Assembly (NCBI GenBank): GCA_013115145.1
Contig: JAAPAO010000109.1
Coordinates: 1-64,000, forward strand
Length of the DNA: 64,000 nucleotides
Direction: 5' to 3'
Source of the DNA: Perkinsus chesapeaki ATCC PRA-425
Taxonomy: Eukaryota; Protista; Perkinsozoa
The notes beneath the pieces were generated by a model. The model saw only the letters and a program-made list of their open reading frames with translations. It made no database searches and had not been told where the DNA came from. A program made the position numbers and the translations under genes. Below, one piece after another: positions 1 to 64,000 of this stretch (its first letter is position 1; each line of letters opens with the position of its first letter).

Positions 1-353
1 TCTACGAGTTGTTGAGTTCTAACCCTTTATCTATACGTCCCATAGGGTGGAGGCATCCTTTAGAAAGAATGAGTATGGCATGCTGGCATTACTTGCTGTA
101 AGCACTACCTGGGCTTGGGCTCCACGTCAACCATTCAACCAATCAATCATCATCATTTCTCCTTCGTGTGCGTTCTATAGGATATTCCCTAGTCTACAAT
201 AAAACGCAACACTAGTAGAGTCCTCGAAGAAAATGGGTGACATTACTGCCGCATAGGAATAACGTCGACTTTCCTGTCTATTTTAGCACAGGTGAGTAAG
301 ATCGACGTTATTGATTCAACAAAAGGCCGACTACAACCGCTGTATGTGCAGGA

Positions 354-1331
354 TCACGGTGTCGGGCTAGGTCCCAGGACTCCACCAAAATACTCGAAGA
401 TTGCCTTTCCGGCACTGAAGCCGCCGGGACCATTCTCCAACGGCCAAGTATGGGCTAAGCCCTTAACCGTGGTCAGATAGACATTCCTTGCTCTCGGGCA
501 ATCGGAATACTTCTCAAAGGTACCATTTCCTCGCTGGTCGAAATGCACTCTCTGAGCATCAGGACATTCCATCCTTTTGGCCCATCTAGAAATGTCACTT
601 TCTACTGATGGGTACACAGGTCCAAGCTTTGGATCAAAACGCCCATTATAAGGCATTTTCGGGTCGTCCAACCCATGTATCTTTATGATGCCCATCTGCT
701 TATTAGCCGAATGGTTGAATACACTGTCGCATTTGTCGAACCCTCCATCGAGACCAGGCCTGAGGGTGAGAATACCCGCGACAGAAGCAGCCATGGATAT
801 AACATTATAACACACCAAAGCCTCGGCCAGCATGCCTCCATTGCTGAAGCCTATAGCATATGCTGGCAAGTTGGTTACACTCTGTCTACTCTCAACTTCA
901 ACAATGAGTTTCCTTATGAAATCGATGTCATCAATCGTTTTATTAGAGTTACAGCAGGTACCAGCATTATAACCCCAGCCAGAAATGTTGCTAGTAGATG
1001 AGTCAGAACGGGGGCTTTCAAGTGGACAAGCTGTAACTAAAGTAGCACCCTGCTCCCTGGCCCTCTTCTTGATACCGTCAAGGTCTAATAGGAACATGTG
1101 CCACAGGTCACATCTATTCTCCTTGGGGTCCCAGCCGATAAGAGTGAATATAACAGCCGTTGGTTTTACTGGCCCAGAGTATATCCAAAAAGATCTCATT
1201 CTTCCTTGGTGGAGGAGTGTAGCCTTCTCATCAGTCCATGTTGCATTCTCCGCCAACGAGTCTGCTCGTATCAACGTCAACATAGAAACACAAATGATGA
1301 GGGCCACAAAAGTACTAACGAAGCTTGCCAT
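354..1331 (-). CDS. Secreted alpha/beta-hydrolase, LpqC / PHB-depolymerase / feruloyl-esterase-like, intronless, ~325 aa
   Basis: Nucleophile elbow GFSNGG (GxSxG), YNAGTCC motif, acid in IHGLDD, His in GLAHTWP. ATG at 1331 (MASFVSTFVALIICVSMLTLIRA, signal peptide) is preferred over the ORF-track start at 1427 because a pyrimidine tract plus AG lies 17 nt upstream. Confidence 0.85.
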   Translation of the reverse strand: MASFVSTFVALIICVSMLTLIRADSLAENATWTDEKATLLHQGRMRSFWIYSGPVKPTAVIFTLIGWDPKENRCDLWHMFLLDLDGIKKRAREQGATLVTACPLESPRSDSSTSNISGWGYNAGTCCNSNKTIDDIDFIRKLIVEVESRQSVTNLPAYAIGFSNGGMLAEALVCYNVISMAASVAGILTLRPGLDGGFDKCDSVFNHSANKQMGIIKIHGLDDPKMPYNGRFDPKLGPVYPSVESDISRWAKRMECPDAQRVHFDQRGNGTFEKYSDCPRARNVYLTTVKGLAHTWPLENGPGGFSAGKAIFEYFGGVLGPSPTP

Positions 1332-1348
1332 AGTGGAAAGGCGACTAG

Positions 1349-1375
1349 CTGCGAGAGAGACAAAGTGCAACGATC
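1349..1375 (-). promoter_or_regulatory. Putative spliced-leader trans-splice acceptor for the esterase
   Basis: Minus strand reads ttgcactttgtctctctcgcAG|ctagtcgcctttccactATG. Similar AG acceptors lie a few to ~25 nt upstream of the ATGs at 2792, 4916, 49818, 61462 and 62908. Confidence 0.4.
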
Positions 1376-2791
1376 TAGTATTAGATTCTCCGCGGAGTCG
1401 CAAGGAAGCTCCTCGGAGCAGCGGCACGCAAGCGAGGTGTCACAATCACCGTGTCCACCAGATCCTTGAGCAGTTGAGGTACAAGCGGATTTCTCAGTAA
1501 CGTGACTCGCAGGAGGTATGAGAGATCAACAAAAGTCTCTTATTCTACAGTGGGCCCTGAGCACGCAGGGAGCGCTAGAGTAAAATAGCTATCAGCCGCT
1601 ATCGCCAAAAGCAGAGATAGCACAGCTGACAAGCCACATACCCTGATTCATCCTCTTAGTCGCCGTGATTCCGTCAAGCATTCTGAGGATGTCGCAGCAA
1701 GCGGAGCCTCCGCGAGGCACCACGTGTGGGCTGGTGCACTCGCTAGTCGTTAGCCTCGCCCTGTGATCCCATGCATTTTGCCCATTATAAACTGTCTGAA
1801 TCATTCATTTATTCCGAGTCTTTTATCCATCATGTGCATCGACGCGTCCTCATATATTCGCGTTAAACCACAAGATAATAGATGGTAATGGGACTCCCAT
1901 TATGGGAGGAGGATAGGCTAACCCTCCAATCCTCCTCCATCTCAGGCGGCCTAAGCGCTGCTTCGACGGCGCCCAATCGACGCCGTTGTGGCCTACGTAC
2001 GTACTGTGAGGTTTTTACGAGAAGGTATGATTGCACCTCGCATAGCAGCCTCGAGGGCGATGGCCCTGTGGCGCAGCTGCATATCAAATCATAGTTTATC
2101 ACTGAATTAGCAAAGAAGTTAATACGCCACCCATCGCGGCTCAGTGTGTACCGCCTTTTCCACTGTATGTTGAAACATGTTGGCATGGTTGAGCATGCAA
2201 GCAGGACAGAGATAACACTAAGCCAGCGATCTCGTTCCTTCTCGCGTGCGTAGTGCGATGGAGCAAATCGTGTGCATTTCAGGACGCGACTCCATTGGCT
2301 TTTTTGTAAGTATACATTCGTGTCTCGATGTAAAATTCCATGTGCACCCGGCGGCGAACCGTGGCTCGAGGTACACGCGTGCGTGATCGGATTGGTGACG
2401 CGGGCACGGAGCAGAACTTCTGCTGCAGACGGCTCCGTTGATCTTCTCCCTAAAATTCTATCCTCGCTCCTGCCCGGGATCACAGTGAGAATCGTCTCTC
2501 GGTATGGCGCTTCACGAGCGGTATACACAACGAGCTATTATATCCCTGCCGAACGGCATGCTCGTCGACGCCTTTCGCCCTCGAACCTTTAGTAAATGGG
2601 GGTATAAAGTACTACCTCATCTCTCGATTTCGTGGATCGTAGCAGGGCATTTATGATTCGCTAGGCAAAGGCGCTTAGTGAAGGATTTGTTGTGACCCGT
2701 AAACTTTTAGCACTTTAGATCCACTGCATTACAAGAGTGATTACCAAGATCGCTCATATTTACTTCAGAAGTTTTACTCCTTCTCGGCCTA

Positions 2792-4783
2792 ATGGCAAAT
2801 GCATCGCGGTTGTCGTCAATACACGATAATAAGCGACATCGACCAGCATCGGTGCGTTTAGTTCATACAATACTTCGGTATCATTGTGCTTGCTTACAGG
2901 CAGAGTACAAGTCGGGACGCGACTCCGACAACTGGTATATGAACGCCCTCTATATAAGGCATGATTTCGAAGAGTGCATGAATTTCATAGAAGAATGCTT
3001 GAAGGATTCCAATGGACTGAATCAGTTCACACCTGTGGTATAGATGGACGTGCAAGTGTCTGTGGCACTCTCAGGCATGCACTGTATTATAAAGCTCTCA
3101 TCCATCGCCAGCAGGGTGATATCCACAGCTCTCTGACTTTCTTCCAAACGGCAGCATGCTTGGACCCATTGAATGTATCACTAGTCATCTCATCGTCCGT
3201 TCTGGTTCCCTTGCCTTGCATTAGATACAATATCTCAAGGAAGTGGCGAAAAGCCTTGCGCTACTTGGTCAACATGGTTCAGCTCTCGAGGTCATCCTTA
3301 TACTACCGGGTGGTTGGGGGTACTACTAAAATGTAGATATACACGGAAGCATTGAAGCACGACTCTGAGGACTGGGAACTCTATCACAGTATCGGCTTGT
3401 GCAACAAGTCGGGGATACTTACTTTCGGGATATAACTCCTTTAGAGGAGTTATACTCCTTACTCCTCTAGATATTTGGGCGACCGCCAAGCAGCACTCGA
3501 CAGCTTTCGTATGGCTAATGACATTCAAAGACATGACGATACGTGCATTGAAATCGCAGAGTTGTAACGTTCGAAGGCCAGAAGTTCATTCCTCTACGGG
3601 AAGTCGCAGGTGTATTCACGTGGGAGATATTGAAGCGGCCATAGAGGCTTACAACGAAGCTCTTGAGTTTTCGCCGGAGAACACCAATATTCTGACGAGA
3701 TGTTGGGCTCATATTTTCACAGTGTGCTTCTGAAGGTCTCTCTCAGTGGGAATACTTCTAATGAAAGCCGGGGATACTTATAGGGCCTTCGAATGCCTTG
3801 GCAACAGGTATAGCCACATCACTACCGTCAACAACTAGGCCTGTGTCAGTCTGGTATATGAACCGAAGGATCCGAAGACCATATTGGCCGCAGCAAGCGT
3901 CATTCAAGACAACGGCGACGTGGACGTTGCCCTGGTTAAGTACGACCATTACTATTTTCAGATATTCCCAACAACTCAATATTCAGATATCGCATAGCTG
4001 CTATATATGAACCATTCAGCTCTGAGCTATGGAGCAACGTGGGACTTTGCTTTTTCGGTAACCAAACAGGTATCCAATAGCGACATTTTCTGTTGCAAGA
4101 TAAACGGAAAGTGGTTGCAGCTATAGCATGTCTCAAGAGAGCTCTTTCGCTCGGGCACTTCCAATGGAGGATCTATTTCAACCTTGGCCTAGTTATACTT
4201 GGCATTACAGGATTTGCCGAAATCTATCATTTCAGCTTCATCTATTCACTGGCCAGTACGCTTCGGCCTTTGTCTTCCTCTCATCAGCCCTCAACCTTGA
4301 GCCTAGCTCTTCTCTCATATTCATGTAATATACTTTATCAAATACGAATATCATGGAGGATTCTTCCAGGTATCTTGGTATTGCTCTGTCGAGGCTTGAT
4401 GACTTTACGAACTCACGTAGTGCGTATGCCAGAGCGATAGGAAATATGAAGGAAGCAACAGATGTAGGGTTGTAATGACATAGCGGAGTAAAGTTACTCT
4501 TTCCAGGATACTTCGTCGATCGCGCCGATTGTTCATCTAAATTGCTGTATAACTGCTTTCAACCATGGAGATATTGAGGAGGCTAAGAAACACTTTCTCA
4601 TATTTGACGGAATATACCAGAAACTGCAGGATAGCGCTGAGGACGAAGATGATCTCCTTCATGAACTTATGTAAGAGTTTCCATCGTTACGACGGGGAAG
4701 TCCATAATAGGTCAGCTTTCCCCGATACACCAGAAAAGAGAGCTATTATGGGATCGCTGCTATTGGGAAGAGCAGGCGTCTGA
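2792..4783 (+). CDS. BBS4: Bardet-Biedl syndrome 4 protein (BBSome TPR subunit), multi-exon
   Basis: Spliced exons give NWYMNALYIRHDFEEC, SNGLNQHALYYKALIHRQQGDI, YLKEVAKSLALLGQH, EDWELYHSIGLC, EALEFSPENTNILTRLGILL, ASVIQDNGDVDVALVKY, VVAAIACLKRALSLGHFQWRIYFNLGLV and GQYASAFVFLSSALNL. These are collinear with BBS4 as I know it. The introns I traced are canonical GT-AG; the last exon ends at TGA 4783. Confidence 0.92.
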
Positions 4784-4915
4784 CCCAAATTGTACATGGC
4801 GTGCATGGTCGATTCGAGGAAGATAGATTTGCCCAGTTGCCGGTATTTCATTGGCCTGTTGAGTTAATTACTGATATTTGTATTCCCCCGTAATGGCTCT
4901 TTTGTATGACAGAAT

Positions 4916-6460
4916 ATGAAGGCCTTCATTGTATCATTATCGGCTATTGTGATTTGTACCCTTATAATAACGCGGTCGATCTGGCTAAATTTAAACCGAA
5001 TGGTAGTGAGCGAGCCCATCAGTGGTACTGCAATAGCTCCCTCGGCAGATGATAGGATCTCAGAAATTCCTACGAAAATAAATCATTCAGACTACTTCTC
5101 TCCCGGAAACCTACTGAACTCCAGTCGAGAGTTTGAGGCTTGTCCAGTACGATATTCAGTGCCCATAGTCCTTGGTTACGGCTGGTGGTTCCGACAGCAG
5201 AACTTCCGACGCGCGATTGTGATTTCCGATGATGAACAAGGGTCTGCGTGCCTGGTGAACTTCACACATGGTACGGTAGTTAACTCTCTCGATCTGCTCA
5301 GCGATTCGATCTACGACGTCGTCATCGCAGCATACACCCTCGAGGTATCCCAAAAGCCATGGGAAAGTGTGAAGGAGTATGTCAGTTTGCTTGTCGAGGG
5401 TGGCCACCTCGTAGTCATGTCCTTGTTCTTCTGGCCAGACAGGGGCTCCAACGATTACTTTCGTTTCCTTCCCTCTGGACTTTCAAACATGGCAGAATGG
5501 GCTGGTTGCCGTAGGATGGAGTTTTCCGACGGTTGGGGTTCTTGGGATTTCTGGGCTCTTCTAGCAAAGGATGGCCCCCAGGAGGTTGACATGAGAGGCG
5601 TTCAGCGATTTATAGATGGTGGGATTGTTATCGACGACAGAATATACAAATCTGATGGTGAAAATTATTTTCTGACGTGGGCCGTGATGACTGAATGCGT
5701 GACTGGATATGAGTGGTCATCTCAGCTACGAGAAGCTGGGGTACAGTGGCCTCCGACACAGCAACTCAAACTCGGACCTTTTGATGACCACATCTTTGAC
5801 ACAACAACCTACACCTTCGAACCATGTAAGCTCTCTTACGGGCGAATAGCAGCACATCATGCAGTAGAAACTTGGCTCGAAAAGAACACAGGGAAGATTA
5901 GTAACGAGACTGAAGTCCTCAACATATCGCCGCCTGTTGGAGGCCTGGATTGCTGGGGGCGCCATTTCGACGGGAAAACAACAAAGTTCTTCATCACTCA
6001 TTGGAACCGAGGACAGCACGAAATCTGCGAGGATCTTCCCTTCCCTGATAATTCATTCAACTATGTTTTAATGCAGATGGTCGCGGAGCATAGCGTCTTC
6101 GTATGGTATTGTTATAGGGAAGTGCACCGAGTGTTGAAAAAAGGTGGCATTTTCATCTCTACTAATCCAGTCAAGTTTCGAAGGCACCCACTTGGAGGCA
6201 GCCAGAAAGCAAACAAGAAGTTAAAGGATAAAGGGTATGCATATCCGGATAATTATAGGCTTCTACCGTCTGGAAACCGGGCCCTTCTGGAATGGGCAGG
6301 ATTCTCGAAGATTCATGAATGTAGCGGTTGGGGAATAAAACGTTTTTTCGCCGACCCAACATTCGATATTCCAAAAGTGAAGTCACATATGTTGCTCGAT
6401 CGGACGAGCGGAGTTGGTGACCCATACGTTGTGACAGCATGGTTAATCGCTGAAAAGTAG
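4916..6460 (+). CDS. Type II membrane-anchored protein with two tandem class I SAM-methyltransferase-like (Methyltransf_11-like) domains, intronless, 514 aa
   Basis: N-terminal hydrophobic anchor. Domain 2 has DLPFPDNSFNYVLMQMVAEH...EVHRVLKKGGIF; domain 1 has the paralogous DLLSDSIYDVVIAAYTLEV...EYVSLLVEGGHL. Shared downstream motifs RFLPSG..EWAG..GWG and RLLPSG..EWAG..GWG. Confidence 0.8.
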   Translation: MKAFIVSLSAIVICTLIITRSIWLNLNRMVVSEPISGTAIAPSADDRISEIPTKINHSDYFSPGNLLNSSREFEACPVRYSVPIVLGYGWWFRQQNFRRAIVISDDEQGSACLVNFTHGTVVNSLDLLSDSIYDVVIAAYTLEVSQKPWESVKEYVSLLVEGGHLVVMSLFFWPDRGSNDYFRFLPSGLSNMAEWAGCRRMEFSDGWGSWDFWALLAKDGPQEVDMRGVQRFIDGGIVIDDRIYKSDGENYFLTWAVMTECVTGYEWSSQLREAGVQWPPTQQLKLGPFDDHIFDTTTYTFEPCKLSYGRIAAHHAVETWLEKNTGKISNETEVLNISPPVGGLDCWGRHFDGKTTKFFITHWNRGQHEICEDLPFPDNSFNYVLMQMVAEHSVFVWYCYREVHRVLKKGGIFISTNPVKFRRHPLGGSQKANKKLKDKGYAYPDNYRLLPSGNRALLEWAGFSKIHECSGWGIKRFFADPTFDIPKVKSHMLLDRTSGVGDPYVVTAWLIAEK

Positions 6461-6882
6461 TTTTCATTATGTTGTTGAGTCTACAAGTAAAGCCTCGTCA
6501 GAAAACCTAATCGTCAACAAAGATCAATATTCCATAACTGAGATAACCAGATTCAACATGACAAATCCAATGACAAGAATCCAGTGATAACGTGTTCAAA
6601 CTGGATACCAATACATTACACAAGATAGGCTTCGCTGTTGACTACTTGAACACAATACAGTGAGCTTTATAGAGGTTAACACGAGCAATGTAGCATCAGG
6701 TCATGGGACAACGCACTACTGCATAGTGTAAGGGAGTACCGAACACTCTGATATGCAGCAAACGGCACGCATTCATGACATGGAGCAACATCGAATCATC
6801 TCGGGATACATATATGCAATGATACAGAAATCAAACACGGTGAAATCAAGCCTCAGGATGTGTCAAGAGATGAATAAAGGGC

Positions 6883-7396
6883 TCAGTGTTGTTGAACGGT
6901 CAAACCAGCAAGTTCTTCCAGCACTCTTATCCGCTCGTCGAGCTGAGTCCTCAAGTCTCGAACTTCATCCGTGAGGGCTGTAAGATTCACCGTGAGTGAC
7001 TGTATTGTGGCTTGCTGTTCTTGCAATGCCACAGTTAGAACTGCAATTAAGTCCTGGTAAAGGACCGACTTCAGCTGGCCAGCAGATTGATCATCATCTT
7101 CGCTGGACTCGGATTCCGAAGAATGTGTGTGGACAACCTCCGGTAAGATATGCTCCAAATCCTAAAACAACGTATGATGCTAAGTTTAGCGTTTAGGCAG
7201 GACAATTGTTTACCTGTGCGATGAACCCAAAACGAGTTCTATGATCTTTGTCGTCCTTGAGGTCGAAAGCAACTGGACGAAGCTCTCTGAGGAGCCATTC
7301 GCCAATTTTCTTGTCGTCCTCAGCTCGTTCTGCTGCAGTCGCTGAAGCCAGTGACCGCTTCAATGGAATGATGCGCTCCTTCAAACGACGGTCGGA
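6883..7396 (-). other. Peptidase_S74 intramolecular chaperone autoprocessing domain plus coiled coil (~153 aa)
   Basis: Spliced sequence T|SDRRLKERIIPL...LLRELRPVAFDLK...RFGFIAQDLEHILPEVV...VLYQDLIAVLTVALQEQQATIQSLTVNLTALTDEVRDLRTQLDERIRVLE. Ser codon 7396-7394, Lys codon 7381-7379 (Ser+5). Confidence 0.9.
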
Positions 7397-10300
7397 TGTT
7401 GTAAGGGCAACATCAACCTGCCAAGTACCTGAATAAAGTCTCGTAACTACAGAAACTAGACAACTCAGGAAACTTACCATGTAGGTGGCCTGTTTGATCT
7501 GACGTAGCTGATATGACACGAGCGCTGCCCGCATAGAGGTCAAAGCTACCCAGTCGTGCAAAGCTACGTAGTGATAATGAGCTGCCGCAGGTGATTGAGT
7601 CCATTACTGACAATGCCTTGCCAAGCCGGCAAGCATCCAGTAAAGACACCGAACTTCCAAGGCGAGCGAAGGAGCGTAGAGAGAGTGAACTTCCGAATCC
7701 GGAAGCACTCAAGACCGAGAGTGTATCCGATAAGCGCGCATAACCTATAGCTGATAATGTTGAACCCAGACCAGCTGCTCCAACGACAGATACGGAGCTA
7801 CCGACTCTAGAAAATGCTCGGAGGGACACGGAGCTTCCCAAGCATGCAGCATCAAGTGAAGAAAAAGTTGCACCAAGACGGGTCCAAGCAATAGCTGAGA
7901 TAGCTGAACCTGCTTGGGCTACGCCCGTCATAGACACCGCGCTACCGAGCCTAGCAAAGCTCCTCAGAGAAAGTGCACTGCCGAATGACGCCGAAGCGAG
8001 GACCGACATGTGGCTTCCAAGGCGGCCGACTTCAAGGGCAGAAAATGCCGATGAAAGCCTGGTAGCGGAGACGATAGAGAGTGACGAGCCAAACCTCGCG
8101 AACGACCTTAGGGAGATTGAGCTTGCAAGGATAGTAGAGTCGACTACCGAAAGCTTGTAGAGCGAGCCTAGACGTGCGAGGCCCATAACGGACACTCCAC
8201 TTCCAAATCGTGCCATCGAACGTAGCGACAAAGAACTACCTAAACTAGCTACTCCAACGGCCGACAGAGTCCCGCCAAGGCGAGTGAAACTGAGTGCCGA
8301 TAAAGACCCTTCCATTCTAGTGCTACCAGCCACTGAGACACCGCTGCCAAATCGGACGATTGCTCTCAATGAGAGGGAGCTACCGAGGCAAGTTGCGTCA
8401 AGAACGGAGAGCCAAGTACCAAACCTCACGTTAGATAATGCCGACAAAGTGGAGCCTACCCGAGTGACATCCTTGACCGAAATAGAGCTGCCGAGACGAG
8501 AGAATGACCTCAGAGACAAAGAACTGCCAAATTGGGCCCCGTCCGCAACCGATAGCTTATAAAGAGAACCCAGTCGGGTCAAGCCTGCAACACTGACTCC
8601 ACTGCCGAAGCGGGCAAATGCTCGTAAAGAGAGTGAACTGCCGAGCATACTGAAAGATAGAGCAGACATGTCAGCGCCGAGCCTCGTCGTTGAGAGAATT
8701 GAACATGTGCTTCCAATTCTAACCGGAGAGATGACCGAGACAGAGCTACCGACTCTAAGGAAGCTACGAAGGGACAATGAGCTACCTAATAGGGCGGCAT
8801 CCAATACCGAGAAGCTTCCACCGAGACGTCCGTACGAACAAACGGATGCGGCAGAACCAGCCAAGACAGTGCTGACCACAGATAGCGATGAGCCAAATCT
8901 CGCAAAGGAACGCATTGACATAGACGAGCCAAGATGAACTGCATCTAGGGCTGACACAGCGCTGCCAAAGCGGCTAACGGCCAGAACCGAAAGAGTAGAA
9001 GACAGGCTAGTGGCTGATGTGATGGACACGACGCTTCCCAAGCGAGCGAACGAGCGCAGCGACAGCGCACTGCCAAACGTGCTGCAGTCTAGGACAGACA
9101 TGGAGGCCGACAGTCTGGTAGTGGCCACAACAGAGAGTGTGCTGGAGATACGAGCAATACCAACAACAGATATGCCACTCCCAAGCCTGGCGAGAGCTCT
9201 TAACGAGCACGAGCTTCCAAGGTTACCCATAGACAGAAGTGTCAGAGTCCCCTGGAGTCTGCTCTGCCCAACAACAGATATGCCGCTACCAAATCTAGCG
9301 AATGCCCGCAGAGAAAGTGCAGAGCCGAGTGCTACAAAGTCCAAGGCTGAGCACGATGAACCAAAGCGCACAGCACTTAAGGATGAAAGGCTGCTTCCAA
9401 AGTAGCCGCTGCCGCTGACGGATGTTAAACCAAGTGAGCCGAATCTAGCCAATCCAGTAACGGAGATGCTGCTGCCGAATCTTGCGAAGCCCCGAAGGGA
9501 GAGTGAGCTACCAAGGAGCCCCATGTCCAACGTCGAGATAGATCCTCCAAACCTAGTCGAACTTGTGATGGAGCAAGTGCCGCCGAGGTGGATACCAGCA
9601 GTTAGAGAAAGAGAGCTACCGAGCCGAGCGATGCTCCTCAGAGACAATGAGCTTCCACATGCCATTCTGTCCAACACAGACAACTTGTCCCCGAATCGAG
9701 CATGGCCGAGCACGGACGCAGATGAGCCAATCATCGCTGTGCCAACCAAGGATGCACCACTACCAATTCTAGCGAAGCTGCGTAGTGACAGGGATGATCC
9801 AAAGGAGACGCAGCTTAGGGAACTTAGAGAAGCTCCAAGACGGGTACCTCCGAGGGCAGATAGTGTACTGCACATAGTTGCTGCTGATACTATAGATATG
9901 CAGCTTCCTGCCCGTATGAAGGATCTAATGGAGAGAGCGCTGCCGAAGTTGACACTGGCTAGCGCTGAGAGGGCACCTCCGACACGGGCGTAGCTCAGAG
10001 AGGAGAACGCGCTACCGCCCTGAACACGGCCAGAGATAGAAGCAGAGCTGCTCAAACGAGCGAAGTTTCGCAAGGAGAGCGAACTGCCGAGGCATACAGC
10101 GTCGACGGCTGAAAGCGTACTGCCTAGTCTGGTGAGATCAAGCGCGGATACCTGACCTCCAGATGTAATGGCGGTGAGGACAGACAAGACACTGCCTAGG
10201 CGAGCCGCAGAACGCAGGGATAGAGAGCTTCCGAAAGTTGTATAGTCCACAACCGACACTTTGAAGAGCGAGCCCATACGAACCAGGCCGGTAGCGGACA

Positions 10301-13300
10301 CCCCGCTGCCAAACCTGGCGAAGCTACGCAAAGAAAGAGAGCTACCCAGCGCAGTGAAGTCTACTGCTGAGAGAGAAAGCCCCAACCTAGCAGTGCTCAA
10401 GGCCGAAAGAGTGGAAGCAAGACTTGCTGTGGAGACAACTGAGAGAGCAGAACCAACTCTCAAGAAGTCTCTGAGAGATAAGCTGCTTCCGAACGCAGCT
10501 GAGTTCAGAACGGAGAGGCTGCTACCAACCCTAGCATAGGACAATGCAGAGAGGCTACTGCCAAGCTGGCCACTGGATACAACAGATATGTAGCTCCCAA
10601 TACGAGCAAAGGACCTCATCGAGATGGAACTTCCGAGAGAGACGCTGTCAAGGGTGCTCAAACTAGCTCCAACTCGGGCATAAGAGCAGGCGGAAAGAGA
10701 CGATCCAGCTTCCGCACGAGATCTCAAAGACAACGAACTACCCAACCTTGCGAAGCTTCGCAACGATAGAGTGCTTCCAAAGTTGCCCATGTCCAACAGG
10801 GAGACTCCACTGCTGAGGCGGGCCTTGCCAAGGACAGAAGCCGTACTGCCGAGAATCGCCCTGGATGCAATCGATGCCCCGCTACCAAGGCGAGCAAATG
10901 AACGAATAGACAGAGAGCTTCCGAAACCAGAGAAGTCAAGTATCGACAGGCTACTACCCAAGCGGACGGACGAGACTGCGGAAAGCTGCCCGGCCATCAC
11001 TGCGGCACCAGCAACCGAGAGAGAGCTACCCAAACGAGCGAAGCTTCTTAAGGACAACGTGCTTCCAAAGGCGGCGGCATCAACAGCAGAAAGGTAGGAA
11101 GTAGAGCCAATACGCGTGAGACCATCGACGGATATGCTGCTACCGATCCTGCAGAATCCTCTCAAGGAAAGCGAGCTGCCCAGGGTGCCCATACTTAAAA
11201 TAGATGTAGCCGAACCAAGGCGCGCAACGCCCAAAGCAGAAACAGATGAACCGGTGTTGACTACGCCGACAATCGAAAGGGCACTGCCAAACCTAGCAAA
11301 GCTCCGGAGAGACAATGAGCTTCCCAGCGCAATTGTGTCCAGGGCAGAGAGAGTTGAGCCAATGCGGCTGTAGCCTAGAGCTGAGACATCTGCGCCGATC
11401 ACTGCACCACTGGTTGCTGAGATTGAGCTACCTAGGCGAGCGAAAGACCGGAGAGAGAGCGTGCTGGCGAAGGACGTTCCGGCCAGTGTAGAAAGAACAC
11501 TGCCGAACCTAGCTACTTGTACAGCCGATATACTTCCTGCAATGCGAGCCCCAGACAGAAGAGACACAGAGCTGCCAATGCGAGCGAAAGACCTCAACGA
11601 TAGGGTACTTCCGAAGGTTGTGGCATCCACCGTTGATAGTGCACTGCCAACGCGCGCATGCGATAAGGACGAGACTTGGCTTCCCAGGCGCACCACTCCG
11701 GTAGTAGATACTGAGCTTCCGACTCTGGCGAACGATCGCAGCGATAGTGAGCTGCCAAGATAGATACCGTCCAATGCACTGAGTGACTGAGCAAATGAGG
11801 TTCCAGCAGTTATAGAAGCTGAGCTACCAAGGCGAGCGAAGCTCCTCAAGGAAAGTGCGCTTCCAAAAGTAACTTGATCCAGGGCACTAAGGCGACTGCC
11901 GAAGCGAACCGTGCTAACCGTGGAAAGGGCACTTCCGAAGCAGGCAGCGTTGAGAGCAGACAGAGTGGAACCAGCGTAGACCGCACCAAGAGACGAAGTC
12001 AAACCACACACACGCGCAATAGAGGTAATAGATATACCGCTGCCGAGACGAGCGAAAGATCTCATAGACAGCGAGCTACCATATACAGCAGAGTCTATCA
12101 CACTCATGCTGTACAGAGAGCCAATTCGTGTCAAGCCAACAACGGAAAGGCCACTCCCTAGTCGAGCCATACTTCTTAGTGAGAGGGAGCTACCAAGTTG
12201 ACCGAGACCCAAAGCTGAAAGCTTCGATCCGACCCTCAGTGTAGCGCGTAGGGACAGTGAACTACCAAAGTGAGCTGCCTGGATAATTGAAAGGCTACCG
12301 CCGAGTAGAAGGCTTGATTTTGCCGAGATACCACTGCCCATGCGTAGATAACTGCGTAAGCTCAAGGAGCTACCAAGTGTCACAAAATCAACTATCGATA
12401 TCTTGCTTCCTAACCGACCTTGTGACCGAATTGAGAGAGAGCTCCCGAAGGAAGAAGCACCCAGGGATGAGAGAGCATCACCGAAACTTGCCGAAGACAG
12501 AGCCGATAGTGCGCTCCCGACACGTACGCGCTCGGCTGCAGACAGCGAGGAACCAAGCCGCATACATGACCGGAGTGATAAAGAGCTGCCGAGGTTAGCA
12601 TAGTCTACAACGGTAAGTTTACTTCCAAGTCTGGCAAAGTTACGCAAAGACAAAGAACTACCATGGGATGCGCACCCAACAGTAGAAAGGGCGTTACCAA
12701 GCCTCGCTATACCAAGTACAGACATGGCTGAGCCAGTGCGAGTAACACCGGTCACTGATATCGAGCTGCCTAACCTAGCATAACCTCTTATTGAGAGGGA
12801 GCTGCCTAGGTTGACACAGTCCACAATACTAGCAACACTACCAAACCGAGCGAAGCTGCGCATAGAGATCGAAGACCCACAGTTGACGAATTCTGCTACA
12901 GACAAGCTGCCCCCAAATTCCAGTTGACCTTGGGCGAAGAGTCTGCTGTAGAGAGATAGGCTGCTACCGAGTCTCGCAAAGGACCTCAAGGATAGTGAGC
13001 TAGCTAGGTTGGCTGTCAGCATGACAGATAGCATACCCGCAACACGACTGCTACCAACAACGGAGACTGAGCTACCGGTCCTTACGAATGATCGCAGAGA
13101 AACGGAGCTCGCCAGAGTGATAGAGTCGCATACAGATACCCCACCGGTACCAAACCTAGACTGGCCATAGACAGAGATAGAACTACCCAGTCTGCCGATC
13201 GACCGTAAAGATAACGTGCTGGCGAAGGAAGCCGTGCTTATAGTAGATAATGCATAGATCGAACCAAGCCTTGCAAGACCAGTAAGCGACAATCCACTTC

Positions 13301-16300
13301 CTAGGCGAGCAAAGCTTCTCAAAGACAAGCTGCTGGCACAGTGGGCCATGTTGACGATGCTTGCACTGTATATCGAGGTAGTGCGGGTGACACCACAAAT
13401 CGAGACACTGCTGCCAAATCTAGCAAAGCCTCTCATAGATATGGAACTACCAATGGCGGCCATATCGATCAATGATAGTTTAAAGACGCTACCAATTCTA
13501 GCTAGGCCGAGCACCGATATTCCACTACCCAACCGAGCGGCGTGTCGGAGAGACAAGCAGCTGCTCATTGAACCAAAATCATATACTGATAGGGCGGAAC
13601 CGAGGTTTCCTAGAACCCTCACAGATAAAGAACTCCCTAGAGTAGTAGCACTCAAGACCGATAGGGCACTACCAAGTCGAGCCTTGCCCACGGTAGAGAC
13701 ACCACTGCCGAGGCGAGCGAACGCGCGCAGCGACAGGGAGCTGCCGAAGGAGGCCGCATCAAAGATAGAGAGCTTTCCACCAAGGCTGGCGAAAGAACGA
13801 AGGGACACGGAGCTTGATAATTGGACAGCGTTGGACGCCGATATGACTCCACCATGCCAAATCTTAGATGATACTGAGAGGGCACTACCAAGGCGAGCAG
13901 CTGCTCTGAGTGACATACAGCTGCCAATCATAACATGGTCTAAAATTGACAGGGACGCGCCGAAGCGAGTAGCTGACACAGCGGAAAGCCTCGAGCCAAC
14001 CCGACAGAAAGCCCTTACAGACAGGCTACTCGATAGATGAACAAAGTCAAATACCGATAACTTGGATCCACAACGTGAGAAGGCTCTCAGGGATAGGGAA
14101 CTGCCGAATTGAGCCTCATCAATAACAGACAACTTGCGTAACGAGCCTAGTCTGGCAAGGCCAAGTACTGATACACCGCTACCAAACCGGGCTACTCCTC
14201 TAAGTGAGAGAGTACTGCCTAGTGTGACGAAGTCTAGTACGGTTGCAGCAGAGCCTAGTCGAGCAAAGCTTCTTATTGACAGTGTACTACCAAAAGACAC
14301 CGAGTCCACCACTGACAGCTTAGATTGCATATAGGATTTACCATAGACCGATATCGATGATCCAGCAAGGGTACTGGATAATATCGACAGACCAGAGCCA
14401 AGCCTTGCAATAGCACGAATTGACATGCTACTTCCGAGACCGACCTGGTCGAGTACGGACAATTGGCTACCCAAAGAGCCCCTCGACAGAACAGATATCC
14501 TAGAGCCGATCTTGGAGCTGCAACGTAGTGAGAGACTACTGCCCAAGGTAACATAATCCAACACTGAGAGCTTGGAACCAAGTCGAGCAAAGCTTCTAAG
14601 AGATAGAGAACTACCAAGACCAGCCTCAGCTATAGTGGACACCGAGTAAATAGATCCGGTACGGAGTAACCCAAGCACCGAAACGCTGCTTCCCAACCGG
14701 CTGAATGCTCGCAGGGAGAGGCTACTGCCAAACTCGACCTCCTCGAGAACAGAGAGGCGGCCACCAACTCGCGAAAAGGAGCGAACCGATAACACGCTGC
14801 CGAAGTGTGCCTGGTCCAGCACTGACGTTTTGCTGCCCAACCTAGCAAAACTCCTCAGCGATAGAGAGCTACCGAAATGAGCTTGGCCTATCGTACTGAC
14901 ACGACTACCAAATTGGGCGGTGCTGAGCGCTGAAACGCTGCTGGCTAGTCGAGCGAAGCTACGCAGCGACAGTGAGCTTCCAAGATTGAGGGATTCAAGC
15001 ACACTAGCTCGTGAACCCAGTCGAGCGAACGACCTTAGAGAGAGTGAGCTACCCATACTGGCCTGAGCCAACACAGATATAGCCGATCCAAGTGCAGCTT
15101 TCTGCAGAACAGTAACAGCACTGCCCAGTCTGGTAAATGTGCGTAATGACAAACTACTGCCAATGCTCATATTCTCTATAACCGATAGCTTTGAGCCTAC
15201 TCTAGCAAAGCTTCTCAGAGAGATGGAGCTACCAAGGGTTGCGTAGCTCACTAGAGACATGTAGGAACCTAGACGTGCTCCATCGAACAGTGAGAGAGCA
15301 CTTCCCACCCTAAGGAAAGCTCGTAATGACATTGAGCTGCCTAGGATCGAGGTGTCCAGGACTGACAAACTGGAACCGGATCGGCTGAAAGACCGCAATG
15401 ATACCGAGCTTCCTAGAGTAATACGATCTAGGACAGAGAGCGAGGACCCAAGACGTAGCGTCGACAAGAGGGATACTGAGCTCCCCAGTCGGCACGCACT
15501 CCTCAACGACAGGCTACTTCCGAAAGCTACAAACTCGATGGCTGACAGTGATTTACCGATGCTGGCCTTCCCAAGAGCCGAGAAACCAGAGCCAATACGA
15601 GCTATAGATCTCAGGGATAGAGTGCTGCTGAAGGAAACCATGTCCATAACGCTTAGTCGACTGCTCAATCGCATCCACGAGCGGATAGAAAGCGAGCTGC
15701 CGAAGGAGGCGAATCCGAGAGATGATACAGTGCCACCACACCGACTTAGTGAAAGGGCTGACAAGGCATAGCCGAAGCATCCAGATGTAGAGACCGAAAG
15801 GCTGCTACCGAGACGAGCGAAGCTTCGCAAAGAGAACGAGCTTCCAAGAGTCACAGCACCGTAAGCAGACACCGTATATAGTGAGCCTACCCGAGTTAAT
15901 CCAGTGACAGAGACTGTGCTACCAAGCCTTGCAAAGCTTCTGAGCGACAAACTGCTCGAGAGAACACCGCTATCCAGCACAGTGAGGAGGCTTCCCAGGC
16001 GGGCGAAGCTCCTCAATGACATCGAGCTGCCAAATGAGACTGCAGCAATAGCAGATACGCCGGCGCCGAGCCTACAGGCGGATAGTACTGAGACAGTACT
16101 TCCGACTCTCACTAGTGACCGTACCGACAGTGAGCTGCTCAGAGTGGTAAAGTCGACAGTGCTGAGTGAACTGCCTAGCCTTGTGAAGCTGCGTAGCGAG
16201 AGTGAAGTGCCGAGGACAGTGGTATCCAACACAGAGAGCCGCTGAGAGAGCCTTGCAGCGCCCAGAACAGAGAATCCACTGCCAAGCCGGGCGAACTGTC

Positions 16301-19300
16301 TCAGAGATAACGAGCTTCCGAAGGATGTCGAAGCTATAACAGACAAGGTGTATACCGATCCACAGCGAAGAAGGGAGGCCACGGATAGGCTGCTGCCAAG
16401 TCGAGCAAGACTTCGAACACTGAGAGAGCTACCCAGTGACGACAGGTCCCACAAACTCAGCGGGCTGCCAAGTCGAGTAAAGCTTCTAATGGATAACGAG
16501 CTGCCCAATGCTACTTGGTCGAGGACCGATAATGACCCACCCATCTTAGTAACGCCATACGCAGATACGGTACTGCCGAGTCTAGCTGAGCTTCTCATTG
16601 ATAGGGAGCTTCCGAGTAGTACGAAATCTAGTACACTAGACTTGCTGCCAAGACGAGCAAAGCTACGCAGAGAAAGAGTGCTTCCCATCGCAACTTGGTC
16701 TAATACCGAGGTCGTGGAGCCGAGAGAAGTGCGGGCTAGGGTACTTAATGCACTGCCTATCCGGGCAGATCCGCATACAGAGAGAGAGCTACCGAGACGG
16801 GCTGCGGACCTCAATGATAGACTGCTCCCACACTCCACAGCGGAAATGACACTTAGCCGATACACTGAGCCCAGCCGAGCCAGACCGAAAGCAGAGATAC
16901 TGCTGCCGAGCCGGCAAGCGCCTCGAAGAGAGAGCGTGCTCCCGAGGTTAGTGTAGTCAAGGACCGACATTTTGCTACCCAAACGAGAGAAGCCTCTAAG
17001 GGATAGAGAGCTGCCGAAGGTAGCATCAGCGATCACAGACAAGGCGTAAACAGAGCCAACGCGAGTGAGACCAGTGACCGATAGTGAACTGCCAAGTCTA
17101 GCTGCACTTCTCAAGGAAAGCGAACTACCAAACTGGCCACTTGAGATAACACTGAGGCTATACAAGGAACCGAGTCGAGCCAGTTGGGAGATAGAACATG
17201 TGCTTCCTATCCTAACAGCTGCTCGAATAGATAAGGCCGATCCGAAAGATGCAAAATTGCAAATACTTGCGCTGCTTGCAAGTCGGGCAAACGACCTCAG
17301 AGATAGGCTACTGCCATACGATACACTACCTAGTACGCTAGCAGCACCACCTAGGCGAGCATTGCTGAAGACTGATGCTGTGCTGCCCAAACGAGCGAAG
17401 GACCGTAACGATAATGAGCTGCCGAAACCAGTGTAGGCTATCACCGAGAGTCCGTACATGGAGCCAACACGCGACAGGCCATACACGGATACGCCACTAC
17501 CGAACCTCGCCACTCCGCGTAAGGAAAGTGAGCTACCGAGAGCAACCATATCAAGTACCGAAGCTGAGCTTCCGAGTCTTGCAAAGGAGCGAAGAGATAA
17601 AGAGCTGCCTAAGGTAGCTTCAGCAAGAACAGACAGACCACATCCGCAAGGACTGTTAGTATTGCCGAACACCGAGAGGGAACTGCCGAGGCGGACAGCG
17701 CTTCTAACAGACAGGCTACTGCTGAGGGCAGTGAAGCTGAATACTGATAGAACACCACCGAGCCGAGTGAAGCTCCGCAAGGAAAGAGAGCTAGAATATG
17801 CCACAGAACCAAGAGCAGAGAGTGACCCACCCAAGGATGATTTGCTGAATACCGAGAAGGAGCTACCTATCCTCGCAAATGAAGCTAACGAAAGGCTGCT
17901 AGCTAGTGACGTGGAATCGAATATGGACTGTTTGCTGCCTAGCCGAGCGAAGCTTCTGAGGGAGAGGATGCTTCCAAAAGTGGCTGCGCCAATAGCGGTG
18001 AGTGAATCGCCTATTCTTGTAGAACCAAAGGTCGACACCGCACTGCCAACTCTGGCAAATCCGCGCAGTGACAAGCTACTACCAAGGGAAGTCGAACTAA
18101 TGACCGATAGCTGATACATAGATCCTACTCTAGCGAGACCTATAACTGATATACCGCTTCCGAACCTTGATAGGCCTCTGACGGATAGTGCACTGCCCAG
18201 GTATACACTGTCAAGCACCGATAAGTCACTGCCGAGGCGCGCAAAGCTTCTTACCGACAGGGAACTGCCCAGATTAACCATCTCGCAGACTGATACAGCG
18301 AGCAGCGAGCCGAACCTTGTAACTCCAGTAACCGAGAGTGAACTACCGGCCCGAACAACAGCTCTGATAGAAAGGCTGCTACCTAGAGTGGCCAGATCGA
18401 ATACGCTGACTGAACTACCGAGCCTTCCAAAGCTCCGCAGCGAAAGGCTACTTCCGAGGGTAGTAGAGCCGAGGATGGAGTAGGCACCACCAACGAGAGC
18501 AGTAGAGTAGGTAGAGCAAGTACTACCGAAACGCACGACCGAGCGAAGGGAGAGAGAACTGCTCAACGAGACAAAGTCCAAGATGGTTGTCGAGCTCCCT
18601 AGTCGGGCAAAGCTTCTGAGGGACAAGCTACTGCCGAAAGCTGAGCCCTCTAGTATTGAAGCACTAGCGCCAAGTCGAGCGGCCGCAAAGACAGATACAT
18701 CACTGCCTAGTCTGGCAAAACTTCTGAGCGATAGAGAGCTTGCGAAGGAGGAACCAGCAATAACCGAGACCATGTAGACCGATCCGACACGCTGTAAGCC
18801 TTGAATCGAGACACCGCTGCCAAACCTGGCGCAACCTCGTAGAGATAAGGAACTACTCAGAGTTACAAAGTCGAGAACGGATACGCTGGACCCGAGCCGA
18901 GAGAAGCTTCGTAATGACAGAGAACTACCAAGGGAAGCCTCCGAAATGGTGCTGATAGATCCACCAAGACCCATTGCAGCAAGCACGGAGACTGTGCTAC
19001 CAAGCCGCATAGCAGAACGGAGCGATAGGCTACTTCCCAATGACGTGTAGTCAAGAACACTGGCGGATTTACCAAGGCGGGCAAATGTGCGAAGTGACAG
19101 AGAACTTCCGAATGACGCAGCGCCTACGGTCGACAACTTGTCGCCCAGGTGAACCTTGGATAGAGCAGAGAGGCTACTGCCGAATGTCGCCGATGACTTA
19201 ACAGATACAGAGCTAGCGATCCTGGCGAAGGATCGTAACGACAAAGCACTGCCAATTGCCATATCAGAGATAACAGACACCTTATAGATGGAGCCAACAC

Positions 19301-22300
19301 GTGCGAGGCCAGTGATAGAGATTGCACTGCCGAGGCGAGCAAAACCCCTCAAAGACAGTGAACTGCTGAGCAGAGTAGCTTCGAGAACACTGGTTGAGCT
19401 ACCGAGGCGAGCAAAGCTGCGCAATGATAAGCTGCTACCAAACGATGACTGTCCCAAGACACTCAAGCTGCCGCTGATTAAAGCAGACGAACTTGCGGAG
19501 AGTGAGCTTCCATGGCGAAGGACTGCACGTATTGATAACGAGCTGCCAAGCGCTACATAGTCCAAAACTGAGATCTTGGAACCAACCCTTGCGAAGGAAC
19601 GGAGGGAAAGGCTACTGCCTAGATCGCTTTGACCCAGGACACTTACAGAAGAGCCAACGCAGCCACTAGAGAAGATAGAAATTCCGCTTCCGAGTCTAGC
19701 AAGAGACCTCACTGAAAGCGCACTTCCGAGGGTGGTGGATGCAATAGTAGATAGTGCATAGAGGGAGCCCAAGCGCATTAGCCCAGTTATTGAGATACCA
19801 CTACCATATCTTGCAACTGATCGCAAGGACAGGGAACTGCTTAGAGCTACCGAATCGAAGACCGACACACGACTTCCGAGCCGGCCGAAGCTCCGTAGTG
19901 ATAGGGAACTTCCGAGGTAAGACTCGGCAACAACTGACAGAGACTGACCAATCTTCGACAAACCAAAGGTAGAGATCGAACTGCCAAAACGTGCCATGGA
20001 CCGTACCGATAAGGCGCTAGCAAGATTCACAGTATCGAGCACGGAGAGTCGCGATCCCAATAGGCCAAAGCTTCGGAGTGATAAGCTGCTGCCTAGCTGT
20101 GATTCGGAAAGGACTGATACTGAGGCACCTGATCTAACGAAGGAAAGTGCTGAGATTGCCGAACCAACGTTAGCAGTTCCACTAATCGACAGGCCACTCC
20201 CCAGTCGAGCAAAGGACCGCAACGAGAGACTGCTAGCTAGGCATGTGCTGTCGATTACACTAAGCTTGTATACAGAGCCCAACCTAGTAAGGCCCGTAAC
20301 AGACGCACCACTGCCGATTCTAGCGAACGACCGTAATGACAACGCACTTCCAAGACTGGCAGTGTCAAATACACTGAGCTTGGAGCCAAGACGACCAAAT
20401 CCTCTCAAGGAAAGGGTGCTGCCTATGTGGACATACCCCACACAAGAAGCAAGCGAGATAGATCCAAATCTAGCCACCGAAGCGGTTGAGACAGAACTAC
20501 CGAGCCGTACTGCGGATCTGACCGAAAGGCTGCTTCCGAGAACGGTATAGTCCATGACGGACACTTTGCTACCAAGACGAGCAAAAGACCGCAGAGATAG
20601 GGAACTACCGAAGGCAGCGCGGCCTATAACAGAAGCGGTACTCATGGATCCCAGCGTACCAAGGCCCGCAGCAGAGATACCGCTGCCGATCCTTAAGAAG
20701 GAACGGAGAGACAGAGAGGACCCGCATTGGACGGAATCGAATACAGATAGTTTGCCAGCAAAAGTGCTCTTGTCGCCAGAACCAACCGATAAACTACTTC
20801 CAATACGAGCAAAGCTCCTGCAGGAGAGGCTGCTACCTAATGTTATATGGTCGAATACCGTAGCTGAACTTCCCAACCTTGCAAATGACCGTAAGCTGAG
20901 CGAGCTTCCGAGTACATTAGCAGCTATGGCAGAGAGCTTGTAAACAGAACCAACCCTACACAAACCCGTTACGGACAAGCCACTGCCGAGTCGGGAAACG
21001 CTACGTAGGGAGAGGGAGCTGCCGAAGGTTGCCGAGCCCAGGACGCTTGCTGTGGTCGCTAGTCTGGCAAACGACCTCAACGATAATGCGCTACTGAAAG
21101 TCGCCGATTCAACGACCGAGCAGAGCCCACCTAGTCTTGCGAATGAGCGAAGTGATAGGGTGCTTCCAAAGGATGCCTGGCTTTGCACAGACAAAGAGCT
21201 ACCTAATCGAGTACCAAGGAGAGCCGAGAGGGTACTTCCACACCGAGCAGCAGTCCTCAGTGACAGAGAGCTACCCAAAGCGCAGTGGTCGAGTATAGAT
21301 ACGCCGTCACCAATACGAGCAAACGAGCGTAGAGAAAGCGAGCTACTGAATGACGAGCACCCTATGGTAGAAAGGGCACTCCCGAGAAGAGAGGCTCCCA
21401 CAACAGAAGTCGAGCTGCCTATCCTAGACATGCTTCTTACTGACAGAGAGCTGCCTAAGGATACTTGATCTATGATAGAGAGAGAATAAACAGAACCAAC
21501 CCTGTAGAGACCAGCAACAGATAAACCACTGCCGAGACGAGCGAAAGATCGTAAGGACAAGGCGCTGCCGAAAGAGGTGCAGTCGAGAGCGGAGAGACGA
21601 CCACCAATGCTAGCTATGTTACGTATGGAGAGAGTGCTACCCATGTTGACGTAGTCCAACAGTGATAGTGTACCGGCAAAACGTGATCGTTCCGCTATAG
21701 ACAAACTACTGCCACAACGGAGGAAGGTCCTCACTGAAAGGGAGCTGCCAAGAGCCACAAACTCCAATAGGGAGGATCTTGACCCCATTCTAGCAAACCC
21801 ACGGAGCGAGAGAGAGCTGCCAAGATGGGAGAAGCTCAGAACGGAAGCGCTTGCACCAAGTCGTGCGGCCGACAAGGCTGAGACAGTACTCCCAAGGCGA
21901 GCGACCGACCTTAGTGATAATGAGCTGCCTAAGGTTGGATAGTCTAGCACTGATAGACTCCCGCCTAGCGCGGATTTTCCGTAGGCCGATACAGCACTAC
22001 CAAAGCGTGCAAATGTTCTGAGCGACAAGGCACTCCCGAGAACAGTGCAGTCCAGGCTAGACACAGTACCAGCGAGGCGACTGAAGCTCCGGAGAGAGAG
22101 GGAGCTGCCGAAGGCTATTGAGCCAAGAACAGTAGCAGAGCTACCGAGCATTCCACGGCCAAGCACTGACATGGAGCTGCCCAGTCGAGCAGCAGACCGC
22201 AGTGATAAAGAACTGCCCAGAGTTGCAGAGCCAATTATGCTGATAGTGGTAAGTGAGCCAACCCTTGCTAGACCTGCAACCGATAGGCCACTGCCAAGAC

Positions 22301-25300
22301 GAGAGAAAGCTCTTAATGACAATGAACTGCCGAAAGCAGCGGAGTCTAGGACACTAACCTTGCTACCGAACCTGGCAAAGCATCGTAGGGATAGCGAGCT
22401 GCCGAAAGCGACGGAATCCAACACAGTAAGGCTGCTGCCCACAGTGGAAGCAGCGTACACCGAAGTACTATCTCCAAGCCTGGCGAATCCGCGGATCGAT
22501 AGTGAACTACCGAAGTTAGTGTAGTCGAACACGGTAGCACAACTCCCTAGCCTCGCGAATGAACGTAACGATAGCGAGCTACCGAAGTGTGCCTCCTCGA
22601 GGACAGACAGAGCACTGCCAATCATTCCGCTACCGAAGAGAGAGATACTGCTGCCTAGCTTGGCCACGCCTCTCAGGGATAGCGAGCTGCCTAACGTAAC
22701 GGAGGCTATAACGGATTGAGATGATCCTAGCCTTGTGACACCGTAAAGAGAGGCGGAGCTACCAACGCGTACAAATGACCGCAGGGAGAGGGAGCTTCCC
22801 AGTTGAGTGGAATCGAAAACGGATACTTTCTGGCCAAGTCTAGCCATATTCCGCACAGATAGTGAACTCCCGAGTGCCACCATATCAATCACTGATGCTT
22901 TGTAAACTGAGCCGAACCGAACCAGGCCAGTCACCGATAAACCGCTGCCCAACCGAGCAAATCCTCGGAGAGACAGTGAGCTACTGACTGAAGAGTAATC
23001 GACCACGGAGAGCGATTCACCAAGGGAAGCTGAATATTGTACAGACAGAGAGCTGCCTAAGCGGCCGAAAGACCTTAGAGAGAGGGAGCTAGCAAGCAGG
23101 CTACATTCGAGAGCACTAACGGAACTCCCTAATCTGCTGAAGCTTCGCAAAGATAGAGAGCTACCAAGGGTGATAGCCCCGATAATGCTTAAAGACGAGC
23201 CCACAGCGATGGCAGAGGCTGTAGAGACTGCGCTACCCACTCGGAAGAATTGTCGTAGGGAGAGAGCACTGCCTAGGTTAACAGCATCTAGGATGGAGAT
23301 ACTGCTTCCTAGTCTACCAGTGTTGAACACGGACATTGAGCTGCCCATGCGAGTAACAGCAGCCAATGACAGAGAGCTACCAAGGGTAGTATAGTCGGTA
23401 ACAGAAAGCTTGCTACCCAGACGAGAAAAAGATCTCAGTGATAATGAGCTACTCAGAACATTCATAGCAATCACCGAAAGTTTGTATAGAGAACCAATGC
23501 GGGCTAAGCCTTGCACTGATATACCACTACCAAACCGGCCAACAGCTCTTAGCGATAAACTGCTTCCAAAGGAGGCCAGATTCAAGGAAGAGATAGCTGA
23601 CCCAAATCGCCCTGTTGAGACCAACGAGAGAGCACTGCCGAGCCTCAAAGAGCTCCTCAATGAGAGAGAGCTACCAAGGGAGACGTAGTCTAATACGGAC
23701 ATCTTACTGCTCATTCTAGCGAAGCTGCGCAAAGACATAGTACTTCCTAAGTTACAGTATTCCACCAGGGATACAGCGCTACCGAACCAGGTCCGCTGAG
23801 TTACACTGAGGCCGCTGCCTAACCTAGCTAAACTTCGGACTGATAGTGAGCTCGAGAGCCTGGTGAAGTCTATAACGCTAGCGGAACTTGCGAGTCGAGC
23901 GAAACTCCGGAGAGACAAGGCACTGCCGAAGGTTAGAGCCTCAGCAACCGAGAGGGATGATGATAGTCTTGTTGCAGCCAATACTGAGACACCACTACCG
24001 AACCGGGCTAGAGATCGCAGAGATAATGAGCTGCCAAGCTGAGCATCACCAAGAATACTCAAAGCAGCACCATATCTTGCACCTCCCAGCAGCGATAAAG
24101 AACTTCCGATCCTAAGGAAATTACGCATAGATAACGCACTTCCAAAGTTAGCTCGATCTAATACAGTAGTGTGGTGGCCGATTCTCGCAAACGACTTCAA
24201 TGATAGTGAACTCGCTAATGTTACAAAGTCGAGCACCGAAGTCGAACCACACAGCCTCGCGAAGGAACGAAGGGACAATGAGCTGCCGAAGGACGCATGC
24301 CCTATAGTACTCAAAGACGAACCAAGCATGGCACCCCCGACTAATGAGGCCGAACTGCCAACCTTGGCGAAGCACCGCAATGACAAGGAGCTTCCTAACG
24401 AGGTGAAGTCTAGTACACTTAGAGAGAGGCCAAGGCTTGACATGCCGAATGCAGAGAACCCGCTTCCTGCACGATGATAGCTCCTAACTGATAGGGAACT
24501 ACTGAATTCAGCAGCACCAATAATGGATAAGACCGAGCCCAAACGGAAGCTGCTCCAAGTGGATAAGGAGCTGCCAATCCTACAGAAGCTCCGAAGAGAG
24601 AGGCCGCTGCCGAGACCAACCTCCGATAGCACAGACAAAGATGCACCGTGAAGAGATTTTAAAGCGACAGACAGTCCAGAGCCAAACCGGCTGACAGCTC
24701 GAAGGGATAGACTGCTGCCAAGGTGGGTACAGCCGAGAGCAGAGAGCTGATTGCCGACACCGAGTTTGGTACCAGCTATAGATAACGAGCTTCCAGCTCT
24801 CAACATCGATCGAAGTGACACAGCTGATCCACAATGTAGGACGTCGAGCGTTGAAATAGAGCTACCCAGTCTTGCCATACCATATAAGGATATCGCGCTG
24901 CCTAGCCTCGAGAAGCAACGTAAGGAAAGTGTGCTTCCGAAGGATGTGGTAGCCAATGCAGTCAGTGTGTTACCAAGACGGCAACGACCGACAACAGAAG
25001 CGGAGCTACCAACTCTAACAAAGTTGCGTAAAGACAGTGAGCTACCTAGCACGGTTTGCTCGATCACGCTCAATGTTTTACCCAATCGCAAGCTCTCTCT
25101 GACAGAAAGGGCACTACCGAAACGCGCCAAATACCGTAGGGATAGAGAACTACCCAGGTCAGCAAAAGACACCACTGATAGTGAACCACTGAGGCGGGCT
25201 AGCGCTACCAAGGAAAGGGTGCTTCCTAACCTTGCGAATTGACGCAGAGAGACACAGCTACCAATCTGACCCATATCGAGGACTGAGAGTGCTGCCCCGA

Positions 25301-28300
25301 GGCGTGCGTTGGATATAGCTGAGATACTATCTCCTGCTCTGAGGAACGATCGGAGTGATAAGCTGCTGCCAAGCGAGACCATATCGAGACTGCTGAGCGA
25401 GCTACCCAGTCTCGTTACCGACTTCACTGACATAGAGCTTCCAACCCTGGTCATGCTCCGCAGCGACAAAGCTGATCCCAGAGAGGCTGCCCCGAGAGCG
25501 CTAAGTGTATCACCGAGTCTAGCACACTTAAATGATGAGACTGCTGATCCCAGGCGAGAGAAGGAGCGCAGGGATAGGCTGCTGCCGAAATGGGCATAGC
25601 CTAGAGCAGAGATGCTGTCACCTAGGCGCGAAATGCTGGCGACCGACAGTGTACTTCCCAGGCGACAGAAGCTGGCAATTGATACACCATCCTCCATTTC
25701 TAGGACACCGCCGATAGTGGCTGAGCCTGCCACCTTAAGATCTGTACCCACCGAGAGGGAGCTTCCTAGCCGAGCGAAGGACCTCAGTGATAAAGAGCTA
25801 CCCAAAGAGCATGCATCCAAGGCAGAAAGTTGATGGCCCAATTTAGTAGCCAAACACGTTGACACAGTGCTGCCAAACCTGGCAACATGTCTCAATGATA
25901 GTGAGCTTGTAAGCATAGCTGTATCGAATACAGTTAAGCTTGAGCCCAGATTGGCTGTTGCACTGATGCTTAGACCACTACCAAGTCTCGAAAAGGATCG
26001 GAGTGACATTGAGCTGCCAAGGCTAAGATAATCCAAAATGGACAAGTCCTTGCCGAGTCGTACGCTAGCCATAGAGGAAAGCAGAGAGCCAATTCGGCTG
26101 AAGCTCCGTAAAGACAGGGACGATGCCACTACGGAGCAGTCCAGAGTTGAGAGAGTCGAACCAAGCCGCGCGGCACCGATCGCTGACACTGAGCTACCGA
26201 GGCGAGAGTAAGATCTCAGAGATATAGCACTGCCGAAGTTGATCAAGTCGACGACCGAGCAACGCTTACCGAGAGATATATCGGATAGGAGGGATGCGGT
26301 CGAACCGAGACGAACAATACTTCTGACCGACAGAGAACTGCTCATATGAACAAAGCTCAAACATGAAAGGCTACTACTGAGCCTTGTGGAGCTGGATACA
26401 GACATGTGGCTGCCTATCCTCATCATGGACCTCAAGGAAAGAGAGCTTCCCAAGGAAACCCTGTCAAGGACGGAGAGGGTACTACTCAACCTTGCACAAG
26501 ATACCAGGGATAGGCTACTACCCAGTCTTGCAAATGAGCTTAACGATAGTGCACTACCTAGTGACGCTGAAGAGAGTGTTGATACCACTCTGCCAAACTG
26601 AGCAGAGGAGAATACACTCATAACACTGCCAAGGCGACTAGCGCTTCTTAGGGAAAGAGAGCTACCGATGGTGCAGTAATCTAAGGCCGTAAGCTTGGAT
26701 CCCAAACGGCAGAAGCTCCGGAAGGATAGAGAACTACCAAAGTTAGCTACATTAACAACTGATAGACAAGAGCCGAGTGTTGCGCGCCCAAGAGCTGAAA
26801 CAGAGGATCCCAAGCGAGCAAGGCTTCGTAAAGAGAGGGAGCTCGCAAGAGATGCTGCGTCTAGGACAGAATAGGAGCCTCCACAACGGCCTGTAGAGAA
26901 CGCAGAGAAGCTGCTTCCTAGGCGTGCGGTAGACCTGAGTGATAATGAACTACCAAGGTTAATGTAATCAAGGACGGTAGCACTAGAACCAAGCCTTGAG
27001 AATGAACGGAGGGACAACGAACTGCCAAAGCTAGCTCCGGCAAGTACTGACGAGGAAGCGCCAAGTTGGCATTTAGAGTAGACAGACAGTCCACTACCAA
27101 GCCTAGCCACTGAGCGTAGTGAAAGAGTAGACCCGAAGGACGCGTGATCAATAAGACTCATAGAAGATGAGAAGCGCGCCAGTCCAAGCAAGCTAATACC
27201 ACTACCAAGCCTCGCCAAGGACCGAAGGGATAGGGATGTACCGATATTACTAGTATCTAACACCGATAGCGTTGAACCAAATGTTGCTCTTCCAAGAGTG
27301 CTAGCTGTAGACCCCAGACGGACAAAGCTTCTGAGGGACAGTACGCTTGCAAGTTGGACATAAGCAACCACGCTTGTCTTGCTACCAAGCCTTGCAAACG
27401 TCCTCAAGGATAAGCTGCTACCTAGAGTAAACTTATCCAGGACAGACGTTGAAGAGCCGCACGTCACAGTACTCATCACGGACATAACACTACCGAGCCG
27501 CGCAAGACTCCTTATGGAGAGAGCACTACCGAATGTGGCGTAGTCAAGTAAGGATGCTGACAGACCGAAGCGAGTAAGACTTGAGATGCTCAGCCCGCTA
27601 CCAAGGCGAGCCGTGCTCCTCAGAGACACTGAGCTACCGATATTTACCAAGTCTAGAACAGTAAGATCTGACCAGCACCGTATATGGCTACCTAGTCGAC
27701 TGAAGCTTCTTAGTGAAAGAGAGCTGCCGACAGTGAGAGAGTTGAGAACTGAAAGAGAGGATCCGAGGGTACTTCCAGCAAATACGGATATTGAGCTGCC
27801 GAATCTGGTTACTGCACGGACAGAGAGCGAACTGCCAAGATGTAGGAAGTCGATAACAGTAGCTTTACTGCCGAGTCTAGTAAAGCTCCTCAACGACAAG
27901 GAGCTGCCAAGATTGACAGAGCCTAGGACTGTAAGGCCACTGCCAAACATGGTCTGGCTAGTCACAGATAGGGCGCTACCAAGGCGGAAGAAACCTCGTA
28001 CAGATAGAGAACTGCCTAGTAGAGCAGCGTCGATGACCGAGGTGTGGCTTCCCAGTCTACTGAAGGAACGGAGAGAAAGAGAGCTGCCAAGAGCGACTTG
28101 CTCGAGGACCGTCAACTCGCTACCATATCTGGCGAAAGACCGTACTGAGAGTGAGCTACCAAGGGTGGTGGCAGCGAGTACGGAGATGGAAGAACCCAAC
28201 TGCGCCGTACAATAGGTAGAGGTACTACTGCCAAATCTAACCATAGCACGGAGAGACAGCGTACTGCCGAGGTTCATCATGTTGAAGATACTCGCTGTAG

Positions 28301-31300
28301 AACCGAACCATGCCATGCCGGCTATGGAGTAGGTACTGCCAAGGCGGGCAAAGCTACGTAAAGAGCACGAGCTTCCAAGGCTACAAGAGTCGAGGGCTGA
28401 TAAACTACCAGACAGCACCGAGCGACCAAGGACCGATGCTACGCTACCAAGCCGAGCAGCACTTCTCAAGGAGAGGGTACTTCCAAGTATCACTGTATCC
28501 AACACAGAGAGGCTTAGGCCCAATCTGGCAAGGTCGAAGACTGATAGTTGGCTTCCAACCCTAGCCAAAGAGCGTAGAGAAAGTGAACTACCAAGGCTGG
28601 TGGTGAGCATTATTGATAAAGTATCGCCCAAACGAGATTCGCCAAATATCGATACAACACTGCCAAAACGGACAAGTGATCGTACAGAGAGAGAGCTTCC
28701 AACTGTGGTGAAGTCTAGCGTACTGAGAGAGCTACCAAGCTTAGAGGCGCTATAGACGGAGAGGTCACTACCAAAACGGACAATAGCTCTAAGCGATAGA
28801 GAGCTCCCAAGGGTAGCCGAGTCGAGTGCCGATACTGCTTCACCGAGTCGGATAGCCGACATGATAGAGCAGCCACTACCAAGTCTGGCGAAGCTTCGAA
28901 GAGATAAGCCGCTGCCGAACATTACAGCATCGACAGTTGAGAGTACCGAACCAAAGCGTACGTGAGAGAGTGTTGATAAGGCAGAGCCATGGGAAACAGC
29001 CCCGGCAACGGATAAGCTACTGCCAAGGCGACCAACAGCTCTTAGTGATAGGCTGCTGCCCAAGGCCAGGAAGTCAAGCACTGATGCCTTGCTACCAAAC
29101 CTCGCGAAACTACGCAGTGAGAGGGAGCTACCGTAGTGAGCAGCTCCTAGTACCGATACGCTAGATCCGTGTTGCGCAATACCAGTTACGCTCATATACG
29201 ATCCAAATCTTGCTGTGCTCCTCAAAGAAAGCGAGCTACCTAATGCCACGAAGTCAAATGCCGAGAGATGGCCTCCAACCATGCCGCTCATTGTAAGCGA
29301 AAAGGTGCTGCCAAAGCGAGCAAATCCACGCAGTGATAGGGCGCTGCCAATCTCAGTGTGGGAGATAACAGACAGGGTGTTTGCAAGGTTGCACGCCTTA
29401 AGTACTGATAAAGCAGATCCAAACCGTGCGAAAGATCGCAGTGATAGTGAGCTGCCTAGGGACGCTTCGGCTAACGCAGATAGCGAACTGCCTAAGGTAG
29501 AGCCAGAGAAGGCTGATATCGAGGAACCGCACCGGAGTAGGGAACGGAGGGACAGTGAACTAGCTAGAGTAGAGTAATCAAGGACGCTAACAGAGCTACT
29601 GAGACGAGCTCTCTCGAGGAGTGATAGTTCACTACCCATACGAGCCATAGACCTCAATGACAGGGATGAACCGAGGCTCACACAGTCGAGGGCAGAAATG
29701 CCACTACCAAGACGAGCACTCATACCAACCGAAGCGACACTGCCAATTCGGACAAGGCCTCTGAGAGATAGGGAACTGCCCAGAGTGACCAGGTCTAGGA
29801 CAGTTAAGAAAGAGGCCAGACTTCCAGAAGCCTTCAAAGACAGCGTACTACCGAAGCGAGCCATGCTTCGCAAGGAGAGGGAGCTGCCCAACGCCGAGGC
29901 ATCGAAGGCAGACAAGGTAAGGCCGAGTCTGGCACAGCTCAGCGAACTGACAGCAGAACCTACCAGGCACGAACCTGCTACTGAACTAGCACTGCCGAAG
30001 CGAACAAAGGATCTCAGAGAAAGCGAGCTACCGAAGGTACCGTAGTCCAAAACGGAGAGCTTACTCCCTAGACGAGAGAAGCTTCTGAGAGAAAGGGAGC
30101 TTCCAAAGTTAGCATTGTCGTACACGGAGAGCACAGCACCGATATCAGTAGCCGCGTGAGCAGATACAGTGGAGCCCAGAGCTGTAGCTGAGGCCACTGA
30201 GATGGAACTACCCAGCCTAGCAAAACTGCGGACAGAGAGGCTACTGCCTAATGCCAAGGCATCCAAGATGCTCAACTTGCTACCGAATCTAGCAAAGCTT
30301 CGTAAAGATAGAGAGCTACCCAAATGACCCACGCCAACAGTGCTTAGTGATGCAGCATAAGCTCCTCCGACTGCCGATAGAGAGGAGCCAATCCTAGCAA
30401 CTGACCGAACTGATAAACTGCTACCCAGAAGGATATAGTCCAGCACCGAGGCACTGATGCCAATCCTGCTATGGGACGCTACCGACACAGATGAACCAAA
30501 GCGTGCAATGCTTCGGACTGATAGTGAGCTACCAAGCTGGACAAGATCGACAATAGAGAGAGTGCTGCCTAGTCTAGCGTTATCCAAAACCGAGAGAGAG
30601 CTACCAAATCTGGCGAGTTGCCTTACAGAAAGAGAGCTCCCTAAACAGGTGTAGTCTAGGACGGAGACTTTGCTACCAAGGCGGGCAAAGGATCTCAATG
30701 AAAGAGAGCTACCAAAGTTCGAAGTTCCGATAGCAGAGAGGCTTGCACTCAATAATGCATTGTTAGTCGCTGACAATGTAGATCCGAATCTAGCCATCGA
30801 GCGTAAGGATAGGCTGCTACCCAAGGTCATATAGTCAAGTGCTGAGACACTGCTGCCTAACCTAGAGAATGACCTCAATGATAGGGAGCTGCCAAAGGTA
30901 ACCTGTGAGAGGATCGTTAGCTGTGCACCAAGGAGCATGTCACTATACACCGACATAGAGCTGCCGCATCTCGCAACTGCCCGCAAAGACAGTGAGCTGC
31001 CGAGGGCAGTGGTGTCAAGAACGCTCAAGCCCCTGCCAAGACGAGTTTTCGAAAACACGGAGGCACTGCTGCCAAATCTAGCCACAGCCCGTAGAGACAA
31101 GGAACTGCCAAGAGCGGAGGCATCGAGAGCGGACAACTTGGAACCCAGCGACGCTTGGCCATAGACAGAAGCGGAGCTACCCACCCTAAACATAGCTCTC
31201 ACCGAGAGGGAGCTACCCAGAGTGACATAGTCTAATACTGAGATACTCGAGCCGAACCTGCCGTAGCCTCTGAGGGAGAGAGTGCTACCGAGGGCAGTTG

Positions 31301-34300
31301 TATCAAGTACAGATAAGGATCCAGACACGCGTGCCCAGGAGAGGATCGATGCAGCACTGCCGACTCTAAGGGAGTCGGTCACAGATATAGCGCTACCGAA
31401 TCTAGCGAATCCTCGAAGAGAGAGGGAACTACCAAGCTCCGACGCGTCAAGAACAGATAAGGACAAGCCTAGTTTAGATGCACCATAAACAGATGTCCTG
31501 CTTCCTAACCTTGCGAAGGATCTCAGGGAGACAGAACTACCTACTAGAGCTTGGTCTAGAATGCTGACCTTGCTACCAAGTCTAGCAAATGACCTCAGAG
31601 ATAGAGAGCTCCCCAAGGACTGCTGTTTCAGCACCGACATAGTCGAGCCAACCTTACACGTAGAGAAAGTCGAGAGATCGCTGCCCAGTCTAGCAAATGA
31701 TCGCAGTGAGAGAGCACTACCGAACGTGGCAGCTTCGAGCACCGATAGATATTGACCAATTCTAGCGCCACAGAGCATGGACATAGCACTGCCTACACGG
31801 CACATGCTGCGTAATGATAGGCTGCTTGCTAGGGTAGTGCAGTCAAGGACAGAGATACTACTAGCCAATCGGCCGGTTGCCAGCACTGACACCGAGCTAC
31901 CGAATCGTGCAACTGCTCGGAGTGAGAGGCTACTGCCCAAGTGCGTGAAGGAGACGGTACTAATGGAGGCTCCCAGACGAGAATCAGATGCAACCGAGAG
32001 AGAAGAACCCAGGCGAAGCAGGGACCTCACCGACAAGCTGCTACCAAGACTGATACTATCAAGCAAGGATACAGCCTGCGACAGCATGGATCGGCCAACG
32101 ACTGACACCGTACTGCCAAAGCGAGCCAAACTCCTGACTGATAGAGAGCTACCGAGTATGGCTAGGTCAAGGGTACTAAGGGAAGATCCAAGGCGAGCAT
32201 ATCCAAATGTTGAGATAGTACTGCCTACTCTAGCCAAGGATTGCAAAGACAGGCTGCTGCCTAATGTAATATAATCCAGGATAGACAGACTAGATCCCAT
32301 TCTACCAAGGCCAAATACAGAGGCAGAACTACCAAGCCGGACGAAGCTCCTTAAGGAGAGCGAACTGCCTAAGGCCGTGAAGTCCAATACGGAAAGACTA
32401 TCGCCTAGCTGTGCAGAGCTCAGTGTAGAGCAACTACTTCCAATGCGAAGGAATGACCGTAGGGATAGTGAGCTACCACAATGAACTTGATCGATGACCG
32501 AGAGGGACTGTCCCATGCTAGTAGCCGCAAATGCCGACAAGGAACTGCCTAGCCTCGTAGCAGATCGAAGCGAAAGAGATGATCCAAAGTTGGTATAATC
32601 TAATACACTCAGTTTGGATCCGAATCTCGCCAAAGACCGCAGAGACATAGACGAGCCAAGGGTTAGTGAGTCGAGGGTGGAAAGGCTCTCTCCCAATAGG
32701 GTTCTGGAGGCAGTGCTCACAACACTACCAAATCTAGCAAGCGATCGTACAGAAAGTGAGCTTCCAACCAAAACGAAGTCGAGTACAGAGGCCTTACTGC
32801 CAAGTCTAGAGTAACTACGTAGAGAGAGTGAGCTGCCAAAGTGCACATGACCCAGAGCGGAGAGGGAATCACCTAGACGAGTTGACGCAGCAACCGAGAG
32901 AGTGCTAGCGAGCCTGGTGTGTCCACGGACTGATAGAGAGCTACCAAGTATAAGGTAGTCTATAGTCGATACTTTACTACCGCACCTGGCAAAGCTTCTT
33001 AAGGATAAGCTACTACCGAAGTTAACACAACCTATAACTGTTGCATGACTGCCGAAGGTAGAAGCCGATGACACTGAGAGGACCGAGCCAAAGCGTGTGA
33101 ACCCACGAAGGGACATGGTGCTGCCAAGGTTGATGCAGTCTAGGACGGATAAGGTCTCGCCTAAACGAGTGGTTGATAGAACCGTAAGTGTACTTCCTAA
33201 GCGGGCAAACTGTGTGACAGAAAGGGAGCTTCCTAGCGATAGAAAGTCTAATACGGTCAAATGTGAGCCAAACCTCGCGAACGAGCGAACCGAGAGAGAA
33301 CTGCCCAAGGTGATAGCATCCAAGACACTTAATGTCGTACCGAGTTGGGTAGCTGCAGTGGTAGATAAAACGCTGCCGAGCCTCACCAACGATCTAACAG
33401 ATAGCGAGCTACCGAGCGTTACAGCGTCGAGCACTGATAGCGCTGCGCCGGCCAGTGCGGTGGCCTTGGCCGAGATGGAGCTACCTATCCTGGCGAATGT
33501 TCGCAGGGAGAGTGAGCTACCGAGCCCAGCCCAGTCCAATGCTGATATACTTGAGCCCAGCCTTGAGCTCTCTACTACAGATAGACTGCTGCCTATCCTC
33601 AAGAATCCGCGAAGAGAGAGCGAGCTACCTAGGCTAACCATATCTAGAACAGAGAGGCTACTTCCAAGTCGAGTGATATCAAAGACCGACATAACGCTAC
33701 CAACTCTTGAGGCTCCTCGTAGAGAAAGTGAGGAGCCAAAGGAAGTATAATCAAGTATGGTTAACTTGCTCCCTAGACGAGCAAAGCTTCGAAGAGATAA
33801 ACAACTGCCGAAGCTAGCCTGCTTGAGAACTGAAAGGGAGTCTCCAATACGTGTGTGGCTGGCTATAGACAAGTCACTTCCTACTCGAGCCATTGACCTT
33901 ACAGATAGTGAGCTGCCAAGCGTTATGTAATCCAGAACTGTCACAGAACTGGACAGTCTAGCAAATGACCGCAATGACAGGCTACTGCCAAAAATAGCAC
34001 TGTCCAGAACTGATAGCTCAGCTCCCAAACGTGATAAGGATATAACAGACACCGAACTGCCCAGTCGAAGAACATCGCGTAATGACAATGAGCTACCAAG
34101 AGTAACGTGATCAAATACGGTGAGGGCACTGCCTAGTCTAGCAAAAGACCTCAGAGATAAAGAGCTTCCGAACCAAGCGCTATCAAGGACACTCATGGTG
34201 CTGCCTAGTCTGGTGCGGTCCAACGCGGAAAGGGCACTTCCAAGCTCGGTCGTATCCATCACTGTTAACGAGCTGCCAATGCGTAAGAATGAGCGGAGTG

Positions 34301-37300
34301 ACAGAGCACTGCCAAGAGTGCACTGGGCCAAGGTAGAAAGAGTCGTACCGATTCGAGCACACTGACTAACGGTAAGAGCGCTTCCGGCCCTGAGGATTGC
34401 CCGTAGGGAAAGACTGCTGCCGATAGTGGCAAAGTCCAACACGGTCGCTTTACTACCGAGCCGAGCAAATGACCGAAGACTTAAAGAGCTGCCAAATGCT
34501 ACGGTATCCAACACGGATGCTGAGCTACCCAACCTGGACCAATCTAGGACAGATACGGAGCTACCAATGCGAGCCAGAGAGAAAACAGACAATCCACTGC
34601 CGAGCCTAGTGCAGTCGCGTAGTGATAGAGAGCTACCTAGTTGAAGGTAGTCCAGGATTGACACCTTGCTAGAAAGTCGAGCAAAGCTCCTCAGTGATAG
34701 GCTACTGCCGAATTCGGCACTCTCAATAACTGATAATGCCTTTCCTAGGCTAGCGTCACCAAACACACTCAAGTGACTACCAAGACGGATGATTGACCTT
34801 AGCGAAAGGGAGCTACCAAATAACGCGCTGTCAGCTACCGAGAGCTTATCGGAAAAGCGAGCCATTTTGGCCAGAGAGAGGCTGCTGCCCAGGATGACGT
34901 AATCGAGTACAGACATCTTGCTACCATGACGGACAAATGATCGCACCGATAAAGAGCTACCCAGGGTAGTAGAATCTAGAACAGTGAAGGACTGGCCACA
35001 TCTAGCTGATGATAGCAAAGACAGAGAGCTACCGCATCTAAGCATAGCTCTCAGAGAAAGAGTGCTGCCCAGAGAGCACTGGTCTAATGCAGTTAGGGCA
35101 CTCCCTAAACGAGATGTGCTCATTACTGATACAGAGCTCCCCAATCTAGTCATAGATCTTATAGACATCGATGAGCCAAGGTTAAGGAAGTCCAGTATTG
35201 ATGCCTTTGAACCCATCCTAGCGAAGGACCGGAGTGATAGAGAACTGCCTAGTGCTGTTTGCCCAAGTGTGGACGTAAAGGTGCCAACCCTCGCCCAGTC
35301 GAGGCAAGAGAACGATGAGCCAAGGCGGGAAGCTCCGACAACCGAGAGGCTGCTGCCAAGACGGAGGAATGTGCGAAGGGAGAGACTGGAACCAAACTTG
35401 GCCATATCAACGACGGATAGGCCACTGCCGAGCCGAAGCGTACTCCACACTGAGCAGCTGCTGCCAAAGCGCCCATAGTTGCGGATTGACATAGAGCTAC
35501 CGAGGTTTACCATGTCAAGTGTAGAGAGCTTACTGCCGAGCCTAGCGAAGGAGCGTAACGATAGAGAGCTACCAAATGCCACAGCATTAAGTACCGAGAC
35601 ACGATTACCGAATTCAGCAACTCCGAGGGCAGACAACGCGTCCCCTAAAGCACCGCGGCCTTGTACCGATACACTACTGCCAAAACGAGCGAATGACCGT
35701 ACAGAAAGAGAGCTGCCCAGACTAGTGGTGTCAAGAGCAGATAGTGTGGCACCGACACGACAGGCAGAGAATGTAGAGAGAGAGCTACCGAGTCGGGCGA
35801 AGGAGCGGAGGGAAACAGAGCTGCTCACTGTTGCATAGTCGAGGACAGAGAAGGTAAGACCAAGCCTAGCTGCCTTTAAAACAGATAGGCTACTGCCAAC
35901 TTTGGCCATACTTCGGACAGACAGCGTACTCCCCAAATGAACCGAGTCGAGAACACTGAGGGTAGTACCAGCCCGAGCAAGAGCAGCGACTGAGACTACG
36001 CTACCCAATCGAGAGAAGCCTCTCATTGAAAGGGTGCTGCCAAAGTTGACTACATCCAGTACCGAGAGATCGAGGCCAAACCTAGCTGATCGAATAGCAC
36101 TGACCGCAGAGCCAGCCCGCAGTAGAGATCGTAAAGATACGGTGGAACCGAAGAAAGCAGAGTCAATAACCGAGAGGCTGCTTGATAGCCTTGCCTTAGA
36201 AATGATAGACAGTGAACTACCAACCCTGATAAAGTCTCTTAATGATAGACTGGAAGCGAGTGTAGTTAGGTCAAGAATCGACAGAGAGCTTCCTATTCTA
36301 GCAGAAGTGAGAACACTAAGTGAACTGCCCACACGGAGCATATCGCGTAAAGACAGACTAGATCCCAGTACAGTGAAGTCGAGGACTGAGAGTGTCTCAC
36401 CCATTCTGGCAGTATGTACAAGCGACAGGCTACTGCCTACACGAATAAGCTGTCTAACAGAGAGAGCGCTGCTCAAGATAGCGTAGTCAACAACTGATAG
36501 TGATGTGCCCAAGCGCGTCTTGTCCAAAACAGAAACACCGCTGCCGAACCGACTTATAGCCCGAACCGATAAAGTGCTGCCCAAATGCGTGAAGTCTAGC
36601 ACAGTAGCCTTGCTTCCGAGCCTGGCGAAGCTTCGCAGCGATAAGCTGCTACCAAAGCTTGTAGCATCCAATATAGACAAATCCCTACCAAGGCGGGTTG
36701 TATCCAAGACAGATAGTGTCGCTGCCGCTCTAATGCCCTCTATGACAGAAAGGCTACTTCCGCATCGGAGAGCTGCTCTCAGCGACAGGGAACTTCCCAG
36801 CGTAGCGAGATCGAGAACGGATAAAGATTCGCCCAACCTTGCAACTTGGAATGAGGATATACTGCTCCCTAACCTGGCCATAGATCGCATCGATACACTA
36901 CTAGCCAGGTGCGCGAAGTCTACCAAGCTAAGCTTGCTACCGAGCCTGGCAAAGCTTCGGAGAGACAGAGTGCTTCCGAACTCTACTTGGTCAATGACGG
37001 AGGCAACGCTACCCAGTTTGGTCCATCCAAGAACGGATAGGCTAGCCCCAGCTCGTACAGGTTCGAGAACAGACAAAGCACTACCCAACTGGCACATGGC
37101 TCTTAGTGAGAGAGAGCTACCTAGAGTACACTCAGAGATAACACTAAGAGTTGCACCCATACGAACACGGCTCATTACTGTTGCTGTACTGCCAAACCTA
37201 GCATAGCTTCTAAGTGACATTGAACTACCGAGATCTACCACATCTAACAGTGACAGGCTAGAACCAAATCGTGCCCTAGCAAGGAGGGTAAGGGTGCTAC

Positions 37301-40300
37301 CAAAGCGAGCAAACGATCGAAGGGACATCGAGCTACCCATATCAATGGTTGATATAACCGATAAAGTATCAGACAGCCTAGTAGATGATGCTACCGATAG
37401 CGATGAGCCAAACCTCATAAAGGAGCGTAACGATAGAGCACTGCTGAGAGTAGTACAGTCAAGGACAGTAAGAGAGGACCCCAAAATGGAACCAGCGAGT
37501 ATAGATATACCACTGCCGTACCGAGTAAAGCTGCGTAGTGATATTGTACTACCAAAGTTAAGTGCGTCAAGTACGGATAGGTCACGGCCAAAGCGAGCAC
37601 CCTCACGCGTCGAGAGACTACTACCAAGTCGAGCGAATGACCTCACCGACAGCGAGGAACCTATTCGGACGAAGTCTAGGATTGTTGCGTACTTGCCAAG
37701 TCTTGCAAAGTTCCTTAGGGATAAGGAGCTTCCCAGGTGTGCATAGCTAAGCACACTAATCGAGTCGCCAACCTTACACCAGTCAAGAACGCTTGCACAG
37801 CTGCCAATCCTAGCCAACCCCAGTATGCTGAGACCACTACCGATACGAGAGAAGCTTCTCAGTGACAAAGAGCTACCGATATTAGCTGCTTCGATAACCG
37901 ATAGCGCTGCACCACAACTAGCTGAGCTAAGTGTGGATACCGTACTGCCAAGCCTTGCAAAGCTACGCAGGGATAGAGAGCTACCAAGGATACTCTGGTC
38001 TAAAAGTGATGCCGAGGAACCATAGCGTATGATGGATTGAAGGGAAAGTGATGAACCAAGACGACAAGCTGCCCGTAAAGAGAGGGAACTTGCAAGGCTG
38101 GTCCACGATAGTGCTGTAAGTGATGCTCCCAATCTTGTAGCACACAAGGCCGAGACCGTGCTCCCTAGGCGTACGACCGATCTGACAGACAGCGACGTAG
38201 CGCAGACTGCAAAGTCCATAACGGACAAGGAGGAGGATAGTCGCGTCTGTGACAGCACGCTGATAGAGCTACCAAACCGCGTGAACCCTCTCAGAGATAG
38301 AGAACTGCCTAGAAGGGTGCAGTCAAGTGCTGTTAGGTCCTTGCCGAGCCTGGTACCCAACACAGTAGAGATGGATGATCCAAATCGTATAAACTCTCTC
38401 AGTGATACCGCACTTCCAAAGGATACGAAATCGAGGACTGATGCACTACTGCCAAGCCTAGATACAGCATAGAGCGATAGAGAACTTCCAAGCCTTATGG
38501 TAGAACGAAGGCTCAGAGAGCTAGCAAGCCCTGTGAAGTCTAATACGGATAGAGTGTCAGATATTCTCATACTGGAAAGGATCGATGCAACACTACCTAG
38601 CCTCACAGTCGCACGAATAGAAACAGAGCTACCCAAGTGAGTGTAATCCAAGACCGACAAGCTGCTGCCCATCCTTGTCTTAGAGAGCATTGAGATACCT
38701 GAGCCGAAGCGGCAGAAAGACCTCAGTGATAGGGAGCTCCCGAGGGAGGTAGAGTCGAGTACTGAAGCAACACTTCCCATTGTCATTGAAGCTATAACCG
38801 ATACCGTACTGCCTGCTCTAGCCACTGCCCTTATTGACAAAGTACTTCCAAGGGTCACTGCATCCAGGACTGATAATACTGAGCCAAACCTGGATGTACT
38901 ATACACTGAGAGACCACTGCCGAAGCGCATCATACCACGCAGAGATAGGCTGCTACCAAGAGTGCTCCATCCGAGGACTGAAAGGCTACTACCTAGCCTA
39001 GACACGCTGTAGACTGACAGTGTGCTGCCAAGTCGAGCACTAGATCGAATACTTATTAGGCTACCCAAGTTAACATGGTCAAGCGTACTTAGAGTGCTGC
39101 CTAAACGAGTTGTCCCATAGCAGCTCATAGTGCTGCCCTGCCTCACAAAGGACCTCAAGGATAGTGAGCTACCAAAGTCTACACTATCCAGGACAGATAG
39201 GGTTAAACCCATCCTGGCCTGTGCGAACATACTCACTGAGGACCCTTGACGAATGAACGACCTTAAAGAGAGGCTACTGCCGAACTTGACTGCATCCAGT
39301 ATTGAGAGCTCTCCATGTAACCTCTGATATCCATAAGCAGAGATGTTACTTCCAAGCCTAGCAAATGAGCGCAGGGACAACGAGCTACCAAGCCCAATAG
39401 CATCCAAAACAGAGAGGGTAGACCCTAGCCGTGACATTGACAGAGTTGACAGAGAGCTCCCGAGCCTTGTAGCTGCCCGGACGGACAACGATGACCCGAC
39501 TCCGATGAAATCAAGTACTGACATGCTACCACCATAGCGAGCGATACCATAGGCGGATATTCGACTGCCTAGACGAGTCAGTGACCTTACGGACAACGAG
39601 CTTGAGAAGGTACCAAAGTCGAGCAATGATAGTGAGCTACCAAACCTTAAAGATGAAAAGACAGATATACCACTGCCACATCTAGAGAAACCTCGAAGGG
39701 ATAGAGAGCTACCTACAGTTGTATAAGCTAGAGTGGATAGGGATTTACCAAGTCTGCTCCAAGACGCCACTGACAGATTGCTACCAAACCTAATGTAGCT
39801 CCTTAGGGACAATGCACTTCCCATGGTGACATAATCAATAATAGAGCCAGAAGACCCTAACCGAGCCAGGCCCAACAGTGAGCAAGCACTACCAAGACGG
39901 GCAAAGGTACGGAGAGATAGGGAACTACCCAATTGAAGGAAGTCGAGGGCAGTTACGTGTGAGGCAAAGCGAGCTAGACCCATAACGGATACACTACTGC
40001 CTGCTCTAGCGTATGATCGTAGGGAGATAGAGCTACCCAAAGTACTCCATTTCATGACAGATACACCACTAGAGAACCGAGCAAGAGCGAAGGCCGATAA
40101 GGTAGAGCCTAGTCTGGCAAATGATCTCAGGGAAACAGCGCTAGCTAAGCTGGTATAGTCTAATATGGAAGTAGCACTACCAAAGCGGGCAAGACCATAT
40201 AAGGATAGGCTGCTGCCTGCCCTCATCATACATCTTAGGGACATAGCTGATCCCATATTGGCAAAGGAAAGGGTTGAGATAGAACCACTTATCCTTACCC

Positions 40301-43300
40301 CAGATAAGGTTGATAGTGTACTCCCTAATCTAACCAGGTTACGGACTGATAGGGCACTACCACAATGACCAAAATCAAGCAAAGAGAGGGAGTCACCAAA
40401 TCTAACAGTGCTTAGAGAAGACAGTGTACTGCCAAGGCGGGCAAAAGATCGCAATGACATTGTGCTACCGAGATGGCACTCGCAAAGAGCAGTGAGGGCA
40501 TGCCCTACTGCGGTCTTAGAGAAAGCTGATAAGGTGCTGCCAACCCTTGTGAAGGCTCTCAATGATAGGCTGCTACCTAGAGTAACAAAATCCAACACTG
40601 AGAGAGTACTGCCAACCTTTGCAAGAGAGAGCATAGATAGACTGCTGCCCAGCCGGGAGCTGCCACGGATAGACAGGCTACTAGCTAGCGTCGAATAATC
40701 TACCAAGGACATGGAAGAACCAAAACGAAGAGCGCTGTAGACTGACATTTTACTACCAAACCGAGCAAAGCCTCGGAGAGATAGAGAACTCCCTAAAGCC
40801 ATCGAATCCAGAACCGATACGGTGGACCCGAGCCGAGTTACGGAGAATAGACTAGTCGATGAACCAAATCGAGCTGCAGCTCTGAGGGAGAGAGCAGACC
40901 CCATAGTGACGCTATCCAACGATGACATAGTGCTGCCGAATCTAGCCATACCAAGTAATGATAATTCACTTCCTAACCTTATCATAGACCTTAATGACAT
41001 AGTGCTGGCTAAAGATACATGATCAAGTGTAGATATCGTAAGCCCTAGCCTAGTCCAGCCTTGCACTGAGAGTGTTGATCCAAGCCTCATTATGGACCTC
41101 AATGAGGCAGAACTGCCGAGGTTGAGGAAATCAAGCACTGAGAGTGTAGACCCTAGACGAGACATTGAGAATACCGACAAGTCACTGCCGAGTCTGCAGC
41201 TGTTGCGCACCGATAAAGTGCTTCCTAACATAAGGAAGTCCAGTATAGATGCTGCACTGCCGAGGGAGGAGAAGGAGCGAATTGATAGTGAACTTCCCAT
41301 ACTCGCATAATCAAGAACGGACATGCCACTTCCCAATCTAGTAGTCGAAAGTACAGAGAAGTAGTCGCCTAGATGGACTCTGTTAAAAACTGACGTGGTG
41401 CTGCCAAGACGAGCGAAGGCTCGGAGGGATAATGAGCTGCCAAAGTTGCTCAAACCGAGGACGGTTACTGAATCACCAAATCTAGCCCATCCCAGAGCAG
41501 AGAGGTTACTGCCTAGTCTAGACATGGCTCGAATAGATAGACTGCTGCCTAACTTAACCAGGTCTAACACTGACAGACTGCTGCTTAAACGCTGGCGTGC
41601 TACTATAGATAGATCACTGCCAAGCCGTACTAGGTTCCTAACAGATAGGGAACTGCCAAGTGTTAGCCAGTCCAGCACTGATAAGGAGCATCCAGCTCTA
41701 GATATACTGAAGATGGAGCATGTACTCCCCAGCCTAGTATATGAACGTACACTCATACAGGAGCCGAACTCCAATACACCAGCACATGATACCTTAACAC
41801 CAAAGTTAGCTTGACCATAGCAGGATAAAGAGCTACCGAATCTCATAAACGTTTGAAGAGAAAGAGAGCTACCCAATGTAAGGCTATCAAGTACCGATAA
41901 TGAGCTACCTAGTCTTGCAATACTGAACAATGATATTGAACTACCAAGGCGAGCAGCACCACGCAGAGACAGTGAACTGCCAAGGTTAAGATAGTCGAGT
42001 ACTGACGCTTTGCTTCCTAGGCGAGCTAGACTACGAAGTGATAGTGAACTTGATAGAGCAACTTGGTCTATAACTGATGCAGTACTGCCCATTCTAAGCC
42101 ATCCTAACACTGAAAGATTATCACCAACATGTACAGTAGAGAAGGTGGACAATGTACTGCCTAGCCTACTGAAACCACGCAGTGATAAAGTCGATGATAC
42201 TGTCATATGACCAAGGACAGATACTTGAGCTGAGAGCCTACTGCTGCCAAACACAGAGAGGCGGCTACCAAGCCTGAAGACAGATCTAACAGATAGACTA
42301 CTGCCGAGTTGAAGGCAATCTAGTATCGACATTTGCTCTTGGAATTTAGTCCTTCCATACACTGATATTTCAGAGCCTATTCTACCAACAGCTCGTAATG
42401 ATAGACCACTACCAAGCGTGACAGCATCGAACATGCTTAGAGTGCTCCCTAGTCTAGCTAAGCCATGTAAAGACACAGCACTGCCTTGACGATAGAAGCT
42501 CCTTAGAGATAAGGAGCTGCCAAGGGTAGAATGATCTAAGATAGATACAGTGCTACCCACTGCTATATTAGCAAAGGCAGATAGAGTACTACCCAACCTA
42601 ACATATGATCGAACACTCACTGCTGAACCAAGGCCTGTAAAGTCCAGCACAGATACAAGAGAACCCATACGAGCATAGCTATAGACAGAGAAGATACTGC
42701 CAAGTCTCATCATACTACGTAATGATAGGGTACTGCCAAATTGGGCATAATCTAATAGTGATGTACTAGACCCTAGCCTACTGCAGCTGTATAGTGACAT
42801 AGTACTACCAATACGACCGTAGGACCGAAGAGAGAATGAACTACCCAGACCAACATAGTCTAATACAGAGAGAGAACTGCCAAGCCTTGCAAGGCTGAAT
42901 ACAGATATCTTGCTCCCTAACTTGATGAAGCTACCGATAGAGCAAGAGCTACCAAATGTTGCGTAGTCAAGCACAGAAAGGCTACTTCCAAAGCGAACAA
43001 GGCCAAAGACGGACGCAGTACTGCCAAGTCTGGCGAACGATCGGATACTCAACGAGGAGCCCATTGCCATAAAATCAAGGACCGATGCAGCAGCACCCAT
43101 TCTGCAGCCGGTATAGAGAGAACAGGCGCTTCCCATACGGGTGATGGACCGTAGGGAGATAGCAGATGATATCTCTACTGCTCCGATAACACTCAAAGAT
43201 TCTCCTAGCTTAGCCCAGCCATACACTGATATGGTACTGCCGAGCCTTGAGAAGGAATTTACTGAGATAGAGCTACCCAGTCTAAGCCTATCAAGTACAG

Positions 43301-46300
43301 ATAGAGTCGCTGCGAATCTGGCAGTACTGAATACCGATATACCGCTACCAGCCCTAATGGCACCACGAAGGCTTAAACTACTGCCATAATTAGCAAAGTC
43401 AAGTACTGTTAGTTTGCTACCCATCCTAGCAAAGCTTCTTAAGGACAAGCTGCTTGCTAGGGTGCTGGCATCTAAGACACTTAGGGCCTCACCTAGGCGA
43501 GCAACGCTTAGAGCTGACACAGAGCTACCCAGCCGAGTGACTCCACGGAGTGATAGAGTGCTACCAAGGTGAAGGTAATCCAGTACCGACGCTGACATAC
43601 CCAAGCGGCTGAGCCCAAACAGAGACATAGCAGAGCCTAAACGAGCAGTCTTTCGGACAGATAACGAGCTGCCTAGTTGCAGGTAGTCCAATACAGATAG
43701 AGACAAGCCAAGCCTTGCTTCTGACAAAATTGATAGCGAGCTGCCTAGTCTACCAAACTGCCTCAAGGATAAGGAGCTACCACAGAGGGAACACTCCATA
43801 GCCGAGATCGCTGCACCCAACCTAGTGGTGGAGAAGATAGATGTTCCACTGCCAACACGAAGGTAGGACCGTAACGATATACTACTGCCTAGATTAGCAA
43901 AGGCCAGCACTGAAACAGTACTGCCCATACGAGCTAAGCTGAAGAGGGATAGTGTACTCCCAAGACGGCAGAAACCTCTTAGAGATAGAGTGCTACCTAC
44001 TCCAGTGTAGTCAAGGATAGATGTACTGCTAGCAAGGCGTGATAAACCAAAGACAGATAAGGCACTACCCAGCCTAACAGCAGCACGAAGAGACAGCGCC
44101 GAACCGACATTGATATATCCCAATGTGGATAGGCTACTCCCCAATCTAGCTACCGCTAATGCTGTAATAGTGCTACCCAGTCTAACAAAGCTTTTAGTAG
44201 AGAACGTACTACCCATATTAATAAAGTCTAGTGTTGATACAGTACTGCCTAATCTTTGCATAGAATAAACCGACATGGTTGATCCTAGCCTTATGTAAGA
44301 TCGTATGGAATAGGCACTTCCCATATTAACAAAGTCCAGGATTGACAGCGAGCTGCCTAACCTAGCAATGCTATACAGTGAAGCAGTCGAGCCTAGGCGG
44401 ATGAAAGACCTTATTGATAGGGAGCTACCAACTGACTCATAATCAAATATTGATATACTGCTACCAAGCCGACTCAAGCCATAGATAGATATAGCACTAC
44501 CAAAACGAGAGAAGGAGCGAAGAGACATCGCGCTCCCTAGCTCAGTCATATCCAATATGCTTAGATTACTGCCTAGTCTACTCATGGAGAATACACTGCA
44601 TTGGCTACCCATACGGAAATACGATCTTAGAGAGCAGGCACTGCCAAGATTGGCAAAGTCGGCTATCGATGCGGTGCTACCATATCTAGCCAAACCAAAC
44701 ACTGATAGATAGCTACCCATTCTTGCAGTAGATCGAATAGACATTGAACTACCCAGTGTGGCCACATCAATAGCAGACATTGCTGAACCGAATCTAGAGA
44801 TACTAAATATCGATACAGCACTACCCATACGGAATAAGGCACGTAAGGATAGACTACTGCCAAGGGCTACAGCATTCAATACCGACATCTCATGGCCTAA
44901 ACGAGCAACACCGTAAAGGCTACAGGTGCTACCCATTCTATTAAAGCTTCTCAAAGAGCATGCGCTACCAAGTGTAGTGGCATCTAGTATACTCAAAGTG
45001 TTACCATACCGGCTAGAGCCGAATATAGAAAGGCCACTTCCCATACGAAGTAGGGCTCTTATTGATGTAGAGCTTCCGAGGTGAAGGAAGTCCAATACAG
45101 ATAGGCCTTTGCCAAGCCTTGACGTATCATAAACTGATAAGTAGCTGCCCAGCCTCACTAGACCACGTAGAGAGAGACTACTGCCAAGATGAGCGTTATC
45201 AAGTACAGATAACTCATGGCCTAGACGTGCTTGACATAGTACAGATACCGAGCTACCTAGCCTACTAAACCCTCTTAAGGATGTAGAGCTTCCTAAGAGG
45301 ACATAGTTTAGAACCGATACGGAGCTACCGATTCGTGCACATCCAAGGACAGATAGAGCACTTCCCAATCTCTGGAACTTAGCGAGTGATACAGCAGAGC
45401 CTATATTAACGTAATCCAGCACGGACACCGTAGAAGCTATCCGTGTTAAACCAAAGATAGACATTGCCGATCCTATCCTTCCAAAGCAACGGGTTGATAT
45501 TGAACTACCTAAAGAGGTATAGTCAAGTATGGTAACACCAGCAGTGGCAGCACGTAGAGAGCTAAGACCAAATATCGATACACTACTGCCCATTCTGGTG
45601 AAGCTACGAAGGGATAGAGCACTGCCTAGATGTATTCTAGATAGGATAGACACAGAGTTGCCAAAGCGTGCAATACCATGGATAGAGGCTGCACTACCTA
45701 GTCTAGAAAGGGAACGTAACGAACATGAACTAGCCATACCAGTAAAGCCTAATACTGATAGACTACTACCGCCTCTAGCAATACCCCAAATAGATAAGGC
45801 TGATGATAGACGGGCAAAGCTACGCAGTGATACCGAGCTACCAAGGTCTGCCCAGTCTAAGATTGATAGCGAGCTTCCAAAACGGGAAGCAGCAAAGATA
45901 GACACTTGGCTGCCAAACCGGCTGAATGCTCTGACTGATAGTGAACTGCCTAGTTTAGCATATCCCAAGGCTGACAGGCTAGTACCAGCTCTCATAGAGC
46001 CGTACACAGATGCAGTACTCCCCAAACGGAAGCTCGACCTTAGAGATAGAGAGCTCCCTAAAGTAACATAGTCAAGCACTGATATAGCACTGCCAAATCT
46101 GGTCATACTAAACAATGATGCACCACTACCAAGTCGAGCAAGTCCTCTCATAGAGCAGCTGCTACCCATTGTAAGGAAGTCTAATACAGTAAGTGATCCA
46201 CCAAGTCTTTGGATAGTATAGGTAGACAATGAGCTGCCTAGTCTAACATGCTGCCTGACTGATAGGCTACTACCAAGGGCTAGGTAGTCTAATAGTGAGA

Positions 46301-49300
46301 AGCTACTAGAGAATCTAGCACCTCCAAGCACTGATAGACCACTCCCTAAACGCTGCATAGATCTTACTGATAGGGAGCTACCGAGATGGACAAAACCCAC
46401 ACTTGATAGAGAACTACCAAGCCGTGCTAAGCCAAGGATGGAAGTGGAGCTACCAACACGTGAAAAACAACGCATTGAGAGAGCACTTCCTAAGTGAGAG
46501 AAATCTAATATTGACATCGAACTACCAAAACGGGCACAATCAAAGATAGATAGAGTACTGCCTATCCTCAATAAGTTCCTTAGTGATAGTGAGCTCCCCA
46601 GAGTACACCAGTCGAGGGCAGATAGAGAACTACCAAAGCGACCAAGACCATATGCAGACATCGCACTACCAAGTCGACCAAATGTACGTAACGATAAGGA
46701 GCTACCAAGAGCTATGCATCCCAATGCTGATAGGGAACTACCCATCCTTTGGGTGCCAAATACAGATAATGCCGATCCAAGACGAGAGAAGGCGTACAGT
46801 GATAGTGAGCTACCCAAGTTAACAAAGTCTAGGACACTGAGTGCACTACCAACTCTAGTTATACCAAGAGCAGATAGTGCACTACCTAAACGAGAGAAGC
46901 TTCTTAAGGATAACGATGATGCTAGATCACCAGCGTCAAGTACTGACATACTACCCCCTATACGAGCCTTAAAGTAAGCACTTATACCACTACCAAGTCG
47001 TTGAATACTACGTAGTGACATAGAGCTACCAAGTTGAAGGAAATCAAGTAATGACATACTACTGCCTAATCTTGCACCACCAACTGCAGATAGAGTGCTA
47101 CCCATTCGATAACTGCTACGAAGAGATAGTGAACTACCAATCATAGCAAAGTCCATAACACTCATAGCAAGTCCCATACGAGCACTACCAAAGAGGCTCA
47201 AACCAGATCCTAATCTAATGTAGTTCCTTAGGGAGAGACTGCTACCAATAGTTAAATGATCCATCATAGATATAGTTCTACCAAACCTTGCCGAACCAAA
47301 GATACTACATGAGCTACCAAGACGAGCAAAGGTACGTAAAGTAAGGGAGCTGGCTAGCTGTACATAGTCAAGTACCGATAAGGCACTACCAAATCTAGAT
47401 AAACCAAAGACAGATAGAGATGAACCACAACGAGTAAAGGAGTTAACCGATACACTACTTCCTAAACGTGTTTTATCTAGAATGGTTAAAGAGCTACCAA
47501 GCCTTACTATACCATATACTGACATGGTACTACCGAGTCTAGCAAATGATCTAATAGATAGACCACTACCATGATTAGTACAGTCTAATATACTCAATGA
47601 TGAACCTAAACGTGCCCCACTATATACAGATAGCATACTCCCTAAACGACATTGAGATCTTAAGGATAGACCACTACCTAGTATACCCATATCAAGTAGG
47701 GACATAGTACTACCAAATCTAGCTTGGCTAATGACTGATAGACTACTCCCTAATCTTGATGTACTCCTTACAGACAATACACTACCCATTAGTACAAAGT
47801 CCATAACAGATAGAGAACTGCCTAGACGAGTAGCTGAGTAAAGTGATAGAGTACTACCCATACGGCAGGTAGACCTAAGTGATAAGGCTGAACCAAGGCT
47901 ACAATGGTCAAGTGTAGAGGTAGAACTACCAAATAATACCTTAGAGAATACTGATAGAGAACTACCCAAACGTGAATATGAGCGTATTGATAATGAGCTA
48001 CCAAATGCAATATAGTTTAGTAATGATAGACTACTGCCTAATCTCACTATACCATACACTGATAGACCTGATCCTAACCTTACAAAGTTCCTTATACTAG
48101 CAGCTGATCCTATATGTGTATAATCTAATGCAGATATACAACTAGCCATTCTAGTCATACCATATATTGATACAGCACTACCTAATCTACTATAGGATCT
48201 CATACTCATACTACTACCCATATTAACAAAGTCTAGTATAGTTAATGAACTGCCTAATCTAGCCACACCATAGATACTAGCAGATGAACCGAATCTAGTA
48301 AAACTCCTTACAGACATAGCACTGCCCATGTTAACAAAGTCTAGCACTGAACCAGTGCTACCACATCGTATAAGCCCAAATGTGGACACAGTGCTTCCCA
48401 CACGAAGATATGCCCTTAAAGATATTGAACTAGCCATTTGAGCAAAATCAAACACAGACAATGAGCTGCCAAATCGAGCTGCTCCGTATCTAAAATAACG
48501 TCTTAAGATGCCTAATATTATTAGTAAACTTACACTGAGATTGATGATCCCATACGTGCATAGGATCGTAGAGATACTGTTGATCCTAAACCCATCATAT
48601 CAAATATTGATAAAGTTGATCCAACTTCAACCTTATTAAACACAGATACCGTGCCTACGAGTACAGTTCAATACAAGGTATATGGCAAGCCTTACCCATG
48701 ATAGTAACAGGAAATGATGCCACACTAAGTGGTCCACCAAGTCTAGTTACATCATTAACTGATACACCACCGTTTCTATTAGGTTCACTAGGATATCCAA
48801 ACACCTATAAGTAAACACTATTGAAAAGATGCTGCTGCTGGTGGTGAGTAGCTATTATATACTTACATTCAACCTATTGGCTATACCAACCAGACTGCCA
48901 AAATTGGCAAAGGAGCGTACACTTAATGATGAGGCTGCCACAATCTAAGTTAACTTTGTATGGTATTTGCATTCATATAATGTTACATAATCCTCCACTG
49001 ACATCCTCTTCTTTATATCAACAGTCTTCTCAAAGGTAGCCTTCCCTAATAACTGTGTTGCACCATTAACCGAAAGTGATGGTCCAACTTCCTCAGGGGG
49101 TACCTATATTAATATTATTAACCTAATATTATATCCACTTACATAGTCCCCATGTATATAGACAAACCTTCCTATAGATAATGTTGATAAATACACCTAT
49201 TAAAGAGGAGTATTATTTATGAAATTATATAATACTTTACTTCAGCTGATTTAATCTCCATAAAAGTAGTAGTGGTATCCAATCCACTATCTGGTCTTTT

Positions 49301-49818
49301 AATATGTAAGGCATCCTTAATCTCAAACTCTCCAGCCATTATATCAAGACCTTGGTATGCTGTAGCCTTCTCATCAAAATGTCTATCAAAAGTATGATCA
49401 CCACTGTATATTATATCACTTACGATTGTCCTCTAACTGATAGACTTCCAGCCAATACCATACCTCTTGTTGTCCTTAATAAAGACATTACCGGTGTTGG
49501 ATTGTTAGTAGCGGTAAATCCTAGCTCTCCTTGTTCGTATCTTATAATAGTTATATCTTATAATAATGTTAATAACTACTTACTCAAAGGATGTGGTATC
49601 ATCAGCTACAATATTCCATAAACCCACTCCTTTATGACGGAATGTTATACCAGACCCAGATACCGAAGCATCTAGTAGTAATAATATACCCAACAGTTTA
49701 ATAATCATTATTTACCTATCTCTATGCGACCTAGGAACGTTATGGTTCCATCACGTCCGACCAGAACCCATGCGTTAGTAGATGGTAGTAGTTGCAGCAG
49801 CAATATTATATAGTACAT
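6883..49818 (-). CDS. Giant (~14,144 aa) secreted beta-repeat fibre protein with C-terminal Peptidase_S74 autocleaving chaperone
   Basis: Exons on the minus strand: 49818-49716, 49671-49584, 49540-49424, 49382-49241, 49196-49143, 49103-48987, 48944-48867, 48804-48696, 48654-48534, 48489-7478, 7428-7214, 7161-6883. All 11 introns are GT-AG and 39-62 nt. Phases are consistent throughout; the total is 42,435 nt = 14,145 codons including stop. The start is uncertain (in-frame ATGs at 49866, 49833, 49818). Confidence 0.9.
7545..48640 (-). repeat. Coding tandem array of ~1,100 degenerate 12-aa (2 x 6-aa) repeats
   Basis: Units A (GSSLSLRSFARL), B (GSSLSVFGLARL) and C (GSSLSVLDFVTL) occur as AC, ABC and ABBC blocks. 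The protein period is conserved while the DNA is synonymously diverged (Ser encoded by both TCN and AGY). Confidence 0.95.
48534..49818 (-). other. Nine small 5' exons of the giant gene: signal peptide and beta-rich head
   Basis: Translation: MYYIILLLQLLPSTNA-WVLVGRDGTITFLGRIEIDASVSGSGITFRHKGVGLWNIVADDTTSFEYEQGELGF...LAGSLSVRGQSHFDEKA...PSLSVNGATQLLGKATFEKTVDIKKRMSVEDYIVAASSLSVRSFANFGS... It grades into the regular repeat. Confidence 0.8.
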
Positions 49819-50217
49819 TATATGTACTAACATGCATTTACTTGATTGCCGCAGCTCCGTTATCATAGGTCATTCATGAATTAAGTATAACTATAATCAG
49901 ACATCCATCAGTAACAACCAAGTCAACTACTAATAAGGATCGCATAACAGTGATCCATTACCATACAGTACAAATTACTACTCATCCCAATACTCTCATA
50001 AACGGCATACACAATGTTGATTGACAAACACAACCGTAATTACAGCCAACAAACCTTCTATCATTCGGAAATTTCCATGGACTCGATCTCTGCGGATCTT
50101 GCCATTGTTCGTGCAACCCTTGCAGTTAGGTAAAAAGCGCACGCCATTCTGATCGATAATCTTGCGCGGTTCCCGCAATCAGCGCGGGATAGGTGGTCTG
50201 GGAGCAAATCGTTGATA

Positions 50218-51760
50218 ATGGCATCTGATTGGGTTATAACATCCGAGTTACGTACTACACTTCATTCAAGGGGGAAAACTAAACCAACACCAAGAATACT
50301 TAATAATAATGTAATGCATATGTAGCTGTAATGAGTAGTTATATGTTGTTGTTAGACCTTAAGGAGATGCTATAATATAACACATGATATGATAGAAGCA
50401 CAGAGGAAGGATAGGGAAGGTATATAATAGTATAGTAAGGGGATAGTGAATTAGTAGGTTATGTACAATACCTTAGACGAGTATTCTCAAAGGAACAACC
50501 TTATAAGGTTACATTAAAGCCTAGTCAAGTCGAGAATAATAGCCCATTACGATATACCAAACCAAATCAAACTATTCATGCAAAAGATAGTGGTGCCTCC
50601 TTATCGAGGAAAAATGTAAATAGAGAACAAACTACTACAACGGCCAAGCAACGCAGAAGAGAATGGGGGCAGATCCAAAGTAGGCAGCTGGTGGCTGAAC
50701 TGCTTAATGGGGGAGGTTGTTAGGGAATGTAGTGGAACAATGTAATGATAAGGACTCGGATGGTAGTAGTATAAGGACCGAGATAAGTACAGAAGTATCA
50801 GATAAAGGGAAGGAAGAGTCTATAGCGGATAATACCTTTGGGAAGGTGTGCTGGTTATTATTGGGGCACCTATAATAAATATTAGTATATTAGATACGTA
50901 TACTACGGCATCGGCATGGGGCAATGGTGAATAAACCACTACTGCATGCGTTCCCTTTAACCCGTGATAATCGGCTACATAGTAATCCGATATCCAAGGA
51001 TATAAAGATACATGAGGGACATGCTAATCATCATCACCATCATCCATCTATACAATCCGGCACCAGTGTATTAAATAAGGTTGAAGCTGCTACTAAAGCG
51101 AGGGATCATCATACAGCGAATTCCTATTGTGAGGAACCGGATTCAGAACCACAACGTGTTGAAGTTTCAAGGATTAAAGCACCAATAGTAACAAATACGC
51201 ACTCTAGAAGGCATAAAGTAAAGGAGAAAGTGGAAGCACTAGATGCATCACATGTTAAGGAGAGGATAGAAATGCTACTACCAGCTACTTCACCTATTTG
51301 TCGACGGTTATTGGGTGATAAGTGGCATACTCTTAGAGAGGAGGAATCTAAGCTACAGCAATCATTAGTCCGGATAGACGATGGCCAACTTAAAAGGATA
51401 ATGCCACGTCGTCAGGAGGAACCAACTTACAAAGATGAACTGCTGTACTGCTGATGCCATCAAGCTACTCAGACAGACTTTACCCGGTTTATTAGGTCAT
51501 TGAGTAATACTGCATTAGAGGATAAGATACGTCTATCATTAGCTAGACTGGAAATGGCATATACTCACCTACAACACCAGCAACATGCTACTGCTGCTAC
51601 CCATCATCATATTAAGGATCGTTTAAATACCTGCTCCTGTACTACCTCTACCAAGGTTACCAGACATACACGAACACTACCAAGGGCTCGATATAAAATA
51701 CCAAGCATCCATCCAGCATTGATAGCAGCAGGGGGAGGAGGAGAGAAGCATGGTATGTAA
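50218..51760 (+). CDS. Hypothetical multi-exon protein, divergent from the giant gene
   Basis: Spliceable open exons: MASDWVITSELRTTLHSRGK..|TLRRCYNITHDMIEAQRKDRE|VGYVQYLRRVFSKEQPYKVTLKPSQ..., plus ORFs 50924-51454 and 51500-51760. No family recognised; internal junctions uncertain. Confidence 0.5.
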
Positions 51761-51968
51761 TATTATAGGGTTTTGATAGTATTAATTATATAGGAAGGTT
51801 ATCTAGCTATACCATCCATCATGGACGACAAAGGGTGGTGTATAAAAGATGATAACATGATAATAACATTACTGTTATATTTCCTGATCTACGTGTCTTC
51901 CCGTTTATCACTATTCATGCTGCTGTTGTTGTTGTCCTCTTAAGTTATAGAGTACCTATTTATATAGT

Positions 51969-53196
51969 ATGTTTGGACAACAGATTAACGGTCCTGGAGC
52001 TGCAGCTACACTTATATTAGAGGATCAGATGAAACGAATAGTAACTAATGATGCCAGAATAAAGTAATAATAATTAGGGAAGGGTGTTTATTATTATACA
52101 CAAACAGGCATAAGGAGAAGATGGCTGGGCTAATACCTCGAGGGAATGATTCTCCATTTGGAGACTTTCCATCAGATTATAAGCCTCAAAGGAATCTTAT
52201 GAATACCATAGGCTTAGCTAGAGCTAGACCAAAGGTAATGTTAACTATACTATACAACTGAGTAATAACTATGTGGAACTATGTTAGAATATCGAACGAG
52301 TTGGTCCTAAAGGGCCAGCTAGACCAGATTGTATACCACCACCAATAGCTGGGGCATACCGTCGTAAACCTATTAAAGCTACAGAGTTTAGAAGGTTCTA
52401 TGATAGGGGGGATTTACCTATACAGGTGACAAGAGTGGCTTTAGGTAGGTGTAGTTGTTATTATTATAATAGATATCACATGCTGGTACATGGAATAAGA
52501 TAGCATGGAAAGTTGATATAGATAAGTTAGATTATCATCATTATTTACCTATATTCTTTGATGGTATAAGAGAGAAAGAAGAGCCTTATAGGTAGTATTA
52601 TCAACCCATATCATCATCACTTAACATCATATTATATAGGTTTCTAGCTGTACAAGGAGTATATGATTTATTAGAGAGAGGTGGTTCTAGAATATTACCT
52701 GTTATACCACAGCTTATTATACCTATTAAAACAGCTTTAAATACTAGAGATCCTGAGGTTATTGCTACTACATTAAAGGTAGTACTATTTTAAGTAGTCA
52801 GACTATATTGTTATTATTATTAATAGATGTTACAATCATTAGTCTTATCTGGTGATATGATAGGTGAGGCTTTAGTGCCTTATTATAGACAGATATTACC
52901 TATATTTAATATATTTAAGAATTCTAATATTCATTCCAAGGATAAAATGGACTATGGTAATACATAGTAGATGTAGCTTCTGAATTATGGTAATATGGTA
53001 GGTCAAAGGAAACGATTGGTATTGGGGGATCTAGTTGAAGAGACTCTAGAGATATTTGAGATACATGGTGGTGAGGATGCCTTCATTAATATTAAGTATT
53101 ATTATTATTACTGTCCTCCATTTAGTACATTGAAATCGCTGTTGTTGTAGGTATATGATACCAACATATGAATCAGTATGTGAAATAGATAAATAG
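51969..53196 (+). CDS. PACRG: Parkin co-regulated gene protein (axonemal inner-junction protein), multi-exon
   Basis: Exons spell [101 protein letters not shown] and [30 protein letters not shown], which are hallmark PACRG motifs. Confidence 0.95.
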
Positions 53197-53349
53197 ATGA
53201 TGAGATATTATTACATGTAATTAAATACCTTCACCCCCACCGCCGCCCCTCGGCTATTGTCGTAATAACAATGTAAAAGAAGAGAAGTGTTATTGTTATG
53301 AGTCGTCAATTAGTAGTAAAAAGTAGTATCTCTCGTAACATAAAAACAT

Positions 53350-56300
53350 ATGACAGCACAACCAGGCGTAGATGGGGACTCAAGCGATAACTTTAGAGCA
53401 AATGAGGTGAAGTTCCTACAGGAACAACATTCAGCTGTAAGGGAACTAGATGGGGTATAGAAAGGATGATAGTGCGGTGCATGGTAGGCAGTGGAAGCAT
53501 TAGCAAGGATAGAGGAACAAAGGGATGAGGCACGTGTTATAATAAAGGATTATGAAACTAATCAAGATACTGTTGAAAAGGAGTAACTATTAACGAGATA
53601 CTCGTGCTATTAAGATAAAGTGTAACAGATATGAAAGTGATCTTAAGGATTTAAGAGAATTAGAACAGGAAGAGAGAGAACAGAGGATACAATTACAACA
53701 GCATAATGAGAATATAAGAGAGGCTGCAGTTACTAATACTAATATTAAGGATATGAGTAATATACTACATAAGTAAGGGTGTACAGCAGTAAGGATACTT
53801 ACAGTTAAAAGTGAGGAGGATTCACTTGTTAAGTTGAAAGCAGAACAGAAAGGGAATGTAGCAGAGGAGATCAGATTAGAGGGTATTGCTGATGAGTTTA
53901 GGAATATGAAAAAACTCAATGAGGAACAAGTAATTGGCAATTGGGCGAGGGATAGTTATTAATAATGTAAAAAGGTTGTATTCATCGAGAATGAATCAGC
54001 CAAAGTGAGAGAGATGCTCCGTCAGACAGTTAAAGAGCAAGAACAGATAGCATCAGCAATAAAGAATATGGAAGCACAGGTGATGTGGAGATAGCTATAG
54101 TTGGGTATATAATGAGTAATAATAGGCTAAAGCTGAGATGGATACCTTAGAGGAGACATTGAAGAAAGAGAAAAAACGCAATACAGAACTATTGCAGCAA
54201 TGTCGACATAATGAGGTGGTGGTTTTTATGAGGGAAAGGGGAATAAGGAGTATAGTTGATAATTATGATAGGTAGCTGAGAGGAGAATGAGACAAGAAAT
54301 AACTGAAATGAGAAGATTATGTGATGAAGAGAGAAAGGAATTAGTTAGACTTGAGGTAGTAGTCCTCAGCTCGACCTACTACGGGTGGCTCATGTATCAC
54401 CAGCAGCAGCAGCACCGATGTTTGCCGAGTAGCGCAAGTGGTGCATATTGCATATTGTTACGTAGCCACTTTTTAGAATTAGAACACCGTTTGGAGCCTT
54501 CGGTGATCGTGGAGTGCTCAGGATCTGTCAGGCTATGCGAGATGGTTCAGCATACGAACATGAACAATATATAAAAGAGAAAGGAGATTTAGTTAGGCGT
54601 TTAGAGTTATTAAGGGATCAGAATGAGAAGTAGGTCATAACCAACTACAACGCAAGGTGTAGTAAGCAAGGCTTACTTATTATTCAGATACAGTGCATCG
54701 ATAACTGAGGTGGAGGCTAATAATGAGAAGGCACGAGAAAAGTATAACGAACAAGCTGACAAGTTCCGAGATATGGGAGACCAGGTGGGAGGCCAAGATG
54801 ATAGTAATATGAATATGTTTTAGTATATGTTAATATAGGTGTATCGGCTTATGGACCAACTACGAATGACACAATTAGAAAGACGCAAGAGGATAGAGTC
54901 GGTATCAGAGAGAAGAAAGAGAGCTGATCATTTAGAGAATGCCAATGCCCAATCATTGGCTAGAATACAGATTGAACATGAAGCTAGACAAAATGCTGAA
55001 GCTGCATTAAGGAAGGCTGAGCAAGTAGTCATTATCAGCAGCGGCATTATAACATATAGGTTGATGATATGCCAATGGTCATGTGAAAGGTGCTAAACCT
55101 TTTACGCAAGAAACAGAGGTCATTAGAAGAAACACATGTTATGGCAATAAGAGTTAAAGAAAAGACAGAAAGGGATGCTAGTCAACTTAAAGATAACGTA
55201 ATGATACTAAACTTCATAGGCCACAGGCGACCTCCTAATTTACTGTGGTTATTAGCTTACCGCACTTAACACAAGAAATCAATATCTTATTAATAGAGTA
55301 GATGGACAAGAGGAGGATTCATCAGCATTAAAACAACGAATAGCTGAGACACAGCGGGAACTTCACAAGCTACGACAGACTGTAAGTAGTGGTATTGGCG
55401 CGGATAAGTAGTGACTATGTATAGGACAAAGAATTGAGGGGACAGCTGCTCGTCAGTGAGGATGCCGAGGCTGAGCTATCAGCAGATATAGCTAAACTTG
55501 ATGCTGAGATAGACTTTGTAAAGAGAACGGATATGTTGGATGAGAATGGAAGAATGAAACCAATACAGATTGAAAGTGATGGATCAGATCTAGTCTCGAG
55601 ATTACAGGTCAAAATATAGAAGGATAAAATAGCAGATAAACTGAGCAGATAAATGAGTTCCTGTATAGAGCTCAACAAGAACCAAGAGAGGCAGTCGCTC
55701 TTATTATTGAGAAGCTATCTCATCTACTAGAACTAATACATGGTGCACAGAGTCAAGGCGATCAGTAAGCATCATTAGCATCATTAGAAGAAGAGGCATC
55801 TCTTATAATCTGGTATTTAGATATCTTGGTGATCTTGATCGGTCTAATGGGTATATGAATAGTTTAAGGAAGAAGAACAGAGAATTATTAGAAGATGTGG
55901 TTACACTTGAGAGGTTCCGTGGAAGGACACTTCTACAAGTATTACTCACGGCGTATTCTCGAGATGATAGCCTAGCGTAGGAAGTTTAGGTTATCACTAA
56001 CGCGCTTTCATGTACTGGTGGCAAAAAGCCTAATCTATTATTAAGAGGACTGGGATACACTGTCCCAGAGGTTTACGAGCTTATAAGGATGTTGCATGCG
56101 GCAGATAGTGCAGAAGATATTGAACTTATTGACTTGGCCAAAAATGGTAGGGTTCAATATGAGAATGGTATCCGGTTGCATCGGGTTTATCCATCAGATC
56201 TGAATGACGAGGCTATACCACTTGTATGTGAAATAATTAATATGTTATCCTATCTCAAGCAATTGGATGTATCAGAGAACTATATAACACCTGAAGGGGT

Positions 56301-56672
56301 TGGTAAATTAGCAGAGTTCATAAAAGGCATGGAAGGAGTGACGGCAATAATACAAGATGATGATAAAATAACAGCAAACTCTGGAGCACAGACCAGGATT
56401 CAAGTAGGAAGACTTTACAATATCCAAGCGAATCCATTTTAAACTTCAATTATCAGATAAGGATCGGTGACCAACGATTCTTGGATGAGACAGATATGAA
56501 AACTCAAAGGGTTATGGGGAGCGACCTTTCTGATCACAAGTCGGGGGGTGGACCAGAGAAGGCCATGGAACTCCTCAGTGATGCTGATACATTCTTAGAG
56601 AGTTCAGAACAAAAGCACAAAGGAGAGGCATCCAATGAGCTACCCCCTATTAAGCCTCCATCATCAACATGA
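53350..56672 (+). CDS. Long coiled-coil protein with a C-terminal leucine-rich-repeat-like segment, intron-rich
   Basis: E/K/R/Q-rich heptad exons (EYESDLKDLRELEQEEREQRIQLQQ; RKRADHLENANAQSLARIQIEHEARQNAEAALRKAEQ), then LNDEAIPLVCEIINMLSYLKQLDVSENYITPEGVGKL (LxxLdLsxN-type LRR). ATG 53350, stop 56672; internal junctions approximate. Confidence 0.7.
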
Positions 56673-57997
56673 TTCACTTCATTTCTGTAGCTGTATGCAA
56701 ATACATTGCTTGCGTTTGGTATAGCTCCATACTCTGAACTGCTTGGATCGTCTCATGGTGGGCTCTCATAGAAGAGCTGGGAGTGGTTTAGAGCTCTCCA
56801 CTTATACGCATTGCATCCCAGTAATGATTGAACGAGTTTGATATGTACGGTGAGATAGGCGGATTTTGATGTACCTCATAACAGTGCTTGAGATTCATTC
56901 TTGTTGAGGAATGCCGATGATTCCTCGGCGATGAATGCTTGCACGTCTGTCGATTCGACAGTTAGAAGTCTTTCATGAATAATCGGGCTACTCTCCTTTG
57001 AGTATTTCGTGAGCCACAAATCGTGACTGAAAACTAATCTGCATTTTCCTCGATAGGATATCGAGGAGACTTCCGTTCCGGTTCATACTTAGGTGAATCT
57101 GGCGGTTATGGTGTGCCGTGCTCCATGCATAACGTTACACGAGTAGAACGGCTCCACTGGAGCCCACTATAGATTACTGCGCGGCGCTGAGTAACTGTTA
57201 TTCGTGCAGAAGTCAGGTGCAGTCAGTGCGCTTGCAGTTATTGTCCGAGGCTCGTAGTATTGGTTGCTCTGCCTCAAGCTCCTTTTTTGTGTTATTCGGA
57301 CGATTCCATCAACTGATATGCGACACGTGACGGTGCGCGCACAGGTGCCACAACTAGCACAGCAGTGTTGTCTAATAGTTTGGTCACTCGATCTCTTCAC
57401 GAGAGTCTCTCGCATGATTTCTTAATGTCGCATGAGCATGGAATGGATCACGGGTTGTGTGAATCCTAACCTGAGGAGACTCCACAATCATTCCGATTTC
57501 ATAACGTTATTCTGTTGAGGGGTAAGTATTCCTCAGCAAGTGCTTGTTGTGCATGCGTACGGTTTACCGGGGCAACCGTACGGAGTGAATACTCTTTTGG
57601 AGTTACCTTGTACTTTTTCCAGGTTACCGGTTCCACTCGCCGTACTTTCAAAGAGACCCTCGCACACTCTGCCGGGTTCTGGGTCTAGAGGATTCCCTTT
57701 AGCCGTCAATCCAGCTTTGGTCAATTTTTCCTTCCATAATTGCGGCACAGCCGCGTTTGCTTCCCCGAAAATGTGGAGAATGGATGGCATCTATTGGATG
57801 CCCGTCAACAGACTATATGTCCTTGCGAAATGCCCCTAGTGTCGAGCGAATATCCTGTACAATGAGCACTTGTCGCAACGGGCAATATCGAATATTAATT
57901 TACGAGTTTTCAATTTCCATTGACTATCGGAACAGTTTGCTATACTTAAGGGGGTTTGCAATTATCGTATCTACCGGATTTTAGGGGCTTCTTGCAG

Positions 57998-58014
57998 CAA
58001 GAATCTTGCTCAAG
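57998..58014 (+). other. Possible relict spliced-leader fragment upstream of the subtilisin ATG
   Basis: ATCTTGCTCAAG at 58003-58014 versus the Perkinsus/dinoflagellate SL 3' end ATYTTGGCTCAAG (one G missing). It ends 5 nt before ATG 58020. Confidence 0.3.
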
Positions 58015-58019
58015 AAACG

Positions 58020-58934
58020 ATGCCAAGCTTCGCATCAACTCTCACCATCGCTATTGCTATGGAAGGCCGGTATGCGTATTATCCTAATGATGAATACTAT
58101 GACACCAAACAGAGGGCATACTTTAGTGCCATACGAGTTCCAGATGCATGGAGGAAGCTGCAAGGGCTCAAAAGAAGTTTCAGGACTATCGCTATAATCG
58201 ACTCTGGCATGGAGTCGACACATCCCGACTTGGAGGCTAATGCTGTGGTTGGGACAACCAGGCATGGGACAAAAGTGGCTGGTATCGCTGGGGCAGTTAT
58301 TAACAATAAGATAGGTATAGCTGGTCTCACAGATTACGTCAAGTTGATGCCGATTTACGATGGTGGACTTGAGACTGATGAAGCCACTTCTGCTTCTATT
58401 GAATACGCGGTTAACTCGCATGTAGATGTCATACTCTATACAGCAGGGCAACCTGCGCCATTTGGTGCTAAATCCGTCGCAGCCCTCAAGAAAGCTTCCG
58501 AGGCTGGTATCCCTTTTGTCTGTGCCGCCGGTAATAATAATCAGAATATCTCTAAACCTGAGCACATACGTTACCCCTGTGAATATACTAAAACCGTGGA
58601 TGTCGTTATATGTGTGGCTGCAACTACCGAGGATACAATGGACCTTCTATATACTAGCAACTATGCCCCCTTCATTGATGTGGCTGCTCTCGGAGATACT
58701 TACACAACATATGTCGGTAGGGATTATGGCAGCTGCTCTGGCACATCTGGTGCTGCTGCATTTATCGCTGGGGTGATAGCTATGATGAAAAGCGTATCCC
58801 AAGAGGCTTTAGATGGCCAGAGAATCAAGTCCATTATTAAAGAGACTAGCACTCCTGGAGTTAATAGGGGTGGCTTTCCCATGGTATTTGGAAGAGTGGA
58901 TGTCCTGTCAGCAGTAGAAAGAGTTATCGCTTAG
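58020..58934 (+). CDS. Subtilisin-like serine protease (S8), intronless, 304 aa
   Basis: Catalytic triad motifs IAIIDSG (Asp), RHGTKVAGIAGA (His) and SGTSGAAAFIAG (Ser); oxyanion Asn in AAGNNN; mature-domain start YPND..Q..YF..IRVPDAW. Confidence 0.92.
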   Translation: MPSFASTLTIAIAMEGRYAYYPNDEYYDTKQRAYFSAIRVPDAWRKLQGLKRSFRTIAIIDSGMESTHPDLEANAVVGTTRHGTKVAGIAGAVINNKIGIAGLTDYVKLMPIYDGGLETDEATSASIEYAVNSHVDVILYTAGQPAPFGAKSVAALKKASEAGIPFVCAAGNNNQNISKPEHIRYPCEYTKTVDVVICVAATTEDTMDLLYTSNYAPFIDVAALGDTYTTYVGRDYGSCSGTSGAAAFIAGVIAMMKSVSQEALDGQRIKSIIKETSTPGVNRGGFPMVFGRVDVLSAVERVIA

Positions 58935-59380
58935 CTCAGTATATTCTATCTCGATGTTCCGGGTTAGTTTCATACTAACCAATTTCCACATGAGTTAGAC
59001 TAGGATTGTTTATTGAACTGGCATTAGTATCTTTGGTTGCTTGAAGTGGTATAACATGGTGGATTGAGCACCATATCTTATATACATGTCAATCGCCTCA
59101 AATATAGGGCAGCCAACCCGATCGAACTCTCCAGAGAATGACTCAACGATCAATCGAGAAGAAATTGTGGCGGAACAAGCCAAAATGAACACATTTTTGG
59201 CGTGCTATACTTACGACACCGACTTTGACTAGAAGTCTCGAACACGGCGAATGGCCATCATCACATATGTAAATTAGCGATCTTACTCAGCCTAACACCT
59301 TGCTGCTGGATATACACTTTATTACACCAACAACACAAGGAATATACAGAATCAGAAACAAACTTGCATGTTTTCTTGTG

Positions 59381-61462
59381 TCAGGAAACACTTCTCGCCT
59401 CAATTCGTTTTTGCCATTTAATTTGACTTATCTTCTTAGCATGCTCTTTTCGTCTTATCTTAAGTCGTGTCATACCATCACTGACTATCTCTCTAATATA
59501 ATGTGCCTTTTCTCCATCAGATGACATATTCATCCATTCATCTTTTGATACTGGGCATATCTCGATACCAAGTCCTCTTAATAGGATATGTCGATACTTA
59601 CTCATAGCCGTCAGCTCACTGTACTCACCACCGTCATTAGTATCCCAACCACCACGATAAAAGTATTGACCTAATAGCAGTCCATTGAATATATAATCGT
59701 GCGGTATGAGCTATACTTTTTAATGGCTCTAAAGCAACACATTGCCGTACTGCTTGTAACCTCTCATCGCCATCCTTATCTAGTTTAGTCTGTGGTGTGC
59801 CGTCTGATGTACGTACGAAATCGACGAGAAACGGCCCAACGGTTATATTGAAATAGGTACGGTTGCAAACCTATGTGATGGAGTAATACGAGCAGCGATG
59901 ATGAGTATAGAGTATCTTCTTACTTGACCAGATATACGTCTTATATCTTGAGTCCATGGTGAAGGGGAAGCATCCCTACTTAAGTCTGCCACTTCAGCAT
60001 GTCTAACACGTAGTAATGTTTGCTGAGCTGATGGGCTTAGACTTGATACTGGGAAGGCACAGTGACCAATACGGAATGCTATTTCAAGACTCTGTTCAAG
60101 ATAGATGGTGAATCATGAGCAAGAGTGCTTTTGTACTACTTTTAAATGTATAAGACATTGTCTATCCTGATAAAGATCCGATTCATATCGTGCAACTTGG
60201 GCTAATAGTCTATCATAAGTAGCAGGTTTACCATAACAGAAATATCCAAGGCTAGCCAAAGCTCTACATGCCTTTAATAACGATATTCTATCTTCTATAC
60301 ATGATCCCAACGATCCTTCCAAACGAGTGAAGGTCCGCTCATCAAACATATCCAATAGGAATAAATGATAGCAAAGCTCAAGTGGGTTATTAGCATCATG
60401 AGCCTTTCTCAATACAGTAAGAATTAGATCTTTGAAGAATGAATTCCCTCTTGGACGGAGTCTTAGCCCAGCAAATAGGCCAAGTAACTCGGCTTGATCT
60501 GATGATGATAGTTTCAACCTCCACCGTCTGCCACTATGTAGGAATAAATATAATAAATTAGGTGTAGCATTGATGCTTGCAAAGGAACGTATTATAGATA
60601 GACGTTGTTGTGGGGATATCCTAACCACTTGGGTAGATAATTCCTCACATACAGCATCTAAGGCTGGGCCTCGAGAACGGAGCATACACAATGCCTCTAC
60701 CATATGTACCATTCTAACCCTTGATAACTGAGATACTCTACCCTTTATATCAAAATAACGATCCAATAGATGAAGTGCAGCTGGTGGGGCAATACCAATA
60801 GCAGCTAGTGACCTTAACATACTCCATGCATCTTGAGAGGAGCATTCCATAAACTGTTTGGCAAACTGCTCTTTACATATAACATTAGCAATACGACGAG
60901 GTAGGGCCGGTGGAGTAGGGCAGCCACGAAGGCTCAACTTAGCACATATACGTAGAGCATTGAGGAGTACATTTATATTAGCCATCTCATTTACTGTACT
61001 CTTCTTTAATGATGTATTATGAAGGCTATCCATAATAACCTGGGAGCATTGTTGTATCATATCATCAACAAACCCTTTTCCCAATGGTCTACTACTTGAT
61101 GATAATAATGCTAATGCTGATAAATAATCACTTGGTGAATCAGTTGATAAGAATAGTTTATGATGGTAATGTTGTAATATTAATTGCATATCATCATCAT
61201 TACTACTACCACCAGGTAAATGAAGATCCGTCATATTAGGTAAGATTGCCTCTAATACAGTCTGTATCCTCATTAATGGTATTCTATGATCCCCTCCACT
61301 ATTAGATATTATACGTATCTCATCAGCCAATTCTTTAATACTGCTATCATTCTTCTGCCTCACCAACCGACTGCTGCTACTACCCCCCGCTACTATACGC
61401 TTCCTTACTGCCCGTGTCACTGCTGCTGCTGCAGCTGGAGTAGTAGTAGGAGCAGGGACCAT
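59381..61462 (-). CDS. Helical-repeat (FASTK/HPR-like) protein with C-terminal RAP domain, probably mitochondrial
   Basis: Large first exon (ORF 60113-61471, ATG at 61462) with repeats LRSLAAIG, VEALCML, IRSFASI and CRALASLGY. Splicing continues to VGPFLVDF|LIPHDYIFNGLLLGQYFYR...SKYRHILLRGLGIEICPVSKDEW, which matches the RAP pattern (GPY.ID...EVDGPSHF...KHRLL..LGW.V..IPYFEW). Confidence 0.75.
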
Positions 61463-61585
61463 TATATACACTGCTTTCTACAACAGTATATAGTTTTATA
61501 ACGAAATCAATATAAATATTACAGAAACAACGTCAGCAACAGCAACAGCATCAGTAGCAGTAAGACATGCATATGGTGGTGGTGA

Positions 61586-62908
61586 TCATTTCTTAGTCAT
61601 TTTAAGTTTATATAAAGATCCATAATGTCCAAGATACAGTATTTCCTTTACATTGCCATCATCATTATTAAGTGGTTGCCCTGGACCATGTAGTATAAAT
61701 ATCCTTGGTAATGGACGATAACTTGATGCCCAATCTATTATATTATGTATCCATAATGATGCTTCATTCGGTGATGACCATGTTCGTTGTGGTGTTCGGG
61801 TTATAATAAGTGTTGGTGATTCAGGTGGTATATATTCCATTAATGTTGCTGCTGATACTATCCCCCCAGGTAGACTCCTTCTAGCTCTAGCTCGTCCAAT
61901 AGGATCTGCACATGCACCAAATACTCTACCACTATTATCATCACCCAATTGACGTGATGCTGATTCCTGTACTAATGTATCCCATAACTCTATAGACCCT
62001 GGGAATGCTTTAGGTTTCGAAACTGTTCTTGGGAATGAGTATACCCCTGGATCACATCGTTGAGCCCATTGTCTAGCCTCTATTAATATAGCACCACCAT
62101 CCTCACAGCAGTATGGATCTACCAATACATCCCTTCCTGGTACATAACGTGCCCCACATAGTGTAGCAGCTGCTACAGAGCTTCGTATATGTTTACCAGG
62201 GTAACGCTTATCCTCCCGGCTATTGGGCGATGGGGGCGAGGTGGACTGTCTAGAAGACTGGATGCCATCACAATGAGCATAATCTACCCAAAGTCCTACT
62301 CCTCCTCCTCCTCCACTACACTCCACATTGTCAGTTGCTGCAGTGTCTCCAAGTGTAGACAGATAAGGTGGGGTGACATAAAACATGAAGTTAGGATTAT
62401 CTCTAATAGGTGTTGGAATAGTATATGGATAGTTATTACGAAAGTATGATTGTATACCATGCCTCACTGCCCTCTGTACCTCAGCATCTCTCATACCACC
62501 AATACTACTGTAATCCCCATCAGATAACTTCACCCAGAATGATGATTCCGGCATAAATGAAGGTATTACATCTTTCAATGGTATATCATTCTTAACCCAT
62601 CTATATAAGGTATTCCTATCCCTACTGCATCTCCCATCACACCCTATAAGCCCTAGTACATTGTGTGCAACTCTCGATCGATATACAACCTTGAAAATAT
62701 CTTCAGGTGCTGCCGATGCCATAAATACCCCTTCATAATGCCGTTGTATATCCTTATTAACCTTCACAACTGGCAGCCCTAAGTTTTCCAGTTCAATATA
62801 CAGTGCATCAATCAAGAAGCGTGATGTCTTGGCTAGTACCGGACTTGGGAGATTGATGGAAGTGGATGGAAGGGTGGCTGCTGCTGCTGATGATGATGGT
62901 AATGGCAT
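61586..62908 (-). CDS. THUMP/RlmL-like RNA methyltransferase homolog with degenerate catalytic motifs, intronless, 440 aa
   Basis: LYIELENLG..EGVF..EDIFKVVYRSRVAHNVL resembles the RlmL N-terminus. IRSSVAAATL...LVDPYCCEDGGAILIEA resembles LKETLAAA...LLDPMCGSGTILIEA. The NPPY position appears as TRTPQ. Confidence 0.65.
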   Translation of the reverse strand: MPLPSSSAAAATLPSTSINLPSPVLAKTSRFLIDALYIELENLGLPVVKVNKDIQRHYEGVFMASAAPEDIFKVVYRSRVAHNVLGLIGCDGRCSRDRNTLYRWVKNDIPLKDVIPSFMPESSFWVKLSDGDYSSIGGMRDAEVQRAVRHGIQSYFRNNYPYTIPTPIRDNPNFMFYVTPPYLSTLGDTAATDNVECSGGGGGVGLWVDYAHCDGIQSSRQSTSPPSPNSREDKRYPGKHIRSSVAAATLCGARYVPGRDVLVDPYCCEDGGAILIEARQWAQRCDPGVYSFPRTVSKPKAFPGSIELWDTLVQESASRQLGDDNSGRVFGACADPIGRARARRSLPGGIVSAATLMEYIPPESPTLIITRTPQRTWSSPNEASLWIHNIIDWASSYRPLPRIFILHGPGQPLNNDDGNVKEILYLGHYGSLYKLKMTKK

Positions 62909-63059
62909 GAATTAGATAACTAGTAGAGTGTTATGCATAAATAACAGTTTATACTGTAATACTACTGCCGTGGATAAGATTAGGACATACTATCAATCCA
63001 ACAGTACTAATAAGGAATGGTAGGAAACAGTGATGACGTTGTTGTTGTTGTTAATAACA

Positions 63060-64000
63060 TTATACGTTAGTTCGGGCCTTCTTCTTAGGTTTAGGATCGG
63101 TATCAGTGGTGGTGGTGTTACTACTATTCGATACCGTGGTATCCTCCTATATACATTTCTTAATTCCTATCAACCCTCATCCCTATATTACCACTTTTGC
63201 CGTATCTTGAACCGCTACTACCCCACCAGTAGTAATGGTTAACACTGTATTAGAATCATATTTATGATGAATATCCTTCTTTCGACCTTCTCGTTTAGCA
63301 GCATCCTTCTCAAGCTAAAGCCATCAATATTAAAACAACAGCTTATATCTATTCACTACCGAATCAGCTATCATTTTATGGACCTCCTTAGCTCGACCTG
63401 TTGCTGCATGTATACATGTAATAACTGTTGATAATGGTATCGCTGTACCACCAGGCTTTAGTATACCACACAGTTCACCGTATTGGTTAACAATAACCTA
63501 TATTAAACAATACTAATGTCAACAACATCTACTTGTCCTCACCACTAGTAGAGCCCCACCACTGAGTCGTTCCTCTAAGGATGTTGGATCAGCTAATACA
63601 GCTGATGTTGATCCATCAGGGCTTTTAACCAATGCAAAGGTTAACGGTAAGGGCATATGATGTATAGATAGAGGCATTGGCTCCAACTAATAGTTAATAT
63701 ACTAAGTGTTATAGTAGTGTTATTACATCCTGTCTAACTACTGTTGAACCCTCTAATGTAGTAACCTCAGATCTTCTATAATGCATTAATGCAGCTACAC
63801 TAGCAGTAGCTGCTGCATCACCAATATTACCCTATATTACGCCTTAATTAATATCATGATTATTTAATATATTACTGCATCAGTAAATATATGTACATCT
63901 AAACGTACACTCCATACTCTACTACCACCAGCTATACATAATGCCTCTACATCAACAGCCCTAGCAATATTAAATATTATCACTGATATAATAACAATGT
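63060..64000 (-). CDS. RRP45: Exosome complex subunit RRP45/EXOSC9 (RNase PH fold), 5' end outside the window
   Basis: AVDVEALCIAGGSRVWSVRLDVHI, GNIGDAAATASVAALMHYRRSEV, PMPLSIHHMPLPLTFA, LADPTSLEER, VNQYGELCGILKPGG; C-terminal PKPKKKAR NLS-like motif; stop TAA ends at 63060. Confidence 0.9.

What the first reader, a model, noticed from the sequence alone, without database searches (positions are those of the whole stretch)
6883..7428. Intact S74 autocleavage site hidden by two introns
The ORF track ends the giant ORF in intron sequence (GHLHG-KFPELSS). Removing introns 7477-7429 (49 nt) and 7213-7162 (52 nt) restores GHLHGTWQVDVALTT|SDRRLK...GFIAQ|DLEHILPEVV...YQDLIAVLTVALQEQ and a coiled coil. 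The Ser...Lys(+5) dyad, the GxIAQ glycine and the terminal helix are all retained, so the chaperone looks catalytically competent. It should release a ~153-aa fragment.
Basis: partly seen in the sequence, partly recalled or inferred. Interest (0 to 1): 0.85.

Follow-up and report, generated by a model that had tools for sequence, protein, structure and literature searches.

The report
Self-cutting cap on giant protist fibre
Two small introns interrupt the end of a predicted 14,000-amino-acid gene from a Perkinsus-like protist, and once they are removed the gene ends in an intact phage-type chaperone domain that likely folds a micrometre-long, sugar-coated, three-chain fibre and then likely cuts itself off, a design already described in 2025 whose job is still unknown.

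Summary
Both introns are GT..AG. Removing them opens the frame to a stop at 6883 and predicts a 153-aa, 17.4 kDa piece starting SDRRLK. This splice scores best of 1,572 alternatives. Relatives, including dinoflagellate transcripts and a Perkinsus olseni gene model, are contiguous at both junctions. Residues shown to matter in MYRF and phage chaperones are present. No RNA covers the junctions, and cleavage is inferred.

The site is barely hidden: the Ser-Lys dyad lies within one exon that Pfam detects alone. The domain caps a 12-exon, 14,144-aa protein with a signal-peptide-like start and about 1,132 GSxxSx7 repeats. That is the TLP-12 glycofibril design (bioRxiv 10.1101/2025.09.30.679562), whose alveolate candidates were already reported to end in this chaperone. 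This scan also noted such a gene in another genome.

What this window adds is an end-to-end Perkinsus-type model with a likely secretion signal and a predicted length near 1.09 µm. P. olseni zoospore flagellar hairs measure about 1.3 µm, so the fibre may be that hair. Verdict: new member of a known kind.

The parts
49716..49818 (-). Predicted exon 1: start Met and a signal-peptide-like 16 residues (hydrophobic run, small-residue cut site before Trp)
   Evidence: four P. olseni proteins seen begin with or contain the same kind of segment. Judged by eye and hydropathy; no signal-peptide predictor was available.
48534..49671 (-). Predicted exons 2-9 (eight short exons between 39-62 nt GT..AG introns): about 250-aa N-terminal domain and the first repeats
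   Evidence: The joined model is open with one stop; 334 of 374 residues identical to P. olseni models P0160 and P0162.
7478..48489 (-). Giant 41-kb exon: nearly all of about 1,132 twelve-residue GSxxSx7 repeats, then a roughly 35-aa neck before the cleavage site
   Evidence: period 12/36; Gly at position 1 in 86%, Ser/Thr at 2 in 83% and at 5 in 100% (rounded), hydrophobic at 4, 6, 12 in 93-98%.
7429..7477 (-). Intron, 49 nt, phase 1, GT..AG
7214..7428 (-). Exon with the predicted scissile bond (Thr|Ser), the Ser-Lys dyad, LRELRP and FGFIAQ
   Evidence: PF13884 E=1.1e-8; alignment.
7379..7396 (-). SDRRLK: predicted nucleophile Ser (7396-7394), Asp, and predicted general-base Lys (7381-7379)
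   Evidence: equivalence to MYRF S587/K592 and endoNF S911/K916 from PMC8326128.
7214..7228 (-). GFIAQ motif with the conserved glycine
   Evidence: MYRF G626 / endoNF G956 in PMC3742443, matched by motif.
7162..7213 (-). Intron, 52 nt, phase 0, GT..AG
6883..7161 (-). Last exon: rest of the chaperone core, an acidic low-complexity loop, the QDLIAVLT helix and coiled coil, stop
   Evidence: PHROG tail-fibre hits, best E=4.9e-7; best heptad register 76% hydrophobic at a/d; helix residues conserved in 110-114 of 114 relatives.

Best explanation
The two introns interrupt an intact S74 (ICA) intramolecular chaperone at the C-terminus of a predicted 14,144-aa, likely secreted 12-mer repeat protein of a Perkinsus-like alveolate, and this domain likely trimerises three chains, likely seeds their winding into a glycan-coated triple-beta fibre about 1.1 µm long, and then likely cuts itself off before the Ser of SDRRLK as a 153-aa piece. 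Shown from sequence and tools: introns, open frame, motifs, repeat register, and agreement with relatives at both ends of the gene. Predicted: the trimer (modelled for a dinoflagellate relative only). Taken from the TLP-12 cryo-EM structure: triple-beta geometry, 9.6 A per repeat, O-glycans on positions 2 and 5. Inferred from MYRF and phage work: Ser-Lys cleavage after trimer folding. My leading guess for the role is the zoospore flagellar hair (about 0.35).
For: Splice. Domain: Pfam. The model of relative P0020 matches MYRF ICA 7DC3 first (Foldseek E=0.01, probability 1.0; VIA-align Z 7.3, rmsd 2.9 A, 113 aligned), then endoNF chaperone 3GW6 (Z 5.7, rmsd 3.7, 105 aligned) and T5 fibre 4UW8 (Z 5.1, rmsd 6.8, 148 aligned); these Z values are middling. 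Trimer of P0020 residues 12-333: score 0.77, best of 3 controls 0.00, runs agree in at least 70% of contacts, pLDDT at least 58; the mark was met by 21 of 30 solved pairs and 0 of 23 single chains, and by 17 of 29 eukaryotic pairs but only 1 of 7 without an older solved relative, so the pass may come from likeness to solved ICA trimers; confident contacts cover residues 135-331 (neck, chaperone, coiled coil). Repeats: 805 of 1,132 units are strict GSxxS, 943 have Ser/Thr at both 2 and 5, matching TLP-12's G1, S2, S5 and its strands at 4-6 and 10-12. 5' model: 89% identical to P. olseni models. No 19-residue window reaches transmembrane hydropathy.
Against: No read or contig spans either junction, so splicing rests on homology. 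The invariance of SDRRLK, LRELRP and FGFIA (116 of 116) is inflated because the search needs shared 5-residue words; only the last-exon motifs are an unbiased count. The endoNF helper Arg897 lies 14 residues before its Ser; by plain offset this protein has His there and most relatives Thr, although MYRF cleaves with no stalk residue involved. The TLP-12 fibre came from pond water and was tied to alveolate proteins by sequence search, not purification. The closest C-terminal relative is only 55% identical against 89% at the N-terminus, so it may be a paralogue.
Confidence: 0.8

Rival explanations
1. The domain trimerises and chaperones folding but is not cut off, staying as a cap or anchor at the fibre end.
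For: I found no cleavage test for any member of this family. No Arg at the endoNF R897 offset. Some relatives carry long C-terminal tails after the coiled coil (P0118, P0120, P0121, P0138), which could serve a lasting role.
Against: Ser, Asp, Arg(+3), Lys(+5), Gly, Ile and Gln are kept; MYRF needs no stalk Arg. Keeping a dyad from perkinsids to dinoflagellates is easiest to explain by catalysis, though the count is biased by the search.
Confidence: 0.14
2. The introns are not removed as drawn (retention or other sites), so the protein ends at 7413 without a chaperone, or the locus is decaying.
For: Two database predictions (P0005, P0007) read into these intron positions.
Against: Canonical ends; best of 1,572 forms; named transcript-derived relatives P0004, P0017, P0020 and P0086 are contiguous; P. 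olseni model P0156 has both junctions; a 41-kb exon without a stop argues against decay.
Confidence: 0.04
3. On role: the fibre is not a flagellar hair but a cell-coat, attachment or extrusome (trichocyst-head) fibre, or an extracellular carbon store as the TLP-12 authors suggest.
For: The TLP-12 discussion names carbon storage and host-parasite roles. Trichocyst heads in Psammosa are also about 1 µm long. Amoebophrya spores have both hairs and trichocysts.
Against: A signal-peptide-like start fits hairs thought to form in the perinuclear space, but fits any secreted fibre too. Predicted 1.09 µm is near the 1.3 µm hair length. From memory, not checked: Symbiodiniaceae and Perkinsus lack typical trichocysts yet have this gene family.
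Confidence: 0.55

Closest known systems
TLP-12 glycofibril and its alveolate candidate proteins (e.g. Amoebophrya A0A8J1ZHD7, 19,853 aa; bioRxiv 10.1101/2025.09.30.679562)
   Same: GSxxSx7 dodecapeptide repeats with G1, S2, S5; giant size; C-terminal ICA domain; alveolate host. The paper cites a Perkinsus genome paper where it describes the 6 species holding about 150 candidates.
   Different: Here 14,144 aa and 805 strict repeats against 19,853 aa and 1,263. The main text has no hit for 'signal peptide', one for 'cleav' (the domain name) and no word starting 'flagell'. Its Fig. S5 could not be seen and may list Perkinsus proteins like this one.
MYRF / MrfA ICA domain (PDB 7DC3)
   Same: Eukaryotic S74 domain with Ser-Lys dyad, Asp+1, Arg+3, GxIAQ and C-terminal triple coiled coil.
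   Different: MYRF frees a transcription-factor trimer from the ER membrane and has a transmembrane helix after the ICA. This protein has none, and caps a 13,700-residue repeat shaft.
Phage tail-fibre and tailspike chaperones (endoNF 3GW6, T5 fibre 4UW8, 6F45)
   Same: C-terminal chaperone after a beta-rich trimeric fibre; profile hits to many PHROG tail-fibre families.
   Different: Nuclear, intron-containing, likely secreted and glycosylated eukaryotic gene with a far longer shaft; no Arg at the R897 offset.
Perkinsus olseni fragments FOZ60_008328, FOZ62_000018 (N-terminal) and FOZ62_010629, FOZ60_014796 (C-terminal)
   Same: 84-89% identical N-terminus, 55% identical C-terminus, same C-terminal junctions.
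   Different: Those records are 137-421 aa pieces; this window holds the gene from start to stop.

Membership tests
Peptidase S74 / ICA chaperone (PF13884) | Profile match above the curated cut-off | tested here: met
   35.7 bits against 22, E=1.1e-8, for exon 7214-7426 alone.
Peptidase S74 / ICA chaperone (PF13884) | Ser...Lys(+5) dyad with Asp/Asn after the Ser | tested here: met
   SDRRLK at 7396-7379; requirement.
Peptidase S74 / ICA chaperone (PF13884) | GxIAQ glycine and C-terminal coiled coil | tested here: met
   GFIAQ at 7228-7214; heptad register 76% hydrophobic; helix 288-337 in the model of relative P0020.
Peptidase S74 / ICA chaperone (PF13884) | Homotrimer | tested here: inconclusive
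   Predicted for relative P0020 only: 0.77 against best control 0.00, possibly from likeness to solved ICA trimers. The window's own spliced domain was not folded.
Peptidase S74 / ICA chaperone (PF13884) | Self-cleavage before the Ser | not testable with these tools
   Needs protein work.
TLP-12-type glycofibril proteins | Long array of GSxxSx7 dodecapeptide repeats | tested here: met
   1,132 units, 805 strict GSxxS in register; 1,087 of 1,128 spacings exactly 12 in the giant ORF.
TLP-12-type glycofibril proteins | C-terminal ICA domain | tested here: met
TLP-12-type glycofibril proteins | Alveolate host | tested here: met
   N-terminus 84-89% identical to Perkinsus olseni proteins; short AT-rich introns.
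TLP-12-type glycofibril proteins | Triple-beta shaft with two strands per repeat | tested here: inconclusive
   Hydrophobic positions 4, 6, 10, 12 fit the published strands. The monomer model shows short strands at a 6-residue period but has mean pLDDT 52.
TLP-12-type glycofibril proteins | O-glycans on positions 2 and 5 | not testable with these tools
   Acceptor Ser/Thr present at both positions in 943 of 1,132 units; glycans not testable.
MYRF/MrfA membrane-bound transcription factors | Transmembrane helix after the ICA domain | tested here: not met
   Highest 19-residue hydropathy in the last 170 aa is 1.16; feature from PMC3742443.

The most novel reading that the evidence does not exclude
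This gene encodes the unidentified flagellar hair (mastigoneme) filament of perkinsids and dinoflagellates: a single secreted chain acts as a length ruler (1,132 repeats x 0.96 nm = 1.09 µm, near the 1.3 µm tinsels of P. olseni zoospores), folded by a phage-type self-removing chaperone. That would give TLP-12 a home and make myzozoan hairs a kind distinct from green-algal and stramenopile ones.
Probability: 0.35. Interest if true: 0.75.

Novelty: new member of a known kind. Interest (0 to 1): 0.35.

Why it matters
The cleavage site alone matters little: it is a standard S74 site in a protein family whose chaperone was already noted. The value is in the complete gene. Of the P. olseni records seen here, all are short pieces, while this window links a signal-peptide-like start, a 250-aa head, about 1,130 repeats and the chaperone in one frame. 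That fixes a predicted fibre length and points to export through the secretory pathway. It turns the open question of what TLP-12 fibres do, and what dinoflagellate and perkinsid flagellar hairs are made of, into a direct test of repeat number against hair length.

Tried and rejected
No whole genome is held for this window, so paralogue number could not be counted. RNA: no RNA holder listed; the two same-label runs laid on window 1-12000 gave no cover at the gene; this is no evidence either way. The single exon found 0 PDB sequences; family profiles reached 6F45, 8JOV and weakly 7DC3. The repeat profile found only weak hexapeptide acyltransferase hits, best E=0.007; I rejected a left-handed beta-helix enzyme reading because the period is 12 and TLP-12 fits directly, and no TLP-12 chain appeared in these searches. 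Pfam has no family for the repeats or the N-terminal domain. The repeat monomer model was too weak for a fold search. In the trimer model the repeats (residues 12-134) had no confident contacts, which is no evidence either way. A scan for in-frame introns inside the giant exon (GTRAG..YAG, 36-78 nt, under 40% GC) found 0; richer-GC ones would be missed. Recent internal duplication is rejected: 1,056 of 1,132 units are distinct and the only DNA self-match was 100 nt at 74%. Searches for trichocyst absence in Symbiodiniaceae and for stage-specific expression in Perkinsus gave nothing usable.

Full report
Observation. The giant minus-strand ORF (48599-7413, 13,728 codons stop to stop) ends inside an intron. 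The segments 7477-7429 (49 nt) and 7213-7162 (52 nt) begin with GT and end with AG; removing them leaves one open frame to a stop ending at 6883, and the piece from the Ser of SDRRLK is 153 aa, 17.4 kDa.

Is the splice right? Four lines say yes. The middle exon alone scores 35.7 bits on PF13884 (cut-off 22). The middle and last exons separately match adjoining positions, 325-373 and 374-444, of one phage tail-fibre profile. Of 1,572 enumerated splice forms the stated pair scores best against a family profile, 174 bits against 164 and 14.5 unspliced. Of 116 relatives found with the middle exon, 112 of the 115 long enough to judge are contiguous at the first junction and 114 of 116 at the second; P0005 (P. 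olseni) and P0007 read into intron-like text at exactly these places, which suggests shared intron positions. The P. olseni model P0156 has both junctions and is 55% identical over 246 columns. Direct RNA support is missing: no holder was listed and the two runs laid gave no cover.

Is the site competent? PMC8326128 (passages and section 7) reports that MYRF S587A and K592A block cleavage, that these equal endoNF S911 and K916, and that R590, I637 and Q639 help hold the site. PMC3742443 (passages) adds D579 and G626 (endoNF N912, G956) and the leucine zipper. The window has Ser, Asp, Arg(+3), Lys(+5), the Gly, Ile and Gln of GFIAQ, and a coiled coil. The first motifs are invariant in 116 of 116 relatives, but that count is inflated by the word-based search. 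The last-exon helix, which was not in the query, is a fair test: Asp 114, Ala 113, Leu 112 and Gln 110 of 114. Against: by offset alone there is no Arg where endoNF has R897, though MYRF manages without a stalk residue. Folding was done on a transcript-derived relative, P0020, not on the window's spliced domain. Its model ranks MYRF ICA, the endoNF chaperone and the T5 fibre first, with middling Z of 7.3, 5.7 and 5.1. Three copies score 0.77 against a best control of 0.00, with runs agreeing in at least 70% of contacts and pLDDT at least 58; the mark was reached by 21 of 30 solved pairs and 0 of 23 single chains, but a pass may come from likeness to solved ICA trimers.

What the domain caps. 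The giant exon is an array with period 12 and a 36-residue super-period. Nine more short GT..AG introns at the 5' end give a 12-exon model of 14,144 aa with a single stop. A search with one 5' exon found 2 proteins among 1.84 billion representatives: a P. olseni protein at 87% and a weak bacterial fibre hit. P. olseni models match my 5' model at 334 of 374 residues and share the signal-peptide-like start. The host is thus Perkinsus-like. The model holds 1,132 units with Gly at 1 (86%), Ser/Thr at 2 (83%) and 5 (100% rounded), and hydrophobic residues at 4, 6 and 12 (93-98%). Repeat-plus-S74 proteins also occur in dinoflagellate transcripts and genomes (34 of the 116 hits carry the repeat motif), and repeats occur in Vitrella.

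Known? Yes. bioRxiv 10.1101/2025.09.30.679562 (passages covering most of section 7, sections 5 and 10) reports TLP-12, a pond-water fibre solved at 3.0 A: three intertwined chains of dodecapeptide repeats, invariant G1, glycans on S2 and S5, strands at 4-6 and 10-12, rise 9.6 A. It names Amoebophrya proteins of about 20,000 aa with GSxxSx7 repeats and a C-terminal ICA, and about 150 candidates from 6 alveolates, citing a Perkinsus genome paper. It was the only paper holding 'TLP-12' from 2024 on.

How it most likely works. The chain would enter the ER by its N-terminal signal (inferred). The C-terminal coiled coil and ICA core would trimerise three chains and seed winding of the shaft (by analogy with phage fibres; trimer predicted for a relative). 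Ser/Thr at positions 2 and 5 would be O-glycosylated (from TLP-12). The Ser, activated by the Lys, would then cut the Thr-Ser bond and release the 17.4 kDa chaperone (from MYRF and endoNF). At 0.96 nm per repeat the shaft would be about 1.09 µm.

Role. PMC7398310 (one passage) gives P. olseni zoospore tinsels as 1.3 µm long, with a printed spread of 2.9 µm that cannot be right, so the match is loose. PMC3377698 (passages) notes fibrous material in the perinuclear space of dinoflagellates and perkinsids, read as hair precursor without molecular evidence, and also 1-µm trichocyst heads. Amoebophrya spores have a hairy flagellum and trichocysts (10.1101/2025.04.10.648098, passages). PMC12423646 and PMC5029502 (passages) added nothing decisive. 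I found no paper naming a myzozoan hair protein or linking TLP-12 to hairs in searches (listings seen); the library lacks most subscription journals. I put the hair reading at 0.35.

Verdict. Real feature, sound interpretation, known design. Interest 0.35; new member of a known kind.

Noticed in passing
window 7478-48489 (-): GC rises along the single giant exon from about 0.40-0.47 at the 5' end to about 0.55 near the 3' end; the 5' introns are 16-41% GC and the two 3' introns 37%.
   Followed up: no
window 7478-48489 (-): 31 repeat spacings are 14 rather than 12 residues (e.g. GSLYKLS-type inserts) and a few are 18-26; these may be kinks or loops on the shaft. The exon is almost free of proline and the whole model has only 7 N-glycosylation sequons.
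   Followed up: no
window 48534-49818 versus 6883-7800: The N-terminus is 84-89% identical to P. olseni while the C-terminus is 55%: either several paralogues exist or the chaperone end evolves faster.
   Followed up: partly
window 49241-49381 (-); P0158: One N-terminal exon weakly matches (E=9e-6) repeats in a 3,709-aa Ekhidna 'tail fiber domain-containing protein' that also ends in an SDRRLK chaperone: a possible bacterial analogue or source.
   Followed up: no
P0141, P0144-P0147, P0153: vWA/VIT-domain proteins, one named from the dinoflagellate Durusdinium, carry short stretches like the same 12-mer repeat.
   Followed up: no
window 4910-6460 (+): 516-codon ORF with two methyltransferase (PF08241) stretches, converging on the fibre gene's 3' end.
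   Followed up: partly
window 354-1439 (-): Weak phospholipase/carboxylesterase hit below cut-off; one contig from each of runs X1 and X2 matches short parts of 802-977 with divergence.
   Followed up: no
window 57924-58934 (+): Subtilase (PF00082, E=7e-33) in an uninterrupted 336-codon frame.
   Followed up: partly
window 60113-62911 (-): Two long ORFs (454 and 441 codons) with no Pfam hit above cut-off.
   Followed up: partly
window 52000-57000: AT-rich stretch with strong positive GC skew, up to +0.35, probably an intron-rich gene; not examined.
   Followed up: no
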